A DNA stretch of 64,000 nt, from the NCBI RefSeq assembly GCF_009797935.1, contig NZ_VOLC01000004.1:192820-256819 (forward strand), in the 5' to 3' direction. Both the position numbers and the translations under genes were made by a program. Source of the stretch: Lunatibacter salilacus (lineage in GTDB: Bacteria > Bacteroidota > Bacteroidia > Cytophagales > Cyclobacteriaceae). The notes below the pieces were generated by a model that saw only the letters and a list, made by a program, of their open reading frames with translations, was not told the DNA's origin and made no database searches. Below, piece after piece: positions 1 to 64,000 of this stretch (positions within the stretch are counted from its first letter, which is position 1; each line of letters begins with the position of its first letter).

Positions 1-803
1 TCGGCCCCCGGGGCTGTGACGAAAGTCGCTCCGGGAAAAGCAAAGTTGATCCCTTCGCCTCCTGCGCCGTCCGTCAGGAAGGACTGACCCCATCGGTCAA
101 ACTGCAAGCCCCATGGATTGATCAATCCCTTGGCATATACTTCAAGCTGTAATGTGCTGGGCCGCAATTGCCAAACGCCGCCTCCTTCAAGCCTACGTAT
201 GCCCCATGGGGTTTCCACATGACTGTATATATAAATAGACTGTGCAAAATACATCAAGCCATCCGGGCCCCATCGGAAGGTATGGATGAGGTGGTGCGTA
301 TCACCGGTACCAAACCCGGTAAGGATTCTCCTGCGCTGGTCACCTTTTCCATCTCCGTTTGTATCTTTAAAATGTAGAATCTCGGTTGAGTTCGCCACAT
401 ATACCCCTCCGTCACCAGGTAGGATGCCAGTCGGGGTTATCAATCCCTCTGCAAAAACGGTAGATTTGTCCACTTTTCCATCGCCATTGGTGTCCTCCAA
501 AACAAAAATTTTATCGTTGGCGGTTTCGCCTGGCTTTAGGTGGGGATAGACGGTACTGCTCACCACCCATAGTCTTCCCTCGGCATCCCAGTTCATTTGA
601 ATAGGCTTAATAACAAATGGATCAGCCGCATATAGGGTTACCTCCAACCCCTCAGCCACCTGAAAGGATTCCAATTGCCGCTGTACATCTGGTGAGGGGA
701 TATCCCTAAGGCTGTTTTGTGACCAAGAGGGTAAATACACCAGCCATAAACCGATTAAAATCAGCGTTCGTAACGAACGGAATTTGTTATGTGTTGAATT
801 CAT
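1..803 (-). CDS. 5'-partial (runs off window start) secreted beta-propeller dehydrogenase-like protein (glucose/sorbosone dehydrogenase-like, PVC-type membrane-bound dehydrogenase domain)
   Basis: Reverse-strand translation from the ATG at 803-801 is continuous to position 1: MVMNSTHNKFRSLRTLILIGLWLVYLPSW... signal peptide, then NWDAEGRLWVVSS..GDGKVD..GPDGLMYF..NPWGLQFDRWGQ propeller-like blades. It is missing from the ORF track because it has no stop inside the window. Confidence 0.5.
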   Translation of the reverse strand, partial: MNSTHNKFRSLRTLILIGLWLVYLPSWSQNSLRDIPSPDVQRQLESFQVAEGLEVTLYAADPFVIKPIQMNWDAEGRLWVVSSTVYPHLKPGETANDKIFVLEDTNGDGKVDKSTVFAEGLITPTGILPGDGGVYVANSTEILHFKDTNGDGKGDQRRRILTGFGTGDTHHLIHTFRWGPDGLMYFAQSIYIYSHVETPWGIRRLEGGGVWQLRPSTLQLEVYAKGLINPWGLQFDRWGQSFLTDGAGGEGINFAFPGATFVTAPGA

Positions 804-869
804 TACCATTAATTTTTTTTGGGCTTGTCTTTTAATTGGGGGAAGCTGTGATTAATTTCCATAGCTGAA

Positions 870-2180
870 CTAGGGCGTGGGATATAATTTATAGTGAGTC
901 CTTATCGGTGATTTAGTCGCAGTGATTTGACCCTGAAGCCATGTTAATACAACGTCGTAATCCCGCAAATCACTGGCATGTCTGCCCTGCTCATATTCTC
1001 TAAACCCAATAATATAGGTTCTGTTTAAAGGTCTGTACTGGTAAAAAAACACTTCATCTTTCTTGTTTAGCAGGCGTTTTAGGTGGTCAGCTTGGTCCAA
1101 TGTACCTCCCTGTTTAAGGGAAACTCCCTCAGCCCAGGCCTTGGCTGATGCACTGGCTACCAGTTTTCCGTTAATTTCCAAGGAATAAAAGCCCTTTTTC
1201 AACCCCTTTATGGCAATGGGACGCTCACTTTCCCTGTTTAAAGAATTTGGTATTGCAACGGGAAGAATTTTCTCATCTACAGTAAATTCGAGTCTTTTAT
1301 TTTTGGGATCACTAATCACCATGTTGGTGATTAGGCTACTCTCGATTTCACCGGATTTTGCGTCAACCGATATCATCCACGGTTCAGTATCCAGTCCCAA
1401 AGAATTTTCTACGAACTCCGCTAGCTTATAATACCCATATTCTGTTAGGTGCAAGCCATTCTCCGAAATCAATTCGCTTTCAGCCAATTTTTCGAACGGA
1501 CTAATGAGATCTATATAGCGTTTCTGTTTCTCTTGGGCAATCTTAGCAATCGTCTTTGCATAAAGTTTTAGATTACTGTTCCTTTCCTCTAAAAGGGACG
1601 GGGTTCCTCCAGCAAATTGAGGAATAGGAGACAGGAGAATTGCCTCGGCTCCAAGTTCCTGGATCTTCGCAAGTAATTTTTCAAGTCCCTGGGCGAACTT
1701 TTCAAGTCCACCTTCACCTTCCTGCGCTTCTACACTTCCATAGGCAACCAATACATGTGTGGCTTTTGAATCCGTCAATTGGGAAATTAATAGATCATAG
1801 GCACTGGGAGGGCTTGTGTAATAACTTCTGGCCTCACCGAATACATTGTCGCCAGACCAGCCCAGATTTCTGAATGTAATGTTTCGTTCTGGCCAATGTC
1901 TAGTTAATCGAAATTCCAGGTAATTATACACCTGCTCATTTTCCATCAGTGCATTCCCCAGAAATACTACCCGGTCCCCATTTTTCAGCTCAAAGGGTAA
2001 ATCATCCCGGACTTGAGCGTGTGTGGTGTAGGGAAGAAAAATGGAAAAAATACAAATTAGCTGTAAAAAACGTATCAAACTGGACCATTGAGTTATTATC
2101 AGTCCGAAGGGGCACTTTGGGTTAAGGGTTTGCTTCACGGGTATATTTTTAAAACATTTTTTTTTCAATTTGGAAATCAC
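870..2180 (-). CDS. SGNH/GDSL-fold hydrolase family protein, secreted
   Basis: Signal peptide LICIFSIFLPYTTHAQ; VVFLGNALME (block I-like but Asn in place of Ser); GWSGDNV block III-like; unknown C-terminal domain. Confidence 0.45.
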   Translation of the reverse strand: MISKLKKKCFKNIPVKQTLNPKCPFGLIITQWSSLIRFLQLICIFSIFLPYTTHAQVRDDLPFELKNGDRVVFLGNALMENEQVYNYLEFRLTRHWPERNITFRNLGWSGDNVFGEARSYYTSPPSAYDLLISQLTDSKATHVLVAYGSVEAQEGEGGLEKFAQGLEKLLAKIQELGAEAILLSPIPQFAGGTPSLLEERNSNLKLYAKTIAKIAQEKQKRYIDLISPFEKLAESELISENGLHLTEYGYYKLAEFVENSLGLDTEPWMISVDAKSGEIESSLITNMVISDPKNKRLEFTVDEKILPVAIPNSLNRESERPIAIKGLKKGFYSLEINGKLVASASAKAWAEGVSLKQGGTLDQADHLKRLLNKKDEVFFYQYRPLNRTYIIGFREYEQGRHASDLRDYDVVLTWLQGQITATKSPIRTHYKLYPTP

Positions 2181-2348
2181 TCTCTCAGTTACAGTTAATC
2201 ATTTCGGTTTCAATCGAACTATTTAACCCAGCATATACAAAGCGATCGGATATATCGAACACGCAATATACTCCAGCAATTAATTTCAAAATAAATATTT
2301 GGAGGATTTTTTATAAGAGGGAGCTAGGCAGGGATTACGGCAAAGGTT

Positions 2349-3224
2349 TTAATCCCGCTGGTATATTCTTACGTAATCTACTTCGTAGATTCTCGGAAAT
2401 GGAGTTTGTGATGGATCTCCTCCATTGCCGCCAATGGCCAGATTTAGTAACAGATAATGGGGTTGGTGGAAAGGGTTGAACCCATCGGGATTTAAGGTCT
2501 TTGATAGGTCCACTTCGTTTACCAATTCCCCATCTATATACAGTTTGATGTAATTCTCCGTCCAATCCATGGACCAGATATGATACTTGTTGGGCCACTC
2601 AGGATCATTTTCCAAAAAGTCTGCAAAAGGAATTTTGACCTCATCCCAAGCTGCACGTAGATTCTCATGTGCCCATGCTGCATTGGCCAAAATAGTAGGT
2701 ACACCGGCTACAAGGTAGTATTCCATGATATCTATTTCGCCGTTTGCCGGCCATCCCCTGCTAGTTCCAAGCGTCCAAATGGCCGGCCACATTCCTTTAG
2801 CGGTGTCAATTTTTGCCCTTACGTCCACCCAACCGTATTGGAATGTCACTTTTCCCCGGGTATGTATACTGGATGCGGTATAATCTGCAAATTCCCTGCC
2901 CCTTCTCCAATCGGAACTGTTGGCTTCGTAATTGGTGTTTTTTACCTTTTCCCGTTTCCCACTAATTACTAACCTTCCGTCCTTGATTTGAGCATTCTGC
3001 GGTTGATACCATTGCAGTTCCTGATTTCGCTGAAATCCCCGTTCATGTGACCAATACTTTTCGCTTGGTTTTCCATCCATATTAAATTCATCTGCCCACA
3101 GCAGGTTATACCCCGCTTTTTCAGGAGTAGATTCCATCGTAGGCTTTTCGGCCGATTGGGCAAAAACATAACTGGTAACCAGAAGCATTCCGATGGATAA
3201 AAGAAGATTTCGTAAACTTTTCAT
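2349..3224 (-). CDS. glycoside hydrolase family 16 (laminarinase/beta-glucanase-like), secreted
   Basis: Signal peptide MKSLRNLLLSIGMLLVTSYVFAQ; GH16 catalytic motif EIDIME (ExDxxE); WPAIWTLG. Confidence 0.85.
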   Translation of the reverse strand: MKSLRNLLLSIGMLLVTSYVFAQSAEKPTMESTPEKAGYNLLWADEFNMDGKPSEKYWSHERGFQRNQELQWYQPQNAQIKDGRLVISGKREKVKNTNYEANSSDWRRGREFADYTASSIHTRGKVTFQYGWVDVRAKIDTAKGMWPAIWTLGTSRGWPANGEIDIMEYYLVAGVPTILANAAWAHENLRAAWDEVKIPFADFLENDPEWPNKYHIWSMDWTENYIKLYIDGELVNEVDLSKTLNPDGFNPFHQPHYLLLNLAIGGNGGDPSQTPFPRIYEVDYVRIYQRD

Positions 3225-3560
3225 ATTTGTAAGGTATTGTAATTTAAAGTAATAGAAATTTTAAATAAAGGTCAATAGTGTTAAATTTGATTTAACTCTT
3301 TTATTTTTGAATACCGTTTAATCATATTGACTATTGATTAAAATTAACCTTTGTTTAACGTACTTAAACAGGAGTCATGCCCATCCTTCATGCCAAGATT
3401 AGTATGAAAGAAAATTGTAGTACAAAGTTAAATTTACAACTATTCTCCCTAATGCGCTTAAATTTCGGTTTTCAATGTTAAAGATATTTCGGAAACAGTT
3501 ATAAAATCCTTTTATTTGCTTTTCATAACAAGCTACCATCTTAAATATTCTTCTTTTTTT

Positions 3561-4862
3561 ATGAGAAATATCTATTTGTCCCTCTACTTGATTCTGATTG
3601 GATCCCTGCTTGGTAATTTTGAAGTAAAGGGTCAAGAGTCAACTTTTGTATATGGCGATGCATTGCCGGATGCACCAGAATTGGCATTAAGGGGTGATTT
3701 AACAGTGGGAGTGAGGACGTTGGAGTTTGTAAATAAAGACCAGCTGGATATTAACAATATCCAGGGGGGAACCCCACTGATTTATGACCGCACAATGGTA
3801 GTGGAAGTTTGGTACCCGGCCAAGTCAACAGAAGTTGATAGTTTGACAATTTATGACGATGTGCTAGGCGTGCCGGGGAATCCGAATAGACCTGTGGTTC
3901 CATTTTCATTTTCTGGAAGGGCATCACGGGATGCGGAACCTGATTTGGCCGATGGACCATACCCCTTGTTGATCGTTTCCCATGGTTATTTGGGATCAAG
4001 GTTTTTAATGACGTACCTCACTGAAAATTTAGCTTCCAAAGGGTATGTTGTCGTAGCCATTGACCATCCGGAATCCACCCACCGTAATCCGGGTAAATTT
4101 TCAAGCACCCTATATTATCGCGCACTTGATGATCTCTTTGTTTTAAATCAAATGGCTGCATTGGGAATGCAGGGTACGGACAGCTTTTTGTCGGGTTTAG
4201 TAAACGCCGATATCACCGCATTGATTGGGTATTCGATGGGGGGATACGGGGTACTTAATGCTGCCGGGGCTGGTTACAGTTCACAAACAATGCAAATGTT
4301 TGGTCAACTCACCGGAGGCAGTAAAGTTATTGAGTCTAGAGTCAGCGGTAACGCAGCGTATCAAACCTCTATGGACGAACGGATAAAGGCTATTGTTGCT
4401 TTGGCCCCTTGGGGGATGCAACGTGGCGCATGGGATGCTGAAGGTCTAAAAGGAATCAGAATACCCACTTTTATAGTTGCCGGCGATCAGGATGACGTAT
4501 CCGGCTATGAGGATGGGGTAAAGGCAATATATGAGGGGATAAGCAATGCCGAAAAATATATGCTGGTCTATCAAAATGCCCGCCATAATGTGGCTCCAAA
4601 CCCACCTCCATCTGCTTCCTATGCCCCGGATTTGGATTTGAATGAATACTATCACTATGCGGAGCCCGTTTGGGATCAGCGAAGAATCAACAATATCAAC
4701 CAACATTTCCTGACGGCATTCTTGGGGATAAAGTTGAAAGGGCTCGACTATGGTTCTTTTCTTGACCTCACGAAAGAATCAACGGAAGAAAGCTGGAAAG
4801 GCTTCAAACCAAGAACGTCCATCGGATTGCAGCTTTGGAGAGGCGAACCGGAAAATGATTAG
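3561..4862 (+). CDS. secreted alpha/beta hydrolase (PAF-acetylhydrolase/lipase-like)
   Basis: Signal peptide from ATG 3561 (MRNIYLSLYLILIGSLLG); nucleophile elbow GYSMGG; IVSHGYLGS. Confidence 0.6.
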   Translation: MRNIYLSLYLILIGSLLGNFEVKGQESTFVYGDALPDAPELALRGDLTVGVRTLEFVNKDQLDINNIQGGTPLIYDRTMVVEVWYPAKSTEVDSLTIYDDVLGVPGNPNRPVVPFSFSGRASRDAEPDLADGPYPLLIVSHGYLGSRFLMTYLTENLASKGYVVVAIDHPESTHRNPGKFSSTLYYRALDDLFVLNQMAALGMQGTDSFLSGLVNADITALIGYSMGGYGVLNAAGAGYSSQTMQMFGQLTGGSKVIESRVSGNAAYQTSMDERIKAIVALAPWGMQRGAWDAEGLKGIRIPTFIVAGDQDDVSGYEDGVKAIYEGISNAEKYMLVYQNARHNVAPNPPPSASYAPDLDLNEYYHYAEPVWDQRRINNINQHFLTAFLGIKLKGLDYGSFLDLTKESTEESWKGFKPRTSIGLQLWRGEPEND

Positions 4863-4880
4863 AAACTAAATGCCTGTAAG

Positions 4881-5618
4881 TCACTTTGCCTTTTCGAAAA
4901 CCAAGAAATGCTGGATTCGCATAAATTGACCGTTTTGGGTTAATTCAAAGCCGTTGGCGCTCAACTCTTTTTCTATCTGCTCCACTGTCATCTTGTGAAG
5001 GGGTTTTATGGCAACTTGTGGATCTTCGCCACGGTATTCAATTAGCAGGAGTTTGCCGTTCGGTTTTAATGCGGCTTTAATTTCCTCAAGCATTTCTTGG
5101 GGATGAAATAGCTCATGGTATACGTCGACCATAATTACAAGGTCGGTAGAATTCTCGGGAAGGTTGGGGGAGGCATCATCCCCTTTGATAGTCTTCACAT
5201 TATCAAAACCCAACGCTTGAGCCTGTTCATTGATATAATCTATGGCCTCATCCTGTATTTCTACGGCCAGCACTTTTCCCTGAGGTACGAGAGGGGCTAT
5301 CCGAAACGTATAATATCCTGAACCAGCACCAATGTCAGCAACAACGCTTTCCGGTGTAATGGGTAGGTTCTCCAAAGCCAAGGAAATGCTTTCTTCCTGT
5401 TCGCGGGTTTCCCGTTCCAGCCAATCCTTCCCGTGAAAACCCATGATATGCGAAATTTCCCTTCCTAAATATACCTTGCCAGTACCGTCCCGGTCCGGAG
5501 TTTTATAGGTGTATGGAGAATCTTCCGCGGTGCTCCCCTGTTGAGCTTGACAGCCTATCCCTATAAGTGAAAACAAAATCAAAAGATGGGTTAACCCAAT
5601 ACGTATCATAATTTCCAT
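4881..5618 (-). CDS. class I SAM-dependent methyltransferase with signal peptide
   Basis: SAM motif I VADIGAGSGYYT; likely start at the internal Met (MEIMIRIGLTHLLILFSLIGIGCQA). Confidence 0.7.
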   Translation of the reverse strand: MEIMIRIGLTHLLILFSLIGIGCQAQQGSTAEDSPYTYKTPDRDGTGKVYLGREISHIMGFHGKDWLERETREQEESISLALENLPITPESVVADIGAGSGYYTFRIAPLVPQGKVLAVEIQDEAIDYINEQAQALGFDNVKTIKGDDASPNLPENSTDLVIMVDVYHELFHPQEMLEEIKAALKPNGKLLLIEYRGEDPQVAIKPLHKMTVEQIEKELSANGFELTQNGQFMRIQHFLVFEKAK

Positions 5619-5852
5619 ATTATGGTAACAAGTTACCCTCAATCTTGTTGGATTCCAAAAAGGATTAATGAAGACTGTCGATCAAATACACCTGAATTTG
5701 ATTTGTGGTTTGTTTTCAGATCCAATAAAGTTAAGCATCTCGCCCACATCTCATAAAATCGGTCTTAGGTCGAATTCCATGAGAGAATTATCCTATATTT
5801 GGCCTATCAAATCTTAAATTTTTCTTGAAAATCCCAGTAGAATCCGAGCAAA

Positions 5853-8009
5853 ATGAGCTGTTATACACCTACGTCTTTCTTTCGATTATGCTTAATTTTC
5901 ATATTGGTAGCACTAAGCCTTATGTCCTGTTCAACTGAAAAAAACTTCCAAATCATACCCGTGAATTATCCTGAGAGCAAACACAGTGACCAAGTGGACA
6001 CCTATTGGGGCCAAGAAGTGGGCGATCCATATCGATGGATGGAAGATGATTATGCCGAGGAGACGAAAGCTTGGGTAGGGTCCCAAAATGAAGTTACGTT
6101 CGGTTATCTGGAAAAGATCCCATTCAGGGAACAAGTACGAAAACGGCTGGAGGATGTGTGGAACTTTGAGCGGATTTCTGCACCCACCAGATATGGAGAT
6201 TACCTTTATTTCTCCAAAAATGACGGATTACAAAATCAAGCGGTGATATACCGCAAAATTGACGATGAGGGGGAAGCCGAACTTTTTCTGGACCCGAATA
6301 AACTCTCTGAGGATGGATCGACCAGTTTGGGAGGATTCGCTTTTACGAAGAATGGAAAGTTTTTTGCCTATGCTTTATCAGTGGCTGGGTCTGATTGGAG
6401 GGATATATACGTGATGGATACCGAAACGAAAGAGCTCTTGACTGATAAGATACTTGATGCAAAATTTACAGGGATAGCCTGGAACGGTGAGGAGGGGTTT
6501 TACTACAGCACCTACGATAAACCGGGAGGATCCAAGCTTTCTGCATTGACCAATAACCATAAACTTTATTATCATGCTCTCGGCACACCTCAAGAGGAAG
6601 ATGTTCTTGTTTTCGGTTCTGACGAAGATCCTAGAAGGTACGTTGGTGCAGATGTGACCGAAGACGGGGAGTATTTGATTATTTCTGCAGCGAACAGCAC
6701 CTCCGGCAACGCACTTTACATTCAGTCGCTAAAGCGGCCCAGTGAACCCATCAGGCCCATTGTCACATCGATGGAAAGCAACAATTGGTTAGTGGAACAT
6801 AAACAAGGAGAACTGTTCATCACCACCAATCAAAATGCTCCCAACAATCGTTTGGTTAAAACAGCAGTTACCAATCTTGATTCCACCCATTGGGAGGAGG
6901 TGATTCCGGAGAGTGAATTTGTATTAGAGGTATCCAAAGGGGGAGGAAAATTTTTCGCTTCCTATCTGAAAGACGCAATAACTGAGATCCAACAGATGGC
7001 ATACTCCGGCGAGATCGAACGAATTATAGAATTACCCGGAGTGGGCACGGCCAGTGGTTTCAGCGCCAAAATGGAAGAAACTGAATTATATTACACCTTC
7101 ACTTCTTACATATCACCTGCAAGCTCCTACAAGTATAATATGAGTACCGGAGAGAGTGAGTTATATTTCCGTCCCGAACTGGATTTTAACCCTGAAGCCT
7201 ATGAAAGTACACAGGTTTTCTATCCGTCAAAGGATGGGACAAAAATTCCAATGATTATCACGTACAGGAAGGGATTGCAACTGAACGGTAATAACCCGAC
7301 CATTCTTTACGGTTATGGCGGGTTTAATGTAAGTCTTACCCCATCATTTAGTGTTGCCAATACAGTTTGGCTGGAAAATGGTGGAGTCTATGCCGTGCCG
7401 AATATCCGGGGTGGGGGAGAGTATGGTGAGGCATGGCACTTGGCGGGAACCAAGGAAAACAAACAAAATGTCTTTGACGATTTTATTGCTGCAGCTGAAT
7501 ACCTAATAGCGGAAGGGTATACTTCTTCTAATTATCTTGCACTTAGGGGTGGAAGTAACGGAGGCCTTCTTGTCGGTGCGGTGATGACACAACGGCCCAA
7601 TTTGGCAAAAGTGGCATTGCCTGCGGTTGGCGTGCTGGATATGCTCAGGTATCATCAATTCACTGCGGGCGCTGGTTGGGGATACGATTATGGCACTGCT
7701 GATGACAGTGAAGAAATGTTCAATTACCTTAAAGGCTATTCCCCACTTCACAATCTTCAACCCGGAACATCCTATCCGTCTACGCTAATCACAACTGCCG
7801 ACCACGATGATCGGGTTGTGCCTGCACATTCATTCAAATTTGCGGCAGCTCTCCAGCAAGCTCATGCCGGAGAAAACCCGGTTCTCATCCGAATCGAAAC
7901 CAACGCTGGCCACGGTGCGGGAAAGCCAACGACAAAAATAATAGAAGAAATTGCGGATATCTTCGCATTTACCTGGTACCAAATGGGAATATACTTTCCC
8001 AATAGGTAG
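5853..8009 (+). CDS. prolyl oligopeptidase (S9A family serine endopeptidase), lipoprotein
   Basis: 718 aa; beta-propeller N-terminal half; catalytic region RGGSNGGLLVGAV...TTADHDDRV; lipoprotein signal LMSCS. Confidence 0.85.
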   Translation: MSCYTPTSFFRLCLIFILVALSLMSCSTEKNFQIIPVNYPESKHSDQVDTYWGQEVGDPYRWMEDDYAEETKAWVGSQNEVTFGYLEKIPFREQVRKRLEDVWNFERISAPTRYGDYLYFSKNDGLQNQAVIYRKIDDEGEAELFLDPNKLSEDGSTSLGGFAFTKNGKFFAYALSVAGSDWRDIYVMDTETKELLTDKILDAKFTGIAWNGEEGFYYSTYDKPGGSKLSALTNNHKLYYHALGTPQEEDVLVFGSDEDPRRYVGADVTEDGEYLIISAANSTSGNALYIQSLKRPSEPIRPIVTSMESNNWLVEHKQGELFITTNQNAPNNRLVKTAVTNLDSTHWEEVIPESEFVLEVSKGGGKFFASYLKDAITEIQQMAYSGEIERIIELPGVGTASGFSAKMEETELYYTFTSYISPASSYKYNMSTGESELYFRPELDFNPEAYESTQVFYPSKDGTKIPMIITYRKGLQLNGNNPTILYGYGGFNVSLTPSFSVANTVWLENGGVYAVPNIRGGGEYGEAWHLAGTKENKQNVFDDFIAAAEYLIAEGYTSSNYLALRGGSNGGLLVGAVMTQRPNLAKVALPAVGVLDMLRYHQFTAGAGWGYDYGTADDSEEMFNYLKGYSPLHNLQPGTSYPSTLITTADHDDRVVPAHSFKFAAALQQAHAGENPVLIRIETNAGHGAGKPTTKIIEEIADIFAFTWYQMGIYFPNR

Positions 8010-8066
8010 TTGAAAGTTTTGAGGTAACTTGCAGTTCTAAATAACCCCATAACCCTTCAAAATAAG

Positions 8067-8525
8067 ATGAAAAAGACGTTTTTATTCTTGTCAATTTGCT
8101 TATTGCTGAAATTTCTTCCGGCAACTGCCCAACAAAAGATTGTTCCTGCAGCAGTGGTCCATGAATTAACAGCACTGATCGACAGCTATTCTATGGCGAG
8201 GGAAAATCAGGATACGGTATTGCTCAAAGCTATATTAACCCCAGATATTGACCAGTTGGTCTCCTCAGGGGAATGGCGCCTGGGCCTAGCCACGGCGGTA
8301 GAAGGAATGAAACGCAGCTCGCAGGTCAATGAGGGCAAGCGGACTTTAAAGGTAGAGAGGGTTAGGCTCCTTGATCCTAATACAGCTTTGATAGATGCCC
8401 GATATACGATTGAACCTGCGGATGGCAGCTCTGCCAGAAATATGTGGAGTACTTTTATTGCTGTCTATCAGGATGACCGCTGGAAGATTACCGCCATCCG
8501 AAATATGCTTCCAACGGGGAAGTGA
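8067..8525 (+). CDS. secreted DUF4440/SnoaL-like (NTF2-fold) protein
   Basis: Signal peptide plus ~130 aa NTF2-like pattern (DRWKITAIRN). Confidence 0.45.
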   Translation: MKKTFLFLSICLLLKFLPATAQQKIVPAAVVHELTALIDSYSMARENQDTVLLKAILTPDIDQLVSSGEWRLGLATAVEGMKRSSQVNEGKRTLKVERVRLLDPNTALIDARYTIEPADGSSARNMWSTFIAVYQDDRWKITAIRNMLPTGK

Positions 8526-8568
8526 TTGAAATTATATATTTAAATTGAAGAAATTGAATTAAAATCGA

Positions 8569-9339
8569 ATGAAAGACGATATTGGCAATCCTATTTTTAC
8601 GGATTTTAAAGTGGATGAATCGTTGGAATGGCAAATGTCAAGGGCGGAGAAATATTGCTTGATGGGTCTAATGAAGGAATTAACTCCTGATGTGGCGATT
8701 GAAATCGGTACCTATAAAGGAGGAAGCTTGCAGGTGATTAGCTCCTATTCTCAGCAGGTGTACTCCATAGATATTAGTGATTCACCCAGTAAATTTTTGT
8801 CGCCCAAATTTGCCAATGTAGAATTTGTGGTCGGTGATTCTGTACATTGTCTTACTAATATTTTTCAGAAAATCGAAGATGATGGGAAAAGACTGGATTT
8901 CATTTTAGTGGATGGTGACCATACCCGGAGGGGCGTTTACCGGGATTTGGAGGCTATTTTCAACTTTCCCCACAAACATTCCATCACCATATTAATGCAT
9001 GACAGTTTCAATCCCGAATGCAGGAAAGGTATCCGGACATTTTTGGAAAGCCATCCCCAGTTTGTCGCTTATGCGGAGTTGGACTATGTCACTGGCTCCT
9101 ATTGGCACAACGGTACATATCGGGAAATGTGGGGAGGGCTGGCATTAGTCAAGTATGATCCGAAAAACCAAGGACAGGAGTTATATATCAACCAGAGTCA
9201 GCGGCAACTTTTCGAAAGTACCTACCTCCATTCCGCCCATTTGGTGAAGGACCGGATGGCATTTCTTTTCCCACTTAAAAGAAAGATATTCAGATCGTTG
9301 GGGTTAAAGAACAAGGGGGATATTTATCATGATTTTTGA
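8569..9339 (+). CDS. class I SAM-dependent methyltransferase (CmcI/TylF-like)
   Basis: EIGTYKGGSL ... LVDGDH motifs typical of the CmcI/macrocin-O-MTase-like fold. Confidence 0.5.
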   Translation: MKDDIGNPIFTDFKVDESLEWQMSRAEKYCLMGLMKELTPDVAIEIGTYKGGSLQVISSYSQQVYSIDISDSPSKFLSPKFANVEFVVGDSVHCLTNIFQKIEDDGKRLDFILVDGDHTRRGVYRDLEAIFNFPHKHSITILMHDSFNPECRKGIRTFLESHPQFVAYAELDYVTGSYWHNGTYREMWGGLALVKYDPKNQGQELYINQSQRQLFESTYLHSAHLVKDRMAFLFPLKRKIFRSLGLKNKGDIYHDF

Positions 9340-9629
9340 TTGAAATCAATTATATTAAATAGAATTTAAAAATATTGACCGCTGTTTAATTCCCTTTTTT
9401 TCTATTGATTGGTTTCGGCGGGAAGTGAAGGTATACATATTGAAAGAATAAAACATTCAATGTTTGGATTTTTGGGCTGTTTATCGGAAAAGTCTTAAAT
9501 AGCAGATATTTTGTGTTAATACCTTTTTCATAATGCCTAAAATTGGGAATGGAATGTGGAATTCAATCGATTGGGTCAAAACCTTTGGCATCGACTTTGT
9601 TGTAATTCAGCGGAATAAAACTATCTAAT

Positions 9630-9977
9630 ATGGAAATTTTTATAGGTATTGCTATTGTAGGTTTTCTAATTGCGCTGGTGTTTTTACCTTTGCTATTTTT
9701 CACCAGGAGAAGTTCAGATATCCGGCTGTTGGGAGACAACATGGAGTTTCATTATCCAATGCGGAAGAAAGAAATAAACCTAAATCAAGACCTGAAAAGC
9801 TGGAATATGCAGGAAGCGAACTTTCTTTGGATAGGTAAGGTATATTCCATTAATATTGAGCTTGAAAGTGGCAAGTGGCACCATGTGAATACCAGATTCA
9901 ATAGAGAAACATTTGAGAAAATTTATGCCTATTTAGATTCTACTTATTCTGATAGAAGAAAAAAGGACTTGAAATAG
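9630..9977 (+). CDS. hypothetical small membrane protein
   Basis: Single N-terminal TM helix (IGIAIVGFLIALVFLPLLFF); no recognisable motifs. Confidence 0.3.
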   Translation: MEIFIGIAIVGFLIALVFLPLLFFTRRSSDIRLLGDNMEFHYPMRKKEINLNQDLKSWNMQEANFLWIGKVYSINIELESGKWHHVNTRFNRETFEKIYAYLDSTYSDRRKKDLK

Positions 9978-10252
9978 CGTTATTTTCGATTTTTTATTTT
10001 TATATTTATATACTATGCTGAGGGCCGCGGAGAACGGTAGAATATTGTTCTTCATTCAAGGTGCATAAGGTGGCCGGTTCTGAGATTGCAAATAAGCAGC
10101 ATTCAGAAATTTTAGGCTAAAAATAAAGTTTTGTTCCTTATTGACATGTAGGCAAACGGTTTTTTCTCGACCTTTTATGTAATGTAAATTGTGGTAAAGA
10201 CTTTTTTTTATAAATTTAGAAGATTGTTTTAATTAACCGCAACTTTCCGAAT

Positions 10253-10861
10253 ATGAATCGCAAAACGGCTGAAAACGCTGTGAATCTTGAGAAAACACCT
10301 GAGGAGTTATGGGTTGAACTTACGTTGGGGGATAAAAAAGCCTTTGAACAGCTTTACAGAAGGTACATCAACGGTTTGTTCCAACTTGGGATATCTCTTT
10401 GTGGAAATCCGGATTTTGTCCAGGACTGTATTCAAGAGCTTTTTATAGATCTGTGGAAATATAGGCGCAGCATAAAAGAAACTGACAATGTCAAAAGTTA
10501 TTTATTCCGGTCACTTTCGAATAAAATGAATGCTGAAAGGAAAAAGGAGGGAAGGTGGCTCAAAAGGCAGTCCTCTACAGCATTTGCATTATCCAGCCAT
10601 TTGGAGAGTATAGAAACTGAGCTGGTTCATCTGCAACGGGACGAGCAGCTTCAAAAAAAATTAGCATTAGCCCTTAAAAAGCTTCCGGTTAGGCAAAACG
10701 AAATCATCCAATATCTTTTTTTTGAAAACCAGAGTTATGAGGATACGGCCAAGTTGATGGATATAAACCTTCGGTCGGTTTATACGCTTGCTTGGAAAGC
10801 ACTATCAAGTCTTAGGAAAACCATTTATGCGTTGTGTGCCTTTGGTTTTTCAAATTTTTGA
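10253..10861 (+). CDS. ECF-type RNA polymerase sigma-70 factor
   Basis: Region 2 (QELFIDLWKYR) and region 4 HTH (SYEDTAKLMDINLRSVYTLAWKAL); immediately upstream of a FecR gene. Confidence 0.8.
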   Translation: MNRKTAENAVNLEKTPEELWVELTLGDKKAFEQLYRRYINGLFQLGISLCGNPDFVQDCIQELFIDLWKYRRSIKETDNVKSYLFRSLSNKMNAERKKEGRWLKRQSSTAFALSSHLESIETELVHLQRDEQLQKKLALALKKLPVRQNEIIQYLFFENQSYEDTAKLMDINLRSVYTLAWKALSSLRKTIYALCAFGFSNF

Positions 10862-11013
10862 TCCCTGGCAAATTCATTTTTACTTTAGCATGTTATTAAT
10901 TGAGAATAAGATTTGACCACATTTACGTTTTGCCAATAATTTTTTGAAGAAAACTTTTTGAATAAGGATAACTTTTGGAATCGGTGTTCTTATATATATG
11001 AAAACCGTCACGA

Positions 11014-12105
11014 ATGAGCAAGACAGAATACAAGGCAGAAGATTTTATGCTGGATCCCGAGTTTCGACACTGGGTATTTACCCCTGATGAGGAATCTAAA
11101 ATCTATTGGGAAGATTTTTTATTAAAAAATCCAGAAAAGTACGAAGCTATACAGCAAGCTAGGAAATTATTACTCAACCTTTCCCGGGATGTGGTGCAGG
11201 TGGAGGAGAGCCGGATAGATGAAACTTGGGAAAATATTGCGAAATCGATGATGGACATTTCGGATGATCGCATTGGAGGTAAAATTGTGCCATTAAGTTC
11301 AGGTAGTACAATTGAGCGTTTATCGTATCTTTCCAGAGAAGCAAAATACCACAGCCGCCAACTTCACCGGATTGCTGGCATTTTGGTTGTTGCCTTTTTG
11401 TTTGGATTACTTTTCAGTCTGACCCATCAAAATGAGGTAATCATAAAGGAGGTTCTTTTGGTCTATGAAGAACATGAAGCTCCTCCGGGAGTAAAATCTA
11501 ATCTTACCTTGCAGGATGGCACAAAAATCATTCTAAATTCCGGTAGTCGACTGAAGTACCTGAAAAATTTTGAGCTTGAAAGGCGGGAAGTTTTTTTGAT
11601 TGGGGAAGCCTATTTTGATGTAGCAAAAGATAGCCTTAGACCATTTTCAGTGAGGACAGGACCCGTGGTCACAACAGCGATAGGTACTTCTTTCAATATT
11701 TCTGCCTATGGAAACGAGCGTAATGACATATCACTTATTTCGGGAAAAGTAAAAGTGAAAATTGCAATAGATACCACGCACCACGTTGACCTTTTACCCG
11801 GTGAAACTTTAGAAGTTGAAGTGTTAAAAAACACCCACAAGGTAGTTGGTTTTGAAAGTGACCGGGTGCTGGGATGGACAAAGAAGACTATACTGTTTGA
11901 CCGTACACCGCTAGAGAGAGCGATCAGAGTGTTGGAGAATTGGTACGGGGTAGAAATACAGGTAAAAAATCAACCCGATAACGGTGTGCTGCTATCCGGG
12001 AAATTTGTAGACCAAACCCTCAAAGGGGTTTTGGAAGGCCTGAGTTTCTCCACCAGGTTTGATTTTAGAATTGAAAATGATCAAGTTATGATAAACTTTA
12101 ATTAA
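11014..12105 (+). CDS. FecR-family anti-sigma factor
   Basis: Central TM segment; FecR domain (ILNSGSRLKY...); DUF4974-like C-terminus (TPLERAIRVLENWYGVEIQV). Confidence 0.8.
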   Translation: MSKTEYKAEDFMLDPEFRHWVFTPDEESKIYWEDFLLKNPEKYEAIQQARKLLLNLSRDVVQVEESRIDETWENIAKSMMDISDDRIGGKIVPLSSGSTIERLSYLSREAKYHSRQLHRIAGILVVAFLFGLLFSLTHQNEVIIKEVLLVYEEHEAPPGVKSNLTLQDGTKIILNSGSRLKYLKNFELERREVFLIGEAYFDVAKDSLRPFSVRTGPVVTTAIGTSFNISAYGNERNDISLISGKVKVKIAIDTTHHVDLLPGETLEVEVLKNTHKVVGFESDRVLGWTKKTILFDRTPLERAIRVLENWYGVEIQVKNQPDNGVLLSGKFVDQTLKGVLEGLSFSTRFDFRIENDQVMINFN

Positions 12106-12273
12106 CCCCTCAACCCAAAATGCCTATGTAACATCGCCAGTGACTAATAAAAAGGCCATGGATGGTTGAAGCACCCATGGCCAATAATAACCGGTTTCCG
12201 AGAGTCCAATCTCATGACCGGCAAAAATGTCTGTTTAAACAATTGGCTTAGCCTAAACAAACTATTCAAAGAT

Positions 12274-15200
12274 ATGAAAAAAGAAATACTTAAACATGTT
12301 CTACACATGACCAAGTTATTCACTATTGCTTTTCTGATTCAGTGCATGACCATGACTATTCTCCTGGCATGGAACGGAAACGCCCAAATCAAGGATATTG
12401 AAGACGTAAAATTGTCTCTTGCCGTTGATAATATGAAGATTGAATCAGTTTTTAAAAAACTGGAAAAAAGCTCCGGGTACAATTTTGTTTACACCAATAA
12501 AGAGCTGAAAGATGTTCCGCTAGTGAGTTTTATGTCGGAAAGCGAAAGCCTTTATGACATTCTTTCATCCCTATCCCAGCAACTGGATCTCAACTTCAAG
12601 CAGGTAGACTACAACATTCATGTGAAAAAAAACATAATAGACCCTAACGCAACTACAACGGTTACGACGGCAGCTGAGATTTCGGGTACAGTCACAGACG
12701 CTAATGGAGAGCCGATTCCAGGTGCTACTGTTTTTGTGGAAGGAACTAATACCGGGACGGTAACTGATGTCGATGGAAGGTTTGTCCTTGAGGTAGGCGA
12801 GGAGAGTGTGATTGTCATTTCTTTTATCGGATATAAGACTAACCGACTGTCTGTCTCAGGTCGGTCGGTATTTGATATTGTATTGGAAGAGGACCAGTCA
12901 TCATTGGATGAAGTGGTAGTGGTCGGTTACGGCACGCAAAAACGAGTAAACTTAACAGGTGCAGTGGACGTCGTAAGCGGGGAGCGTTTGGCAAACCGGG
13001 CTGCCAACAATGTAGCTGATTTAATACAAGGCACAACGCCCAACTTAAACATAACGATGAACATGCGGGGAGGAGAACCTGGTTCTACTAGCTCCTGGAA
13101 CCTTCGTGGAATGGGATCCTTGGCGGGGAATGCATCTCCCTTGATTCTGGTAGATGGCGTGGAGATGAATATCAACAATGTGGATCCGGAATCCATCGAG
13201 ACTATTTCTGTACTCAAAGACGCATCGGCTTCTGCCATTTACGGTGCCCGTGCACCCTTTGGCGTTATTTTGATCACTACCAAGAAAGGGGGCAAGGGTG
13301 AAAAAGTAACTGTACAATACTCCAATAACTTATCATTTAATACGCCTATCCGAGTTCCCAGTTTTGTCGATTCGTATACTTGGGCAACTGCTTACAATCA
13401 AGCCAACGCTAATGCAGGCCTTACACCTGTGTATAGCGATGAGCAAATGAACCGCATTAAAGGCCATATTGACGGCACCTTTCCTTATGAATACGATCCT
13501 GAAAATCCCATAGACAATATTTGGGCGGGCAGGCGTAACGGAAATGCAAATAATGATTGGCCCCATATGTTACTTCGGGACTATTCAGTAAACCAAAAAC
13601 ATAATCTAAGCGTGTCCGGAGGAAATGAGAAAAATCAATATTTCCTTTCTGGCGGATATATCCACCAAAACGGAATGTATCAATGGGGGAACGACCATTA
13701 CAAGCGATACAATTTCATGTCTAATTTCAGCTCCCAAGTTACTTCATGGCTTTCAATAAACACAAGTGTTAAATATGCTGACGGAGAAACAAATTATCCC
13801 ATTGGACAAACCACTGTAGATCGGGAACATTTTTTTAGAGAAATACTGATGTTTGCTCCTATGATGCCATATCGCAATATCAATGGCACAGTACAAAGTC
13901 CTTTAGTACGCTTGCTACAGGGAACGGGTCGCAATGTTACCAACGTCAATGATTTTTTTATAACGCTTGCCGGTGAACTTGAGCCTGTCAAAGGATGGAA
14001 AACTAGATTTTCCTACAATTATAACAATCAAAGCAGTAGAAATACTCGAAATCCCAGACCGGTAATGGTGGAATTAGGTACGGGTGGTTTTGGTAATGTG
14101 GGTAAGCCGAATACCGGATATAGTTCGGTATTTTCCCAAAACATATATAAGTTGGTCAACGCAGTCACCTCCTATGAGAAATCAATTGGAGGACATTATG
14201 TCCAAGGAACTGTAGGATATGAGCAGGAGTACCGCTTTTTTACCGGCTTAAGTGCGTCAGGAACGAATTTAATTTCTACTGAGGTCCCGTCTATAAGTAC
14301 GTCTATTGGTGACAGGATCGTGGGAGATCAAATCTATCATTGGGCCACACAGGGTGTGTTTGGGCGTTTTAACTATAATTTTGATGAAAAGTACCTTTTA
14401 GAATTTAGTGCCCGCTACAATGGATCTTCTAGATTTGACAGGGATAGCCGTTGGGGATTTTTTCCTTCCGCTTCAGCAGGCTATAATATTTCCCAAGAGT
14501 CATTTTGGGATAACCTTCGCTCCCATGTAGGATTATTTAAGATACGGGTTTCCTATGGTTCATTAGGAAATCAAAATGTCAGTAACTACCTCTATCTTCC
14601 TACCATTCCGGTGGCTGTTGAGGCCCCGTGGATCATTGATGGAACCCGGCCTCCTGTTGCGTCAACACCTAATCTAGTTAGTGATGATTTGACATGGGAA
14701 ACCATCACCACCCTAAATACAGGTGTTGATTTGGCTATGATGAATAATAAATTAAACCTAACCTTCGATTGGTTTAACCGCGTTACCTCAAATATGCTTG
14801 GGCCCTCGGTTGTATTGCCGTATCCGCTTGGAGCTACTACACCGCGTGCAAATAATGCCAAACTATCTACAAAGGGATTTGAATTAGGTATCGCATGGGA
14901 AGACCAGTTATCTCCCAGCTTCTCCTATAATGCAGGAATAAATATCGGTGACAGTCGGACCACCATCTTGGAGTATATCAATGAAAACGGCCTGATTGAT
15001 ACCTGGTATGCTGGACAGACCGTAGGGGAGATCTGGGGACATGTTAGCGATGGTTTGATACAGACCGAAGGGGAAAACATGGCCGATCAATCCAGATATT
15101 TCCCCAGATGGGGACCTGGTGACATGAAATACAAGGACTTGAACGGAGACGGCGTAATTAATGATGGCGAGCGGACACTTGATAACCATGGTGATCTTAC

Positions 15201-15771
15201 TGTCATCGGAAATAGTCTGCCACGCTATAACCTTGGGATAACAGGCGGATTCAGATGGGGCCAATTTGATTTTACCATGTTCTGGCAGGGAATCGGGAAA
15301 CGGGACCATTTCCCCCATTTAGGTTCCTCTCCCTTCTGGGGAATGACCAGCTCTTGGGCGGCTTCCGGACTTTACAAAAATTCCCCAACATTGGATTATT
15401 GGCGTCCTGAAAATGAAACTAACTTATTGGGACCAAATACAGACAGCTATTTTCCAAAGCCCTATTTCACCGCCGAAACCAATAAAAACAGACAGGTACA
15501 GTCAGCATATTTGTTAAATGCTGCCTACCTCCGACTGAAGAACCTACAAATAGGGTATACTCTGCCAGCAGCTATATTAAATAAGTTTGCTCTTACAAAT
15601 GCACGGCTGTATTTCTCAGGGGAGAATTTGATTCTGCTTACCAAGCTCCCCGGAACCTATGATCCAGAGACCATGATGGCTTCCGATCCAGGGCAAGGTG
15701 GGTATCTCACCAGCGGTGTGATTTATCCAATTCACAGGTCCTTTTCAGCTGGATTGAATATCAGTTTTTAA
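12274..15771 (+). CDS. SusC/RagA-type TonB-dependent outer-membrane transporter with N-terminal STN signalling domain
   Basis: Start taken at ATG 12274 (MKKEILK..., signal peptide). STN domain (DVKLSLAVDNMKIESVFKKLEKSSGYNFVY); carboxypeptidase-like domain; TonB plug and barrel; C-terminal aromatic residue. Confidence 0.9.
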   Translation: MKKEILKHVLHMTKLFTIAFLIQCMTMTILLAWNGNAQIKDIEDVKLSLAVDNMKIESVFKKLEKSSGYNFVYTNKELKDVPLVSFMSESESLYDILSSLSQQLDLNFKQVDYNIHVKKNIIDPNATTTVTTAAEISGTVTDANGEPIPGATVFVEGTNTGTVTDVDGRFVLEVGEESVIVISFIGYKTNRLSVSGRSVFDIVLEEDQSSLDEVVVVGYGTQKRVNLTGAVDVVSGERLANRAANNVADLIQGTTPNLNITMNMRGGEPGSTSSWNLRGMGSLAGNASPLILVDGVEMNINNVDPESIETISVLKDASASAIYGARAPFGVILITTKKGGKGEKVTVQYSNNLSFNTPIRVPSFVDSYTWATAYNQANANAGLTPVYSDEQMNRIKGHIDGTFPYEYDPENPIDNIWAGRRNGNANNDWPHMLLRDYSVNQKHNLSVSGGNEKNQYFLSGGYIHQNGMYQWGNDHYKRYNFMSNFSSQVTSWLSINTSVKYADGETNYPIGQTTVDREHFFREILMFAPMMPYRNINGTVQSPLVRLLQGTGRNVTNVNDFFITLAGELEPVKGWKTRFSYNYNNQSSRNTRNPRPVMVELGTGGFGNVGKPNTGYSSVFSQNIYKLVNAVTSYEKSIGGHYVQGTVGYEQEYRFFTGLSASGTNLISTEVPSISTSIGDRIVGDQIYHWATQGVFGRFNYNFDEKYLLEFSARYNGSSRFDRDSRWGFFPSASAGYNISQESFWDNLRSHVGLFKIRVSYGSLGNQNVSNYLYLPTIPVAVEAPWIIDGTRPPVASTPNLVSDDLTWETITTLNTGVDLAMMNNKLNLTFDWFNRVTSNMLGPSVVLPYPLGATTPRANNAKLSTKGFELGIAWEDQLSPSFSYNAGINIGDSRTTILEYINENGLIDTWYAGQTVGEIWGHVSDGLIQTEGENMADQSRYFPRWGPGDMKYKDLNGDGVINDGERTLDNHGDLTVIGNSLPRYNLGITGGFRWGQFDFTMFWQGIGKRDHFPHLGSSPFWGMTSSWAASGLYKNSPTLDYWRPENETNLLGPNTDSYFPKPYFTAETNKNRQVQSAYLLNAAYLRLKNLQIGYTLPAAILNKFALTNARLYFSGENLILLTKLPGTYDPETMMASDPGQGGYLTSGVIYPIHRSFSAGLNISF

Positions 15772-15779
15772 TTTAAATA

Positions 15780-17507
15780 ATGGAACTTATGAAACGTTTG
15801 ACTCCTATATTCTTAATTCTGGTCATCTTGAATTTTAGCTCCTGCGATGACGATTTCCTACAACGTACGCCATTGGATGCTGTCTCTGCGTTGGATTATT
15901 TCAATTCTCCCGATGAATTGAAAACTTATCTCAACCAATTTTACAATGCGGCCAATTTCCCCAAATATGCCAACCATGGAAGTGATTTTGAAAGTGACAA
16001 CCAAGTTGCGCTAATTCCTAATCGGCGTCTAGAAGGCTCCCGTATTGTCAGGCCTAGCGGCGGCATGGGTTTTAACAGTGTTAGAAGTATTAATTATTTC
16101 TTTGACAACTATAAAAGGGTTGAAGCAAACCACAGTTTTGAGAGTTTCCAGCAATATCTTGGAGAGGCTTATTTCTTCCGTGGGCTCATATATTTTGACC
16201 TTATGCGTACCTATGGAGATATGCAGATCATCACCTCAGAATTGGGAACCAGCTCTCCGGAGCTTTATAATCCCAGAAACCCCAGAAATGAGGTTGCCGA
16301 TTTCATTATCGGCCAGCTTGATTCCGCGGCGATGTATCTTACCAGTGATAAAACAGGTGGTGCTGGAAGAGTGAACCGATGGATGGCTCTACTCATCCAA
16401 AGCCGTGCAGCTCTATATGAGGGTACTTGGGAAAAATACCATGCCAACAGTGCTTTTGGTGTATCAAATCCCAATTCTGAAAAATATTTTAATAAGGCTG
16501 CGGATGCCGCGTTAGAAATCATGGAGTCCGGGGTATATGAGGTATATCAGACTGGCAATCCCCAGCGGGACTATAAGGATCTTTTTGCCTTGCAGGATTT
16601 TACCTCCAACAGTGAAGTTATGTTCTGGCGTAGGTATGATAATGAGTTGACCAGAGGGGGAGTAGGTTTTACAAACGACCGGAATTTTCGGATGGAAACT
16701 CCTCTTGGAAACACCATCACCAAGCAATTGGCTGATTCCTATCTATGTATAGACGGAAAGCCCATCACGGGCAGCCCTTTGTTCGGTGGCCACAGTACAC
16801 TTCTGGAGGAAGCAGAAAACAGGGATCCAAGGTTTTACCAAACCATCGCCACACCGAAGGAGACTTGGAAAATTTTCGCAGACGGAACGATCCAGTTGTG
16901 GGAGGAAGCCTATGATCGACTTAATGCAACGAACGATTTCAACGCACCAAGCGGATATATTATCCAAAAAGGGTACAATCCAAATATGATATATCATGTT
17001 CAGCAATACGAGGAATCTCCAGGTCTAATATATAGGTATGCTGAGGCGTTGCTCAACTATGCTGAAGCCAAAGCTGAATTGGGAACTATCACCCAACAAG
17101 ACATAGATATCTCCATCAAACCGCTGAGAGACAGGGTGGGGATGCCGAATCTAAATTTGGCTGATATCATCACCGATCCAGATTGGAATTTTCCTGCATT
17201 ATCCCCAATAATAAATGAGGTACGCAGGGAAAGAAGAGTGGAGTTGGCAGCAGAGGGTTTCCGATGGGATGATATCGCAAGGTGGGCCGCTGCGGATGAG
17301 CTCGTCGTCGGTACTCGCCCGAAGGGAATGCATGCCGGACAGATTAATGTGAATCCTTTCCCAGTAGACGAAAATGGATTTCTAGATCCATTGAGGACTG
17401 CATTGCCTAATGGTTATGCGTTTAAACTGGATAGGGATTATCTGAATTCTCTCCCAATCTCTGAACTGGTTTTGAATCCAAACCTCACTCAAAATCCAGG
17501 TTGGTGA
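15780..17507 (+). CDS. SusD/RagB-family nutrient-binding lipoprotein
   Basis: Lipobox LNFSSCDDDF; sits 9 bp after SusC; SusD-like TPR region (AEAYFFRGLIYFDLMRTYG). Confidence 0.85.
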   Translation: MELMKRLTPIFLILVILNFSSCDDDFLQRTPLDAVSALDYFNSPDELKTYLNQFYNAANFPKYANHGSDFESDNQVALIPNRRLEGSRIVRPSGGMGFNSVRSINYFFDNYKRVEANHSFESFQQYLGEAYFFRGLIYFDLMRTYGDMQIITSELGTSSPELYNPRNPRNEVADFIIGQLDSAAMYLTSDKTGGAGRVNRWMALLIQSRAALYEGTWEKYHANSAFGVSNPNSEKYFNKAADAALEIMESGVYEVYQTGNPQRDYKDLFALQDFTSNSEVMFWRRYDNELTRGGVGFTNDRNFRMETPLGNTITKQLADSYLCIDGKPITGSPLFGGHSTLLEEAENRDPRFYQTIATPKETWKIFADGTIQLWEEAYDRLNATNDFNAPSGYIIQKGYNPNMIYHVQQYEESPGLIYRYAEALLNYAEAKAELGTITQQDIDISIKPLRDRVGMPNLNLADIITDPDWNFPALSPIINEVRRERRVELAAEGFRWDDIARWAAADELVVGTRPKGMHAGQINVNPFPVDENGFLDPLRTALPNGYAFKLDRDYLNSLPISELVLNPNLTQNPGW

Positions 17508-19042
17508 TATTGAAAATTCCGTCTGATGTTATTCATCGAAATGTAAATCGAATTCTAGTTTTAGTGAGTTTGCTTCCTTTTTATTTGGCTTGCGAAAAAC
17601 CTAAAATAAATGAATTTGAAACTGTGTATAGTTTCGGCGAAAGTATATTGGGAATCACTACCGTGGCGGACGGTCTGGATTGGGATATAGTATGGGGCCC
17701 TGACGGAAATCTATGGTTTACAGAGCAAGCCGGGCGCATAAGCAGCTTAAATGTATCTACAAATGAGATTACCCAGCATTTGGTATTGGAGGATACTTAT
17801 CGGATGCGGACCTCTGGCTTGTTGGGAATAGCTCTTCATGTCAGTAATGAAGGGCAGTTCTTTGTATTTGTAGCGTATACAGCAAAGAAGGATGAAGAAA
17901 CTCGGGTGTCAAGGGTAATGAGATATACCAAAAAGGGAGATAGTTTGGATGATCCGCACCTTATCTTGGAATATCCGGCTTGGTCTGGCCATTTCGGCGC
18001 TCGGGTAGTTGTCTCACCGGATGGGAAATTGTTGGTAGCTACCGGTGACGGTGCCCAACATGAAAATGCCCAGAATTGGCAGTCACCCAATGGTAAAATC
18101 CTTCGGTTCAATTTGGACGGCACTATTCCGGATGACAACCCTGAATTGGGAAGTCCGGTCTGGGCTAGCGGCCTTAGAAATCCCCAGGGACTGGACTATT
18201 CGGATAAAGGCATATTGTACGTGTCTGATCACGGAGACGCCACTGACGATGAGGTGAACCTTATAGGAAGACAGGGTAACTATGGTTGGCCGAATGTAGA
18301 AGGCTTTATTGATAGGGAGGATGAAATTGACTTTGCATCTGAAAAAAGAATCACAGAGCCCCTAGTCGCTTGGACACCAACTATCGCCCCGGCTGGAATT
18401 GCCTTTTACGGATCTGGTCCCATTTCGGTATTTAACAATAGCCTGTTATTGGCCACACTTAAGGGAAGTAGCTTGAGAGTACTTAAGCTAAACGCTCTTG
18501 GAAATGAGGTTGTTGCTGATTCCGTATTGTTTACGCAGGCTTTTGGTAGATTGCGTTCAGTATGCGTGGCTCCCAATGGTGACGTTTACGTAGGTACCAG
18601 CAATAGGGATTGGAACCCTTTCGGATTTGCCAAAGAAAATGACGACAGAATCATTCGTATATCCCATGTAGACAGATTAGATGATCGCACCATTAAACCA
18701 GCGGTGACAATCAATTCATCTGATGATGTTGTGAGTAGGGGAGAATCCTTGTATCTTGATTACTGTTCGTCCTGCCACAAGCCGAATGGTACAGGCGTGG
18801 AAAACATTTTTCCATCGTTACTAAAGGCACCTTTAGTGAATTCGCCGGACAAGATCTCGTTGATAGATTTGGTACTAAAGGGAAAGGGTGAAATGCCCTC
18901 TTTCGGATTTCTATCCAATGAGGACTTAGCTATCGTCATGACATATATTAGAAAAAGGTTTGGGCCGCAAGCTAGTCCACTAACCGAGAATGAGGTCCAG
19001 CATCAAAGGCAAAATGCTTCCACTTCTCACATTGAAAATTGA
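17501..19042 (+). CDS. PQQ-dependent (Asd/YliI-type) sugar dehydrogenase fused to a C-terminal cytochrome c domain, lipoprotein
   Basis: Non-ATG (TTG/GTG) start overlapping the SusD stop; lipobox LLPFYLAC; GLLGIALH, GLRNPQGLDY, NYGWP propeller motifs; C-terminal CSSCH heme site plus distal Met. Confidence 0.7.
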   Translation: MVILKIPSDVIHRNVNRILVLVSLLPFYLACEKPKINEFETVYSFGESILGITTVADGLDWDIVWGPDGNLWFTEQAGRISSLNVSTNEITQHLVLEDTYRMRTSGLLGIALHVSNEGQFFVFVAYTAKKDEETRVSRVMRYTKKGDSLDDPHLILEYPAWSGHFGARVVVSPDGKLLVATGDGAQHENAQNWQSPNGKILRFNLDGTIPDDNPELGSPVWASGLRNPQGLDYSDKGILYVSDHGDATDDEVNLIGRQGNYGWPNVEGFIDREDEIDFASEKRITEPLVAWTPTIAPAGIAFYGSGPISVFNNSLLLATLKGSSLRVLKLNALGNEVVADSVLFTQAFGRLRSVCVAPNGDVYVGTSNRDWNPFGFAKENDDRIIRISHVDRLDDRTIKPAVTINSSDDVVSRGESLYLDYCSSCHKPNGTGVENIFPSLLKAPLVNSPDKISLIDLVLKGKGEMPSFGFLSNEDLAIVMTYIRKRFGPQASPLTENEVQHQRQNASTSHIEN

Positions 19043-19075
19043 CTGGGTTTAGAGAACCTAAAAAAACTATACACA

Positions 19076-19114
19076 AAGGCTTGGTGAATATCTCTTCATC
19101 AAGCCTTTATTTTA
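19076..19114 (+). terminator. rho-independent terminator after the SusC/SusD/dehydrogenase operon
   Basis: AAGGCTTG..(16 nt)..CAAGCCTT hairpin followed by TATTTTAAAAG, 34 nt after the stop codon. Confidence 0.5.
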
Positions 19115-19394
19115 AAAGAGGACAGTCTTTTTTAGTTATTGTTAGGATGTTGGTCTTATCGACAAAAGACCGGATATTATATTTTCGTTCCGTAATATCC
19201 ACATCCCTAACCTTTCATTTGATACGCCATCTTTCAGCAGATAATCAAATTGAAGGCTGTCTTTTTCAATATTCGCATTCATACATTTGAATAAAAAATC
19301 CTGATCCGGCAAAGCTGTATTACCAAGATCTGAAATATGGGTCGAGATAAAAAAGAAGCATTTCAAATTAAAAGTTTAGGATTAAAATTCTTTC

Positions 19395-20726
19395 TCATTG
19401 ACGTGCAATAGCCCGATCCAAAATATCCAAAGCTTTGTCCAATTCCGCATAGGAAATCGTGAGGGCGGGAGTGAGGGTAAGTACATTTCCCATGGAAATT
19501 TTAAAGCTTAGACCCAATTCCAGACAGGAATACATTACTTTTTCTGCCAAGTCCAAGGCCCGACTCCCGTCCGGAAGTACTAATTCCACTCCTATCAGCA
19601 ACCCCAATCCCCTGATATCCCCGATGCAGGCATGTTTTTCACGCAGTTTTTCCAATCCTGTTCTTAGATAAGATCCTTTTTCAATCACCTTATTTAGGAG
19701 GTCATTTTCATCAATAAACCGGATCACAGCCAAACCTACCGCCATGGCTATGGGGTTTTTCTCATGGGTGTAGTGGCCGATTGAGCGGCTTTTCACTGAT
19801 TCATTTAGCCCTTCTCGGGCGATCATGGCAGCCAGCGGAAGCATTCCTCCTCCTATACTTTTGCCAATAACCACAATGTCGGGTACGATATCATACTGCT
19901 CAAACGTAAAGAAGGTCCCTGTTCTCCCCACACCATGGGGTATTTCATCCAGGATTAATAATGCGCCATATTTATCACAGGAATTGCGGATTCTTTTCCA
20001 ATAATCCTTCGGAGGTATATAGGGCGTACTGCGAACGGTCTCTGCTATTACCGCACACACATCCTGTTCCTTTTCCAGCACATATTCGATATAATCCGCA
20101 CATTTCAGCGAACAGCTTTCACCGCAATCGAAGGGACAATGTGTGGGATCCGAAGGGGGAACATGATTTGTCCCAGAAAGCAGTGGCCCTGCATCCTTGC
20201 GGAACACGGCTTCCCCACCTATAGAAATCATATCTAAGGATGCGCCATGAAATGAATCCCAAAGACTGATGGTTTTGTGCCTGCCAGTAGCCGCCCTTGC
20301 AAGTTTCAACGCCATCCCCATGGCAACCGTGCCTCCGGGGGCGAACAGTACCCGGTTTAGGTCTCCCGGTGCAAGTTCGGTCAGTTTTTTGGCAAAGGCA
20401 ATGGCCGTATCATTAGTATAGCGGCGGGGACTGAAAGGCAATTTTTCCATTTGCTCGATGATAGCTTGCTTGACAGCCGGGTTGCCGTACCCAACATGGT
20501 GGGCACTGTTGCCGTGAAAGTCCAAATAGGCCTTATCCTGATGATCATAAATATAAGAACCCTCAGCTCTCGTTATGACGTTCAGACAGGGCGTTGACAA
20601 AGTCTGATGCATAAAGTACTTTTCATCCTCCCTCAGAATTTCCTTGGTGGATTCATCCAGTTTATCGTACCACTTGGCCCGTTCTTCCCCAAGATTAATA
20701 TCGCCTTCTGACTTTAACTCCTTCAT
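19395..20726 (-). CDS. class III (omega-type) PLP aminotransferase with a Cys-rich insert
   Basis: ILDEIPHGVGRTGTFF...VIGKSIGGG class-III signature; unusual CPFDCGESCSLKC (CX3CX3CX3C) segment. Confidence 0.75.
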   Translation of the reverse strand: MKELKSEGDINLGEERAKWYDKLDESTKEILREDEKYFMHQTLSTPCLNVITRAEGSYIYDHQDKAYLDFHGNSAHHVGYGNPAVKQAIIEQMEKLPFSPRRYTNDTAIAFAKKLTELAPGDLNRVLFAPGGTVAMGMALKLARAATGRHKTISLWDSFHGASLDMISIGGEAVFRKDAGPLLSGTNHVPPSDPTHCPFDCGESCSLKCADYIEYVLEKEQDVCAVIAETVRSTPYIPPKDYWKRIRNSCDKYGALLILDEIPHGVGRTGTFFTFEQYDIVPDIVVIGKSIGGGMLPLAAMIAREGLNESVKSRSIGHYTHEKNPIAMAVGLAVIRFIDENDLLNKVIEKGSYLRTGLEKLREKHACIGDIRGLGLLIGVELVLPDGSRALDLAEKVMYSCLELGLSFKISMGNVLTLTPALTISYAELDKALDILDRAIARQ

Positions 20727-20844
20727 TTTACAGACTTTTCATTAATATTAAAGATCAAATCGATAAACCTTTCTTTGACTGGATTTATCAAATTTAACCC
20801 ATTTTTTGAGATGTTTGATTCGAGATGTCAGAAAGTAAATGACC

Positions 20845-21951
20845 TTACCAAAATTTGATTTTTTCTACGGCCCTGCAAAGCCGCTCAATATCCGCGGGAA
20901 AAACATTTCCGATATGGCCGATCCGAAAAGTCGGTGCTTGGGAAACCTTTCCCGGGTATATAACAAAGCCCTCCTTTTTCAACCCATCGTACAGGTTCTT
21001 GAAATCAAACGCATCTGACTGTGGTTCCAGAAATGCAGTGATAATGGGGGACTGCAACTCAGGAGAAAGAAAGGGTTTAAAACCGATTTTTTCCATTCCG
21101 CTGACTAAAATTTGGTAGTTTTCCCGGTATCGTTTATTTCGTGCAATAACCCCGCCTTCAGCCTCTAATTCAGTCATGGCTTGAAGAAATGCCCGTACAG
21201 TATGGGTAGGGGAGGTGAACCTCCATTTTCCAGCCTGGGTTTCCATACTGTACCATTGGTCATAGAGATCTAATGAATGGCTTTTGGAATTCCCTTTGCA
21301 GGATTCCAATGCATCCCGTTTGGCAATTACAAATCCAAATCCAGGAACGCCCTGTATGCATTTGTTGGCACTGCTTATAAGAAAATCAACGCTACCGTCA
21401 GACAAATCGATGGGGATACCTCCGAAGCTGCTCATGGCATCTAAAATAACTTTTTTTCCCAACGATTTTGCCATTTGGGCAATGGGGAGGTAGTCATTTA
21501 AAATTCCCGTAGTTGTCTCACAATGAACCATACCCACATGGGTGATACTTTTATTTGCGGAAATAGCTTCTTCCACGGCATCCACGGTCGGTCGGGTGGT
21601 TTCTGCAAAGGATAGAACGGTAGATTTAGCTCCCATCATGCTGGCCATTTTGGCCATTCGCTGACCATATGCACCGTTGGAAACAATCAGCAAGTGGCTA
21701 TCGGGTGCTAAACCAGTCCACAACACCGACTCTACCGAAAAGCTACCACTTCCTTGCATAAGCACTGCGGTATATTCCTCCGAAGCGTTTCCTATTGTCA
21801 ATAAACCAGACCGGATCTTTTGGACAATATTGTTGTAATCAGTATCCCAGGTGCACCAATCCCGCAACATGGACTGTCTTACCGTAGGGGTAGTACTTAG
21901 TGGCCCGGGAGTTAGGAGTAGGTAGGGATTATCTAAGTTCATTGAGGTCAT
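20845..21951 (-). CDS. phnW: class V aminotransferase, 2-aminoethylphosphonate--pyruvate transaminase-like (PhnW/AGXT family)
   Basis: LLLTPGPLSTT N-terminus, LISSANKCIQGVPGFGFVIA, GKWRFTSPTHTV, FVIYPGKVSQ; recalled as closely resembling enterobacterial PhnW. Confidence 0.65.
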   Translation of the reverse strand: MTSMNLDNPYLLLTPGPLSTTPTVRQSMLRDWCTWDTDYNNIVQKIRSGLLTIGNASEEYTAVLMQGSGSFSVESVLWTGLAPDSHLLIVSNGAYGQRMAKMASMMGAKSTVLSFAETTRPTVDAVEEAISANKSITHVGMVHCETTTGILNDYLPIAQMAKSLGKKVILDAMSSFGGIPIDLSDGSVDFLISSANKCIQGVPGFGFVIAKRDALESCKGNSKSHSLDLYDQWYSMETQAGKWRFTSPTHTVRAFLQAMTELEAEGGVIARNKRYRENYQILVSGMEKIGFKPFLSPELQSPIITAFLEPQSDAFDFKNLYDGLKKEGFVIYPGKVSQAPTFRIGHIGNVFPADIERLCRAVEKIKFW

Positions 21952-22349
21952 GATTTAGGTTTTTTTAAAGATAAAATATCTTGGATATTATTTCAATTAA
22001 ATGGAAGATCCTTCTATCATAAGTTGGCTTCATGCAGACTGCGCAGAGAAACGAAATTTGGAATGAAGATCGTATAACAGGAATCTCTGTTTGTTTGGTA
22101 AATGTAAACATTGTTTACAATCTCTTAATAGTCGGAATGAAAAAAAGTAGTTGCATATCCTAATTCCTTTTGTGGAATATTAGTCCTCTGATAATGGAAA
22201 ATTAATTAATTACCTATAAATTGGGACGCTGATTATGTTTCACCAAAGAATCAATTAGCAGTTTATCTCGATTTGAAAATTAAAATTTGTCATTCGTTGA
22301 TTTTGTGAATAGTGTTTTTTCAAATAACCCATCAAGTAAACAAAAAACT

Positions 22350-23627
22350 ATGATTTTAACTGACCGAAGATCCTTCATTAAAGGTGCCGCCGCACTTTCG
22401 GCTTTTACCGTATTAAATCCAACTACCGTATTCGGTACCCGAGCCAATTCTGCCATACGCGTCGGAATTATCGGCTGTGGCAATAGAGGCACATCAGTGA
22501 TAACAGCCATGTCAAAGCATGCTGGCATTCAGATTGTTGCAATGGCTGACTTGTTTTTGGACAAGTTAGAGCAAGCTAAGCCTAAGTTGGATGCTTTAAA
22601 CGAAGCCAATGGATTTGCAGCTATCCCTGCTGCAAATTCATATCAAGGCTCCAAGGCATATATGAAGCTTTTGGAAAATAAGGACGTTGATGCGGTTCTC
22701 ATATCTTCTCCGGCTTATACCCATCCTGAATTTGTTGAAGCAGCCATAGCGGCAAACAAGCATTTTTATTGCGAAAAACCCGCCGCAATGGATGTTGCCG
22801 GATGCAAACGGATATCAGCAGCTGCAAAGTCGATCAAAGACTGCAGTGCTGTTTTTGGGTTTCAAATTCGCTATGCAACTCCCTATGTTGAGTTGATAAA
22901 GCGCATTCATGAGGGAGCCATAGGAGATGTTGTCAATGCCCAGCTATATTATTTTTCCTCCGGCCTTCCTGTAAATCAGACACCGGAGATGTCACATGAT
23001 GAAGTACGAATACGGAACCAATTTTTCTTCAGGGACCTTTCCGGAGGTATCTTACTTGATCAGGGGGTACATATGCTGGATGTGTGCAATTGGGCACTTC
23101 GGATCCAGCCTATCAGTGCCATCGGAATGGGGGGGTATAACGGAGGAGATGGATTCGGGGATGCCTTCAAAAATTACCAGGTTATCTATAAATACCCTCA
23201 GGATATTAGTGTCAGCTTTCATTCTACCCAGTTTGGCGGGACTTTCGGCGATGTCTGTGCGCGGTTTATCGGCAAAAAGGGCATTGCTGTTGCGACCTAC
23301 AGTGGTGGGGTTTATATCAATGGGGAAAATACCTGGGATTCAGGAGTACTAAGAGAAACTACCAGTGAAGCCAGCCGGGAACAGCAGGCCGCAGGCGTAT
23401 TTACCTCTTCCCTACATGATTCCAATGAGAATAAGGTAAAAAGCTTCATCCAGAGTATTGAAACCGGTAAATTTATAAATGAAATAGAACCTGCCGTTAA
23501 CTCAACACTTACAGCGATTCTGGGAAGACAAGCCGCCACAACACAAAAGGCGGTAAGTTGGAATGAAATGCTTTTCTCCAATGAAAGTATTGACCCCAAG
23601 TTGGATCTGGGGCAATTTGATTCCTAG
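22350..23627 (+). CDS. Tat-exported Gfo/Idh/MocA-family NAD-dependent oxidoreductase (GH109-like architecture)
   Basis: Start at ATG 22350 (MILTDRRSFIKGAAALSAF twin-arginine signal); VGIIGCGNRG Rossmann motif. Confidence 0.7.
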   Translation: MILTDRRSFIKGAAALSAFTVLNPTTVFGTRANSAIRVGIIGCGNRGTSVITAMSKHAGIQIVAMADLFLDKLEQAKPKLDALNEANGFAAIPAANSYQGSKAYMKLLENKDVDAVLISSPAYTHPEFVEAAIAANKHFYCEKPAAMDVAGCKRISAAAKSIKDCSAVFGFQIRYATPYVELIKRIHEGAIGDVVNAQLYYFSSGLPVNQTPEMSHDEVRIRNQFFFRDLSGGILLDQGVHMLDVCNWALRIQPISAIGMGGYNGGDGFGDAFKNYQVIYKYPQDISVSFHSTQFGGTFGDVCARFIGKKGIAVATYSGGVYINGENTWDSGVLRETTSEASREQQAAGVFTSSLHDSNENKVKSFIQSIETGKFINEIEPAVNSTLTAILGRQAATTQKAVSWNEMLFSNESIDPKLDLGQFDS

Positions 23628-23660
23628 ATTTAAAACACGAACACCCTTAACTTGTAACAA

Positions 23661-25814
23661 ATGCCCCGTAAAATTTTGCTTGGGTTCATCGTTGGTTTTT
23701 TAATTTCAGCAACTTTATCTGCCCAGCAAGCCTGGGAAGAAGTGGCACCTGGAATCTGGAAGACGATCGTTGGAAATCCGGATGATTTTAATCTGTTAAC
23801 TGCCGCTGGAGTTTCCCCGAAGCTGGATGGTCTCAAGAAAATGCCCGCAGGGGTTTTTCCTTTAGACCCATCCCAAATCGTTCTCGAAGTGACGGAAAAT
23901 CAAACGCAACTTCGTTTTCCCCTACAGCGGGATGAACAGCTTTTTGGGTTTGGTTTAAATTTTAAAACTGTCCATCAACGGGGAAGGATCCTCCGACTAC
24001 ATGTCGATCATTATGGGGACGGCGATAATGGGCGAACCCATGCGCCGGTGCCTTTTTACGTGTCATCTGCAGGCTATGGGGTATTTGTCAATGCTGCACG
24101 CTATATTGATGTCTATGCAGGGACAGGATCCAGAAAGGACAGTCCAAATCCTCCCGAAGCAAGAGACCGAAATACGGATAATGCCTGGACCTCCCGGCCC
24201 TATTCGGATGCCGTGGAAATGCGCATTCCTGCCCAAGGGGCAGAAGTGTACCTATTTGCAGGCCCCACGTCTTTGGATGCTGTCCGTAGATACAATCTAT
24301 TTACCGGAGGTGGCCCTTTGCCTCCCCGGTGGGGGCTTGGATTTACCCAGCGGGTTCACAGGCTATTTACTGACGATCAAGTGCGGGAAGAAGTCAGGGA
24401 ATTTGAACAACGAGGATTTCCCCTTGATTTTGTTGGATTGGAGCCGGGATGGCAAAGTAAATCCTACCCAAATACCTTTGTTTGGGATTCGGGGAGATTT
24501 CCGGATCCGGAGGGATTTATGGCTGACATGATGGACAAGGGAATCCGGATTAATCTATGGGTCAATCCCTTTGTTTCCCCCGATTCCCCGATTTATAAAG
24601 ATATTCTTCCCCTTACCGGCTCCCATACAGTTTGGGCTGGGGTGGTTCCGGATTTTACTCTTCCCGCAGCCCAAGAGATATTTTGGAAACTATTTGAATC
24701 AGAACACATCGCCAAAGGAGTAAGTGGGTACAAAGTGGATGAGGTAGACGGATACGATCAATGGCTGTGGCCGGATGTTGCCAGATTTCCATCCGGGATT
24801 TCTGCAGAACAAATCCGGCAGACCTATGGACTACTAGTTCAAAAGCAAAGTGCAGCGCTTTTTAGAAACAAAAATCAACGTACCTATGGCTTGGTACGGG
24901 CATCTAATGGTGGTGGAACCTCTTTTCCTTATGTGATTTATAACGATTATTACAACCATCGGGATTTTATCACCGCACTGATAAACAGCGGATATGCGGG
25001 TGTTCTATGGACTCCCGAGGCAAGGGCTTCCAAAACTGCCGAAGAATGGCTTCGGCGGATGCAAACAGTGGTTTTTTCTCCTATGGCCATGATCAATGCC
25101 TGGGCAAGTGGCACCAAGCCATGGTCTTACCCGGAGGTAGAAGAGGAAGTTAAAAGTATGGCCTTGCTCCGTATGCAGATGATGCCTTACTGGTATTCTG
25201 AATTTGCCAAATACCATGCTGATGGAACACCGCCATTTCGGGGAATGAACTTGGAAGAAGGTTTTTCAAGTAGTAATCAGCAACTAACAATTGCGGACGA
25301 AGAAGCCGATTTGGAGGCAAACCCCTATGCTGAAGCCATCCGAAAGGAAGTGAAAGATCAGTATATGGCTGGCGAATATTTACTTGTTGCGCCGATGTTT
25401 GAAGGTGAAACCACCCGCAGCGTTGTATTGCCAAGTGGAAAGTGGTTTGATTTTTATACCGGAGAATTGGTAGGCGAAGGAGAGGTAATTTCGGTAACTC
25501 CGGGGTTGGAAAGGATTCCAGTGTTTGTCAAAGACGGTGGAATTATCCCGATGACTGAAGCTAGACTCCATGCCCCTGCCAAAGGAGAAAAATACAACTT
25601 GGAAATAAGACATTATGGCGAAAAGCCTGGTAATTACCTGCTCTATGACGATGATGGAGAGTCTTTTGACTATGAGAAGGGTGATTATTCCTGGAGGAAG
25701 TTGTCAGTTTCTGATCAGAGAAATGGTAAATTAACCGGGAGCGTATCAAAGGCTGAAAAGGATAAACCCGACAACCTGGATCAGATCACATGGAGATTTA
25801 TGACTAATCAATGA
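23661..25814 (+). CDS. glycoside hydrolase family 31-like alpha-glycosidase, secreted
   Basis: Signal peptide; FVWDSGRFPDPEGFMADMMDKGIRINLWVNPFV matches the GH31 FTWDxxRFPDP...G.K.V.I.DP block; putative nucleophile region GYKVDEVDG. Confidence 0.6.
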   Translation: MPRKILLGFIVGFLISATLSAQQAWEEVAPGIWKTIVGNPDDFNLLTAAGVSPKLDGLKKMPAGVFPLDPSQIVLEVTENQTQLRFPLQRDEQLFGFGLNFKTVHQRGRILRLHVDHYGDGDNGRTHAPVPFYVSSAGYGVFVNAARYIDVYAGTGSRKDSPNPPEARDRNTDNAWTSRPYSDAVEMRIPAQGAEVYLFAGPTSLDAVRRYNLFTGGGPLPPRWGLGFTQRVHRLFTDDQVREEVREFEQRGFPLDFVGLEPGWQSKSYPNTFVWDSGRFPDPEGFMADMMDKGIRINLWVNPFVSPDSPIYKDILPLTGSHTVWAGVVPDFTLPAAQEIFWKLFESEHIAKGVSGYKVDEVDGYDQWLWPDVARFPSGISAEQIRQTYGLLVQKQSAALFRNKNQRTYGLVRASNGGGTSFPYVIYNDYYNHRDFITALINSGYAGVLWTPEARASKTAEEWLRRMQTVVFSPMAMINAWASGTKPWSYPEVEEEVKSMALLRMQMMPYWYSEFAKYHADGTPPFRGMNLEEGFSSSNQQLTIADEEADLEANPYAEAIRKEVKDQYMAGEYLLVAPMFEGETTRSVVLPSGKWFDFYTGELVGEGEVISVTPGLERIPVFVKDGGIIPMTEARLHAPAKGEKYNLEIRHYGEKPGNYLLYDDDGESFDYEKGDYSWRKLSVSDQRNGKLTGSVSKAEKDKPDNLDQITWRFMTNQ

Positions 25815-26063
25815 GTTGATAGGTCTATGGGTTGATAAGTTGATGAACTCTCTTAGTCTCTCAGTCCCTAAGTCCCTCCGTCCCTCAGTCTCCAAGTAGG
25901 TTGATAGGTTGATAGGTCACAGTCCCTCCGTCCCCATCTCTCAGTCACTGCCGCCTCCCGTCTTCAAACTTCCGTCTCCAAGTAAGATGATGGGTTGATT
26001 AACTCAATAACCTAATAACCTAATAACTTAACTCCCTTAGTCTCTAAGTCCCTCCGTCTCTCA
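25815..26063. repeat. composite short tandem/direct repeat block between convergent genes
   Basis: gttgata(g/a)gt x4; agtccctccgtc(c/t)c x4; aataacct x3. The last agtccctccgtctc copy encodes the C-terminal DGGT-stop of the 1618-aa gene. Confidence 0.5.
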
Positions 26064-29000
26064 TACCATTACTCAACACCTTCTTAATCCCTTCCAGCCC
26101 TTCTACAAAAAGGGACATCTGTCCGATCACCTGAGCCATTCGATCGGAATCGCCAAGTCCGCGGATCCGGTTGTTTTTCACGAAAGTTTCCTTGATGGTT
26201 GTCCATCGATTGGATCGGGTTTCGTCCAGCAGGTTCATCATCTCGAAAAGCTTCAATAAGTTGGACTCTGCATCCGAGGTCAGGGTTTGGGATTCGTTTT
26301 GGTAATGATCTAAAACTAACTGCATAACTTCCTTATCATTCAAAATAGGGACCACTTGGCTGATTAGTTTGTTCATGTCCCGGTACGAACCCTGAAGCTT
26401 AAAGGGTGGCTCAACCCGGTAATCGTCGGCCATTGCCGCGGAGGCAATATATTGGGCATTCACTTGAAGCACCACATCCCTGACCATTATACATTTCCTA
26501 AGGACAGAAAGGCAATCCTGTATTTCCTGCGAAGATAGGTTTCCTTCCAGATTGGGATAGTTGGGATCTTCATTTTCAATAAACTGTACCAATTTGTACA
26601 AATTTTCAATTCCATATTGCGTGAGCGATTTGAGGATAGGGTTGGAGGTAAGGCCATTTTCGATCAAGCTGAGTTTAAATAGGTCTGCCCGGTTGTTAAC
26701 CATATCCCCCAAATTGTAAATATCCGCCCTGTTGGAGAGCATATCCGGAATTTGGAACTTGTCACCGCTTTCGGTGTACGGATTTCCAGCCATTACCACA
26801 CAAAAGCGCTTTCCCCGAAAGTCATAGGTTTTGGATTGTCCATTAAATACACCTTCTATTTTTCGCTGTCCATCTGCTAGTGAAATGAATTTTTGTAAAA
26901 ATTCGGGATTACAGTGCTGAATGTCATCCAGGTAGAGCATGACATTGTCACCCATTTCCAAGGCGAGGTTGAGCTTCTGAAGTTCCTGCCGGGTAGCGGC
27001 ATTACGGGCTTCAGCGGGATCCACAGAAGTGATTTCGTGACCAATGGAAGGTCCATTAATTTTCATAAAGATCAAACCGAGTCTGTCAGCCACATATTCC
27101 ATCAGGGTGGTTTTTCCATAGCCGGGAGGGGAAATCAGCAATAGCATGCCTGATCGGTCAGTGCGTTTGTCGGCGCCAAATGCCCCCATTTGTTTGGCAA
27201 AATTGGTTCCGATAAGCGGCAAATACACTTGGTTAATAAGTTTGTTACGGACAAAAGAAGTCAATACCTGAGTTTGAAATTCATGAAGCCTTAATTCGCT
27301 TTTCTTTTGTTCGATCAGTTGGTGCTTTAATGCCTGAAGCCGTAGATATTTCGGGTGTACTTCTCCTACGAATCGCCTAAGACGAGAGGTGAATTCGTGG
27401 TAGTCGAAATGGTATTTTCCTTCCCCGTCTTCTGAATGTATACCAATGGATTTGACAGATTTTATTTCTTGTTGCGAGGAAATATGCTGCACGTAGTGCG
27501 TATCCGGGCTTTCCATAATCAGGCAAGAAGCGGCTTCTTCAATTATTTCTTCCCTGACTCCTGGCCGCTTTTTAGCTGCTGATGCCTGCATCCATTGTTT
27601 GCACAGGTGCCACTCTGCCGCGGGAAAGTCAGCGAGCCCTTTTTGGGCCTCTAAAAAAGTGGATTCTGAATTTTTCTCCCTTAAGTTTTTTCGAAAATCC
27701 TCCAGAAGTTCCTTTGCTGACCTTTCCAAGATAAATCCATCCGTGGCTTGTTCTACCGCTAAATACTTTGCGGCTTCCAAGGAATCTATTCCTTCCATTA
27801 ATTTATTTTGGACGGAAAATTCCTTTATAGCCTCACTTAAACTTTGGATAAGATGTGTGTATTCTTGGGTATGCTCGAATACCTGCCGCATCAAATTGAC
27901 AAAGACAAATTGCTTTTTGAAATATGCTTTTTTGTCAACATCAACATAATGCCAGAATAATTTAGCCAAGATACGGGTCTTTGCGGGAAATTGTAACAGG
28001 CCTAAATCTTTGGTTTTTTCAATCAGGGTTTGTAAAAGCAGTAGGGCATCCTGATCGTGAACACCTTTAACATACCCCTCGCCATAGTGGTTGGTCATGT
28101 ATTCACTTATTTTCTCTACGAGATCATCTTCGGTGGGAAGATCATTGGGATTCAGCTCTTGAAATACCTTCCATGCAAGATATTCGGCCCGTTGAACATC
28201 TTTGTTTTCGGATGGGAGTTCCTGCTCCCAAACTTCCCGAAGATCATCGATGGCTGCCGCATCCATGGCTTCATAGTATGAAGTGCCAGTAAGATGGTAA
28301 TAATATTGCCTGTCCCTGATTAGAAGGGTAAGGTCCAGTTTTTGGTTATTTACGGCGAAACGAACATCCCCCATCCGAATAATGTTATTTCCATCTTCGT
28401 AGAGTTCTTTTTTATCTTTAAGTGCACGGATTGCCTCCTGCTGCAGCACTTGAAGCTGATTGAGCAAGTCTTCTGATTTTCCGGCGTCATCCAACTGCTG
28501 TAGGTTCTTGGCGGAGTCACGAACTTTGTCAATCATCAGATCTGAGGCAAAGTATCCGTTGATTTCAATTTCAGACTCGAAGGTCGCCGCCTTGGATTGA
28601 ATACCCTTTAGAATTCGCTGACCAGCCGCAAAAAGTGAATTCGTCCTCCTGTTTCGTGCTTCTGTTAGGGAAACTTTTTTGGATTCAAAAGCCGCATATA
28701 CTGCTTCTCTTTTTTCCGTGATCTTATCGATGAACTCATCGAAATCGACAAAACGGCTTTCGAGTTCTTCCAACTGTATGGAGAGTTTTGTCAGGTACTC
28801 GTCACATTTGACGGGATCATTGGCCAGGTCCAGGTAGTTGACTATAGCCTGCTCAAAGAGTGTCAACTGGGCGGAAAAATCGGCCCGAGCCTCCCGTTCC
28901 CCCAGTTGCCGCCGTTTATTGTTAAGTGCTACCCGCTTTTGGTTGAGTTGCGCAAAAATGACCGATATGTTTTCTATGATCTGAGTGCTGTGGGAGGTAT

Positions 29001-30900
29001 CTTCTACTTTTAGGTTGTTAACAATTTCTATCAACAGCTCCAACTGACGGGAAAGTTCGTCAAAGTCCTTTTCAAGATTTTTTACATCAATTACTTTAGT
29101 AAGTTTTTGGACTTCGGTTCCCAGATAGTCCATACGCTCCTGATAGTAGGAAAGTGCATTTTCCTGCAATAAAAACTGCACACAAGCATCCGCCAAATCG
29201 TCTGCTCGGCTAGCTATACTTTCTTCCAGTTTGGCCACGGCCTCCATGTCAATGTACCGGAGGCTTTTCAGCCCAATAATCTCCCCACGGAGCTTGCGTA
29301 ACTTGGAAAGCAAAGAAACATATTCCTCTAATGTGTCATAACTAGCTCTACGGGTATCAAACAAAATTTTATTCACATCAGTGGTAGCCTTTTCAAGGTT
29401 TTCCGTTGTGTTTTTTCGAATTTGAACTACCTTTTCAAACTCATCTATTGCCGACAGGGCAATTTCTTTTACCTGCTGCAAGGGCTCATGGAGACTGCCA
29501 GCCCGCTGGTTATTGAGCCAGAAGTAGCCGTCCGTAATGCTTTGGCTCTTTCGTTGGATATCCTCATACAACCCATCGTAACTGTCCTCTTTGGTAAGCA
29601 AAACAATCAATTCCTGTATTTCAGCCATGGCCCTTACAATGGGCCTATTACCTATTTTATACAGTTCATGGTTTTTGAATGCCTCATTGGGGATTAATTC
29701 CTTGGAATAAGGCGTTTGCCAGATTTGGATAAGATGGTGTTTACTCGGTGCGATTTCCGTATTGAAATAGCACAGCTCCCCATTTCCAAATAACGTGTAT
29801 CCATTGCAGAAAATCGGAGTCTTTACAGTCTGCTCAATAACGTTATAAGAAAGTATGACGAAATCATGATTCTTTTCTTCATAAAAAACAAACAAAAAAT
29901 CCTCCCCATTGGGAGATTGGATTTTCCGAAGGAATTTTACGCCTTCAATTTTCCTGTCAAATAGTTTGTATTCACCTGTCTGCAGGTAATAGCCATTCGA
30001 AAGGATAATTCCCTGATCATCGGGTAGCAGAATTCCCGCATCCTTAAGGGTATCTACGCGGATCACATTTTTGATGCGGTGGTTGAATATAAAAAAACGG
30101 TCGCTTTCCAAATAGGGACGGATCTTCAGAAGAACTAAATTTCCCAAATCACAAAAGTGGATTTCCGCATCATCCAGCGATTGATCCCTTTGGTCCACTT
30201 CTTCTTGGTAGATCCCCTGACCGTTATCTGTGTTATCTTCCACTTTGATGGTGAGGTCACCTCCCAATGTCTCTACGAAGACTTTGTCCGCAATGGAAAC
30301 GTGTGGATTCTTGCCGACTCGCTGCATATCCCGTGTGGCTTTAGTCCAAGTAAATTCATGTTGAGGGGGAAATCGTACGTCGGCAGCACTTCTGGAATCA
30401 ACATAGATTAGTTTTTCACCGTCAATAAGCCACTTAAATGCTTTGATATCAGACGGGCTGTCTGAAAGCTGAAAAACAAAGTACAGGTAATTCAGATGGA
30501 TGGTAAATCTGGAAAATTGCGTGTTCCTGTAGAATTTATACAGGTTTTGAAGTTCGTTGGCAAACTCAGAATCTGATAGGATATCGATAGGAGCATGGTG
30601 AAACTCGTGGTCTTGGAAATGATACACACTGAAGACATCGGGAATTTCCAAGGTGGACTTGAGCCCCAGCCTTACATTGTATCCTAAAAGGCAAATGTTT
30701 CCAACCGACACAATGTCCCTGGCTACGCAGTTATGGTCGGTACTGATCCGTACATTGGAAAGCAGCTTAAAATCCACAGCCCCGAAAATCTGCTGACGTT
30801 CCTTGTTCAGGGTTTGAATCCTCGTGAGAAGTTCTTGGCGTTGGTGCTGAAGCCGTTGTTGAATGATTTCATAAGTACCCCTTTCGATCGTATTATCCAT
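26044..30900 (-). CDS. 1618-aa coiled-coil protein with C-terminal MoxR/AAA_5-like AAA+ ATPase domain; function unknown
   Basis: Residues ~1-400 are beta-rich and globular; ~450-830 are a heptad-rich coiled coil. Walker A SPPGYGKTT is at 27106-27123 (checked on the DNA), Walker B MLYLDD at 26923-26937, sensor-1 VVMAGNP, and MLSNRAD (MoxR LxxRF-like). It is the last gene of the PspA/flotillin operon. Confidence 0.7.
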   Translation of the reverse strand: MDNTIERGTYEIIQQRLQHQRQELLTRIQTLNKERQQIFGAVDFKLLSNVRISTDHNCVARDIVSVGNICLLGYNVRLGLKSTLEIPDVFSVYHFQDHEFHHAPIDILSDSEFANELQNLYKFYRNTQFSRFTIHLNYLYFVFQLSDSPSDIKAFKWLIDGEKLIYVDSRSAADVRFPPQHEFTWTKATRDMQRVGKNPHVSIADKVFVETLGGDLTIKVEDNTDNGQGIYQEEVDQRDQSLDDAEIHFCDLGNLVLLKIRPYLESDRFFIFNHRIKNVIRVDTLKDAGILLPDDQGIILSNGYYLQTGEYKLFDRKIEGVKFLRKIQSPNGEDFLFVFYEEKNHDFVILSYNVIEQTVKTPIFCNGYTLFGNGELCYFNTEIAPSKHHLIQIWQTPYSKELIPNEAFKNHELYKIGNRPIVRAMAEIQELIVLLTKEDSYDGLYEDIQRKSQSITDGYFWLNNQRAGSLHEPLQQVKEIALSAIDEFEKVVQIRKNTTENLEKATTDVNKILFDTRRASYDTLEEYVSLLSKLRKLRGEIIGLKSLRYIDMEAVAKLEESIASRADDLADACVQFLLQENALSYYQERMDYLGTEVQKLTKVIDVKNLEKDFDELSRQLELLIEIVNNLKVEDTSHSTQIIENISVIFAQLNQKRVALNNKRRQLGEREARADFSAQLTLFEQAIVNYLDLANDPVKCDEYLTKLSIQLEELESRFVDFDEFIDKITEKREAVYAAFESKKVSLTEARNRRTNSLFAAGQRILKGIQSKAATFESEIEINGYFASDLMIDKVRDSAKNLQQLDDAGKSEDLLNQLQVLQQEAIRALKDKKELYEDGNNIIRMGDVRFAVNNQKLDLTLLIRDRQYYYHLTGTSYYEAMDAAAIDDLREVWEQELPSENKDVQRAEYLAWKVFQELNPNDLPTEDDLVEKISEYMTNHYGEGYVKGVHDQDALLLLQTLIEKTKDLGLLQFPAKTRILAKLFWHYVDVDKKAYFKKQFVFVNLMRQVFEHTQEYTHLIQSLSEAIKEFSVQNKLMEGIDSLEAAKYLAVEQATDGFILERSAKELLEDFRKNLREKNSESTFLEAQKGLADFPAAEWHLCKQWMQASAAKKRPGVREEIIEEAASCLIMESPDTHYVQHISSQQEIKSVKSIGIHSEDGEGKYHFDYHEFTSRLRRFVGEVHPKYLRLQALKHQLIEQKKSELRLHEFQTQVLTSFVRNKLINQVYLPLIGTNFAKQMGAFGADKRTDRSGMLLLISPPGYGKTTLMEYVADRLGLIFMKINGPSIGHEITSVDPAEARNAATRQELQKLNLALEMGDNVMLYLDDIQHCNPEFLQKFISLADGQRKIEGVFNGQSKTYDFRGKRFCVVMAGNPYTESGDKFQIPDMLSNRADIYNLGDMVNNRADLFKLSLIENGLTSNPILKSLTQYGIENLYKLVQFIENEDPNYPNLEGNLSSQEIQDCLSVLRKCIMVRDVVLQVNAQYIASAAMADDYRVEPPFKLQGSYRDMNKLISQVVPILNDKEVMQLVLDHYQNESQTLTSDAESNLLKLFEMMNLLDETRSNRWTTIKETFVKNNRIRGLGDSDRMAQVIGQMSLFVEGLEGIKKVLSNGMRDGGT

Positions 30901-30985
30901 AGCAGATTAAACGTGAAAATGAAAAAAACTCTTTAAAGTGGGAGAGGATTAAATTCCCTCCCCCGGAAAATTCCTATTTAAAATT

Positions 30986-33016
30986 TTAGGACAATTTCCT
31001 GTTTTCTATTCCCATGGATTTGGCCATATCCATCAACCCTGCCAAAAAACCTCGGTCCTCCTCCGAAGCGGTTATTTGGAGCTGACCAATCAATGCGGCA
31101 ATGGATAGATTTTTGACATCAGAGGTGGTGATGCCATACTTATCTGCAACTCGTTTGACCTTTGCAATAAGGTCGCTATTTTCTCCAGATTCTCCATTGC
31201 CATTACTGAGCAGTGCTCCTTTAAACTGGCTAATAGTATTGGAATTCTCTACCAATTTATCGATTCCCTTTCCATTTGAAACCTGACGAATCACATTTTC
31301 AAAGAAGGTATTATCACCACCCACAATATCGATTTTCGCTGATTTGAAGGCTTCTGCCAATACCTTGGCCTGAGCGTCGGCGATGTCTTTTTGTATTCCA
31401 ATTTGGGCTAATTCCACTTCTTTTTCCTTTTGCAAATGAAGACGGAATTCCTCGTGTTCTTTGCCCGCATCATTTAGCTGCTTCATGGCAGTTGCCTTTT
31501 CCTGAATTCCCTTGGCCTCCGCAACGGCTTTTTCTTGAATGACCTCTGCCTCTGCCAAGCCTTCCTTTCGTTTGGCCTCTGCTATTCGTTCAATCACAAC
31601 AGCATCAACTGTGCCTTGTCTTTCGAGGGCATCTGCTTTCGCATGCATCACTTGCGCCTCCGAAAGCCCTATGGCAGCCTCTTCCTTGGCTATAGCTTCA
31701 GCTATGATTTTCCGAGCTTCGGCATCTTTATCAGCCGCATCTTTTCGTGCTCCAGCTTCAATGATGATTTTTTGAGCTTCAAATTTGGCAGATTTCTCCT
31801 TGGCTTCTGCGGATTTGACCTCTTCGATCAGGTTCACCTCCGCAGCTTTGGAAGCGATTATCAAAGCCACTTCTTTTTGTCTTCCCGCCTCTTTTAAGGC
31901 TTCTACATCTTTTATCTTTTCTTTTTCCTCGACCACGGTTTTTTCCATGGCTACCCGTTCCCTAATGGCATCCTGGATGTTTTTCTTCTCCAATTCTACC
32001 GCTTTCTCTTTTTCAATTTGTGCAAGTTCTACTACCCGCTCTCTTTCAGTGGCCTCGATGTCCCTATCCTTCTGTACCCGCTCGGTTTCCACCGCTTCTG
32101 CGCGCTCTTTATTCTTGAGTGCGATAATAACCTGCCGCTGCTTATTCTCCTCCTGTATCTGTAGCTGCTCTTCCGTGCGTATCCTAACTTCCTCTGATTT
32201 CAGTCGCTCCAAAGAAGAAACCTTGTCTATTTCAGCCTGCTCTCGTGCTTTTATGGTTTCTATCTCACGACGTTGAGACTCTTCTTTCTCTTTGAGTTGC
32301 TTCTCCAGTTCCAGAATGGCTTCCCGGGCTTCGACATCCTGTTTCTTTATAATCTTTTCTTCATCCCTGCGGATTAGATTGGCCTTGATGTTTTGGGCTG
32401 CGGTAAGTTCAGTGATTTTTTTGATGCCTTCTGCATCCAGAATATTATTTGAATCCAAGTTTTCTACCTTGGTTTGCTCCAGGTAATCAATGGCACAATC
32501 ATCCAGCACGTACCCATTTAAGTCAGTTCCGATAATGTCAATGATTTCATTCCTGAATTCCCTTCGGGCTTCATAGAGTTCGATAAATTCAAATTTTTTC
32601 CCAACGGTTTTGAGTGCTTCAGAGAATTTGGCCTCAAACAAGCTTTCCAAGGTTTCATGGTCTGATGCACGGGCACAACCTATGGTTTGGGCTACATTGA
32701 TGATATCCTGTACGGATTTGTTTACCCGTACAAAGAAGGCTACCTTGATGTCCGCCCGCATATTGTCCTTGCAGATCAGACCGTCTTTGGCCATTCTGGA
32801 AATATCCAGCTTCTTAACTGAAATATCCATGATTTCCTGTTTGTGAAGAATAGGGACTACAAGTCCCGCATTAAAAAAGATCTTTACTCCGCCTTGCCCG
32901 GTCCGCACCAGAACCCGGCCTTGGCTCACTTTTTTGTACATGGAGATGAGCCACATGAGCAGCCCTAGCAGCACAATCATTCCGAATATGGCCACTGTGT
33001 AAAAAGATTCCGTCAT
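30986..33016 (-). CDS. flotillin-like SPFH/band-7 protein (YqiK type)
   Basis: N-terminal TM helix; SPFH domain; ~330-aa E/K/A-rich coiled coil (AEAKEK.., EKEKAVELEK..); YqiJ-like gene 12 bp upstream. Confidence 0.85.
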   Translation of the reverse strand: MTESFYTVAIFGMIVLLGLLMWLISMYKKVSQGRVLVRTGQGGVKIFFNAGLVVPILHKQEIMDISVKKLDISRMAKDGLICKDNMRADIKVAFFVRVNKSVQDIINVAQTIGCARASDHETLESLFEAKFSEALKTVGKKFEFIELYEARREFRNEIIDIIGTDLNGYVLDDCAIDYLEQTKVENLDSNNILDAEGIKKITELTAAQNIKANLIRRDEEKIIKKQDVEAREAILELEKQLKEKEESQRREIETIKAREQAEIDKVSSLERLKSEEVRIRTEEQLQIQEENKQRQVIIALKNKERAEAVETERVQKDRDIEATERERVVELAQIEKEKAVELEKKNIQDAIRERVAMEKTVVEEKEKIKDVEALKEAGRQKEVALIIASKAAEVNLIEEVKSAEAKEKSAKFEAQKIIIEAGARKDAADKDAEARKIIAEAIAKEEAAIGLSEAQVMHAKADALERQGTVDAVVIERIAEAKRKEGLAEAEVIQEKAVAEAKGIQEKATAMKQLNDAGKEHEEFRLHLQKEKEVELAQIGIQKDIADAQAKVLAEAFKSAKIDIVGGDNTFFENVIRQVSNGKGIDKLVENSNTISQFKGALLSNGNGESGENSDLIAKVKRVADKYGITTSDVKNLSIAALIGQLQITASEEDRGFLAGLMDMAKSMGIENRKLS

Positions 33017-33028
33017 TTTTTCCTTGGT

Positions 33029-33652
33029 TTATGGTTGATACTTTTGTGCAAAATAAAATTTCTTATCCGGCGATTCCTCAAGTATGATCACCGTGTCTCC
33101 GTATGCAATCGCATCGTCGTCGATCGATTTGGCATATACTTTTAGTACATCGTCCCCGAAGAGTATATCGATCTGACCCATTTTATCCTTACTCATGGGA
33201 ATGACTACCCGGCCCACTTTTCCAATAAAGTCAATAGGTAGTTCTCCCTTGTGATTAAAAACCGCATACAGCTTCACAAAGGGCTTGGCGACTACTTTGG
33301 TGATGAGCATGCTGACGACAAATCCCGGAAGATATACCAAGAACCCCAGAATATTGTCTGAAATGCCAAGTAGGGCAGTAACGTTCACATTGATAAGCCA
33401 CATACTAAATACGACTAGGGTGATGATGAACATCACAGGCAACTCCCCAATGTAGAAAAACTCCCAAACCGCTGACCAAAAGCCCTGACCTTCCACATTT
33501 CCCACATCGGCACTATTGACGTCTGCGTCTGCATCCAGATCCAGGTCAAGCCCGGTAAAGATGATGACAATCCAATATAATACCACCACTAACATTAATA
33601 GCGTAAGGATAAAGTTTGCAGGCGCAAAAGAGATGTCTATTAATTTTTCCAT
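33029..33652 (-). CDS. YqiJ/NfeD-like (DUF1449-type) membrane protein with C-terminal OB-fold
   Basis: 207 aa; DLDLDADADV acidic stretch; two or three TM helices; C-terminal beta-rich segment (GKVGRVVIPM...GQIDILFGD). The arrangement matches E. coli yqiJ-yqiK. Confidence 0.55.
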   Translation of the reverse strand: MEKLIDISFAPANFILTLLMLVVVLYWIVIIFTGLDLDLDADADVNSADVGNVEGQGFWSAVWEFFYIGELPVMFIITLVVFSMWLINVNVTALLGISDNILGFLVYLPGFVVSMLITKVVAKPFVKLYAVFNHKGELPIDFIGKVGRVVIPMSKDKMGQIDILFGDDVLKVYAKSIDDDAIAYGDTVIILEESPDKKFYFAQKYQP

Positions 33653-33736
33653 GGAAATACCAATTTGAAAGGGTAAGAGATGGGAGAGTTACACCGATAC
33701 CAGGTTTGTTCAGGTGTGGGATTACGATAAATTAGC

Positions 33737-34432
33737 CTATTCCATACCCATCTGCTTTTTTAGTTGGGCCAGTTCATCTTCTACGGTCAAGTCCTCTAGC
33801 GTTTTCTTGAGTTTCTCATCGTGGGATTGGTTGGCATTGGCCATTTCACCGTATGCTTCCGCCAATGCTTCATCTTGAACCACTTTTTCTTTCATACGTT
33901 CCAGCATTGCCACCACCCCAGTGCTGTCCATATTGGTCATCTGTTTGTTGATTTTTTCTGTGGCACTGCTTACTTTGATTCGCGCCTTCAGAGTCCGAAG
34001 TTCGTTCTCCCACTGCTGTATGCCCGCTTTAATTCTACTGAGATTTTGTTCCAGAGTGCCTACCTGCTTCTCCAAATTTGACACTTCGTCCCTGATTAGA
34101 AGAATTTCCTGGGCCACTTGGGCTTTGCGTTTGAGATTTCCTTTGACAAGGTTTTCAGCTTCTTGGGTCTCAAGTTCTCCTTGTTGGGATTTTTTAAGAA
34201 GCAAAACCGATTTGTTTTGAAGGTCCTCTTCAAGTATTTCATTTTCTTTAAGATCCTTTGACCTACGGATATGCATTGCTTTTACTTCAGCCAGAGCCCT
34301 GAGGGCTTTGTCCTGATTGTCCCTCATATCCCGGAGTCCCTGTTCGATCATATTGATGGGGTCTTCCAGTTTGTCGATGGCCGAATGGGTTTCAGCCTGA
34401 CCTATTTTGAATAATCTTTTCAGCACGTTCAT
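33737..34432 (-). CDS. PspA/IM30 family protein (phage-shock protein A / Vipp1-like, ESCRT-III superfamily)
   Basis: MNVLKRLFKIGQAETHSAIDKLEDPINMIEQGLRDMRDNQDKA matches the PspA N-terminus (cf. MGIFSRF..EDPQKLV..QEMEDTL); all-helical coiled coil; 231 aa. Confidence 0.8.
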   Translation of the reverse strand: MNVLKRLFKIGQAETHSAIDKLEDPINMIEQGLRDMRDNQDKALRALAEVKAMHIRRSKDLKENEILEEDLQNKSVLLLKKSQQGELETQEAENLVKGNLKRKAQVAQEILLIRDEVSNLEKQVGTLEQNLSRIKAGIQQWENELRTLKARIKVSSATEKINKQMTNMDSTGVVAMLERMKEKVVQDEALAEAYGEMANANQSHDEKLKKTLEDLTVEDELAQLKKQMGME

Positions 34433-34448
34433 ATCTTTTGTGTTTTAA

Positions 34449-34838
34449 TTATTTTGAAAAGGATAATATTTCATTGGAATATTCGGATAGCAAGAGACCC
34501 AGGGAATTGATCGTTCCTTCCAACTCCTTCAAGTCCAGTGTCTCTACCTGTAATGTGTTTCGGAAAATGACCTTTTCTCCTTTCTCGTCCAGAACGAAGG
34601 CACCATGTACAATGTCTCTGTTTTTTATCAACAGGTGTCTGAAAATATCGGGATCATCGGTGACATCGAAGAGGTACTGTTCTATAATGACAATGGGTGT
34701 TGCCACTCCAATGACCATGTTTTTTACGCCCATTTCCTCATTGTCGATGACCAATAAATTGTCTGAGGTGTTTTCATATAATAACCCATAGCCCAGTTCC
34801 ATGACAAAATCTCTGACTTTCTTAAAATAATGATCCAT
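34449..34838 (-). CDS. YbjN/YjfI(DUF2170)-like small cytoplasmic protein
   Basis: 129 aa; alternating beta/alpha pattern typical of the YbjN family; first gene of the operon, 16 bp before pspA (cf. E. coli yjfI-yjfJ). Confidence 0.4.
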   Translation of the reverse strand: MDHYFKKVRDFVMELGYGLLYENTSDNLLVIDNEEMGVKNMVIGVATPIVIIEQYLFDVTDDPDIFRHLLIKNRDIVHGAFVLDEKGEKVIFRNTLQVETLDLKELEGTINSLGLLLSEYSNEILSFSK

Positions 34839-34918
34839 ATGCGGGATAATTTAAAGTTGTTAAAAGTTAGGATACTGCGATTAATCACTTCACAAGTATA
34901 AAAAAAGAAGAAATAAAA

Positions 34919-34959
34919 TGCAAATAAAATTAGCATTTATTTTGCTAATTTTATTTGCA
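34919..34959. promoter_or_regulatory. perfect 17-bp inverted repeat (TGCAAATAAAATTAGCA-N7-TGCTAATTTTATTTGCA), probable operator
   Basis: Read directly from the sequence. It lies 32 bp upstream of the XRE regulator ATG (34991) and ~80 bp upstream of the divergent operon start (34838). Confidence 0.6.
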
Positions 34960-34990
34960 AAGCCTAATTTTGTTTCAAATAGTAACGGTT

Positions 34991-35626
34991 ATGTCAAAAT
35001 TCGGGAAAAATATAAAGAAGATCAGAAATGTGCGCGGCTTGACTCAAGCGCAGTTGGCCGAAATGATTGAAGTAAATAGGGGTGTTGTTTCTTCTTACGA
35101 GGAGGGCAGGGCTGAACCTAAAATTGAGACCATTATAAAAACCGCGGAGGTATTTCAACTATCGATTGATCTTTTGCTCAAGAGTAGCGTCACTGTAAAT
35201 CAGTTAAGTGGGTTTGCCCTGCCGGAGATTGCCAAGGGTAAAGGAGAAGTTCAAAAGCTACCGGAAAATAGGCAGACGGTATTTGATTTTTTACCAAAAG
35301 GCACTGTGGGAATTTCATGCAGGGACATAGAACCTAGCACTTATATAAAGAAAGCCGAGACCATTTTAGCGGCCCCGGCAAAAGCTGTAGTGGGAAAGCT
35401 TATGCTGATTCAATCCGAAGGGAAGAAGTATTTGGGCAAAGTCACGGCGGTAAATGCCAATGAAATTAGCTTGGATAATTTAGATAGGATATTACATCAG
35501 CCAAGCTTGATGTTGGAGGTTATGGGGATTTATTCTCCAATCCAACAGATAAGCCCTTTGGAAGAAAGGGTACTTCAGCTAGAGAATCGATTGGATCAGC
35601 TAGAAGTAAAGCTGCGGGAAATCTAA
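34991..35626 (+). CDS. XRE-family helix-turn-helix transcriptional regulator with C-terminal coiled-coil/unknown domain
   Basis: MSKFGKNIKKIRNVRGLTQAQLAEMIEVNRGVVSSYEEG is a canonical XRE HTH; C-terminal leucine-zipper-like LEERVLQLENRLDQLEVKL. The ORF-track start at 34955 is TTG; the ATG at 34991 is preferred. Confidence 0.75.
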   Translation: MSKFGKNIKKIRNVRGLTQAQLAEMIEVNRGVVSSYEEGRAEPKIETIIKTAEVFQLSIDLLLKSSVTVNQLSGFALPEIAKGKGEVQKLPENRQTVFDFLPKGTVGISCRDIEPSTYIKKAETILAAPAKAVVGKLMLIQSEGKKYLGKVTAVNANEISLDNLDRILHQPSLMLEVMGIYSPIQQISPLEERVLQLENRLDQLEVKLREI

Positions 35627-35674
35627 TCTCATTTCAATTTTTGATCAAAAGTTCACGGTATCCCTGTTATTTTC

Positions 35675-36775
35675 TCATTCAGGTAGTTGAGACGTCAACA
35701 TTAAGTAAGGGGCATGAAAATGATGTGGAAATAGTACTTTAGGATTATCAGGGAATTCCTCCATGTATGCATCATCCGGGGATAATACGATGATATCTCC
35801 AGTTCTCACATAGTGATTGCTGTCGTAAAACGGCGGGGCAACGTATCCCGGTATATTTTTTACCACCGATTTGGACGTCATTTTGCCCAAGTATTTTTGA
35901 TAATTGCGACGGGCCTTTTTAGTCGGTTTGTCAAGTTGGTTGTAGACGCTTTTCATAATTAGCCGTTTTGGAAATTTCTCCTTTCGGATCATGGCCTCCG
36001 CATTCAAAAACGGATTAATGGTATTAAAGTCTGCGGTAGTCTGAATGGACATGGGAACCTCCGGAACCCAGTCTTTGGCGTTAACCACATTATACGCCCA
36101 GCCATCGTAAGCCAGGTCCTCGTAGGTATAGGCAAAATAAAGATTCCCAGGCTTGGGGGCCGCACTGCAATAGGTCTTGATCTTCAAATCTGCAGGAAGA
36201 TTCCCAGACTTCTGAAGTGCTCTTAGGTGGGCGGTCAGCAGATAGGCGATTCCCCCGCCTTGACTGTGCCCAATGATTAAAAATTCCTTTGTTCCCTGCT
36301 GATAGGCTGAGTCTATTTTTGGAAGTAAATCCCGTACTATAAACCCAGAGCCTATCAACCAACCAATATGTACTGCAGCTTGGGGATTTTCTGAGAGTGC
36401 GTACTTAAATTCAAAGTCATCTGCTAACGTCAAAGATCCTTTGGCGGGCACCATGGCTGCATAGAAATTTTCCAGCCAACTGACCGCATTCGGCGTGGTA
36501 CCCCGGATACTTATGGCCGCCACCGGCTTTTCCGAGTGCTTCCAAAGATCCCATTGATTGTCCAATCCCAGCACTCCGGACTGATACACCATTTCAAAGT
36601 TCTGCGGTTTCTCAATGGTATTAAAATAGGAAGAATCCCCAGTGGATCGCGCTGAAATTTTCAGTGCTTCCATATATTCGTACTTGTCAAAACTAGGTTT
36701 TAAGTATTGGCATTCAGCTTTCCAGACAAATCCAAAAAAAGCCGAGAAGAGGAGAATCAATGCTTTTTTTTCCAT
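35675..36775 (-). CDS. secreted class-3 (fungal-type) lipase family protein
   Basis: Signal peptide from the internal Met (MEKKALILLFSAFFG); GHSQGG nucleophile elbow. Confidence 0.6.
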   Translation of the reverse strand: MEKKALILLFSAFFGFVWKAECQYLKPSFDKYEYMEALKISARSTGDSSYFNTIEKPQNFEMVYQSGVLGLDNQWDLWKHSEKPVAAISIRGTTPNAVSWLENFYAAMVPAKGSLTLADDFEFKYALSENPQAAVHIGWLIGSGFIVRDLLPKIDSAYQQGTKEFLIIGHSQGGGIAYLLTAHLRALQKSGNLPADLKIKTYCSAAPKPGNLYFAYTYEDLAYDGWAYNVVNAKDWVPEVPMSIQTTADFNTINPFLNAEAMIRKEKFPKRLIMKSVYNQLDKPTKKARRNYQKYLGKMTSKSVVKNIPGYVAPPFYDSNHYVRTGDIIVLSPDDAYMEEFPDNPKVLFPHHFHAPYLMLTSQLPE

Positions 36776-36951
36776 AATTTCCCGATATTTCCGCATGTTT
36801 ATTGTGAACAAACTCATAGAACTGGAACCATCATCTACGGCGTAAGTTTTAAATATAACCCAACTTTCGGATAATTCTATATTAAGGTAAAAAGACAAAA
36901 CCCCGGGACCATGCTGTACCGGGGTTTTGGTCATTATATAGGAAAGGTGGT

Positions 36952-38223
36952 TTAATTCAACCGCATGTCCGAGGTTCCTTTGTCAATCACCTCGCTAAAT
37001 ACCCGCATAAAGTTTCCGCTCCAAATCTTAACGATATCTTCTTCGGTATAGCCTCTTTTAACCAGTTCTACGGTAATATTTTTTATCTCACTGATGTCGT
37101 AGCAATCCGCCAATCCTCCGCCACCATCGAGATCCATTCCTATGCCTACATATTCGACGCCGACAAGGTCCACGATATGGTCAATATGATCAACGTAGTC
37201 CGCTACTGTTGCCAAGTCATTTTTATACTTTTCGCGAATTACCATCATCTCTGACCGATATTCATCCCTTTTTTCGGAAGTCATTTCTTGCATAGGCCCA
37301 TATTTCGCCCGCAACGAATCCATTTCGGCTTCCCGTTCCGGGTTTGGGGTAGGGGTTTTCACATAGCTACTTAGAGCATTTACCTGTACCACGCCACCAT
37401 TTTTTGCCAATTTGACAATCATGTCATCGGTTAGATTTCTTGGATGCTCACAGAGTGCCCTGGCGGAAGAATGTGTGGCTACTATTGGGGCATTGGTCAC
37501 TTCCAAAACATCATAGAAGGCATCGTCCGAAATGTGCGATACGTCTATCATCATTCCAAGGCGGTTCATTTCCTGAACGACCTCTTTTCCAAATTCGCTG
37601 AGACCGCCATGTTCCGGGCCGTTAGGATCGGTGGAGGAATCGCAGATTTCGTTGTTTCCACCATGACTAAGGGTGATGTAACGGGCACCGAGGTCGTAGA
37701 ACTTTTTCACCTTCGTGATGTCGGTTCCCAGGGGATACCCATTTTCAAGTCCGATATAGATAGCAATTTTGTTTTCTTCGGCAATCGTTTCCAAATCCTT
37801 AGGTTCCAGCGCGAGGGCAAGTTTGTCCGAATTGTCGGCTACCGATTGATGGATCAGTGTGAAATATTCGGTAACCTTTTCATCAGCAGCTACGTGTGAA
37901 GCCGAATCTCGGGGTCCCTGCCCCAGATAAGCAACCATAAAAATTCCATTGAGTTCTCCCCGCTCCATGCGGGGAATGTCTACCTGACTGCCAGTCTTCC
38001 ACGGGTCGTGTTCTTCCCGAAGGTCAAATCCTAGGCGGGACATTTGAAGAGGCGTATCAGCATGTGTATCTATTTTTAGGACCGAGCTGTGAATTCGGTT
38101 GGCGATTTCCATGGGGTCTGGTTCGGAGGCACAGGAACTCAGTCCGACTGAGATCCCAACCAATCCCAACGCCGTATAAGCAAGGACCTGTTTGAGGAGA
38201 TGCAAAGGGGTTTTGTCTTTCAT
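36952..38223 (-). CDS. membrane dipeptidase, peptidase family M19 (renal dipeptidase-like), lipoprotein
   Basis: Lipobox GLSSCAS; VLKIDTHADTP metal-binding motif; TIM-barrel dipeptidase pattern (VSHISD, ATHSSAR). Confidence 0.75.
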   Translation of the reverse strand: MKDKTPLHLLKQVLAYTALGLVGISVGLSSCASEPDPMEIANRIHSSVLKIDTHADTPLQMSRLGFDLREEHDPWKTGSQVDIPRMERGELNGIFMVAYLGQGPRDSASHVAADEKVTEYFTLIHQSVADNSDKLALALEPKDLETIAEENKIAIYIGLENGYPLGTDITKVKKFYDLGARYITLSHGGNNEICDSSTDPNGPEHGGLSEFGKEVVQEMNRLGMMIDVSHISDDAFYDVLEVTNAPIVATHSSARALCEHPRNLTDDMIVKLAKNGGVVQVNALSSYVKTPTPNPEREAEMDSLRAKYGPMQEMTSEKRDEYRSEMMVIREKYKNDLATVADYVDHIDHIVDLVGVEYVGIGMDLDGGGGLADCYDISEIKNITVELVKRGYTEEDIVKIWSGNFMRVFSEVIDKGTSDMRLN

Positions 38224-38475
38224 GATTACTTTAGTGGAAGTTAGGGTTTTGAAGACTTAAATGCAAAATTTGCAATTTATACAGTGGTAAATTGAATGTA
38301 AGATCTAAAAATAAGGAATTGATAGGGAAAAATACAAAGACGGTTGAAGATTAATGAAAAATATTATCTCCGTCCCCTTAGTATCTTTGAAGATATATCC
38401 GTATTAATATTAACATGCCAAGTAAATGTTAAGAAGTTGTCTCTTGAATTAGGCAGCAAAACCTTTCGCACGCCC

Positions 38476-40533
38476 ATGAAAACGTTTATCTTATTTTATG
38501 TTTTTGTACTTGTTTCTTTTATTCCGATCAGGATGAATCAAATTCCTTTCATTTTAGCCGATCCAGTTTTAAAACAGGAGGGTTCAAAAGAAGTGGGTGA
38601 TTTATCTGAATTTATTGACTCTTTGGATAACTTTAATCAGTTGGAATACAACAACCCGGCTCTGCTCACCGACTTGGGGGTGGGGCTATGGGCTTGGCCC
38701 CTTCCCATGGATTGGAATGAAGACGGACTGATGGATTTGGTAGTAGCCTGTACGGATCGGCCTTCCAACGGCGTCTATGTGTTCTTAAATACCGGAACAT
38801 ATGATCCGGCCACCGGGATGCCGGTTTTTTCTACGAGTGAGCGAATTGGTCCGGCTGGTCCCAATCCGCAGGTGTCCTATGTGGACGGAGCTCCGTTGGT
38901 TACTACCAGTGGGAAGTTTTACCCGGACTTCAGGAAAAGTGGCCTGACAAATTCGGTGGTTTTGGGAAACCCGGACAGTATACATGTAGGTGAGGGTAGG
39001 GTTCGGGCCAATCAATGGAAGCTGGTGGATTATACCGGAAACGGAGTGTTGGATATTGTTGTTGGTATTGGCTTTTGGGGCGATTACGGTTGGGATGATG
39101 CTTGGGACAAGCAGGGAAGCTGGACCAACGGTCCCTTACACGGATATGTGTATGTGATGGTAAATTCCGGTACGAACGAAGAACCCGCCTACGGGAGCCC
39201 GTTTCAGCTGCAGACTACATTGGGTGAACCTATCGATGTATTTGGCATGCCATCGCCCAGCTTTGCCGACTTTGACGGTGATGGAGATCTGGATCTACTT
39301 TGCGGGGAGTTTTTAGACGGGTTTACCTATTTCGAAAATGTGGGTAGCCGCGAAAAACCCGAATATGCTTCGGGAAAAAAGTTGGAAATAGGGGGGAAGC
39401 CTCTTGTGATGGACCTGTGCATGATTACGCCGGTAGCGGTGGATTTCAACGGAAATGGACATATAGACTTGGTCGTTGGTGATGAGGATGGGCGAGTGGC
39501 ACTTCTTGAAGCTACCGGAAAGTTGGTGGACGGGGTCCCGCAGTTTATGCCACCCCGGTATTTCCGGCAGCTGGCCGATCGGGTTAAGTTTGGTGCCTTG
39601 GCAGCTCCCGTCAGTGTGGACTGGGATGGAGATGGCTTGGAGGACATGATTGTGGGCAACACATCCGGACATATAGGATTTATAAAAAACCTCGGAGGTA
39701 ACCCTCCCCGCTGGGCAAACCCTGTTAACCTAGCTGCAGGGACAGAACTCCTAAGAGAGCAGGCTGGAAAAAACGGCTCCATCCAAGGTCCTGCGGAGGC
39801 AAAGTGGGGGTATACCAATCCCAGCGTTGGCGACTGGGACGGAGATGGGCTGCTGGATGTGGTCACCAACGGAATCTGGGGCAAGGTACTTTTTTACAAA
39901 AATATAGGGACAAAGACGGCTCCAAGGCTGGCACCTGCGCAGCCAATTGCGGTGGACTATTCAGGCAAGACACCTAAACCTACTTGGACTTGGTGGGAGC
40001 CTAAAGGTAAAGAACTCGTGACACAGTGGCGAACTACGCCACAACTAATTGACTGGAACGGAGATGGCCTGTTGGACTTGGTTATGCTGGATCAAGAAGG
40101 ATACCTAGCTCTCTTCGAACGCAAAAAGGACCAGGTAGGTAATCTTACACTCAGTCCGCCAAAGCGGGTGTTCTGGGGTGAGGGTGTCTCCGCATATGAT
40201 GGAAGTGGAAGGCCCCAAAATGAAATTTCCGGTTTACTTCGGATGAATGTCCGGGAAGCAGGTGGGAGTGGACGGCGTACCTTTACCTTCTATGACTGGG
40301 ACCAAGATGGCATCCTTGACTTGTTGGTCAACAGTGCCACCAACGTTAATGTTCTTAAAGGGCTGGGTAAGGATAGCAGCGGCCATTGGAGATACCAAGA
40401 CATCGGCTCGGTCAGCGAACAGCTTCTTGCCGCACACTCCACCACGCCCACCATTGCGAAATGGGAGGATAAGTCCTTTTTGGTAGTCGGTGCGGAAGAT
40501 GGCTTTTTCTATTATATGGCTGTACCGGAGTAG
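38476..40533 (+). CDS. secreted FG-GAP/VCBS-repeat protein (ASPIC/UnbV-like)
   Basis: Start at ATG 38476 (signal peptide); repeated DWNGDGLLDLV, DFDGDGDLDLL, DWDGDGLEDMIVG, DWDGDGLLDVV calcium-binding propeller repeats. Confidence 0.7.
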   Translation: MKTFILFYVFVLVSFIPIRMNQIPFILADPVLKQEGSKEVGDLSEFIDSLDNFNQLEYNNPALLTDLGVGLWAWPLPMDWNEDGLMDLVVACTDRPSNGVYVFLNTGTYDPATGMPVFSTSERIGPAGPNPQVSYVDGAPLVTTSGKFYPDFRKSGLTNSVVLGNPDSIHVGEGRVRANQWKLVDYTGNGVLDIVVGIGFWGDYGWDDAWDKQGSWTNGPLHGYVYVMVNSGTNEEPAYGSPFQLQTTLGEPIDVFGMPSPSFADFDGDGDLDLLCGEFLDGFTYFENVGSREKPEYASGKKLEIGGKPLVMDLCMITPVAVDFNGNGHIDLVVGDEDGRVALLEATGKLVDGVPQFMPPRYFRQLADRVKFGALAAPVSVDWDGDGLEDMIVGNTSGHIGFIKNLGGNPPRWANPVNLAAGTELLREQAGKNGSIQGPAEAKWGYTNPSVGDWDGDGLLDVVTNGIWGKVLFYKNIGTKTAPRLAPAQPIAVDYSGKTPKPTWTWWEPKGKELVTQWRTTPQLIDWNGDGLLDLVMLDQEGYLALFERKKDQVGNLTLSPPKRVFWGEGVSAYDGSGRPQNEISGLLRMNVREAGGSGRRTFTFYDWDQDGILDLLVNSATNVNVLKGLGKDSSGHWRYQDIGSVSEQLLAAHSTTPTIAKWEDKSFLVVGAEDGFFYYMAVPE

Positions 40534-40972
40534 AAGATGGAACTGTTCTATAAATCCAAAAAACAGATTGCATGATTTCAATATGCTGGAAGCTTCATAT
40601 TTGATATAATCATATTACTTTTGAAAGGATCAGGTACAGATGTAATTCCCTTAAAAAATGGATCCCATAGGCCACAAAGAAATTTATAGATCAAGTAAAA
40701 ACTATGTGCGCTATGAGTCCTATGTGGTAAAATTTTATACACGAATTCTTAATGGAGCTGTTTTTTAACCACATAGTTGCATAGTTCACATAGAAATCTT
40801 AAAAAATTATTGACTTCGTCCTTTGTAGTTTTTTATCTTTAACTGCAACGGATGCTTAGTAGATTAACGGTAGGTAAAGAAATAAAAAAAAACGCTGTTT
40901 CTTTCAAGTATTTCCGTGTCCTTCGTGGCTAACCGTTTCTAATATAAATTAAACGTCGTCGATCATATCCCT

Positions 40973-41410
40973 TCATTTTTCACTGAGACCTTGGTTTTTT
41001 AAATCTATCTGCTCTTTCACATGCTGTATAAACCGCATTCTTTTGTAATCAAACCACTTCTGCCGATACTCCCCAGAGTTGTCGATCTCCCATTTGAAGT
41101 TTTGAAATGGTTTTCGACGGTCTAATGCATCGAATAGCTTTTGACGCAATTTTTTGTCATCAACCTCCTCCGCAAAACCAGCCATTATCCGGAAAGACTC
41201 CCGCGATTCGAAACCTTCAAACTCAAAATAATCCCTCCAATTATCCTCTATCTCTTTGATATCCTCCTCCCAAGGTTCCTCGTCACCCCCGCCAAAGCTG
41301 TCAAAATTAATAATCGTTCGGATCGCACCTGTTTTTAAGTTGTAATAGCACTTCATTCCACACTCCAGATTATCAGCGATTTCTTCAATTTCCTTTTCGC
41401 TTAATTTCAT
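40973..41410 (-). CDS. hypothetical acidic cytoplasmic protein
   Basis: 145 aa; no recognisable motif; good codon continuity. Confidence 0.3.
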   Translation of the reverse strand: MKLSEKEIEEIADNLECGMKCYYNLKTGAIRTIINFDSFGGGDEEPWEEDIKEIEDNWRDYFEFEGFESRESFRIMAGFAEEVDDKKLRQKLFDALDRRKPFQNFKWEIDNSGEYRQKWFDYKRMRFIQHVKEQIDLKNQGLSEK

Positions 41411-41499
41411 TGTATTAGAGTTTCATAGTTTCGACGTGCTTAGTGATTTATTCCCCGTATAGTAAATCCATATATTTCACTAAATTACTTGAATAACTG

Positions 41500-41940
41500 T
41501 TAAATCCCGAGTGTTATCAGATGTTTCACATGGTGGTAGGTCAAGGTTGCTTTTATACATTCCTTTAACTCTGACACGGGGATTTTTTGATTTAGCTGAA
41601 AAATGATGGCCCGGTTTCCCTCATACTGAAACATAGGGCCAAATACGATCCTAAAGGTTTCCACCAGGCGACTGGTACATTGGAAATACATGGCATATTG
41701 GTCGGAGGCCCGTTCTTTCCAATCCATGCGCAGGGTGCTTCCATGTTTTGTCACAAAACTGGGTTCGCCCCATTTCAAGGTAATTTCTAATTCTTCAATG
41801 CCAGCCGTTTCTTCAGCTGTCTGAATTACCAACTCTTTTAGGTATAGCATCTTATCCCGAACTGAGTCAGGATAGTTTGAAAATATTTCGTTGACTTTTG
41901 GGTCTGTTTTTAAAATAAGTTTTGACATTTGTTTCTTCAA
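41500..41940 (-). CDS. DUF1801 (YdhG-like) domain protein
   Basis: LKWGEPSF...GNRAIIFQL pattern typical of DUF1801. Confidence 0.5.
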   Translation of the reverse strand: MKKQMSKLILKTDPKVNEIFSNYPDSVRDKMLYLKELVIQTAEETAGIEELEITLKWGEPSFVTKHGSTLRMDWKERASDQYAMYFQCTSRLVETFRIVFGPMFQYEGNRAIIFQLNQKIPVSELKECIKATLTYHHVKHLITLGI

Positions 41941-42208
41941 TAGTTGTCAACTTTACGTGGCGGTAAACAAGGTAAAAATTTTAATAATTAGTAATTCGTT
42001 TGTATTCAAAAATGTTTCGGAAATACAGCGGAATTCCCATTCTAAACATTATTCATTTCATATACAAATTATTCTATGTATTTGATAAATGAAAGAATTA
42101 TGTTTTAAATTTGGCTTACAGGACACAATTAAGGTGATCGGTCATTCAACTTTTCCAGATTATACTTTACTTTCTAAAACCGGACAACATTACTTTTTAC
42201 AATAACAT

Positions 42209-42440
42209 TACAGGGGTGGTGGAACGTTACAGTTTGAAGCTACCCCTTGGTCTTATCGTTGGACATCCCAAGGTGATGCAGCTGTTCTGTCACAACCGTA
42301 TATTCAGTGGAAGCACAAGGTGAATGATGACATTTCCTTTGTCGCCGGCTTGCACAGCCAGTATTATTCGCTTACTAATAGTTGGTCTGTTAAGGGCTGG
42401 GTGAGGATACCGGAGAACAGTTTACCACTACGGAATTAGA
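42209..42440 (+). pseudogene. start-less C-terminal fragment of a beta-rich (outer-membrane-like) protein
   Basis: Open frame HYRGGGTLQFEATPWSYRWTSQGDAAVLSQPYIQWKHKVNDDISFVAGLHSQYYSLTNSWSVKGWVRIPENSLPLRN-stop; a stop immediately upstream and no start codon. Confidence 0.25.
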
Positions 42441-42444
42441 CGAG

Positions 42445-42723
42445 GTGAATATGAATCAGGTGTTCAATCAATACAGGGATAAATTCAATATCCCATTTCC
42501 GGATGAAATTCGTAGAATTCGCAAAAAATATGGATTATCGGCAAAAAGGATGTCGGAGATACTGGGATTTGGAGTAAACAGTTATAGGAATTACGAAGCG
42601 GGTGAAATGCCAAGTATTGCCAATGCCAAATTAATTCAAATGGTTGACGACCCATCTTATTTTTTGGATATGGTTGAATTATGCGGCACGTTGGATAATG
42701 AGGTGAAACCAAAATTTATATAA
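42445..42723 (+). CDS. small HTH-domain protein (antitoxin/regulator-like), partner of the downstream Panacea-domain gene
   Basis: 92 aa; RKKYGLSAKRMSEILGFGVNSYRNYEAGEMP HTH-like segment. Confidence 0.4.
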   Translation: MNMNQVFNQYRDKFNIPFPDEIRRIRKKYGLSAKRMSEILGFGVNSYRNYEAGEMPSIANAKLIQMVDDPSYFLDMVELCGTLDNEVKPKFI

Positions 42724-42768
42724 AAAGCACAATTTCTAGTCGAAGAAAGAAAGAGGAATATTTTTCTT

Positions 42769-43304
42769 TTGAACCTTAAAGATTATTTATTGGGTGACCC
42801 CTTAGCAGATATTTATTCAGGATACAGAAATCCCAATTTGGAAAAATTAGCCGAAATGGTAGTGTATTTCTCTGAACAAATGGCGCCATTCAAAGCCAAA
42901 ATGAACAAATTGTTATTCTATGCCGATTTTTTAATGTTCAAACGAAGCTGTTTTTCCATTAGTGGCGTTAGATACAAGGCTATTGATATGGGGCCTGTTC
43001 CCTTTAATTTTCAAGTATTTTTGAATATTTAGCCAACAATGATATAATAGATATCTACACTACCGAGTTTCCGCAAGGGTATACAGGGGAAAACTTCATG
43101 GCAATCAAAAGTAGGCCATTTAGTTCCGACTTATTTTCAGTTAATGAATTGGAAGTTTTGGAAAAAATAGCAACCTTTTTTAAGACTATTGGCACAAATG
43201 AAATTAATGAGATGAGTCACCTCAAAGAAGCCTGGAAGAAAAATGAAAAAGAAAAAAGAGTAATAAGGTATGAATATGTGTTTGAATTAAAGTTAGAAGA
43301 TTAA
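42769..43304 (+). pseudogene. Panacea/DUF4065 (SocA-like antitoxin) domain gene split into two frames (42769-43032 and 43098-43304)
   Basis: KLLFYADFLMFKRSCFSISGVRYKAIDMGPVPFNF matches the DUF4065 core. The downstream ORF continues the domain after a frame break with stops in between. Confidence 0.45.
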
Positions 43305-43373
43305 TGGAATTTTATAATGTATGTTTACTCTCAGTGCGCATTTATAAACTTTAAAGACCTGTCCTACAAAACA

Positions 43374-43528
43374 TTAGTCCGTATCAAGTAGCCAGTGAAA
43401 AAGGTTTAAATGCCTCAATCCGTTTCTGTCTTGTATGAAAAAATCCGTCGTAAGCAAATATTTGGGATAGTTGTCGTTGATTTTTTCCAATGCCCCAAAC
43501 TCACGTTCGATGGTATTTTCGCTTGTCA
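43374..43528 (-). pseudogene. C-terminal remnant of an AAA-ATPase (DUF4143-type) gene
   Basis: Minus-strand frame MTSENTIEREFGALEKINDNYPKYLLTTDFFIQDRNGLRHLNLFHWLLDTD-stop. Recalled as resembling the C-terminus of Bacteroidetes AAA_14/DUF4143 ATPases; stop codons upstream. Confidence 0.3.
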
Positions 43529-43853
43529 TTTGCAATGGCTTGGAATAGAGCTTGAAAAAATATTTCGGACATTAACCCTTACAAAGCTAATCTACAATAT
43601 TCCACCACAACCCCAAAAAACCAGCTTGAATCTCCCATTAAATTGCTCAATATGCATCAGGTTTATCCTCCTTACACCGCATAAGACCACTTCTGAACTT
43701 CGAGTATGAGGCTCTGTAGATGACATAGATACTCCCAACTTTAGTCCACGTTATTTTCCCCATCCAAATAACACTTCCCCGTCTCCTACGTTCAAATACC
43801 TAAGCCTCTGCAATTCCAGCGGCGCAAAAACCAAACCATACCCCAAGCCTACC

Positions 43854-44633
43854 ATGATCAAACCAACCCCCGATACCCTGCTTACCGATCCCCGCCTGCC
43901 GCAGCTTACCCAACACCCAGACCAGTATACAGAAGAAGACCTTCAGGTGTGGAAGCTGCTTTTTGAACGCCAATATAAGTACCTACCTAAGGCTGCATCG
44001 AAGGTGTATTTGGAAGGATTGGAGGCCATTGGGTTTACCGCTGACCAAATACCGGATTTTGCCGATGTCGACCGTAGACTAGGCATGATGACCGGATGGT
44101 CGGTTCAGGTAGTCTATGGTCTTATTGATGACGATCTTTTCTTTGGTTTGCTAAACCATCGGCGTTTCCCCGCCTCTACATGGCTCCGTAAGATGGAGGC
44201 GCTTGACTATTTGCAGGAACCGGACATGTTCCATGATGCCTTTGCCCACCTTCCCCTGTTGACAAATGCTGCCTATACGGGTTATATGGAGGACTTAGCA
44301 GGTATTGCGCTCCGATATATGGACAATCCGCTAGCAATTGATTTGCTGTCACGGATCTATTGGTTTACTGTGGAATTTGGGCTGATCCGAGAGGATGGCG
44401 AACTGCGGGTGTACGGTGCTGGAATTATCAGTTCGGCAGGCGAAACCAAATTCAGCCTCTCCGACGAACCCAAGCACTTGGACTATGATGTCAGCCTGAT
44501 CCTAAACACGCCCTATTGGAAAAACAAGTTTCAGGACAGGTACTTTATCATAGACAGCTTTGAGCAACTGTATGACTCTATCCCGGAGATCAGTCGGCAG
44601 TTGGAGGTTGAGTTGGAGAGAGACGAATTGTAA
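43854..44633 (+). CDS. phhA: phenylalanine 4-hydroxylase (monomeric bacterial aromatic amino acid hydroxylase)
   Basis: EPDMFHDAFAHLPLL (iron-binding His pair), GWSVQVVYGL, YWFTVEFGL. Confidence 0.85.
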   Translation: MIKPTPDTLLTDPRLPQLTQHPDQYTEEDLQVWKLLFERQYKYLPKAASKVYLEGLEAIGFTADQIPDFADVDRRLGMMTGWSVQVVYGLIDDDLFFGLLNHRRFPASTWLRKMEALDYLQEPDMFHDAFAHLPLLTNAAYTGYMEDLAGIALRYMDNPLAIDLLSRIYWFTVEFGLIREDGELRVYGAGIISSAGETKFSLSDEPKHLDYDVSLILNTPYWKNKFQDRYFIIDSFEQLYDSIPEISRQLEVELERDEL

Positions 44634-44690
44634 ATTACGAATTACGAATTACGTATTATGAATCGTAATTCGTAATTCGTAATTCGTAAT
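44633..44690. repeat. heptamer microsatellite palindrome (AATTACG)x3 ... (CGTAATT)x3-4 forming a ~21-bp stem hairpin
   Basis: Read directly: aattacgaattacgaattacg-tattatgaat-cgtaattcgtaattcgtaattcgtaat, immediately after the phhA stop. Confidence 0.6.
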
Positions 44691-44823
44691 CATAACCAAA
44701 CAATCATCCCCCGTGAAAGTAAATTAAATTCCAATTTCCTCGGTCAACGGGCGAAAAACAGTAAATTAGCGGCCTGAATGGGAGAAGGCGTGGCAAAATC
44801 CGGCTTTTCCGACATACTAAACC

Positions 44824-45408
44824 ATGAATGTAGCCGTAATCAAATACAACGCCGGCAATGTGCAGTCGGTACTTTATGCACTGGAAAGGCTGGGGGCAAA
44901 TGCCTCGCTGACAGACGACTGGGAGACTATAAAGAATGCCGATAGGGTCATCTTTCCCGGACAGGGAGAAGCAAGCACTGCTATGAGTTACCTTAAGGCC
45001 CGGAAACTGGATCAGTTGATTCAAGAATTGAAGCAACCCTTTTTGGGCATTTGCCTTGGTCTGCAGCTTCTCTGCGATCATTCCGAAGAAAATGATACTC
45101 CCTGCTTGGGTATCTTTCCCGTGCAGGTAAAGAAGTTTCCTCCCTACGACAAGGTACCCCATATAGGGTGGAACAACCTGGAAAACCTAAAATCACCGCT
45201 TTTGGAAGGCTTGGACGAAACGGCTTATGCCTATTATGTGCATAGCTTTTATGCGGAGATTCATCCCGATTACACCATTGCTACAGCGCATTATATGCTG
45301 GATTTCAGTGCCCTGCTGCATAGAGACAACTACTACGCTATGCAGGCCCATCCTGAAAAGAGTAGCACGGCCGGGGAAAAAATATTGACCAACTTTCTGA
45401 ATATATAA
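44824..45408 (+). CDS. hisH: imidazole glycerol phosphate synthase, glutamine amidotransferase subunit
   Basis: GICLGLQLL catalytic Cys, HIGWN, class-I GATase pattern. Confidence 0.9.
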   Translation: MNVAVIKYNAGNVQSVLYALERLGANASLTDDWETIKNADRVIFPGQGEASTAMSYLKARKLDQLIQELKQPFLGICLGLQLLCDHSEENDTPCLGIFPVQVKKFPPYDKVPHIGWNNLENLKSPLLEGLDETAYAYYVHSFYAEIHPDYTIATAHYMLDFSALLHRDNYYAMQAHPEKSSTAGEKILTNFLNI

Positions 45409-45412
45409 CGCC

Positions 45413-46132
45413 ATGGAAATTATTCCCGCCATAGACATTATCGGTGGAGCTTGTGTGCGTCTTACACAGGGCGACTACACACAGAAAAAATCCTATTCGG
45501 AGGACCCGGTCTCCGTTGCTAAGTCCTTTGAGGATGCAGGGATACGACGACTACACTTGGTGGATCTGGACGGCGCCAAGCAAAAGCAAATTGTGAACGG
45601 GGAGGTGCTTAAGCGTATCGCTACGGAAACCAACCTCTGGGTGGATTTTGGTGGCGGTATACAATCGGACGAATCCTTGGAGTTGGCTTTTTCTCTAGGT
45701 GCCAAGCAGGTAACCGGAGGAAGCATCGCCATAAAAAATCCCGTTTTATTTGACCGCTGGCTGCAAACCCACGGCGGCGAGAGGATTATTTTGGGTGCGG
45801 ATGCCAAAGACCGGATGATTGCGATTTCGGGTTGGGCGGAAACTACTGAAAAGGAAGTAATTGCTTTTATTGAAGCTTATCGGACGCAAGGTGCCCGCTA
45901 TGTGATCTGTACCGATGTGGCCAAAGACGGACTTCTGCAGGGGCCCTCTCTGGACCTATATCGGGAAATTATGCAGGAGGTTCCCGAAATTCAGCTGATC
46001 GCCAGTGGGGGTGTTTCCTCCATGGCTGATTTAGATGCATTGGAAAATCTGGGCGTATTCGGGACCATTGTGGGGAAGGCCTTTTATGAAGGTCGCGTGA
46101 GCTTGGCCGATTTGGCGAGTTTTGTTAAATAG
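45413..46132 (+). CDS. hisA: ProFAR isomerase
   Basis: MEIIPAIDIIGGACVRL N-terminus; (beta/alpha)8 HisA pattern; follows hisH. Confidence 0.9.
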   Translation: MEIIPAIDIIGGACVRLTQGDYTQKKSYSEDPVSVAKSFEDAGIRRLHLVDLDGAKQKQIVNGEVLKRIATETNLWVDFGGGIQSDESLELAFSLGAKQVTGGSIAIKNPVLFDRWLQTHGGERIILGADAKDRMIAISGWAETTEKEVIAFIEAYRTQGARYVICTDVAKDGLLQGPSLDLYREIMQEVPEIQLIASGGVSSMADLDALENLGVFGTIVGKAFYEGRVSLADLASFVK

Positions 46133-46153
46133 ACTGTTAATAGCCAAGAATAT

Positions 46154-46909
46154 ATGCTGACAAAAAGAATTATTCCCTGCCTGGACATTAAAGATGGACG
46201 CACCGTAAAAGGAGTGAACTTTCTGGAACTCCGGGATGCCGGGGATCCGGTGGAGTTGGGCAGAATTTATGCACAGGAGGGAGCGGATGAGCTGGTGTTT
46301 CTGGATATCACCGCAACAGTTGAAAAGCGCAAAACATTAGTGGAATTGGTAACCAAAATTGCCAAAACGATTAATATTCCTTTTACAGTTGGTGGTGGAA
46401 TCTCAACCGTAGACGACGTAAAAGCCCTGCTAAATGCCGGTGCCGATAAGATCAGTATCAACTCTTCCGCAGTGAAAAATCCTTCGATCGTCAATGAGAT
46501 GGCAAGGGAGTTTGGCAGTCAATGCATTGTGGTGGCTATAGATACCAAAGATGTGGACGGAGTTGATCTCGTGCATACACACGGAGGCCGCAGACCGACC
46601 ACCCTCGTTACTCAGCGTTGGGCACAGGAAGTATGTGACCGGGGTGCGGGGGAAATCCTGCTAACCTCCATGGACCATGACGGCGTTAAGTCGGGCTTTG
46701 CAAACGGCATCACTTCCGAGTTGTCTTCCATGCTTTCCATACCAATTATCGCTTCCGGCGGTGCGGGAACTATGGCGCATTTCAAAGATGTATTTACGGT
46801 GGGAAAAGCGGATGCTGCCTTGGCAGCTAGTATTTTCCACTTTAAGGAAATTCCCATTCCCGATCTTAAAAAGTATTTGCATGGGGAAGGGGTAGCGGTT
46901 CGGCTATAA
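46154..46909 (+). CDS. hisF: imidazole glycerol phosphate synthase cyclase subunit
   Basis: [17 protein letters not shown]-terminus; [10 protein letters not shown]; SGGAG. Confidence 0.9.
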
Positions 46910-46968
46910 GCCCTGGCAACTACCTTATCGGCTTGTAATAAGCCATTACTAATCAAAATAAACAAAAA

Positions 46969-47577
46969 ATGCCACGAAGAGAACTGAATATAGATTTTGA
47001 CAAGGTAGACGGGCTGGTTCCCGCCATTATTCAGGATGCCGCTACCAAGCAGGTTCTGATGCTCGGCTATATGAATCAGGAAGCACTGGCACACTCCCAA
47101 GCCACCGGAAAGGTGACCTTTTTTAGCCGGACAAAACAACGACTCTGGACTAAAGGAGAAACCTCGGGCAATTTTATGCTGATTTCCGATATGCAGTTGG
47201 ATTGTGACGGGGACACCCTGCTTATCTATGTAAATCCGGTGGGTCCAGTTTGCCATACAGGCGATGACACCTGCTTTGCGGATACCAACCATTCCAAAAC
47301 CCACTTTATCGACCGCCTGCGGCAGGTGATCAAAGACAGGAAAAACAACCCTTCGGACACCTCTTACACAGCATCCCTTTTTGCCAAAGGCATCAACAAG
47401 GTGGCGCAAAAAGTAGGGGAGGAGGCAGTGGAGATCGTAATCGAAGCAAAGGACGACAATAAGGAACTCTTTATGGGAGAAGCTGCCGATTTGCTTTACC
47501 ATTACTTGGTCTTACTCGAAGCCAAGGGCTATGAATTGGACGAAGTTATGCAGGTGCTGATTGACCGGCACAAGTAA
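46969..47577 (+). CDS. hisI: bifunctional phosphoribosyl-AMP cyclohydrolase / phosphoribosyl-ATP pyrophosphatase
   Basis: HisI core GLVPAIIQD...FSRTKQRLWTKGETSGN...DCDGDTLL; HisE C-terminus (EEAVEIVIEAKD...). Confidence 0.9.
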   Translation: MPRRELNIDFDKVDGLVPAIIQDAATKQVLMLGYMNQEALAHSQATGKVTFFSRTKQRLWTKGETSGNFMLISDMQLDCDGDTLLIYVNPVGPVCHTGDDTCFADTNHSKTHFIDRLRQVIKDRKNNPSDTSYTASLFAKGINKVAQKVGEEAVEIVIEAKDDNKELFMGEAADLLYHYLVLLEAKGYELDEVMQVLIDRHK

Positions 47578-47594
47578 TTAGTTTTCGTTTTTCC

Positions 47595-48077
47595 ATGGAA
47601 TTCCTATTTGTTTATGGCACCCTTCTCACTGATGTAAAGCATCCTAAGGGAGAAATGCTAAGAGCCTTAGCAAGCTTTATAGGAAAAGGCCAGATACCCG
47701 GAACTCTATATGATTTAGGAGAATACCCCGCTTTGGTAGCGTGTAATGAGACTAGTTCTTCGGTTCTGGGAGAAGTATATGACTTAAGCAGTTGTCCAAA
47801 TCTTTGGGCCGAACTGGATGAATACGAAGGAATCAATGACTCCGATACTCCCGAATATACCCGGGAAAAAGTATTAGTCACAACAGCAGATGCTACCCTA
47901 ACTTGCTGGACCTATATCTACCAAGGTATTGTCCAAAATCTTGTACCGATTGAGGGCGGGGATTATTTAAGCTATTTTAAAGAAAGGGAGGACCACAGAG
48001 GAGACGGAGAGACTAAGGGACTCAGAGAACATAGAGATCACGGAGAAGGCAAAGATGATATAGAGAAAAGTTTATAG
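47595..48077 (+). CDS. gamma-glutamylcyclotransferase-like (AIG2/GGCT family) protein with charged C-terminal tail
   Basis: LFVYGTLL...GTLYDLGEYPALV motif. Confidence 0.7.
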   Translation: MEFLFVYGTLLTDVKHPKGEMLRALASFIGKGQIPGTLYDLGEYPALVACNETSSSVLGEVYDLSSCPNLWAELDEYEGINDSDTPEYTREKVLVTTADATLTCWTYIYQGIVQNLVPIEGGDYLSYFKEREDHRGDGETKGLREHRDHGEGKDDIEKSL

Positions 48078-48344
48078 AAACTTTTTGTTCATCAAGAACC
48101 TCTGTATTCTTTCGGGATACGGATTTTTGCAATTGATTTCCGTTAAAAGAATCAGCTTTACCTAAGTTCTATTTTTTTTTACATTGAATTGGATAAAATG
48201 CTGATTTTGAGGGTAATGGTTCCTATTTTATTACCGTAAATGTTTCTATGTAGCCACAATAGAAACTGAAAATAATTTCCTGTACTTCAGGATCCTCCGT
48301 TCCCTTAATGGGGTTAATTTTTAAACTTTGCGGTCTCCCCGAAA

Positions 48345-49370
48345 CTAATTTCCCGCCAACTCAGGTACAACAGGAGTGAGGTTTACAACTTGTTCCAGAA
48401 ATTCTATACTTCCAGCCAGGACCTCCTCCCAACTTTTGGAAGTAATACTGGATGCGATAACATGATCCCCGCTCTCAGGAAATGCCGTTTTTCGTTTTAA
48501 ATGATCTGGAGTATTCACCTGATCGTACATTTCCAACATCGCAGGTACGGACACCACCTTATCTTGGTTTTCTTCATCTTTGTAATAATAGCCCATATAA
48601 AGCGGCTGTTCCACTGCTCGGAACGTAGTCGGATTCATTTTGCTTCTTAGCAGTATGGCCAGGCTGGAATAGGCATTAATATGGTACGCATCCGCCCAAT
48701 ACTTTGCTTTATCGCCTTCTCGGGCCACTTCCTGCACTCCCTTATCGTTAGTCATCACAGCCTTCATCAGCTGCTTTGTCCATGGTTGGAAAAAGGGGTC
48801 CAATTGATTTCCATATTCCTTTATGCAGGGGGAAAATAAAACTAAGGCTTTTATCTCAGGTCGTTCGGAAGCCAAGATCAGGGATAAGGCACCGCCCATG
48901 GATGTCCCGATAACAATAACTGAGTCGCCCAAACTCTGGGCGATTTTATAAGCTTCCCTAGCTCCTTCAACCAGCCTTTCCGGAGTTAGATTTTCAAAGG
49001 CATTCTCCCTTTTTATTCCGTGTTCAGGCAAACGGGTCAGGAATAGATTGGCACCAAAATGCGCGGCAATCTCACGGTGAACGGGATCTCCTTCCATCTG
49101 ACTGGCTCCAAACCCGTGAACGTAGAGAAAACTATAGGGGGTTTTCTGCGGGTTGGAAGGATTTGCCCAAATGATTTTAGCCTCATTGTTGGCCTTGAGA
49201 CCCTGGACCGTATCCTCGTTGCTCTTGATATATCTCTCCAACTCGGAGATATCTCGAGGTACTTCGGGATAGGATCCATTCAGGTCTCTAATTGAATCCT
49301 TGGGTCCAAACATGTAAACGATCGCCAATACAATCGCTATGCCGAGAAGCCAGATGAGTAATTTTTTCAT
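48345..49370 (-). CDS. secreted alpha/beta hydrolase (lysophospholipase/S33-like)
   Basis: Signal-anchor; YVHGFG; GTSMGG nucleophile elbow. Confidence 0.6.
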   Translation of the reverse strand: MKKLLIWLLGIAIVLAIVYMFGPKDSIRDLNGSYPEVPRDISELERYIKSNEDTVQGLKANNEAKIIWANPSNPQKTPYSFLYVHGFGASQMEGDPVHREIAAHFGANLFLTRLPEHGIKRENAFENLTPERLVEGAREAYKIAQSLGDSVIVIGTSMGGALSLILASERPEIKALVLFSPCIKEYGNQLDPFFQPWTKQLMKAVMTNDKGVQEVAREGDKAKYWADAYHINAYSSLAILLRSKMNPTTFRAVEQPLYMGYYYKDEENQDKVVSVPAMLEMYDQVNTPDHLKRKTAFPESGDHVIASSITSKSWEEVLAGSIEFLEQVVNLTPVVPELAGN

Positions 49371-49378
49371 GGAAGAAA

Positions 49379-50179
49379 TTATTTTGCGATATTGTTGTAG
49401 GAAGCCAGCATTCCACGGACCATTGCGGCGCTAAATCCGTGATGCTCCATTTCGTTCAATCCGACAATGGTGCTCCCCTTGGGTGTGGTCACTTTGTCGA
49501 TAGCTGCCTCAGGATGCAATCCCTTTTTGATAATCAATTCCGATGCTCCTTTTACTGTCTGGGTTACGATTTTGTTCGCCGTTTTGGCATCGAAACCTAT
49601 CTGGATTCCACCCTGAGTCATTGCCCGCATAAAGCGGAAGACAAAGGCAATTCCGCAGGCACCCAACACGGTGGCAGCTTCCATAAGATGTTCTTCGATC
49701 AATATATTGACTCCGATACTTTCGAAAACATCCCGGACTAAAATTTCAGTTTCTTCCGAAAAGTCTTTCCCACAAATACAGGTAATGGATTCCTTTATGT
49801 CTGCCGCAATGTTAGGCATCACCCGGAAGATTGCCGTCCCCGGTTCTAAAATCTGCTGCATTTGTGCAATGGTAACGCCCGCCGCGAGCGAAACGATCAC
49901 TTGCTTGTCTGTGCGGAGGACAGGCTTGATATCGTTTAACACCACCTCCACATTATAAGGCTTGACGCCCAATATAACAAGGTCAGCGTCTTTGGCAGCT
50001 TCGGCATTGTCCCCCAAAACGGTTATACCCTGTGATTGCAGGTAAAAGAGGCTTTCCGGATGTCTTTTTGTAACGGTCAATTGCTCTCCCTTATAGGCAG
50101 ATCCGCCCAATAGGCCGTTGACAATGGATAAGCCCAGGTTGCCACAGCCTATGATGGCGATTTTATAATTTTCCTTCAT
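49379..50179 (-). CDS. proC: pyrroline-5-carboxylate reductase
   Basis: IAIIGCGNLG Rossmann motif; P5CR C-terminal dimerisation pattern. Confidence 0.85.
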   Translation of the reverse strand: MKENYKIAIIGCGNLGLSIVNGLLGGSAYKGEQLTVTKRHPESLFYLQSQGITVLGDNAEAAKDADLVILGVKPYNVEVVLNDIKPVLRTDKQVIVSLAAGVTIAQMQQILEPGTAIFRVMPNIAADIKESITCICGKDFSEETEILVRDVFESIGVNILIEEHLMEAATVLGACGIAFVFRFMRAMTQGGIQIGFDAKTANKIVTQTVKGASELIIKKGLHPEAAIDKVTTPKGSTIVGLNEMEHHGFSAAMVRGMLASYNNIAK

Positions 50180-50279
50180 TATTTTTTAAATTCTACTTTC
50201 GGGTCCAAAAGTATCACTTATTGGATGTAAAAACTATATAGAGTATTTGTTTACTTAGTAAAATATCCCTTTGATTTAA

Positions 50280-51041
50280 TTACTCGTATCGATCCTTTAT
50301 GTCCAATGCGGCAATTTCCTGCATCAATTTGGCAAGCTTTTGACTGACGTCCTTCAGGAATTTCTCACCCTTTTCGGCACATGAAAGCTTAGGATCTCCG
50401 ATACCTGTATCCTCAGAGACCATTGACCAGCGTCGCTCCGCCCAGGCCCAACCTTCACGGATTCCCGTTACCTTGGATCTTTTTTCAGCCCCATCTCCCG
50501 CTTCTTCCAATGGAAGCACTAGGTCGGGGTGGAGAAATTGGATGATGCTTGTTTCCATCTCGTCGGCATGGTCTCCAGCCTTTTCAAAATATTGGGATTT
50601 ATCCATGGATTGAAACCAATTGCAAGTACTAAAAAACATGTCCGGATATTGTAGACCAATTTCCCTTAGCATCGTTTTGAAATCATTCCCCCCGTGGCTG
50701 TTCAAAATCAGTAATTTGGAAATCCCCTGCCGGTCAAGTACTGCTACGATGTCCTTAAGGATAGCAAGCTGGGTACTGGGATTAAGGTTGATATCCAGAT
50801 AAATGTCTGACTGCCCTGTATTGACACCAAAGGGGATGGTAGGAAGGATCATCACTTTTGCCCCTGCCTCCCAGGCAATCTTACCGGATGCGTGGGCTAT
50901 GGCGTCGGCTTCGAAAACGTCCGTTCCATAGGGTAAATGATAATTGTGGGCCTCTGTGGCGCCCCAAGGCAAAACTACCAAATCAACGGGGCTGTCTTTG
51001 AGTGCTTTCCAGTTCGTTTCTGCTAATATATATGGTCTCAT
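50280..51041 (-). CDS. creatininase-family amidohydrolase
   Basis: Start at the internal Met (MRPYILAETNW); LPWGATEAHNYHLPYGTD creatininase motif. Confidence 0.7.
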   Translation of the reverse strand: MRPYILAETNWKALKDSPVDLVVLPWGATEAHNYHLPYGTDVFEADAIAHASGKIAWEAGAKVMILPTIPFGVNTGQSDIYLDINLNPSTQLAILKDIVAVLDRQGISKLLILNSHGGNDFKTMLREIGLQYPDMFFSTCNWFQSMDKSQYFEKAGDHADEMETSIIQFLHPDLVLPLEEAGDGAEKRSKVTGIREGWAWAERRWSMVSEDTGIGDPKLSCAEKGEKFLKDVSQKLAKLMQEIAALDIKDRYE

Positions 51042-51212
51042 AGAAATAAATAACGTTAATTTAAAAAGCCAATCTTCTCTGTTGGTGTAAATAAAACATA
51101 ATTTTTTATCAAAAACCACCTTACTTTTCAGAGAAGCATTTATCTTGCAACGAAGTGAATGCGATGTCCGTCTTATCGCAGGTGTCAATATAATAAACTT
51201 ATAACTAAAACA

Positions 51213-52055
51213 ATGGCAGTATTTAATACCCGAAGAAGTTTCGTGAAAAAAGGAGTGATGGGCGTGTTGGCGGGATCCGTAATGGGTTCCTCGCAATCAA
51301 TTGCCGCTCCGGTAGCTAAAAGGAAAGACCCTTTTGATCTGGGGTTTGCGGGATATACCTTCGTTCATTTCAATCTGGAGGAAAGTCTGGATATGATCAG
51401 TAAACTTGAGGTGAATTACCTTTGCATCAAGGATTTCCACCTGCCCTTAGATAGTACACCAGACCAAATCAAAGCGTTTCACAGTAGGTTGGCAGAATCC
51501 AATGTAAAAGGATATGCCGTAGGACCTATCTATTGTAGGACACGGCCGGATATGGACAAGGCTTTCGAATATGCAAAAAAAGTCGGTGTAGACCTTATTG
51601 TGGGTATCCCCCTCCATGAGGATCTTAACTATTTAGACCAAAAAGTAAAAGAGTACGATATTCGTTTTGCCATTCACAACCATGGGCCAGAAGACAAATT
51701 GTACCCCAATGCCACTGTCACCGTAGGTTTAATCAAAGACCTGGACGCCCGCATTGGACTTTGTTTTGACATGGGGCACAATATGCGCGACGGTCACGAC
51801 CCGATTGCCGACCTGAGGAAATATAAGGACAGGATTTTTGACATTCACTTGAAAAATGTTACAGCCGCTGCCGCGGAAGGTAAAACCTGCGAACTGGGTA
51901 GGGGAGTGATTGACATTCCCGCCTTTGTGGACATGTTGCGAAAAGTGAAATACCCCGGTAAAGTAAGTTTGGAATATGAAAAAGACATGAAAACTCCGTT
52001 ACAGGGGATTTCAGAATCGGTAGGATATTACAGAGGGGTTACCGACGCCAGGTAA
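51213..52055 (+). CDS. Tat-exported sugar phosphate isomerase/epimerase (xylose-isomerase-like TIM barrel)
   Basis: Start ATG 51213 (MAVFNTRRSFVKKGVMGVLAG); AIHNHGPE, DMGHN metal-site pattern. Confidence 0.65.
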   Translation: MAVFNTRRSFVKKGVMGVLAGSVMGSSQSIAAPVAKRKDPFDLGFAGYTFVHFNLEESLDMISKLEVNYLCIKDFHLPLDSTPDQIKAFHSRLAESNVKGYAVGPIYCRTRPDMDKAFEYAKKVGVDLIVGIPLHEDLNYLDQKVKEYDIRFAIHNHGPEDKLYPNATVTVGLIKDLDARIGLCFDMGHNMRDGHDPIADLRKYKDRIFDIHLKNVTAAAAEGKTCELGRGVIDIPAFVDMLRKVKYPGKVSLEYEKDMKTPLQGISESVGYYRGVTDAR

Positions 52056-52085
52056 TAACAAACTGAAAAGAATAAAAACTAGAAA

Positions 52086-52139
52086 ACATGCCCTCCTTCA
52101 ATCCAATCTGGTTGGATAAATAGGAGGGCATTTTTTTTT
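52086..52139. terminator. bidirectional rho-independent terminator between convergent genes
   Basis: ATGCCCTCCT..(24 nt loop)..AGGAGGGCAT followed by a T9 run; A-rich on the other side; the run overlaps the uxaB-like stop. Confidence 0.6.
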
Positions 52140-53562
52140 AGGCCTGAACTGTTTTTTCTTGATCCAACAGCTCAATAACTTCCTGAATTACCCGATCGGA
52201 AAATCCAGGGTATTGATTCAAGTCCTGACCCCACAAGCTGGTGTTGGCTAATATAGAAGGGACTACCTCATACGGATCACCAACTTTCCACGTCTCATTA
52301 AAAAACGCCATAACACCAGGAGTGTCATTTACGGGAATGTCCAATCCTTTATAGTGGCCTCTATAGAATACTAAGAGTGCCGCTAGGGATTTTAAAAGCA
52401 GCATCGGTAATTTATCCTCCTTTTTAATATATTCCAAGATTGAGGGAAGGACCCGTACCTGAAACTTTGAGATGGAATTGAGCGCAATAGCACTTAGTTG
52501 ATGTTTTACGAAGGGGTTCCTGAAGCGGTCCATGACAGCTTCCGCAAACTTTTCAAGCTCTTCTTTGGGAAGGTCAATGGAAGGAATGATTTCGTTCCAA
52601 AGAGCTGATTGGAGATATTCGCTTACCTCGGGATCGTTCATGGCATCCCCCACAAAGCGCAGCCCTTTAAGGTAGGCCACTGGAACAAGGGTGGTATGAG
52701 CGCCGTTCAAAATCCTTACTTTTCGGGTTCTGTATGGTTGTAAATCATCCACTACAATTACATCCAATCCCAAACGTGATGCGGGGAATAGTTTTTTCAA
52801 TGACTCCGGACCTTCAATCGCCCAAAAAAGAAAGGGTTCTGCCACGACCATCAGATCATCTTTGTAACCCAGTTTTTCCTGAATGGCTTCCGCTTCATCA
52901 CTTGGGAAACCCGGGACAATGCGGTCCACCAAGGTATTATAAAATTTAACCTCAGCTTCCAACCAAGAGTTAAAAGCCGCGGGCAGCTGCCAAAGTTTTG
53001 CATACGCCAACACAGCTTCTTTCAACTTCTTACCATTTTGCTCGATCAATTCGCAAGGGAGGACGTGAATGGTTTTGAATGATTTGTCCTTGATAAATTC
53101 ATATCGCTTAAATAATAGTGCGGTAAGTTTTCCCGGGAATGAATTTGGAGTTTGGGTATAGTCTGTATCAGTGGAATCAACAAAAATCCCCGCTTCCGTG
53201 GTATTGGAAATGATCCATTCAAGTTCTGGCAATTCAGCCAATTTCAGAAAAGCATCATATTCCATATAGGGATTTAGGGTGTCGGCTATGCAGGAGATCA
53301 GGCGGGATTCATCGACCGTTTGACCGTTTTGAAACCCCCTGGTTAGTAGGGTGTAAAGTCCTTCCTGCTCTATCAGGGATGTGGCAGGTTTTTTCCCGTG
53401 CACCTGTACAAGCTGAACAGATCCTAAAAACCCGGTTTTTTCGTTCATCAGATCAAAGATCCAATCCGCAAAGCCTCTCAAAAAATTGCCTGTGCCGAAC
53501 TGAATGACTTTTACCGGGTGTTTTTCACCAATTTCTGCTGATTTTCTATTTAAGGATTTCAT
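52138..53562 (-). CDS. uxaB: mannitol-dehydrogenase-family oxidoreductase, tagaturonate reductase (altronate oxidoreductase)-like
   Basis: MKSLNRKSAEIGEKHPVKVIQFGTGNFLRGFADWIFDLMNE recalled as matching the E. coli UxaB N-terminus. An alternative ATG at 53598 forms an ATGA overlap with the lacI stop. Confidence 0.65.
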   Translation of the reverse strand: MKSLNRKSAEIGEKHPVKVIQFGTGNFLRGFADWIFDLMNEKTGFLGSVQLVQVHGKKPATSLIEQEGLYTLLTRGFQNGQTVDESRLISCIADTLNPYMEYDAFLKLAELPELEWIISNTTEAGIFVDSTDTDYTQTPNSFPGKLTALLFKRYEFIKDKSFKTIHVLPCELIEQNGKKLKEAVLAYAKLWQLPAAFNSWLEAEVKFYNTLVDRIVPGFPSDEAEAIQEKLGYKDDLMVVAEPFLFWAIEGPESLKKLFPASRLGLDVIVVDDLQPYRTRKVRILNGAHTTLVPVAYLKGLRFVGDAMNDPEVSEYLQSALWNEIIPSIDLPKEELEKFAEAVMDRFRNPFVKHQLSAIALNSISKFQVRVLPSILEYIKKEDKLPMLLLKSLAALLVFYRGHYKGLDIPVNDTPGVMAFFNETWKVGDPYEVVPSILANTSLWGQDLNQYPGFSDRVIQEVIELLDQEKTVQA

Positions 53563-53594
53563 CTGAATTATTAATATAAGAGTTGATGGATAAT

Positions 53595-54659
53595 TCAATT
53601 GGCTGTTTCCGAAGAAATGGCCGCGGTGTTAATGCCCAACCGTTGGGAGGAGCCTCTAAATACAGGTTTGGCCCTTAGGACAATTTTTTGGGTTTCGGTG
53701 ATACGTCCCTCCTTGTCAAGAAGATCAAAAAACAACTTGGCAACAGCCTGACCCATGGCAATACTTACCTGATCTACCGTGGTGAGACCAGGGTCGGTAA
53801 ATGCTGTAAATGGCTCATTGCCAAACCCGGCCAAGCCGACGTCTCCGGGAATGTTATATCCGTGTTTCTTGAGCTCTTGCAGGGCACCCACGATAGAATA
53901 ATCACTGGCAGAAAATATGGCATCAAAGGGTATTCCTTTTTCTATTAGGTGACGGGCACTTTGGCGGCCATCTTCGAGCTGCAAGTTACTTTCTACGACG
54001 AGTGCAGGATCCACCGACATTCCGTAACTTTCCAATGCATCTTTATATCCTCTAAAGCGCTCCTTAAATATATTGATGTTCATTGGACTATTGAAGTGGG
54101 CAATTCGGTTATACCCCTGTTCGATTAGGTGTTCCGTGACTTGATAGGCTGCTAGATAATCATCGATGACCACTTGGCATACTGGAATATTATTGGCCAC
54201 CCGGTCGAAGAAAACCAGGGGAATCCCTTTTTGGATTACTGATTTGAAATGATCCAATTTTTGAGTCCCTTTTCCTAAAGAAACGACGATTCCGTCTACC
54301 CGTGCATCCAACAAGGCATGGATGGTCTGAACCTCACGCTCATAATTGTCATGGGATTGCGTAATAATTACTTTATAACCCAGTTTGTTCGCTGTTTCTT
54401 CAATACCCCTTACCACAGAGGAGAAAAAATCCCTGTTTACCGTTGGTACAATAATTCCGATCAATCTACTCTTGCCATTTCTAAGCGCCACAGCGATAGA
54501 ATTGGGTTTGTAGTTGATTTCTTTAGCTACTTTGAGCACCAGTTCTTTTGTTTTTGCACTGATTCTAGGGTGATTATTCAACGCCCTGGATACCGTAGAC
54601 GCTGTTATACCCAATTGTTGGGCGATATCGTGTATGGTAGTTTTCTCTTTTTTGCTCAT
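53595..54659 (-). CDS. LacI-family transcriptional regulator
   Basis: TIHDIAQQLGITASTVSRALNN HTH; periplasmic-binding-protein-like sugar domain. Confidence 0.85.
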   Translation of the reverse strand: MSKKEKTTIHDIAQQLGITASTVSRALNNHPRISAKTKELVLKVAKEINYKPNSIAVALRNGKSRLIGIIVPTVNRDFFSSVVRGIEETANKLGYKVIITQSHDNYEREVQTIHALLDARVDGIVVSLGKGTQKLDHFKSVIQKGIPLVFFDRVANNIPVCQVVIDDYLAAYQVTEHLIEQGYNRIAHFNSPMNINIFKERFRGYKDALESYGMSVDPALVVESNLQLEDGRQSARHLIEKGIPFDAIFSASDYSIVGALQELKKHGYNIPGDVGLAGFGNEPFTAFTDPGLTTVDQVSIAMGQAVAKLFFDLLDKEGRITETQKIVLRAKPVFRGSSQRLGINTAAISSETAN

Positions 54660-54856
54660 TTTTTTGAATATTAGGAATTAATTCCATAAAATGCAATCGA
54701 TTGCGCACAAATCTGTTTTATTCTATGCATACTTTCTTTATATTTAATCCCAAGAATTAGAAGGCTGTGTTTATTTCCTATAGCAATGTAGGCGGAAGAA
54801 GGCTGACAATCAGACAATATCATATTATAATCAACCAATTAAAAGAAAATCCCCTT

Positions 54857-56272
54857 ATGAAGGTTAAAAACCCGGTTTTATCAAGCTTATGTTTATCCAC
54901 CTTACTTTTGGCTATGTCCTGTTCCAGTGAAACATCCGTAGAGTCAGCCGACTCTTCCAAACTTAGCGGAGCTCCAAATGAAATCAAATTGGTTACGCTT
55001 GACCCAGGGCATTTTCATGCCCATTTGGTTAAGAAATCAATCTATCCCCAAGTAGATCCGACTGTACACGTCTACGCTCCAAGTGGTCCTGACCTACAGG
55101 CCTATCTGACCGCTATCGAATCCTATAATACCCGGACGGATGACCCCACCAATTGGGAAATGGAAGTATATACCGGAAATGATTTTTTGCAGAAAATGGT
55201 GTCTGAGAAAAAGGGCAATGTCATGGTCACTGCAGGAAATAACCGAAATAAAACCAAAAATATCTTGTCAGCAGTAGAGGCCGGTTTTCATGTGCTGGCA
55301 GACAAACCTATGGCTATCGATACAGATGGATTTGAGGTTTTAAAGGAAGCATTTGATGTTGCGGAAAAAAACGACGTGCTGCTTTTTGATATTATGACCG
55401 AAAGGTTTGAGATAAGCACCATTCTTCAGAAGGAATTTTCCCTGATCCCGGAAATATTCGGCACACTTGAAAACGGAACATTGGAAAATCCTGCCGTGAC
55501 CAAAGAAAGCGTTCACCACTTTTTCAAAACAGTTTCGGGCAAACCTCTTCAGCGGCCAGGATGGTTCTACGACGTGGCTCAGCAGGGCGAAGGAATTGTG
55601 GACGTAACCACCCACCTGGTGGATTTGGTGCAGTGGGAATGCTTTCCCGAAAAAATCATCGATTACAATACGGATATCGAGATGGTAACCGCTACACGTT
55701 GGCCAACAGAACTCAGCTTGGAAGAATTTACCCGATCTACCGGTTTGACGGAGTTTCCGGACTACCTTACTCCTTATATTAAAGGTGATGTATTGGAAGT
55801 TTATGGAAACGGAGAAATCAACTACAAAATCAATGGAGTGCATGCAAAGGTATCCGTTATCTGGAATTATGTGGCTCCGGAAGGTTCTGCGGATACCCAT
55901 TATTCCATTATGCGGGGTACGACCTCCAACTTGGTGATCCGACAGGACAAAAAGGAAAATTACAAACCGGAATTGTATATTGAGCCTGTAAAAGGAACTG
56001 ATTTGGCTTCATTCGAGGAAACGCTAATGCAAAAAGTGTCTGCGTTAGGAAGCAAGTTTCAGGGGCTGGGTGTAGTAAAAGTAGATGGAGAAAATTCCTG
56101 GAGAATTGAGATTCCGCAGGCTTTTAGAACCAGTCACGAAGACCATTTCCGTGAAGTAACTGAAAAATACATTGAACACCTGACAGCAGGAAAGTTGCCT
56201 GATTGGGAAGTTCCGAATATGATTACAAAATACTACGTCACCACCAAAGGCCTTGAAATGGCGACTAAATAG
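54857..56272 (+). CDS. lipoprotein, Gfo/Idh/MocA-like oxidoreductase-fold protein
   Basis: Start ATG 54857 (MKVKNPVLSSLCLSTLLLAMSCSS); LVTLDPGHFHA Rossmann-like N-terminus. Confidence 0.45.
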   Translation: MKVKNPVLSSLCLSTLLLAMSCSSETSVESADSSKLSGAPNEIKLVTLDPGHFHAHLVKKSIYPQVDPTVHVYAPSGPDLQAYLTAIESYNTRTDDPTNWEMEVYTGNDFLQKMVSEKKGNVMVTAGNNRNKTKNILSAVEAGFHVLADKPMAIDTDGFEVLKEAFDVAEKNDVLLFDIMTERFEISTILQKEFSLIPEIFGTLENGTLENPAVTKESVHHFFKTVSGKPLQRPGWFYDVAQQGEGIVDVTTHLVDLVQWECFPEKIIDYNTDIEMVTATRWPTELSLEEFTRSTGLTEFPDYLTPYIKGDVLEVYGNGEINYKINGVHAKVSVIWNYVAPEGSADTHYSIMRGTTSNLVIRQDKKENYKPELYIEPVKGTDLASFEETLMQKVSALGSKFQGLGVVKVDGENSWRIEIPQAFRTSHEDHFREVTEKYIEHLTAGKLPDWEVPNMITKYYVTTKGLEMATK

Positions 56273-56404
56273 AAAGCGAAAACTATGGATGGTTGTCCGA
56301 TAATTTTGCAAACGCAGCTAGTCGTCCTTCATAGATCTAATTGTCACTCGTAACGAAATAGCTTTGAATAAGACCCAAACAATATAACCCGGAAGTTTTC
56401 AGCC

Positions 56405-57667
56405 ATGAAAAACACACGTAGAGATTTCATTAAAGTATCCGCCTTAGCCGGATTGGGCCTTGCTGGAGGAGGAGAATGGGTACTTGGATCCGGAAATAAG
56501 CCTTTTGCCACCCCACCGCGGAATTCCGTGGAACCAAATTTAATTGGCAGTTATGGCCCCTGGGCTAATAGCCTACAGGGTGATGAGCTCCCCAAGATGT
56601 CCTTCCGTAAGGAGGAATTTACAGATCTTGAAAGCTGGAGGAAGGAGGCTTTGGAAACAATCAATGACCGCTTGGGCATTCCAGATCTGGGTAGAACACC
56701 CGAGGTGACTGTTCACAAGTCCTATGTCTACGATGGCTTGCAGATCGAAGAGATCAGTTGGCAACTCCCCTACGGAAATCCTACAAAAGGATTGGTAATG
56801 AAACCGGTAGGGGCAACTGGAAAACTTCCGGGTATTTTGGCCTTCCACTGCCACGGTGGAAACAAATACTTCGGACTACGCAAAATCACAAAAACTAGCG
56901 ACAATCCCCACGAAATGATGGTTGCTCACCAAGACCATTATTATGAAGGAAAAGCATGGGCCAACGAGGCCGCTAAACGTGGGTATGTGGTGCTGATTGC
57001 GGACGCTTTTACCTTTGCCAGTCGAAGGGTTTTGATGGCTGATATCCCTGAACGGCAGCGTCGAGGGCTGACGGACGAAAATCCCGAGGATCAGGAGAAC
57101 ATCAACGCTTATAATCAATGGGCTTCCGATCACGAGCATATAATGGCCAAGTCCCTTTTTTGTGGAGGCACTACGTGGCCGGGGGTGTTCTTTGCCGAGG
57201 ATAGGGTGGCGTTAGACATCCTGTGTGGCCGTAATGACGTGAACGATCAAAAAATCGGATGTGGGGGATTATCCGGAGGCGGGATGCGGACCGTAATGAC
57301 AGGCGGCTTGGATCCAAGGATTTCCTGCGCAGTATGCGTCGGATTTATGAGTACATGGACCGACTTTCTCCTACACAAATCCTTCACCCATACATGGATG
57401 GCATATATTCCCATTCTACCCCAAGAACTGGATTTCCCTGAAATTCTTGGGCTTCGGGTTCCCTTGCCCACTCTCATACTAAATGATAGCGATGATGGCT
57501 TGTACACCCTGTCTGAGATGGAGAGGGCTGACAAAATCCTTCAAGAGGTTTTCGCAAAGGCAGGTGCTTCGGATAAGTACAGATGTTCTTATTATCCTGG
57601 TCCACATAAATTTGACCATGCCATGCAGCAGGAAGCATTTGACTGGTTTGACAAATGGTTAAAATAA
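56405..57667 (+). CDS. Tat-exported alpha/beta hydrolase (acetylxylan-esterase/dienelactone-hydrolase-like), paralog 1
   Basis: MKNTRRDFIKVSALAGLGLAGG Tat signal; ILAFHCHGG; GLSGGG nucleophile elbow. Confidence 0.6.
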   Translation: MKNTRRDFIKVSALAGLGLAGGGEWVLGSGNKPFATPPRNSVEPNLIGSYGPWANSLQGDELPKMSFRKEEFTDLESWRKEALETINDRLGIPDLGRTPEVTVHKSYVYDGLQIEEISWQLPYGNPTKGLVMKPVGATGKLPGILAFHCHGGNKYFGLRKITKTSDNPHEMMVAHQDHYYEGKAWANEAAKRGYVVLIADAFTFASRRVLMADIPERQRRGLTDENPEDQENINAYNQWASDHEHIMAKSLFCGGTTWPGVFFAEDRVALDILCGRNDVNDQKIGCGGLSGGGMRTVMTGGLDPRISCAVCVGFMSTWTDFLLHKSFTHTWMAYIPILPQELDFPEILGLRVPLPTLILNDSDDGLYTLSEMERADKILQEVFAKAGASDKYRCSYYPGPHKFDHAMQQEAFDWFDKWLK

Positions 57668-57685
57668 CGATAAGAAAATATCCAA

Positions 57686-58900
57686 ATGAGAACTTTAAAT
57701 ACCCAAACAATGACTTATAAATTTCCCGCATTATCGATTTTCCCGCTGCTTGTTTGTCTTTGGTTATTTCTCCCAACTATTGGAAATAGCCAGGGAAATA
57801 ACGATATGCTTTGTGTAGGAGCCCACTGGACAGAGGCTGAGGGTGCCGATTTTTTGGCTTCCATGAAAAAAGCCTATACGACCAAAAAGGAATGGGAGGC
57901 CCGTGCATCCGCAATCCGCAAGCAAGTGCTGAAAGGGACCGGTTTGGAAAAATTCCCTAAGAAGAATGCATTGAATCCCATTTTTGGTGAAGTCAGGGAG
58001 TTTGACGGGTATCAGGTTCAGAATGTGGCCTTTGAAAGTTTACCCGGCGTTTTTGTAACCGGAAGTTTATATTCGCCAAAAGGGGAACTAAAAAACCTTC
58101 CGGGTATCATTTCGCCCCATGGCCATTGGACGCAGGAAGGAGATGTTGGCCGTTACCGCGCTGATGCCCAGAAAAGGTTTGCCAGCATGGCAAGGATGGG
58201 TGCCATGGTATGGGCGTATGATGCGGTAGGATACGCAGAAATGGAAGAAATCGGTTGGGAGCACAAGCATTCGGAAGCATTGAAGCAGCAGTTATGGAAC
58301 AGCATCCGCGGCGTTGATTTTTTGTTGGAAATGGGTGTTAACCCGGACAAAATTGCCGTTACCGGGGCTTCTGGTGGAGCGACCCAATCTTTTCTCCTAA
58401 CGGCTGTAGATGATAGAATTGCAGTTTCCGTTCCGGTTGTGATGGTGTCTGCCCATTTCTTTGGAGGATGTGTCTGTGAAAGTGGCATGCCCATACACAA
58501 AGCAAAAAACTACCAAACCAACAATGTGGAAATTGCAGCGCTTTCTGCGCCCAAACCCATGCTTTTGGTTTCGGTAGGAGGTGATTGGACAAAAAACACC
58601 CCAAAAGTAGAATATCCACATCTCCAACATATTTATGGGCTGATGGGTGAAAAAAACATGGTCGAGAACGTCCATATACCCGAAGACCAACACGGATATG
58701 ATGAGAAAAAGCGCCAGGCTGTCTATCCCTTTCTGGCCAAACACCTTGGCTTGGACCTAAGTAAGGCATTGCATGCCGACGGATCCCTCAATGAATCAGC
58801 CGTTACTCTGGAAGATCAACGGGATCTATACGTCTTTTCCGATAAAAATCCATTTCCATCCCATGGCGTCAAAAATAACAGTGGGGTTAAATGGAAATAA
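57686..58900 (+). CDS. secreted alpha/beta hydrolase, paralog 2
   Basis: Signal peptide; ISPHGHW; GASGGATQSF elbow; same architecture as 56405 and 61368. Confidence 0.6.
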   Translation: MRTLNTQTMTYKFPALSIFPLLVCLWLFLPTIGNSQGNNDMLCVGAHWTEAEGADFLASMKKAYTTKKEWEARASAIRKQVLKGTGLEKFPKKNALNPIFGEVREFDGYQVQNVAFESLPGVFVTGSLYSPKGELKNLPGIISPHGHWTQEGDVGRYRADAQKRFASMARMGAMVWAYDAVGYAEMEEIGWEHKHSEALKQQLWNSIRGVDFLLEMGVNPDKIAVTGASGGATQSFLLTAVDDRIAVSVPVVMVSAHFFGGCVCESGMPIHKAKNYQTNNVEIAALSAPKPMLLVSVGGDWTKNTPKVEYPHLQHIYGLMGEKNMVENVHIPEDQHGYDEKKRQAVYPFLAKHLGLDLSKALHADGSLNESAVTLEDQRDLYVFSDKNPFPSHGVKNNSGVKWK

Positions 58901-58965
58901 GCGTTAATAATAATCGAATACCTCAAATTTCAGTAATCAATTAACAATATTTTAAAACTCAAGAA

Positions 58966-59850
58966 ATGAACAACCAATTAACCCGAAGGGATTTTGTAAA
59001 GAAAACCCTGGCAACCAGCCTTGCTGTTGGCACACTGGGAGGCTTATCCCTGCCGCAATTGTTTGCCCAGAATTCAGGAATGAAACTGGGCTTGGTGACT
59101 TATCAGTGGGGAAAGGACTGGAACCTTGCTGAGCTTATTGCCAACTGTGAAAAAACCGGCTATATGGGCGTTGAACTGCGTACGGAACATGCTCACGGCG
59201 TAGAAAGCAACCTTTCAAAAAAGGAACGAAGGGAAGTGAAGAAGCGGTTTGCGGACAGTCCTGTCACTTGTGTGGGATATGGAAGTAATTACGAGTATCA
59301 TAGTCCTGACCCAGCTGTCTTAAAAAAACACATCGACGGTACTAAAGAATATGTCAAACTATGCAAAGACATCGGAGCTACTGGGTTAAAGGTAAAGCCC
59401 AATACTATTCCTGAGGGGGTTTCCCAAGAAAAGACAGTGGCACAGATTGCCGCGTCTTTCAATGAAGTGGGAAAATTCGCCCAGGACCATGGTCAACTTA
59501 TCCGGGTAGAGGTGCACGGTAGAATCACGCAGGAATTGCCGGTGATGAAAGCGATCTTTGACCAAGTGACGGAGAAAAATGTAGTTATATGTTGGAACAG
59601 TAATGATACGGATCTCAAGGCACCTGGTCTGGAGGCCAATTTCAATATGGTTAAACAATGGCTGGGGGACACTTCCCATTGCCGCGCTTTTAGCGAGACC
59701 GACTATCCATTTCAGGAGCTTTTCGGATTACTAAAGGGAGCCAATTATAATGGTTGGATTTTGTTGGAAGCACACAGTAATCCGGATGACAAAATTGCCG
59801 CCATGGCAAGAGAGAAAAAGTTGTTTGAAGAAATGATAAGCCGGGTTTAA
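58966..59850 (+). CDS. Tat-exported xylose-isomerase-like TIM-barrel protein (sugar phosphate isomerase/epimerase)
   Basis: MNNQLTRRDFVKKTLATSLAVG Tat signal; VEVHGRI, LEAHSNPDD. Confidence 0.65.
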   Translation: MNNQLTRRDFVKKTLATSLAVGTLGGLSLPQLFAQNSGMKLGLVTYQWGKDWNLAELIANCEKTGYMGVELRTEHAHGVESNLSKKERREVKKRFADSPVTCVGYGSNYEYHSPDPAVLKKHIDGTKEYVKLCKDIGATGLKVKPNTIPEGVSQEKTVAQIAASFNEVGKFAQDHGQLIRVEVHGRITQELPVMKAIFDQVTEKNVVICWNSNDTDLKAPGLEANFNMVKQWLGDTSHCRAFSETDYPFQELFGLLKGANYNGWILLEAHSNPDDKIAAMAREKKLFEEMISRV

Positions 59851-59908
59851 TCCTTAGAACGGCGACAAATCAAAAGTAAAAATTATCAACAGTAACCAAA
59901 TAGCAGTA

Positions 59909-61282
59909 ATGACAGAAAGAAGGGATTTTATTAAGAAAAGTTTGTTGGGAGGAGCAGGGATAGCCGTGGCCGGTATGTCTATGAGTGCCAAATCTTATGG
60001 AAAAATTATCGGTGCCAATGATCGGATGCACCTATCCGTAATCGGTATCCGAGGCCAGGGAACTAACCACATCAACCAATTTTGCAAACTAAAAGACAGT
60101 AGAAATGTCGTCATCAAAACCTTGTGTGACGCAGACGAAAATACTTGGTCGGAAAAAGTAAAACTTGTCCAGGATCAAACGGGCGATAAGCCGGGAACGG
60201 CCTATGATATGCGCAAAGTGTTTGAAGATCCCGAAATTGACGCGGTTTCCTTCGCCACACCAAACCACTGGCATGCACTGGGTGCCATCTGGGCTGCGCA
60301 GGCGGGCAAAAATGTATTTGTAGAAAAACCTGCCAGCCATAACATCTATGAAGGCAGGAAAATGATCGAAGCGGCCAGAAAATACAACGTGATTATGCAG
60401 GTTGGTTTTCAAAACCGCTCCATTGCCAACGTTATGGAGGCAATGAAATTCCTCCATGAAGGCGGAATAGGTGAAGTCTATATGGCGAGAGGTCTTTGTT
60501 ACAAGCCTAGAAATTCCTTCGGAATTGTCAAGGACAGTATGCCTCCGGCGGGTCTTCACTATGACCTGTGGCTCGGACCAGCTCCGTATAGAGCCTATAA
60601 TGAGAAGCGCGGCCATTACAACTGGCACTGGCACTGGGATACTGGCAACGGAGACACCGGCAACCAGGGACCGCATCAGTTTGATGTAGCCCGTTGGGGA
60701 TTGAATAAGAATGAGCATCCGGTGAGTGTATATTCCACCGGAGGCATCTATGGCATGACACCTTCAGAATGTTCCCAGGAGACACCCAATACCCAGACCT
60801 CCGTCTTCAAATACAATGATGGAAAGGTATTAGAATTCGAAACAAGAGGACGGTATACAAACGGTGAATCCAGCTTGGGGATACAGATAGGAAATATGTT
60901 TTACGGTACAGACGGGTATATGGAAGTGGATGGCAGTACCTGGAAAGCATTCCGCAAGAGTGAAAAGGAACCGTTCGCCCAATCTACCAAGGAAAAGGCA
61001 CCTGCTTCAAGCGGATCAAATGTTCTTGCCGCTCCAGGTGGTGCTGAGCATTATGCCAACTTCCTCGATGCCATCCGCAAGAGTGACCGCTATGCGCTAA
61101 ACTGTGATATCCGAGAGGGATTTTATTCTTCTGCATTGCCAGCTATGGCCAACATTTCTTACCGATTGGGAAGAAGCCTCAATTTCATGGGCGAATACGA
61201 AAAATTTGCCAATGACTCGGAAGCAGATACCATGCTTAGCCGTCCAAGCCGACCGCCATACGTGGTGCCGGATCAAGTTTAA
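59909..61282 (+). CDS. Tat-exported Gfo/Idh/MocA-family oxidoreductase
   Basis: MTERRDFIKKSLLGGAGIAVAG; SVIGIRGQGTNH Rossmann motif; EKPASHN. Confidence 0.8.
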   Translation: MTERRDFIKKSLLGGAGIAVAGMSMSAKSYGKIIGANDRMHLSVIGIRGQGTNHINQFCKLKDSRNVVIKTLCDADENTWSEKVKLVQDQTGDKPGTAYDMRKVFEDPEIDAVSFATPNHWHALGAIWAAQAGKNVFVEKPASHNIYEGRKMIEAARKYNVIMQVGFQNRSIANVMEAMKFLHEGGIGEVYMARGLCYKPRNSFGIVKDSMPPAGLHYDLWLGPAPYRAYNEKRGHYNWHWHWDTGNGDTGNQGPHQFDVARWGLNKNEHPVSVYSTGGIYGMTPSECSQETPNTQTSVFKYNDGKVLEFETRGRYTNGESSLGIQIGNMFYGTDGYMEVDGSTWKAFRKSEKEPFAQSTKEKAPASSGSNVLAAPGGAEHYANFLDAIRKSDRYALNCDIREGFYSSALPAMANISYRLGRSLNFMGEYEKFANDSEADTMLSRPSRPPYVVPDQV

Positions 61283-61298
61283 CTTACGTGTAATTTAT

Positions 61299-61338
61299 AA
61301 AGCCTTATCCTTCCATCTTGAAGGATAAGGCTTTTTTT
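61299..61338 (+). terminator. rho-independent terminator
   Basis: AAAGCCTTATCCTT-ccatcttg-AAGGATAAGGCTTT followed by TTTTT; 14-bp stem 17 nt after the stop. Confidence 0.7.
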
Positions 61339-61367
61339 AAGAAAACACATTACCCATCCAATAACCC

Positions 61368-63476
61368 ATGAAAAATTCCGTATTAGTCTGGATATTTTTA
61401 GTTGCTTTTCCGTTAGTACTTCAAGCCCAAGAGGACCTCAATGTGATTCAACCCCAGTGGGTGAATTTCACAGACGGCCAGAACGCACTGTATAAACACC
61501 TTACCAAACAGGCTTTTACACTCTTGGACAAGAGGGAGCAAGAGATAAAGGAAATCACCACCTTGGAAGGTTGGAAAGAACGGCAGGCTTGGACAGAAAA
61601 AACGTTGATGGAAGTAGTTGGGCCTTTTCCGGAAAAGACACCTCTTAATCCTACAATTACCCGTACAATTCAAAAAGAGGGATACAGCTTGGAGCATGTG
61701 GTCTTCGAATCGCAGCCCAGTTTTTTTGTTACGGCTACCTTATTTATTCCAGAGGGAAGCAGCGGGAAAAAGCCTGCAATTATCTATTGCAGTGGCCATA
61801 CCCTCGAGGGGTACCGCTCGGCTACTTACCAGCATGTTATTCTGAATTTGGTAAAGAAGGGATTTATTGTACTTGCATTTGACCCGGTAGGTCAGGGGGA
61901 AAGGCTGGAATATTTCAATCCCCAAACCAATGAACCAACTATCGGAGGGCCTACAAAACAGCATTCCTATCCGGGAGCCCAGGCGTTTATCGCCGGAAGT
62001 TCCCAAGCGCGATACATGATTTGGGACGGTATACGGGCAGTTGATTATTTACTTACCCGTCCCGAAGTCGATCCCAAACGCATCGGTATTACCGGTAGAT
62101 CCGGTGGCGGAACCCAATCTTCTTATATTGCGGCTTTTGATGATCGCATCTATGCAGCTGCTCCGGAGAATTATATTACTACATTCAAGCGATTGTGGTT
62201 GACGCATGGTCCCCAGGATGCAGAGCAGAATTTTTACAGGGGAATATCTGCCGGACTGGACCAACCTGATCTTATGATGGTTCGTGCACCTAAGCCGGGT
62301 ATGATGATTATAACGACCCGGGACATTTTTAATATTGAAGGGGCTAGGGAGGCAGCTGCCCAGATTCAGCGCCCCTATGAAAGCTATGGATCTACAGAAA
62401 ATTTTGAAGTTTCGGAAGACGATGCCGCCCATGCATCCACTCCGAAAAACCGGGAGGCGATGTATGCCTTTTTCCAAAAACACCTGAATCTTTCGGGCTC
62501 GTCGAAGGACGAAATCGTCGACTCCCTTTCCAAAGAAGAACTACAGGTAACCCCGACTGGGCAAGTTTTGACTTCCTATAAGGGAAAGCGGGTATTTGAT
62601 ATGAACCAAAGATATTTGAATCCTATCAACAATACCCCTTCTAAACAAATAGAGGCTTCAAACGCTCTTTCAGGGTATATAGTGCCTGAAGGGGATGTAG
62701 AATCCATGATGACTGGTCGGTTTCAGCGTGATGGCTATGTGGTGGAGAAATACCTGATAAAAGGGGAGGGGGACTACTGGATTCCCTACTTGCTGATGAA
62801 GCCCAATACCCCTACGCAGAGCGCTATAATCTATTTAAATCCAGAAGGGAAAGGAACCGATGCCCTAGTAGGAGGTGATATGGAATCCTTGGTTAGATCC
62901 GGCACCATGGTGTTGGCTCCGGACTTGTTGAATACCGGGGAGATGGGTAGAGGTGGGTTTACGGGAGACTCCAGTTTTGAGGGGAATTCGTATAATATTT
63001 GGTTTGGAAGTATCCTTATCGGACGCAGCGTCGTAGGCATACAAGCAGGTGATACTAACCGATTGGTAAATTACCTTCAATCAAAGCAGGGAGCCAAATC
63101 CATTAAAGGCGTGGCCAAGGGGAACATGGGATCAGTTTTGTTGCATGCTGCGGCCTTTAACCCGGCCATTTCCAGTGTGGCCTTGATAGATCCTCTGATG
63201 TCGTTTGAAGAAATTGTTAGAAATCCCCAGTATGATCCCGCCGCCATTGAATACACGGTGGCAGGGGCATTATCCGAATACGACTTGCCGGGTTTGGTAG
63301 AGGCATTGTCAGACCGCAATCCGTTGCTACTTCAGACTCAGGAAACATCCACTTCGGAAACATCCCTATTGCAGGAGCAATTGAGAAACACATCAACTAA
63401 GTCTGGAGTTCCTACTCAGTCTGTTAGAACAAAAGAAGAGTTGAGGGAGGTATTGGGGAGGTGGGTTAGGGAATAA
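61368..63476 (+). CDS. secreted two-domain alpha/beta hydrolase, paralog 3
   Basis: Signal peptide; IYCSGHT; GRSGGGTQSS elbow; ~300-aa extra C-terminal domain. Confidence 0.6.
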   Translation: MKNSVLVWIFLVAFPLVLQAQEDLNVIQPQWVNFTDGQNALYKHLTKQAFTLLDKREQEIKEITTLEGWKERQAWTEKTLMEVVGPFPEKTPLNPTITRTIQKEGYSLEHVVFESQPSFFVTATLFIPEGSSGKKPAIIYCSGHTLEGYRSATYQHVILNLVKKGFIVLAFDPVGQGERLEYFNPQTNEPTIGGPTKQHSYPGAQAFIAGSSQARYMIWDGIRAVDYLLTRPEVDPKRIGITGRSGGGTQSSYIAAFDDRIYAAAPENYITTFKRLWLTHGPQDAEQNFYRGISAGLDQPDLMMVRAPKPGMMIITTRDIFNIEGAREAAAQIQRPYESYGSTENFEVSEDDAAHASTPKNREAMYAFFQKHLNLSGSSKDEIVDSLSKEELQVTPTGQVLTSYKGKRVFDMNQRYLNPINNTPSKQIEASNALSGYIVPEGDVESMMTGRFQRDGYVVEKYLIKGEGDYWIPYLLMKPNTPTQSAIIYLNPEGKGTDALVGGDMESLVRSGTMVLAPDLLNTGEMGRGGFTGDSSFEGNSYNIWFGSILIGRSVVGIQAGDTNRLVNYLQSKQGAKSIKGVAKGNMGSVLLHAAAFNPAISSVALIDPLMSFEEIVRNPQYDPAAIEYTVAGALSEYDLPGLVEALSDRNPLLLQTQETSTSETSLLQEQLRNTSTKSGVPTQSVRTKEELREVLGRWVRE

Positions 63477-63720
63477 TGATATTGATGGATACTGGATATT
63501 TGTGGATATTGGGTGTTGAAATATAGCCCACAGCTGAAATATTGTGGAAATATTGTAGAAATATGGCCTACGGCCGAAATAGAGGGAATTGATATTAGTT
63601 GATATTTGATATTGATGGATATTAGGGGGATTGAAATATGGTTGATATATAGTAGAAATATGGCCTAGCGGCCGAAATATAGGGAGAATGATATTAGTGG
63701 ATAATAGATACCTGTTGATA
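63477..63720. repeat. interleaved direct repeats with GGCC-N3/4-GGCC palindromes
   Basis: tagaaatatggccta(g)cggccgaaata(ta)g(g)ga(g)aat gatattagt(t/g)g at 63556-63600 and 63653-63700; tgatattgatggata at 63477 and 63607; (g/t)gaaatat x6. Confidence 0.5.
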
Positions 63721-64000
63721 TTATCATTAAGAAATAGATAAAAACGAATGGCAGCTGTTACGGGAGGAAGGGCTGGGGTCTTGCGAAGTGAAGACTTCTG
63801 TCAAAACCCCAATCTATTGATCTTTGCCTTCTTGATCTTGAAATGAAACGCTGATTTGGCGGATAGAGCGGATATTTTCTGCCATAAATTATAGGTTTTG
63901 GTTGAAAGGGCGAAATATTATAGCGAGGGGTAAAGTGCAGCCCCTGGTTAAGTAGAAATATTTCAGTTTTGTTTTGGCTGCGGTGATGGATGAAGAAGCG

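Follow-up and report, generated by a model that had tools for sequence, protein, structure and literature searches.

In Lunatibacter salilacus, the gene of a 1618-aa AAA+ ATPase lies in one string with genes for a PspA/IM30 protein and a flotillin, beside a divergent XRE regulator gene. This raises the question on which of its neighbours the ATPase acts: does it remodel the PspA polymer, as a bacterial Vps4 counterpart would, or does it belong to the flotillin scaffold? In the window (the whole stretch of DNA that was analysed, 64,000 nt), five minus-strand genes are separated by gaps of 85, 12, 84 and 16 bp (read from the ATPase to the CesT/Tir-like gene; Table 1), which confirms the packing, the divergent XRE gene and the perfect palindrome at the operon's 5' end described in an earlier, sequence-only reading of this DNA. 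The five genes are probably co-transcribed. The gap between the flotillin and ATPase genes, 85 bp here, has a median of 206 bp in relatives and measures 250-445 bp in Chryseobacterium, so that these wider gaps leave room for an internal promoter; in the window it holds a 9-bp GC hairpin without an adjacent U-run.

Table 1. Positions of genes, protein domains and predicted control elements, counted from the first nucleotide of the window.
Feature	Position	Strand	Basis
ATPase gene, 1618 aa	26044-30900	(-)	ORF
Single MoxR-like AAA+ module, residues ~1249-1490	26431..27156	(-)	
Helical spacer, residues 412-831	28408..29667	(-)	DSSP of model
N-terminal beta-propeller, residues 23-460	29521..30834	(-)	PF12458 DUF3686, E 1.1e-183
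Flotillin gene, 676 aa	30986-33016	(-)	ORF
YqiJ/NfeD-like gene, 207 aa	33029-33652	(-)	ORF
PspA gene, 231 aa	33737-34432	(-)	ORF
CesT/Tir-like gene, 129 aa	34449-34838	(-)	ORF
Predicted operon promoter	34893..34924	(-)	-33 TTTG 34924-34921, 20-nt spacer, -7 TATACTTG 34900-34893
Candidate operator, TGCAAATAAAATTAGCA-N7-TGCTAATTTTATTTGCA	34919-34959		Perfect 17-nt inverted repeat, 7-nt spacer
Predicted regulator promoter	34941..34972	(+)	-33 TTTG 34941-34944, 20-nt spacer, -7 TAATTTTG 34965-34972
XRE gene, mechanical ORF, 223 aa, TTG start	34955-35626	(+)	ORF
cI-like HTH (XRE) regulator, probably 211 aa from ATG 34991	34991..35626	(+)	HTH_3, E 1.3e-13

Synteny in relatives, on which the sequence-only reading had made its proposal depend, is present. 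Among 80 Bacteroidota loci, 58 share the order XRE-CesT-PspA-YqiJ-Flot-ATPase and its orientation, and 18 more show the four-gene form XRE-YqiJ-Flot-ATPase without CesT and PspA; the rest are cut by contig ends, so that 76 loci are complete. Given these counts, the recurrence of the arrangement is far beyond chance, and the locus is a real six-gene membrane-scaffold module conserved across Bacteroidota. The genes that flank it in the window (lipase, M19 dipeptidase, GH31) are never co-conserved with it.

More precisely, it represents in Lunatibacter (Cyclobacteriaceae) a widespread module already known from comparative genomics. Ravi et al. (mSystems 2024, bioRxiv 2020; PMC11237479 section 19, Table S3) listed the identical architecture, divergent cHTH included, in Dokdonia donghaensis. 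Their prototype is ANH61663.1, the ATPase being given as 'Betapropeller+Coiled-coil+AAA-ATPase', and ATP-dependent membrane remodelling was proposed in analogy to Snf7-Vps4 (PMC11237479). The marks of their class are all found in the window (a CesT/Tir-PspA pair, a terminal gene with propeller, helical and AAA+ parts, and the divergent cHTH). The six genes, their order and orientation and the phylum are the same, and nothing essential differs, the window coming from the Cytophagales and the prototype from the Flavobacteriales; abbreviated flotillin-YqiJ-ATPase variants and a PLD-containing proteobacterial variant are common to both surveys. The supposition of the earlier reading that such a combination had not been described is therefore refuted, whereas the pairwise precedents it named (yjfI-yjfJ, yqiJ-yqiK and B. 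subtilis pspA-ydjGHI) hold. Our literature search found no experimental work on this operon class. Added here are the synteny counts, a conserved operator/promoter element, the placement of the AAA+ module as MoxR-like, and the flotillin as the constant partner of the ATPase.

This last point emerges from a comparison of gene contents. The gene immediately upstream of the ATPase gene encodes an SPFH protein in each of the 79 Bacteroidota loci whose sequence extends far enough for a judgement, and in nine out of ten loci from other sources; this linkage spans at least four phyla. In Streptomyces, Deinococcus, Proteus and Vibrio, a small membrane ORF is followed by the SPFH and ATPase genes, without PspA, and four of five metagenomic representatives (25-32% identity) have the core trio, likewise without PspA; on the Pseudomonas plasmid pQBR103, the trio stands behind a yjfIJ-type operon. 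The distant homologue L092 has no adjacent SPFH gene. CesT and PspA are absent from 18 of the 76 complete Bacteroidota loci (18 Chryseobacterium loci) and from 9/10 loci from other sources, and they are thus dispensable add-ons to the module. Judged by gene order, the constant partner of the ATPase is the flotillin/YqiJ pair and not PspA.

In the flotillin, an N-terminal membrane anchor (residues 8-26, TM scan) precedes an SPFH domain at about 29-229; a long helical region rich in Glu, Ala and Lys follows, and the C-terminal region, about 130 aa long, is specific to the subfamily. A Pfam scan of the full-length protein gave no match; residues 1-239 alone matched Band_7 with E 5.5e-13 (49.8 bits vs 23.6), and the Flot C-terminal domain (PF15975) stayed far from significance (E 6.8, 7.2 bits). 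E. coli YqiK is similar over 444 aa including the helical region (BLASTP E 3e-49, 31% identity). With ATPase-linked flotillins from Streptomyces, Deinococcus, Proteus, Pseudomonas and Vibrio, the SPFH domain shares 40-57% identity, compared with 32% for YqiK, and the C-terminal 137 aa match five of nine ATPase-linked flotillins at E<=2e-6, with YqiK unmatched. On the basis of this cross-phylum identity, and of a C-terminal region absent from YqiK, the ATPase-linked flotillins are best classed as a subfamily of their own.

For the 207-aa protein, three TM segments and a C-terminal OB-like NfeD domain were predicted. It had no direct Pfam match, YqiJ_N (PF21001) included; similarity to NfeD (PF01957) was subthreshold (14.5 bits vs 29.1, E 0.042), and YuaF (PDB 2k14) gave E 0.13. 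Its family profile aligned with E. coli YqiJ over 130 columns that take in the TM region and the C-terminal domain (hhalign probability 93%, E 3.3e-7), its homologues are named DUF1449, YqiJ or OB-fold, and YqiJ_N is matched by one of the distant ones, P0181 (E 6e-26 against the 207-aa query). A database protein from Lunatibacter salilacus is 100% identical to it. Gene pair, order and topology are those of E. coli yqiJ-yqiK and B. subtilis yuaF-yuaG (floT). The E. coli locus differs in having no ATPase, PspA or XRE gene, and YqiK in lying outside the ATPase-linked subfamily, which has a C-terminal region peculiar to it.

The facultative part of the module begins with the 129-aa protein, which had been labelled YbjN-like or DUF2170. 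Pfam gives neither name, but CesT_Tir_1 (PF22550) over the full length with E 2.9e-51, and the similarity to E. coli YjfI is weak (BLASTP E 5e-4). Its gene is always paired with a PspA gene (58 loci, median gap 19 bp) and lies immediately upstream of pspA in the window. The 231-aa product of the latter matches PspA_IM30 (PF04012) at residues 2-227 (E 3e-36, 125.5 bits vs cutoff 33.9) and E. coli YjfJ over the full length (BLASTP E 1e-8). In NCBIfam it reached equivalog identity neither with PspA (TIGR02977, 39 bits vs cutoff 243) nor with LiaH (35 bits vs 380), and no TM segment was predicted. By homology it is classed as a YjfJ-type PspA/IM30 protein of the ESCRT-III superfamily. Dyad and gene order thus agree with E. 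coli yjfI-yjfJ (DUF2170 + PspA paralogue), with weak full-length similarity; the window differs by lacking polyamine genes and by encoding CesT_Tir_1 instead of DUF2170 as the small protein. A yjfIJKLMC-type operon is the one joined to the SPFH-ATPase pair on pQBR103.

The 1618-aa protein is soluble, without a TM segment in the TM scan, and Pfam assigns DUF3686, DUF7902 and AAA/AAA_5 to it. AF2 models (pLDDT 79.4 for residues 1-1000, 77.8 for residues 950-1618) show an N-terminal helix at 8-39 followed by propeller strands at 45-395 (DSSP); Foldseek matches of this propeller include IFT-A, Elp1, prolyl oligopeptidase, YncE and Vps18. The propeller had been overlooked in the sequence-only reading. 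Of the coiled coil of about 400 aa noted there, a helical stretch of some 420 residues is borne out by the model; its helices reach 58 residues in length and it includes DUF7902 (PF25472, E 4.7e-25) at 581-665, but the coiled coil is a candidate only. The AAA+ module carries Walker A (GYGK1263T), Walker B (D1325-D1326), sensor-1 (N1373), a candidate Arg finger (R1391) and a pre-sensor-1 beta-hairpin at 1347-1360; the hairpin and the AAA_5 profile match are the features of a MoxR-type ATPase. Walker A, the DD Walker B, sensor-1 and a PDML.NR motif are at least 95% conserved among 66 representatives, which argues that the protein has been selected as an enzyme. No MIT domain was matched in the protein and no aromatic pore-loop motif was found in its AAA+ module; since, in addition, the pre-sensor-1 hairpin is present, membership of the Vps4 clade was rejected. 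MoxR proteins have about 260-500 aa and normally act with a VWA-domain partner. The present ATPase departs from MoxR chaperones such as CbbQ, NorQ and RavA by its 1618 aa, the propeller and helical spacer in cis, the DD Walker B and the lack of a VWA gene nearby (no VWA domain in the six products or the scanned neighbours). As had been assumed, the family does not coincide with a characterised protein, nor does it match a PADLOC defence protein; papers mentioning DUF3686 or PF12458 were not found in our literature search.

The regulator has an N-terminal HTH_3 domain, a variable beta-rich middle and a C-terminal leucine-zipper-like helix. Its gene most likely starts at ATG 34991 rather than TTG 34955, because all orthologues open with MS(K/F)FG and a consensus Bacteroidetes -7 box is predicted at 34965-34972. 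The orthologue alignment displays the conserved signature SSYEEGRAEPKIET but no conservation of the Ser/Lys dyad that marks S24 peptidases. The Dokdonia counterpart is listed as 'cHTH+Protease' by Ravi et al. (Table S3, PMC11237479). The regulator also matches the HTH and control-protein models of PADLOC, and its gene is divergent and adjacent in 76/80 loci.

The two 17-nt arms of the palindrome are 100% complementary. This bipartite element can be aligned in Cytophagales, Cryomorphaceae/Schleiferiaceae and Niabella, and 68 of 76 loci have the arm pattern TGCT[AG]A[AT]N3-6[AT]TTGCA in the spacer between regulator and operon; within the window, it is confined to the two palindrome arms and one loose match. 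The Bacteroidetes promoter consensus is TTTG / TAnnTTTG, and the boxes of both promoters were identified by inspection of the sequence. In the predicted operon promoter, the -33 box sits inside the left arm, TTTGCA and, within the -7 box, TTG are invariant in the cross-relative alignment, and a sigma-70-style scan also chose 34924..34895. Overlap of the predicted regulator promoter with the right arm implies that the regulator would be autoregulated.

From these elements we lean towards a model in which a flotillin/NfeD cage is served by the ATPase as a chaperone-type remodeller, with PspA recruited and the whole under repressor control. The conserved core is the three-TM YqiJ/NfeD-like protein, the one-TM YqiK-like flotillin and the soluble propeller/helical/AAA+ ATPase, ahead of which most Bacteroidota have the CesT/YjfI-like chaperone and the YjfJ-type PspA, the entire unit probably standing under the divergent cI-like HTH repressor. 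A repressor dimer on the 17-7-17 palindrome would cover the operon's -33 box and the -33 to -7 interval of the regulator promoter until a signal lifts repression, as the conserved cis elements suggest. By homology to solved SPFH-NfeD complexes, flotillin and NfeD-like protein may together build an SPFH cage that is anchored in the membrane on its cytoplasmic side; such cages and the FtsH-HflKC pairing have been reviewed (PMC13086221). The ATPase would oligomerise through its AAA+ module and could dock via the propeller, conceivably on the subfamily-specific flotillin C-terminus. ATP might then be used to assemble, open or recycle the cage, in the manner of MoxR-type chaperones, which act on large complexes to mature or remodel them. 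PspA, presumably kept soluble by the CesT-like chaperone, could be recruited to the same patches and seal or stabilise stressed membrane, in analogy to B. subtilis YdjI-PspA; an SPFH protein is reported to be needed there to bring PspA to the membrane (PMC8581546). The most likely role of the ATPase is to remodel, as a chaperone would, a flotillin cage to which PspA may be added. A point against the model is that the module encodes no VWA partner for its MoxR-like ATPase.

Among the alternatives, one that we consider unlikely keeps the cage but changes the substrate: damaged or unassembled membrane proteins would be corralled by flotillin/NfeD and extracted or unfolded by the ATPase, FtsH-like without a protease and not acting on the scaffold. 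Pairs of an SPFH cage and an AAA+ enzyme are recurrent (HflKC and FtsH, prohibitin and the m-AAA protease), S. aureus FloA-NfeD is reported to stabilise unfolded proteins (PMC13220708, PMC11222466), and propellers typically bind substrates or adaptors. However, the AAA+ module is without the canonical aromatic pore loop for threading, Pfam detects no protease or effector domain in the 1618-aa protein, the module encodes no client candidate, and access of so large a soluble ATPase to the cage interior is uncertain. HflK/C-FtsH also combines an SPFH scaffold in the membrane with an AAA+ enzyme, but FtsH is a membrane-anchored AAA+ protease of the classical clade, whereas the present ATPase is soluble, MoxR-like, equipped with a propeller and devoid of a protease domain.

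Rather unlikely, too, is a PspA-centred model, in line with the sequence-only reading, in which the giant ATPase is a bacterial Vps4 counterpart with the PspA polymer as the main substrate that it disassembles or remodels, the flotillin being only a platform. The linkage part of this model stands, an ESCRT-III-superfamily PspA being encoded in one tight gene string with the AAA+ ATPase in 58/80 Bacteroidota loci and linked to it on pQBR103 as well; the same Snf7-Vps4 analogy was drawn by Ravi et al. (PMC11237479), and according to a 2025 review bacteria appear to lack a Vps4-like ATPase, which leaves the niche open. What is weakened is the central place of PspA: it is facultative together with CesT while the flotillin is constant, and the AAA+ module belongs to a clade other than that of Vps4 and comes without an MIT domain.

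An inducible anti-phage or conflict system, in which relief of repression by infection would let the module alter or sacrifice the membrane, seems distinctly improbable to us. Defence and prophage switches typically comprise an XRE/cI-like repressor and an operator, the regulator here has the PADLOC matches mentioned above, flanking genes differ between relatives, copies reside on megaplasmids such as pQBR103, and a Vibrio locus adds a PLD-like gene and TelA downstream. Yet none of the five structural proteins had a significant match in PADLOC 2.0 (noise at E>=0.0045 for the ATPase and the YqiJ-like protein, coiled-coil noise for PspA), no propeller homologue was found in 50,697 phage records, PHROGs matches were only generic, and all components come from envelope-stress families. 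Around the module, the window carries metabolic genes, and neither an integrase nor defence genes were found there.

That the protein is a DNA-repair ATPase which merely neighbours membrane genes, as the PF12458 description and the NCBI product names ('DNA repair ATPase') would have it, is very improbable in view of its SPFH linkage across phyla, the lack of any detected DNA-binding or nuclease domain and a sole, Walker A-level similarity to RuvB far under the cutoffs; the database label is simply inherited from the Pfam description. The DUF3686-type ATPase family as a whole comprises 879 clusters at 50% identity.

The module is real, has clear boundaries and is widely conserved; the sequence-only reading had spotted it correctly and, for the most part, annotated it correctly. 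Our ORF table reproduces the ORF coordinates of that reading exactly, with gaps of 85, 12, 84 and 16 bp (ATPase side first) separating the five minus-strand ORFs. The product labels were essentially right as well, except that the "YbjN-like" protein is better termed CesT/Tir-like (YjfI-like), as it matches CesT_Tir_1 over its full length of 129 aa (E 3e-51) and shows weak similarity to YjfI. What could not be upheld is the central claim of novelty: Ravi et al. (PMC11237479) describe the same operon architecture gene for gene, in addition to shortened operons (flotillin-YqiJ-ATPase) and a proteobacterial form that contains PLD, and already drew the Snf7-Vps4 analogy. Since the operon class is in the literature, the module is a further member of a known, experimentally unexplored kind. 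Literature searches on DUF3686, PF12458 and YqiK+YqiJ+ATPase found no experimental work on the ATPase family. According to a 2025 review, a Vps4-like ATPase for bacterial PspA appears to be absent and what Band-7 partners do has yet to be determined; in a 2026 survey of Pseudomonas SPFH proteins, no such ATPase is mentioned.

Features of the module, of its ATPase (residue numbers) and of the adjoining non-coding regions (window positions)
Feature	Position	Strand	Basis or context
ATPase, 1618 aa	26044-30900	-	ORF table
Flotillin, 676 aa	30986-33016	-	ORF table
YqiJ/NfeD-like, 207 aa	33029-33652	-	ORF table
PspA, 231 aa	33737-34432	-	ORF table
CesT/Tir-like, 129 aa	34449-34838	-	ORF table
HTH regulator	end 35626	+	ORF table
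DUF3686	residues 23-460		Pfam, E 1e-183
DUF7902	residues 581-665		Pfam
AAA module, single	residues 1253-1373		AAA 32.0 bits, AAA_5 29.3 bits, both over cutoffs
N-terminal helix	residues 8-39		AlphaFold2 model
Beta-rich domain	residues 45-395		AlphaFold2 model
Helical region, helices up to 58 residues	residues 412-831		AlphaFold2 model
Small beta unit, then further helices	residues 841-878 (beta unit)		AlphaFold2 model
AAA+ alpha/beta core with lid, then helical C-terminal region			AlphaFold2 model
Walker A	GYGK1263T		ATPase AAA+ core
Walker B, unusual	D1325-D1326		ATPase AAA+ core
Beta-hairpin before sensor-1 strand	residues 1347-1360		ATPase AAA+ core
Sensor-1; arginine in "SNRAD"	N1373; R1391		ATPase AAA+ core
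Predicted operon promoter, -33 box	34924-34921	-	Bacteroidetes consensus; inside left arm of palindrome
Predicted operon promoter, -7 box	34900-34893	-	Bacteroidetes consensus
Predicted regulator promoter, -33 box	34941-34944	+	Bacteroidetes consensus
Predicted regulator promoter, -7 box (perfect)	34965-34972	+	Bacteroidetes consensus
AGTCCCTN repeat units	25838-25902, 26022-26078		GH31-ATPase spacer
GGTTGATA repeat units	25814-25844, 25899-25913, 25985-25999		GH31-ATPase spacer

The 231-aa protein gives a full-length PspA/IM30 match (Pfam, E 3e-36); it resembles E. coli YjfJ (E 1e-8) more than the PspA and LiaH equivalogs, and falls far short of the cutoffs of the latter. When scanned over their full length, the 676-aa and 207-aa proteins had no Pfam match, even at E<=10, and both were identified solely by scanning fragments and by pairwise or profile-based comparison. 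For the 676-aa protein, this is presumably due to the way in which the composition correction treats its long helix, rich in Glu, Ala and Lys. Residues 1-239 scanned alone revealed a Band_7 domain (E 5.5e-13, 49.8 bits), and 444 residues could be aligned with E. coli YqiK (E 3e-49). The protein has a single, N-terminal transmembrane segment; the Pfam Flot domain was not detected in it. SPFH domains of the ATPase-linked flotillins are probably under-called by automated annotation, and full-length Pfam scans may overlook this domain in flotillins of the same kind. The precomputed Pfam tables of the homologues are likewise blank. In the 207-aa protein we found three hydrophobic segments, an NfeD match below threshold (E 0.042) and a weak match to the YuaF structure; its family profile matches E. 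coli YqiJ (93% probability, E 3e-7), and its homologues carry the public names DUF1449, YqiJ or "OB-fold". A protein 100% identical to it is recorded for Lunatibacter salilacus (Cyclobacteriaceae, Cytophagales, Bacteroidota).

A genome scan with the propeller alignment identified 80 loci, all in Bacteroidota. The order XRE (divergent)-CesT-PspA-YqiJ-Flot-ATPase is present in 58 of them, and XRE-YqiJ-Flot-ATPase in 18, every one from Chryseobacterium (compared loci L013, L015-L019, L023, L024, L026, L028, L031, L033, L037, L038, L040, L041, L045 and L047); four are cut by contig ends. In a gene-by-gene comparison, the window's flanking genes were never co-conserved in relatives, and the module therefore comprises exactly six genes. 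In relatives, the median gap is 19 bp for CesT-PspA, 3 bp for PspA-YqiJ, 113 bp for YqiJ-Flot and 206 bp for Flot-ATPase, with one to three additional ORFs between flotillin and ATPase in a few Flavobacteriales and Chitinophagales loci. The 18 Chryseobacterium loci lacking CesT and PspA retain the divergent regulator; in most of them the non-coding gap between flotillin and ATPase is unusually long (about 285-445 bp), which could leave room for an internal promoter or a regulatory RNA.

Searching a plasmid collection by tblastn, we found homologues beyond the phylum, in Pseudomonas, Proteus, Vibrio, Photobacterium, Halomonas, Streptomyces, Nonomuraea and Deinococcus. An SPFH gene lies directly upstream of the ATPase gene, after an ORF of 144-217 aa, in all five non-Bacteroidota loci inspected, and PspA is absent from the inspected Streptomyces, Deinococcus, Proteus and Vibrio loci. 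Metagenomic representatives (25-32% identity) show the same ORF-SPFH-ATPase trio, again without PspA, in four of five cases. The invariant partnership is therefore that of ATPase and flotillin (plus the YqiJ-like protein), with CesT-PspA as an accessory pair. Accordingly, the flotillins linked to the ATPase make up a subfamily of their own: their SPFH domains share 40-57% identity across phyla versus 32% with E. coli YqiK, whose gene has no ATPase neighbour, and the last 137 residues of the window's flotillin have a counterpart in five of nine ATPase-linked flotillins (E<=2e-6) and none in YqiK.

On the P. fluorescens SBW25 plasmid pQBR103 (L081, 986-14190), the whole yjfI-pspA-...-gss operon stands in front of the SPFH-ATPase pair. 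The string yjfI-pspA-rhomboid-DUF2491-DUF350-DUF1190-glutathionylspermidine synthase there adjoins a hypothetical-SPFH-ATPase trio, joining two PspA contexts that Ravi et al. (PMC11237479) keep apart. At the Vibrio campbellii locus (L085, NZ_CP050465.1, 13828-15606), the ATPase gene is followed immediately, on its own strand, by a PLD-like gene (PLDc_2, E 2e-30) and a TelA gene (E 2e-78), and a TerD gene is found near the Streptomyces copy (L082).

The 1618-aa ATPase contains no hydrophobic segment. AlphaFold2 models of residues 1-1000 (pLDDT 79.4) and 950-1618 (pLDDT 77.8) were built with 26 homologues, and Foldseek searches with the N-terminal model retrieved beta-propellers (IFT-A, Elp1, prolyl oligopeptidase, YncE, Vps18). 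The top matches for residues 1-1000 include propeller plus helical-repeat proteins of eukaryotic membrane-coat-like complexes (IFT-A, Nup84 complex, Vps18), at low TM-scores (about 0.1) that may merely reflect "propeller plus long helices". Since hits in PDB sequence searches with the single sequence and with the AAA+ family profile were confined to the area around Walker A in p97-like proteins, the AAA+ clade was placed by structure comparison. The pore loop 1 position reads NGPSIGH, with no aromatic residue. A search with the N-terminal 700 residues yields 879 clusters at 50% identity, 605 of them at E<=1e-10. The family occurs in Bacteroidota, Pseudomonadota, Actinomycetota and Deinococcota, and its full-length members have 1600-2036 aa. 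In 66 full-length representatives (25-52% identity), every catalytic motif is conserved to 95% or more; selection therefore acts on the family as an ATPase.

Bacterial flotillins and PspA are well known to organise membranes; no mechanism is known for the building, opening and recycling of the large structures that they form. The module pairs a strongly conserved and, by its motifs, apparently active ATPase with a dedicated flotillin subfamily, and this pairing is a concrete, genetically tractable candidate for the missing energy-dependent handling of flotillin, possibly also PspA, scaffolds. Tentatively, and as a possibility rather than a probability, we propose that the propeller-AAA+ protein of the DUF3686 family works as a dedicated machine that uses ATP to assemble or disassemble bacterial flotillin (SPFH) cages and, in Bacteroidota, couples the cage to a PspA/ESCRT-III polymer. 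That would make it the first bacterial protein known to remodel either scaffold at the expense of energy, and an equivalent of Vps4 or FtsH-HflKC in function but not by homology. In the mechanism that we consider most likely, repression at the palindrome would be lifted by a signal; flotillin and the NfeD-like protein would form a cytoplasm-facing SPFH cage, as suggested by homology with the solved SPFH-NfeD and HflKC assemblies. The soluble ATPase would dock via its propeller, plausibly onto the subfamily-specific flotillin C-terminus, and would act on the scaffold as a MoxR-style chaperone. PspA, handled by the CesT-like protein, might join the same membrane patches as flotillin; the precedent is B. 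subtilis, in which PspA is reported to depend on the SPFH protein YdjI (PMC8581546).

Alternatively, the ATPase could extract clients held in the flotillin cage. Vps4-like action on PspA, as envisaged from the sequence, has lost ground through the facultative presence of PspA and the AAA+ clade of the ATPase; the evidence directs first attention to the flotillin-ATPase pair, not to PspA. That the module is a phage-triggered system is also less probable now, PADLOC, PHROGs and a propeller tblastn against 50,697 phage records having revealed no link to defence or phages. A true DNA-repair protein is doubtful, as no DNA-related domain or context was found, and several thousand public proteins named "DNA repair ATPase" are probably unrelated to DNA repair. 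Hosts suited to experimental work include Flavobacterium, Chryseobacterium, Proteus mirabilis and P. fluorescens with plasmid pQBR103.

The HTH of the divergent regulator is strongly conserved, with the signature SSYEEGRAEPKIET; the middle region is variable and beta-rich, with an S24-like look in Flavobacteriaceae, and the C-terminus is a zipper-like helix. An active LexA-like S24 protease was rejected, the putative Ser/Lys positions being unconserved among orthologues. A perfect inverted repeat, TGCAAATAAAATTAGCA-N7-TGCTAATTTTATTTGCA (34919-34959), is located between the two transcription units, and the mechanical ORF start (TTG 34955) falls inside it. Because orthologues start with MS(K/F)FG and the promoter boxes agree, we place the regulator start at ATG 34991. 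Spacers aligned from three orders share a bipartite element with a TAnnTTTG-like box about 20 nt downstream, and the arm pattern TGCT[AG]A[AT]N3-6[AT]TTGCA occurs in 68 of 76 regulator-operon spacers. It has to be added that a generic best-inverted-repeat score exceeded shuffles in only 3 of 74 of these AT-rich spacers; as general palindromy did not stand out, the case for an operator rests on the specific conserved 17-nt element. Bacteroidetes promoters have the consensus -33 TTTG and -7 TAnnTTTG, 19-21 nt apart. Both promoters predicted on this basis overlap the palindrome, so that a dimer bound there would occlude both.

No canonical intrinsic terminator turned up when the 84-bp and 85-bp gaps were scanned, which would be compatible with a putative co-transcription of the genes. 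The flotillin-ATPase gap harbours a 9-bp G+C-rich hairpin, GGGGGAGGG/CCUCUCCC, at about 30940-30965 (minus strand). Its U-run begins 13 nt downstream and does not adjoin it, and the fold is ordinary compared with shuffles (z -0.96); the hairpin could conceivably tune flotillin:ATPase stoichiometry.

The surroundings encode ordinary metabolism (a SusC/SusD pair, aminotransferases, GH31, class-3 lipase, M19 dipeptidase, HisA/HisF), and no integrase or defence genes were found in the wider neighbourhood within the window. Between the ATPase stop codon and the GH31 gene, which is convergent with it, the spacer (25815-26078) is made of 8-nt periodic repeats, with three copies of the motif GACGGAGGGACT versus 0.17 expected in the window; the last six or so ATPase codons (MRDGGT*) fall inside this array. 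A stretch of about 3 kb (40600-43850), flanked by the genes for an FG-GAP protein and an aromatic amino-acid hydroxylase, has a lower G+C content (0.38-0.40) and carries short ORFs only (<=146 aa).

Follow-up and report, generated by a model that had tools for sequence, protein, structure and literature searches.

A DUF3686-family AAA+ ATPase encoded directly after a flotillin gene in Lunatibacter salilacus: a candidate partner of bacterial membrane scaffolds

Introduction

Flotillin (SPFH) scaffolds and PspA, the bacterial member of the ESCRT-III superfamily, are central in membrane organisation and repair. To our knowledge, no bacterial enzyme is known to use ATP to assemble or recycle flotillin or PspA scaffolds. 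A 2025 review concluded that a Vps4-like ATPase appears to be absent in bacteria (PMC7619361). In the 64,000-nucleotide stretch of the Lunatibacter salilacus genome analysed here (the window), an operon encoding both a flotillin and PspA ends with the gene for a large AAA+ ATPase of the DUF3686 family, which raises the question of what this ATPase does beside such scaffolds. The family is an obvious candidate for an ATP-using scaffold enzyme because it is widespread, strongly conserved in its nucleotide-site residues and nearly always encoded immediately 3' of a flotillin gene. If this is true, the DUF3686 ATPases would be the ATP-driven machine so far missing for membrane scaffolds of bacteria. 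The label that these proteins carry, "DNA repair ATPase", has been propagated to thousands of entries, yet neither the domain content nor the gene context examined here supports it.

Results and Discussion

Family membership and domain layout

A preliminary description of this DNA had read an ATPase gene at 26044-30900 with a set of nucleotide-site motifs, and the reading frame and each motif were found where it had placed them (Table 1). It had also suggested a domain scan, and the family found is the uncharacterised DUF3686 rather than a well-characterised one. An HMM search of the 1618-aa protein matched Pfam DUF3686 (PF12458) with E=1.1e-183 and 611.3 bits, versus a gathering cut-off of 25; the match spans aa 23-460 (window positions 29521-30834) and profile positions 1-448 of 448. 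The full architecture of the family is present, with a propeller, a helical region containing DUF7902 and a C-terminal AAA+ domain bearing the motifs SPPGYGKTT, DDIQH and GNPYTE..PDML.NR, and the identical Pfam set occurs in every DUF3686 homologue among the matches listed. The gene also occupies the position typical of the family, directly 3' of genes for a YqiK-type flotillin and a YqiJ/NfeD-like protein. Identity is 70-73% to proteins of Cyclobacteriaceae and Marivirga and 94% to a metagenomic protein, and the family comprises 671 clusters at 50% identity from many phyla. The protein is thus one more member of a family that is known but uncharacterised, and in this window an ordinary one. 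Searches of PDB sequences with the single protein and with the family profile returned solely P-loop-region matches to classical AAA proteins and no solved relatives.

Table 1. Features of the ATPase gene and its operon (window coordinates).
Feature	Position	Strand	Basis or remark
Whole gene, 1618 aa, DUF3686-family AAA+ ATPase	26044..30900	-	Last gene of operon
N-terminal long helix, aa 4-39, heptad-like pattern	30784..30891	-	AF2 model, heptad scan
Beta-propeller, aa ~45-395, about 27 strands, within DUF3686	29716..30768	-	AF2 model, Pfam, Foldseek
All-helical region, aa 412-833, 11 helices of 10-58 residues	28402..29667	-	Pfam, AF2 model, heptad scan
Middle region, aa 834-1209	27274..28401	-	Conservation profile, structure models
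AAA+ alpha/beta core, aa ~1210-1400	26701..27273	-	Pfam, structure model, fold and profile searches
Lid and C-terminal helical domain, aa 1401-1618	26047..26700	-	Structure model, conservation
Walker A, ISPPGYGKTT, aa 1256-1265	27106..27135	-	Sequence, alignment
Walker B, LYLDDIQH, aa 1322-1329, Asp-Asp for Asp-Glu	26914..26937	-	Sequence, alignment
Strand beta4 and sensor 1, VVMAGNP	26779..26799	-	Alignment, structure model
MLSNRAD, aa 1387-1393	26722..26742	-	Alignment
YqiK-type flotillin (SPFH), 676 aa, one N-terminal TM, then long coiled coil	30986..33016	-	hhalign, homologue profiles
Multi-TM YqiJ/YuaF (NfeD-like) protein, 207 aa	33029..33652	-	hhalign, homologue profiles
PspA/IM30 (bacterial ESCRT-III), 231 aa	33737..34432	-	Pfam PF04012, E=3e-36
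CesT/Tir-like chaperone, 129 aa, first operon gene	34449..34838	-	Pfam CesT_Tir_1, E=2.9e-51
XRE-type HTH regulator, 223 aa, divergently transcribed	34955..35626	+	Pfam, neighbourhood comparison
Period-8 tandem repeats (AGTCyCTC-like), convergent intergenic region	25838..26066	.	Sequence

The beta-rich N-terminal domain of the preliminary description is the propeller, for which Foldseek matched the DCAF1 WD40 domain, the prolyl-oligopeptidase propeller and TolB, and the single ATPase module near the C-terminus was likewise recovered. The coiled coil of ~380 aa does correspond to a helical stretch, which is ~420 aa long and segmented into 11 helices in the AF2 model, with DUF7902 inside it (aa 581-665, window positions 28906-29160); the heptad scan used here is crude and indicative at most. 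Two parts had been missed, a variable middle region of ~375 aa and a C-terminal helical domain of ~220 aa. The middle region runs from a small beta unit (aa 834-878) through a poorly conserved helical domain and a few strands to a long helix that connects to the ATPase, and holds the conservation minimum of the protein (0.14-0.25). A second, degenerate AAA+ domain was considered for aa 880-1200 and rejected, the secondary structure there being mostly helical with few strands and no alpha/beta core. The ATPase is soluble, with no hydrophobic or transmembrane segment detected.

Nucleotide site and AAA+ clade

The Walker A motif follows GxxGxGK[ST] with Ser replacing the first Gly, and SPPGYGKTT is kept in 121/121 Bacteroidota homologues and 63/64 distant representatives, save two T1265S. 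The Walker B motif reads hhhhDD versus the consensus hhhhDE: the first Asp is canonical and the position of the catalytic Glu is held by an invariant Asp. This DDIQH form was found in all 121 close homologues, in 63 of the 64 distant representatives, which had been picked without regard to the motif, and in all 120 Pseudomonadota homologues. The alignment of homologues that the preliminary description had proposed for the Asp-Asp pair thus returns family-wide conservation, and on these alignments the pair is a hallmark of DUF3686, not decay. Sensor 1 (N1373), at which the predicted beta4 strand ends, is invariant. The invariant R1391 is a candidate arginine finger, its position taken from the MoxR/AAA_5 pattern, and R1507, within the near-invariant EPPFKLQGSYRxMNK (aa 1497-1511, window positions 26368-26412), is a candidate sensor 2. 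The earlier reading of GYGKTT, LYLDD, sensor 1 and MLSNRAD holds, all four aligning with features of the AAA+ core.

The core has the AAA+ alpha/beta fold with a helical lid and is most similar to MoxR/AAA_5 modules; its fold is closest to the MoxR-type proteins NorQ and CbbQ, and the motif pattern NP...G...IP..L.NR is MoxR/AAA_5-like. A short hairpin is predicted before strand 4 (aa 1350-1357, pLDDT 55-64), and the segment from strand 2 to helix 2 is modelled as a conserved loop with no hairpin. The clade assignment is not clean because the Walker A half (the alpha0-Walker A-beta2 segment) resembles the classical AAA proteins Rix7 and p97, which the rest of the core does not. Unlike the MoxR family (NorQ, CbbQ and RavA, and the AAA_5 modules of midasin and dynein), the DUF3686 protein is ~5 times larger, has DD in place of DE, is not predicted to form the helix-2 beta-hairpin and lacks a VWA partner. 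Membership in the classical AAA clade (Vps4, p97, katanin) was rejected on a single conserved Arg in the "NR" context, not two, and on the hairpin predicted before sensor 1; no match to the MIT domain of Vps4-type N-termini was found, the N-terminus being the propeller. SMC/Rad50/RecN proteins were rejected too, in agreement with the preliminary description: both Walker motifs lie near the C-terminus less than 70 residues apart, and no member of these families was matched in Pfam, NCBIfam or PDB.

Operon and gene linkage

The operon is ordered CesT-like chaperone, PspA, YqiJ (NfeD-like), YqiK-type flotillin and ATPase. The 676-aa and 207-aa proteins have no direct Pfam matches and were identified through homologue profiles. 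The former aligns with E. coli YqiK (hhalign probability 100%, E=5.6e-42), its homologues match Band_7, and QmcA was also matched; the latter aligns with E. coli YqiJ (probability 95.7%, E=9.6e-9), with YqiJ_N matched by 9/21 of its homologues and NfeD by 2. The divergent XRE-type regulator is a conserved neighbour of operons of the CesT-PspA form. For the 85 nt that separate the flotillin gene from the ATPase gene, a candidate attenuator hairpin was compared with shuffled sequence and found no more stable (z=-0.92).

Across 80 genomes, distant phyla included, a flotillin gene lies directly 5' of the ATPase gene in 68, and a YqiJ/NfeD-like gene is present at 57-60 of the 80 loci. The flotillin gene is absent at three loci despite long upstream flanks (L039, L056 and L059). 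PspA cannot be a universal substrate of the ATPase because it is in the operon in 30/80 genomes only; the CesT-like gene is found at 28/80 loci. Neither a conserved downstream gene nor a variable effector was seen across the 80 loci. The Vibrio locus adjoins hipBA, RNA-repair-like and NAD-salvage genes, and 13 plasmid records carry a homologue.

Known relatives

A CesT/Tir-PspA-YqiJ/YuaF-Band-7/flotillin operon with a "beta-propeller + coiled-coil + AAA-ATPase" protein has already been described computationally by Ravi et al. 2024 (PMC11237479), with Dokdonia donghaensis as the example. Its domain order, five genes and divergent cHTH regulator are all matched at our locus with no essential difference, and the portions of that paper covered here do not mention the invariant Asp-Asp Walker B or the MoxR-like core fold. 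The protease domain that Ravi et al. attribute to the divergent regulator was undetected by Pfam and PDB sequence search, which returned HTH matches only.

Pseudomonas aeruginosa BacE (PA3728 / PA14_16190) is 39.7% identical to the L. salilacus protein over 1631 aligned residues, and its motifs SPPGYGKTT, DDIQH and GNPYTE..IPDML.NRAD are identical. We know of no biochemical study of BacE itself. Its gene is bacE of the bacABCDEF "biofilm-associated cluster", which is collinear with the present operon (CesT-like, PspA, short NfeD, SPFH as PaFlo3, ATPase) (PMC10948618, PMC13086221). The P. aeruginosa operon differs in adding a PLD-family gene, bacF, at its end, in a proposed sigma-54 site in the promoter region where the divergent XRE gene stands here, in a CesT-like protein of the DUF2170 rather than the CesT_Tir_1 type, and in the length of the ATPase (1746 versus 1618 aa). 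A paFlo3 mutant shows a biofilm defect of ~20% only (PMC13086221). P. aeruginosa has recJ three genes downstream.

The present operon resembles HflK/C-FtsH and other SPFH/NfeD assemblies (QmcA-YbbJ, YqiJ-YqiK and YuaF-FloT) in co-encoding an SPFH scaffold and an NfeD-type partner, here with an AAA+ enzyme; as a difference, the DUF3686 ATPase has neither a protease domain nor a membrane anchor. No DUF3686-type ATPase gene adjoins E. coli yqiJK. The likeness to Vps4/CdvC, which disassembles ESCRT-III polymers, lies in an AAA+ ATPase co-encoded with the ESCRT-III-superfamily protein PspA, and we propose a functional analogy.

Proposed function and alternatives

With moderate confidence, we propose that the DUF3686 ATPase is the cytoplasmic energy-using partner of the YqiK-type flotillin/YqiJ scaffold and remodels flotillin/NfeD and perhaps PspA polymers. 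Scaffold remodelling is the most likely function because the gene almost always follows a flotillin-type gene. The physical interaction, oligomeric state, polymer substrate, direction of remodelling and hydrolysis kinetics that we infer are as follows. The CesT-like chaperone and PspA would be joined to the flotillin/YqiJ module as one envelope-stress operon beside the XRE-type regulator. The ATPase would oligomerise via its AAA+ core, and its N-terminal arm of ~1200 residues (propeller and helical spacer) would dock on the flotillin's coiled-coil assembly in the cytoplasm, on PspA polymers, or on both. ATP binding and slow, regulated hydrolysis at the Asp-Asp Walker B would then assemble, open or take apart these oligomers, as Vps4 recycles ESCRT-III. 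Against the proposal speak the three loci that show no flotillin gene, the lack of PspA from most of the operons, the mild phenotype of the paFlo3 mutant, the lack of a VWA partner such as known MoxR ATPases use, and the mixed clade signals of the core. A more specific form of this proposal is tentative: DUF3686 ATPases may be dedicated remodellers that open or recycle SPFH (flotillin) cages, and PspA/ESCRT-III polymers as well if these are co-encoded, as a non-homologous counterpart of Vps4 in which the Asp-Asp pair tunes slow, partner-triggered hydrolysis.

The Asp-Asp pair could also impose a very low turnover, which would suit a switch more than an unfoldase that works processively. The ATPase would then be an ATP-gated structural tether or switch rather than a motor, and binding of ATP would chiefly control the oligomeric state of a long-armed scaffold linking flotillin assemblies with further factors. 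The family-wide invariance of the pair and the long propeller-plus-helical arm suit such a role, as does E. coli DnaA, whose Walker B, LLIDDIQF, has the same hhhDDIQ form. The ATPase activity of DnaA is weak and externally stimulated, and in DnaA/ORC ATP is used as an assembly switch; by analogy, the Asp-Asp site can be functional in principle. However, the likeness to DnaA is confined to the form of Walker B, similarity outside the Walker motifs being insignificant (E=1.0) and clade and domain context being different, and the fold is nearest to active MoxR remodellers. Hydrolysis is expected to matter because sensor 1 does not vary, and neither do the residues proposed as arginine finger and sensor 2, and we regard the tether as rather unlikely.

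A role in conflict with phages, with the flotillin/PspA/ATPase module detecting infection and setting off a membrane-directed response, is improbable. Expression of PA3728-PA3732 is raised in every phage-infected sample of P. aeruginosa, and bacF, the neighbours of the Vibrio locus and the plasmid-borne homologues are consistent with this role. Induction by phage is, however, classical behaviour of Psp envelope-stress genes. None of the five operon proteins has a meaningful PADLOC model match, the order of the triad is constant over many phyla with neither a variable effector nor a conserved downstream gene, and the 90%-identity cluster of the P. aeruginosa homologue, with 3222 member sequences, suggests wide conservation within that species.

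The nearness of the core to NorQ and CbbQ, together with its motif pattern, would also suit a MoxR-type maturation chaperone for a client other than the flotillin, for instance in cofactor insertion or complex assembly, the linkage then reflecting co-regulation only. MoxR ATPases are proteins of ~300 aa that work with VWA-domain partners. No VWA/MIDAS match was found in any operon protein, nor such a conserved neighbour at the 80 loci, where no other conserved gene lies nearby; MoxR proteins have nothing that corresponds to the 1200-aa N-terminal arm or the 220-aa C-terminal domain, and the linkage to flotillin persists in distant phyla, so that we consider this reading very improbable.

DNA repair, to which the Pfam description, the NCBI product name and the nearby recJ of P. 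aeruginosa point, can hardly be the function: no DNA-binding, nuclease or SMC/Rad50-type domain was found, the conserved neighbours are membrane proteins and not repair genes, and no paper in the literature library searched names DUF3686 or PF12458, or was found to link a "DNA repair ATPase" with flotillin. The name probably arose from coiled-coil similarity to the SbcC/SMC-type "ATPase involved in DNA repair" groups.

The 3' end of the gene

A search 3' of the ATPase gene revealed neither an intrinsic terminator nor a sigma-70 promoter pattern. The preliminary description had placed the end of the gene within a short-repeat unit, and the period-8 repeats indeed encode its last six codons and the stop codon.

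Domain architecture and family membership

The 1618-aa ATPase is not new in kind: a Pfam scan places it in DUF3686, a described but experimentally uncharacterised family of which it is a typical member. The DUF3686 match ('ATPase involved in DNA repair') covers aa 23-460 (E=1.1e-183), DUF7902 lies at aa 581-665, and matches to AAA and AAA_5 at aa 1253-1376 were weak, yet above threshold. With the N-terminal domain as query, the family comprised 671 clusters at 50% identity (E<=1e-3), or 224 at E<=1e-30. The protein is soluble, no hydrophobic segments being seen in it.

The structure was predicted as two overlapping halves using an alignment of 55 homologues. In the N-terminal half (aa 1-870, mean pLDDT 84), a long helix at 4-39 is followed by about 27 beta-strands at 45-395 that Foldseek matched to the seven-bladed propellers of DCAF1 WD40, prolyl oligopeptidase and TolB, bearing out the N-terminal beta-rich domain of the preliminary description. 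The ~380-aa coiled coil that it proposed next corresponds to an all-helical, coiled-coil-like region at 412-833, but this consists of 11 separate helices of 10-58 residues each rather than one unbroken rod of 380 residues. The C-terminal half (aa 841-1618, mean pLDDT 78) opens with a small beta unit and a helical region up to ~1209, the least conserved part of the ATPase in the homologue alignment. These precede the AAA+ alpha/beta core (~1210-1400), a lid and a helical C-terminal domain (1401-1618), within which EPPFKLQGSYRxMNK is near-invariant. Given this predicted architecture and the absence of a hydrophobic segment, the earlier outline was correct overall but incomplete, passing over ~375 residues N-terminal to the core and ~220 C-terminal to it. 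The underlying observation was real and its interpretation essentially correct, and all four ATPase motifs were recovered where first placed.

Features of the ATPase gene, its operon and its flanks in the window
Feature	Position	Strand	Detail
ATPase ORF	26044..30900	minus	ATG start, 1618 residues
GYGKTT (Walker A)	aa 1260-1265, 27106-27123	minus	confirmed at nucleotide level
LYLDD (Walker B)	aa 1322-1326, 26923-26937	minus	confirmed at nucleotide level
VVMAGNP (sensor 1)	aa 1368-1374	minus	confirmed at nucleotide coordinates of preliminary description
MLSNRAD	aa 1387-1393	minus	confirmed at nucleotide coordinates of preliminary description
CesT/Tir-like chaperone	34449-34838	minus	Pfam CesT_Tir_1, E=2.9e-51
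PspA/IM30	33737-34432	minus	
YqiJ-like multi-TM protein, 207 aa		minus	family profile vs E. coli YqiJ, probability 95.7%, E=9.6e-9
Flotillin, 676 aa, one N-terminal TM		minus	family profile vs E. coli YqiK, probability 100%, E=5.6e-42
XRE-type HTH gene	34955-35626	plus	divergent from operon
GH31 glycoside hydrolase	23661-25814	plus	flanks operon 3' end
Tat-signal GFO/IDH/MocA oxidoreductase	22287-23627	plus	flanks operon 3' end

Conservation of the Asp-Asp Walker B

The most distinctive feature of the ATPase is its Asp-Asp Walker B, which proved to be conserved across Bacteroidota (121/121 homologues), Pseudomonadota (120/120) and distant clusters. It was present at all 80 genome loci surveyed, as well as in Vibrio, Streptomyces and a Pseudomonas plasmid, and in 63 of 64 full-length representatives of 50%-identity clusters, a sample free of motif bias because it was fetched by the N-terminal domain alone. 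The sole full-length representative without ATPase motifs (P0175, 1541 aa) has an Arg/Gly/Pro-rich, poorly aligned C-terminal region, which suggests a frameshifted gene call and not a true variant. Sensor-1 N1373 and R1391 are invariant too. Such conservation argues that the Asp-Asp pair is a selected property rather than the mark of an inactivated site. The same pair occurs in E. coli DnaA (LLIDDIQF), a slow ATPase under external regulation, and by this analogy slow or regulated hydrolysis is plausible for the ATPase, the likeness to DnaA being at motif level only (E=1.0).

Operon and gene linkage

The ATPase gene is the last of five minus-strand genes separated by gaps of 16, 84, 12 and 85 nt, which run in the order CesT/Tir-like chaperone, PspA/IM30, YqiJ-like protein, flotillin and ATPase. 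Homologues of the 207-aa protein match YqiJ_N and NfeD. Sequence searches of the XRE-type regulator against Pfam and PDB recovered only the HTH (aa ~10-80), with no match for the remaining ~140 C-terminal residues; Ravi et al. 2024 (PMC11237479) label it 'cHTH+Protease'. The same authors describe this operon, with Dokdonia donghaensis as the example Bacteroidota species and the same divergent cHTH gene, and propose that it performs ATP-dependent membrane remodelling. Several long, seemingly conserved ORFs lie antisense to the flotillin gene (31101-32846, plus strand; 203 such ORFs in 66 loci) over its Glu/Lys/Ala-rich coiled-coil region, and are most likely a by-product of biased, repetitive coding sequence, not genes.

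Linkage was surveyed in 80 genomes from a species-representative collection. In 68 of these, the gene immediately 5' of the ATPase gene, in the same orientation, encodes a flotillin, and nine of the 12 flotillin-negative loci are contigs with <1.6 kb of upstream sequence; the linkage is near-obligate. At three loci (L039, L056 and L059) no flotillin or NfeD-like gene was detectable before the ATPase despite >7 kb of upstream flank. Because flotillin and YqiJ-like genes (the latter in 57-60/80 loci) are common, and CesT, PspA and the divergent XRE-type regulator (28-30/80) occur mainly in Bacteroidota, the conserved core is NfeD-like/flotillin/ATPase and PspA/CesT is a lineage-specific addition. 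The divergent XRE-type gene adjoins the CesT-PspA operon form in 30/80 genomes. No downstream gene was conserved across the 80 loci. Independently of this survey, RefSeq annotates the gene just ahead of the 'DNA repair ATPase', both in Streptomyces and on the P. fluorescens plasmid pQBR103, as 'SPFH domain-containing protein' or 'flotillin family protein'.

On the 425-kb P. fluorescens SBW25 plasmid pQBR103 (L083, 84437-97641), a ten-gene string unites both PspA operon classes in the order YjfI, PspA, rhomboid, DUF2491, DUF350, DUF1190, glutathionylspermidine-synthase-like, hypothetical, SPFH and 'DNA repair ATPase'. In Vibrio chagasii (L082, 3000-22000), an NfeD-like/SPFH-like/ATPase triad sits between an RNA-ligase/KTI12-like kinase/R2K ATP-grasp cluster and hipBA, telA, NUDIX and NAD-salvage genes, a setting reminiscent of a stress or defence island.

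The P. aeruginosa homologue

The homologue in P. aeruginosa is 1746 aa long, shares 39.7% identity and carries the same motifs. Its gene lies between an SPFH gene and a PLD-family gene, with yaeQ, recJ and an M4 peptidase gene, presumably lasB, downstream. This position identifies it as PA3728, bacE of the 'biofilm-associated cluster' bacABCDEF. The cluster is co-transcribed, with a sigma-54 binding site proposed in the promoter region, and levels of the encoded proteins are 6-13-fold higher when bacA is mutated (PMC10948618). PA3728-PA3732 were induced in all phage-infected samples (PMC12041424), and cystic-fibrosis isolates carry recurrent mutations in PA3728 (PMC8190622). Our literature search found no biochemical study of the ATPase.

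Proposed function

We lean towards the ATPase functioning with the flotillin module, as the cytoplasmic ATP-using partner of a flotillin/NfeD scaffold. The propeller and helical arm would bind the cytoplasmic flotillin assembly and, where PspA is co-encoded, PspA polymers also, while a MoxR-like ring would use slow ATP hydrolysis, set off by a partner, to drive the assembly or disassembly of these oligomers. Family membership, domain layout, conservation of the nucleotide site, solubility and gene linkage are established by the analyses above, and from them we infer the scaffold interaction, oligomeric state, substrate and kinetics; a specific Vps4-like recycling role is a tentative suggestion. 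An ATP-gated tether operating without real turnover seems unlikely, and a defence system rather more so. A MoxR-type chaperone serving an unrelated client is more doubtful still, and DNA repair is highly improbable, the name 'DNA repair ATPase' probably being a misnomer. The features of this putative flotillin partner that merit bench work are its invariant Asp-Asp Walker B and its near-obligate linkage to a flotillin gene.

The 3' flank

The GH31 and GFO/IDH/MocA genes were found beside the operon in none of the 80 other genomes and are unrelated to it. The 229-nt gap between the ATPase gene and the convergent GH31 gene is filled by AGTCyCTC-like units, repeated in tandem with a period of 8. 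As first described, the repeats encode the 3' end of the ATPase gene with its stop codon; the part within the array amounts to the final six codons and the stop. The repeat-encoded tail MRDGGT differs even in a 94%-identical homologue and so is trivial C-terminal variation. The exact 14-mer of the 3'-end repeat occurs once. Period-8 repeats make up nearly all of the intergenic region 25814-26066 and come in three kinds, GGTTGATA, AGTCyCTC and TAACCTAA. Blocks of GGTTGATA show partial complementarity to those of TAACCTAA (76% over 21-nt arms), and the AGTCyCTC unit recurs at 48001-48022 on the minus strand.

Follow-up and report, generated by a model that had tools for sequence, protein, structure and literature searches.

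A candidate tandem operator between an XRE/CI-like regulator gene and the divergent PspA operon of Bacteroidota

The regulator gene, the divergent operon and the palindrome between them

The 64-kb stretch of DNA analysed here (the window) carries an XRE-type regulator gene on its plus strand and, divergent from it, five genes on its minus strand that presumably form the target operon (Table 1). Pfam analysis reports HTH_3 in the regulator and CesT_Tir_1, PspA, and DUF3686/AAA in the divergent genes, which bears out the gene context given in a first-pass annotation of this DNA. The 676-aa and 207-aa proteins return no Pfam match, even at E = 5, and a PDB sequence search provides no name for either of them. 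The label "flotillin" that the annotation had attached to the 676-aa protein finds no support in Pfam, but it is consistent with the succession of a transmembrane (TM) segment, an SPFH-like domain, and a coiled coil, as well as with a described operon type. The available text of Ravi et al. 2024 (PMC11237479) describes an operon type in which CesT/Tir-PspA is accompanied by a TM-band-7-flotillin protein, by an AAA+ ATPase described as novel, and by a YqiJ/YuaF-like protein. Among the members of that type, CesT_Tir_1, PspA, and DUF3686/AAA are found here by Pfam, and the sequences of the 676-aa and 207-aa proteins look like TM + SPFH + coiled coil and TM + NfeD-like, respectively. The same available text mentions no regulator for the Bacteroidota CesT/Tir-PspA operon; literature searches found neither an operator nor an inducing signal for the CesT/Tir-PspA-flotillin-AAA+ operon, and they yielded nothing on DUF3686 or on an XRE protein regulating the operon. 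The neighbours of the regulator gene are the CesT/PspA side and a lipase gene, with no restriction-modification (R-M) genes nearby.

Table 1. Features of the regulator-operon locus (positions in the window; a dash in the strand column denotes the minus strand)
Feature	Position	Strand	Description and basis
Presumed target operon	26044-34838	-	Five genes, gaps of 12-85 nt, order kept in ~70 loci
DUF3686/DUF7902/AAA+ protein	26044-30900	-	1618 aa; Pfam
TM + SPFH-like + long coiled-coil protein	30986-33016	-	676 aa; sequence
NfeD/YqiJ-like membrane protein	33029-33652	-	207 aa; sequence (TM and NfeD-like tail)
PspA	33737-34432	-	Pfam
CesT/Tir-like protein (CesT_Tir_1)	34449-34838	-	Pfam
Operon -7 box (predicted)	34893-34900	-	TATACTTG, 7/8 to TAnnTTTG; conserved ACAA, fixed spacing
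O1 (candidate operator)	34919-34935		17-bp pseudo-palindrome TGCAAAT-AAA-ATTAGCA; unit conserved phylum-wide; sequence, 72/73 intergenic regions
Operon -33 TTTG (predicted)	34921-34924	-	In the left half of O1, 20 nt from TATACTTG
AT spacer	34936-34942		TTTATTT; with 34943-34944 gives the -33 TTTG of the regulator promoter; varies among relatives
Regulator -33 TTTG (predicted)	34941-34944	+	21 nt upstream of TAATTTTG
O2 (candidate operator)	34943-34959		Second 17-bp site, exact reverse complement of O1 here
Regulator -7 box (predicted)	34966-34973	+	TAATTTTG, perfect TAnnTTTG
Regulator	34991-35626	+	211 aa; HTH_3, disordered linker, small β domain, C-terminal leucine-rich helix
O3 (candidate auxiliary operator)	35455-35471		TGCCAATGAAATTAGCT, codons N-A-N-E-I-S; nt 465-481 of the regulator gene

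A protein of Lunatibacter salilacus (Cyclobacteriaceae, Bacteroidota) has the same sequence as the regulator (100% identity), and the assignment of the latter to HTH_3 (PF01381; 51.4 bits against a cut-off of 23, residues 8-62) makes it a member of the XRE/Cro-CI group. NCBIfam reports sub-threshold HTH families only, the best being RstR (62.7 bits against a cut-off of 80). A defence system was considered and rejected, as PADLOC gave only generic HTH matches (including "Control_protein") and weak coiled-coil noise. The AlphaFold2 model of the regulator (pLDDT 79.5) comprises an HTH domain of five to six helices (residues 3-73), a disordered linker (residues 76-96), a seven-strand β domain (residues 106-181), and a helix with heptad leucines (residues 189-210). 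Over its full length, the model comes closest in a Foldseek search to the lambda-186 hybrid repressor, to 186 CI, and to lambda CI. The TM-scores for the whole model are low (0.27-0.46), which the flexible linker accounts for. Taken alone, the HTH domain can be superposed on P22 c2, SinR, and C.AhdI with an rmsd of 1.2-1.6 Å. The β domain is related to inactive S24 domains. Pfam does not report Peptidase_S24 (PF00717) in the window's 211-aa regulator; longer homologues carry PF00717, with Glu and Arg at the positions of LexA S119 and K156, and the 211-aa form is devoid of an alignable Ser-bearing strand, the first half of the S24 domain being missing or diverged. Since the S24 Ser and Lys are replaced in the S24-bearing homologues and the Ser strand cannot be aligned here, the regulator, which is CI-like in architecture, almost certainly does not self-cleave.

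The palindrome (positions 34919-34959) lies inside the 152-bp intergenic spacer (34839-34990) that separates the HTH_3 gene from the divergent CesT_Tir_1 gene, the regulator ATG (34991) being located 31 nt beyond its end. Its arms, TGCAAATAAAATTAGCA and TGCTAATTTTATTTGCA, are complementary at 17/17 positions and flank a 7-bp spacer without any symmetry of its own. The perfect 17-bp inverted repeat that had been claimed at this place is exactly so in the sequence, and its length is beyond simulated chance: when the 64-kb window was simulated 30 times with a first-order Markov model, the longest perfect arms were of 8-11 nt, and they were of 8-15 nt in 50 simulations of 6.4 kb each at the AT-rich composition of this intergenic region. 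It had further been called the only such element in the window, which is contradicted by an inverted repeat with 21-28-nt arms made of ATTACGA heptamer repeats (44623-44690) and by a perfect one of 15 nt (61299-61334).

The 17-mer unit, its conservation and its intragenic copies

Each arm of the palindrome is also its own reverse complement at 12 of its 17 positions (TGCwAAT-N3-ATTwGCA). Because each arm is itself a pseudo-palindrome, the 41-mer is interpreted as a pair of dimer sites (O1 and O2) whose centres are 24 bp apart with a gap of 7 bp between the sites. The 17-mer has the traits of an XRE-type operator, being palindromic, with half-sites ~10 bp (about one helical turn) apart, and close to the regulator's own gene. 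Such a half-site spacing suits a single HTH dimer, and 41 bp is more than any dimer spans, so that the 41-mer most likely represents two side-by-side 17-bp sites for the neighbouring XRE/CI-like regulator. The first-pass annotation had seen here the site of a dimeric HTH protein; comparative evidence strongly supports the part of this proposal that makes it an operator of the adjacent XRE regulator, and the single dimer gives way to two dimer sites.

A regulator profile search of species-representative genomes reports 80 loci, ~70 of which have the XRE gene divergent from CesT-PspA-NfeD-like-flotillin-like-AAA+. The syntenic loci cover Cyclobacteriaceae, Marivirga, Cryomorphaceae/Schleiferiaceae, Niabella, Chryseobacterium, Flavobacterium, Aquimarina, and Polaribacter. 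The 17-mer, in the form TGCAAA[AT]-N3-NTNNGC[AT], is present in 72 of the 73 syntenic intergenic regions, its commonest variants being TGCAAATATTTTTAGCA, TGCAAATATTATTAGCA, and TGCAAATAAAATTAGCA. The conserved unit is this 17-mer, TGCAAAT-N3-(A/T)TTAGCA, and not the 41-mer. The O1 of Marivirga is perfectly palindromic (TGCAAATAtTATTTGCA). In Chryseobacterium and Flavobacterium one 17-mer is strong and a second, degenerate site is located ~20 nt before the ATG; Aquimarina-type loci have a perfect 17-mer located 20 nt before the ATG and 5 nt after a TATTTTTG box. The DNA-reading part of the regulator is near-invariant across the family (SSYEEGRAEPKIET), matching the invariant site, which counts in favour of the operator reading. 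The pairing of regulator and operator appears to be kept across the phylum Bacteroidota.

An alignment of 14 taxa covers the closer relatives (Lunatibacter-type taxa, two MAG loci, Anditalea, Pararhodonellum, and Marivirga). Its invariant columns are the half-sites TGCAAAT, T..GC, TG.TAAT, and T..TTTGCA together with the ACAA of the promoter box, and the remainder drifts. Four close taxa, with regulators that are 80-82% identical, show no variation at the 41 positions of the palindrome, and 21 of the other 111 spacer positions vary (Fisher p = 0.001). In the relatives L001, L003, and L007, O1 and O2 differ from each other at 2-5 positions, and the perfect 41-bp symmetry is peculiar to the Lunatibacter clade. 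The identity of O1 and O2 at non-contact positions may result from a recent inverted duplication or from homogenisation. Of note, the symmetry in this clade reaches positions that are variable in other taxa, for which protein contacts alone are an insufficient explanation.

Such symmetry might also indicate that the hairpin itself is functional, either as an AT-rich intrinsic terminator or insulator for minus-strand transcripts that read through in antisense to the regulator, or as a supercoiling-sensing cruciform. The 41-mer folds stably as single-stranded DNA (-16.1 kcal/mol, z = -5.8 against shuffles), its pairing includes those otherwise variable bases, and a scan flags a minus-strand terminator-like element with a 17-bp stem and a 7-nt loop, followed by TTTTATTTCT. 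However, just 4/17 pairs of the stem are G-C, no gene ends there, and the element is positioned between two divergent predicted start sites. An Rfam search of 34700-35200 reports sub-threshold noise only, with no family at gathering score. Moreover, most lineages possess one 17-mer and no hairpin, and the L083 locus, with changes at O1 position 8 and in the spacer, breaks the pairing without any compensating change in O2; this uncompensated change therefore argues against hairpin selection and fits a protein site with a degenerate centre. A functional hairpin is thus very improbable, and a structural role of this kind would be lineage-restricted at best.

The operator core TGCNAATNNNATTNGC gives five strand-matches in the 64 kb, at three places (O1, O2, and 35455), where 0.07 are expected. 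A near-match at 10650-10666 (TTCAAAAAAAATTAGCA) was dismissed as a chance occurrence, since it is devoid of the left TGC and the stretch reads as coding when translated by eye. In the syntenic loci, a relaxed core is found 73 times in 11.8 kb of spacers and 59 times in 46.6 kb of regulator genes, but once in 491 kb of other DNA. Searches of metagenome contigs report the exact 17-mer in at least 120 stretches, and in 27 of the matches listed a homologue of XRE, CesT, or PspA lies no more than 700 bp away. A phage origin of the 17-mer was also considered and set aside, as none of 17 viral-contig matches adjoins a homologue of the regulator, of CesT, or of PspA. Among the matches listed, the 110 unlinked ones from metagenome and viral contigs are single, 70 of them being inside long open frames, and they have no recurrent neighbour.

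The occurrence of the palindrome at many unrelated loci would, according to the first-pass annotation, have made it a generic repeat. The unlinked matches, among those listed, are instead scattered and without recurrent context, and the site does not behave as such a repeat. A dispersed repeat (REP or MITE end) is what an AT-rich intergenic palindrome might bring to mind, as might a sigma-54 promoter of the kind found in the E. coli psp system, pspA being sigma-54 dependent in that species according to the available text of PMC11237479. The window holds no further copies of the palindrome, and the unlinked 17-mers just described are mostly located in coding frames. As to sigma-54, the invariant GG of the -24 box is absent, the spacing is wrong (TGC-N11-GCA against GG-N10-GC, 2 nt too long), no enhancer-binding protein adjoins the operon, and the regulator does not possess an AAA+ sigma-54 activator domain. 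We give these two explanations almost no credence.

The third place, O3, is the only exact TGCNAATNNNATTNGC match besides O1 and O2 in the 64 kb and is located within the regulator gene, its centre being 512 bp from that of O2 and 536 bp from that of O1. Comparison of five sister taxa reveals a single invariant run of at least 14 nt in the 636-nt gene, nt 463-482, which covers O3. It sits in the less conserved C-terminal half (49% invariant), where neighbouring synonymous positions vary, and it also codes, in the Lunatibacter clade, for a conserved peptide A-N-x-I; in L001 and L002 the amino acids encoded by O3 differ while the core positions are unchanged. Operator-like 17-mers occur inside the regulator gene in most other lineages: at about +305 to +326 in Chryseobacterium/Flavobacterium, at +261 in two Cryomorphaceae, at +153 in Aquimarina-type genes, and, in Anditalea and Pararhodonellum, spanning the regulator stop codon. 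A set of 44 genes from Chryseobacterium and Flavobacterium shows, within the hypervariable linker, an LQKILA island whose third codon positions have near-zero entropy, and the first base of its Leu codon, just outside the motif, varies freely. The constraint is assigned to the DNA level because conservation is bounded by the motif and not by the codons, and it would be best explained by an auxiliary operator, acting by looping or as a roadblock.

A different factor, such as a global regulator, might bind the 17-mer, or the 17-mer might be an extended promoter element, the XRE protein acting elsewhere. The pairing of protein and site is indeed deduced, and TTTGCA overlaps the -33 motif. Nevertheless, the site travels with the regulator gene across families and is essentially absent from the 491 kb of flanking DNA, its intragenic copies have no adjoining promoter boxes (none is present beside the copy in the window's regulator gene, in the sequence at 35420-35500), and a dyad with a half-site spacing of ~10 bp fits an HTH dimer. 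The chance that another factor is responsible is accordingly judged to be slight.

Promoter register and proposed mode of action

Bacteroidota sigma-A promoters are characterized by TAnnTTTG at -12 to -5 and TTTG near -33 (PMC7366714, PMC9723704), the -33 motif being reported as weak or undetectable in Flavobacterium (PMC7366714). Both the operon and the regulator promoters, as predicted from their consensus boxes, conform to this pattern. The operon would start near 34888 on the minus strand and the regulator transcript near 34978 on the plus strand. O1 would then cover about -31 to -47 from the operon start, with its centre near -39, and O2 about -35 to -19 of the regulator promoter, between the -33 and -7 boxes. 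The distance from a minus-strand TAnnTTTG-like box to the TTTG within O1 is 19-20 nt in nearly all short spacers, the operon -7 box being typically TATATTTG in Chryseobacterium/Flavobacterium, and close relatives keep the regulator -7 box as TAATTTTG, TATTTTTG, or TAAATTTG. The placement of the palindrome in a promoter region shared by the regulator gene and the PspA operon, which had been suggested beforehand, is strengthened by this register and by the conserved island. A sigma-70 scan, performed with a tool that is not designed for Bacteroidota, also picks a minus-strand TTTGCA-18-TATACT. The conservation of TGCAAAT could partly stem from the -33 element itself.

The register differs between lineages. 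In Chryseobacterium/Flavobacterium, the lone O1 is located between two divergent -7 boxes and centred near -38 and -41 from the predicted starts, while the 17-mer of Aquimarina-type loci would cover the regulator start site. Of note, the centre of O1 near -39, or near -38/-41 in Chryseobacterium/Flavobacterium, is close to the class II activator position.

It is probable that the palindrome constitutes the operator region of the neighbouring XRE/CI-like regulator, with O1 and O2 serving to repress both promoters. Repression of both is favoured because sites in the promoter spacer or over the start are in repressive positions and because the boxes are near-consensus. A dual switch would be the alternative, in which the regulator would activate the PspA operon from O1, overlapping the -33 region in the manner of class II activators and of lambda CI at PRM, and would repress its own promoter from O2 (and O3). 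The distance of the O1 centre from the operon start would suit it in the window as well as in Chryseobacterium/Flavobacterium, and R-M controller proteins, which use two adjacent dimer sites for activation and then repression, are among the fold matches of the HTH domain. Actinobacterial ClgR is an activator. This Cro-like HTH protein is encoded with pspA, as stated in the available text of PMC11237479. On the other side, the -7 and -33 boxes of the operon are near-consensus at canonical spacing, and perfect in many taxa; an activator should therefore be unnecessary. The -33 TTTG is inside a half-site, so sigma and the regulator would compete, and both the Aquimarina-type start-site 17-mer and O2 in the promoter spacer occupy repressive positions. 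A dual switch is unlikely on this evidence, though it is the alternative to be taken seriously.

The analysis establishes the sequence of the site, how it is conserved, how it is spaced from the promoter boxes, and that it is specific to this locus. For the reading in which both promoters are repressed, we infer the binding protein, its stoichiometry, repression over activation, looping, and the inducing signal. One HTH dimer would bind per 17-bp site, at O1 over the -33 region of the operon promoter and at O2 between the -33 and -7 boxes of the regulator promoter. Both sites would be filled, probably cooperatively, by a dimer of dimers held together by the β domain and the C-terminal helix. 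Occupancy of both would block both promoters, keeping the operon off while the regulator limits its own synthesis. O3, ~0.5 kb away in the regulator gene, would probably strengthen repression by DNA looping or act as a roadblock. A signal, presumably membrane stress, would release the regulator without self-cleavage.

A broader proposal can be put forward tentatively, and we hold it to be possible rather than probable. The PspA/flotillin-like/AAA+ module would be governed throughout the phylum by one switch, consisting of a CI-like pseudo-protease, two promoter operators, and an intragenic auxiliary operator. The latter would be kept by synonymous-site selection, re-invented at other codons in different lineages, and would loop to the promoter operators to produce a tight, self-limiting off state.

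Comparison with known regulatory systems

The operon type itself has already been catalogued by comparative genomics, as the available text of PMC11237479 indicates, and the conserved regulator-operator pair is the addition made here. This pair provides a handle on when the PspA module is switched on, and the 17-mer allows regulon prediction across Bacteroidota. The intragenic sites, the most interesting by-product of the analysis, would offer a clean example from nature of how a DNA-binding motif can constrain the choice of synonymous codons.

In phage lambda, OR1 and OR2 are 17-bp pseudo-symmetric operators separated by a 7-bp AT-rich spacer and located between the divergent PR and PRM promoters, which is the same geometry as that of O1 and O2. 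Similar to lambda CI, the Lunatibacter regulator combines a Cro/CI-type HTH at its N terminus with an S24-like oligomerisation domain at its C terminus. Its tandem 17-7-17 operators lie, as in lambda, between divergent promoters of which one drives the regulator gene, with cooperative binding predicted, and the distant extra operator O3 suggests looping as in lambda. In contrast to the CI system, the Lunatibacter locus is chromosomal and devoid of prophage genes, and its target would be a membrane-stress operon. Relatives carry other residues in place of the S24 Ser and Lys, and the regulator also differs from lambda CI by an extra C-terminal leucine-rich helix, Bacteroidota-type promoters, and a weak fold similarity.

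The C-boxes of C.AhdI, C.Esp1396I, and C.BclI are dyads of ~35 bp with two adjacent palindromic dimer sites, bound by a tetramer upstream of the controller's own gene. The Lunatibacter regulator resembles these R-M controller proteins by its XRE-type HTH and by the paired palindromic sites upstream of its own gene. However, controller proteins are single-domain, of ~80 aa, and encoded beside R-M genes, whereas this regulator comprises 211 aa, with three further segments and a different motif, and does not belong to that group.

Lac O2 in lacZ and gal OI in galE are auxiliary operators located inside genes. O3 is comparable to them as an operator-like site that lies within a coding sequence, at a distance of a few hundred bp from the main one. 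Unlike lac and gal, the intragenic site is in the regulator's own gene and its position shifts by lineage (+153, +261, ~+320, +465, or the stop codon).

Lastly, the arrangement recalls ClgR-PspA of Actinobacteria and PspF-PspA of Proteobacteria, in which pspA has a dedicated transcription factor encoded beside it (PMC11237479, in its available text). It differs from both in operator motif and regulator architecture, PspF being a sigma-54 enhancer-binding AAA+ protein and ClgR a short protein co-transcribed with pspA. Judged by its sequence features, the site described here is of an ordinary kind, that of autoregulated XRE/CI-type operators, and what is new is its definition for a PspA module found throughout Bacteroidota.

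Operator-like sites within regulator genes

A third 17-mer resembling the predicted operator of the XRE regulator, O3, lies within the regulator gene itself, where it marks the only invariant run of at least 14 nt found in this gene among the five sister taxa compared, and it may act as a looping operator. The related loci from other genomes (L-numbered in the table) also contain such copies. In the Chryseobacterium and Flavobacterium regulator genes, the sequence TGCAAAAAATATT(A/T)GCA encodes the peptide LQKIL/FA, and the linker surrounding it is hypervariable. The third codon positions of this segment are frozen and the edge of conservation falls in mid-codon. This is selection at the DNA level on a predicted intragenic operator copy.

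Operator-like sites and the terminator-like repeat (L-numbered positions are within each locus)
Feature	Sequence	Position	Location
O3		window 35455-35471	within regulator gene
Operator-like	TGCAAAAAATATT(A/T)GCA	4326-4342 in L015, L019, L022 and others	Chryseobacterium/Flavobacterium regulator genes
Operator-like	TGCAAAAAATATT(A/T)GCA	4320-4336 in L036, L037, L043 and others	Chryseobacterium/Flavobacterium regulator genes
Operator-like	TGCAAAAATAATCAGCA	3689-3705 in L028, L051, L066; 3690-3706 in L068	CesT-like gene, some Flavobacterium-type loci
Operator-like	TGCTAAAAATTTTAGTA	~155 nt upstream of regulator ATG	Aquimarina-type spacers
Operator-like, perfect	TGCAAATAAAATTAGCA	20 nt upstream of regulator ATG	Aquimarina-type spacers
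Perfect 15-nt inverted repeat, loop 6 nt	AAAGCCTTATCCTTC / GAAGGATAAGGCTTT	window 61299-61334

Candidate sites around the predicted main operator in other lineages

In some Flavobacterium-type loci, TGCAAAAATAATCAGCA is located within the CesT-like gene, so that candidate auxiliary sites may lie on both sides of the main operator. The Aquimarina-type loci (L054, L064, L067, L070, L073, L075, L079, and L080) possess an intergenic region at ~3680-4000, a spacer of ~325 bp, and each spacer harbors multiple operator-like sites. Their regulator comprises 252 residues, with a fuller pseudo-S24 domain.

Regarding provenance, the entire regulator-operon locus occurs twice, as L001 and L002, on separate contigs of a single MAG (Bacteroidetes bacterium DLM2.Bin11); the copies are highly similar, not identical, and could reflect a strain mixture or a duplication. 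L018 and the Niabella locus L013 have nearly identical upstream regions; the contig of L018 bears the label of an Acinetobacter pittii MAG and is probably a binning contaminant.

Other repeats and a near-match in the window

The ORFs 43854-44633 (+) and 44704-45162 (-) converge, and ATTACGA heptamers in tandem lie between them, followed by their inverted copies (44623-44690); the resulting arms of 21-28 nt may form a microsatellite-derived bidirectional terminator. The perfect inverted repeat listed last in the table also looks like a terminator. An operator near-match, TTCAAAAAAAATTAGCA at 10650-10666, was attributed to chance because it is devoid of the left TGC; the surrounding DNA, when translated by eye, looks coding and sigma-factor-like.

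Middle operon proteins

A Pfam search of the 676-residue (30986-33016) and 207-residue (33029-33652) operon proteins returned no match even at E = 5. Inspected by eye, the former looks flotillin/SPFH-like and the latter NfeD-like. The 676-residue protein retains 64-85% identity across the phylum, the highest conservation among the operon proteins compared.
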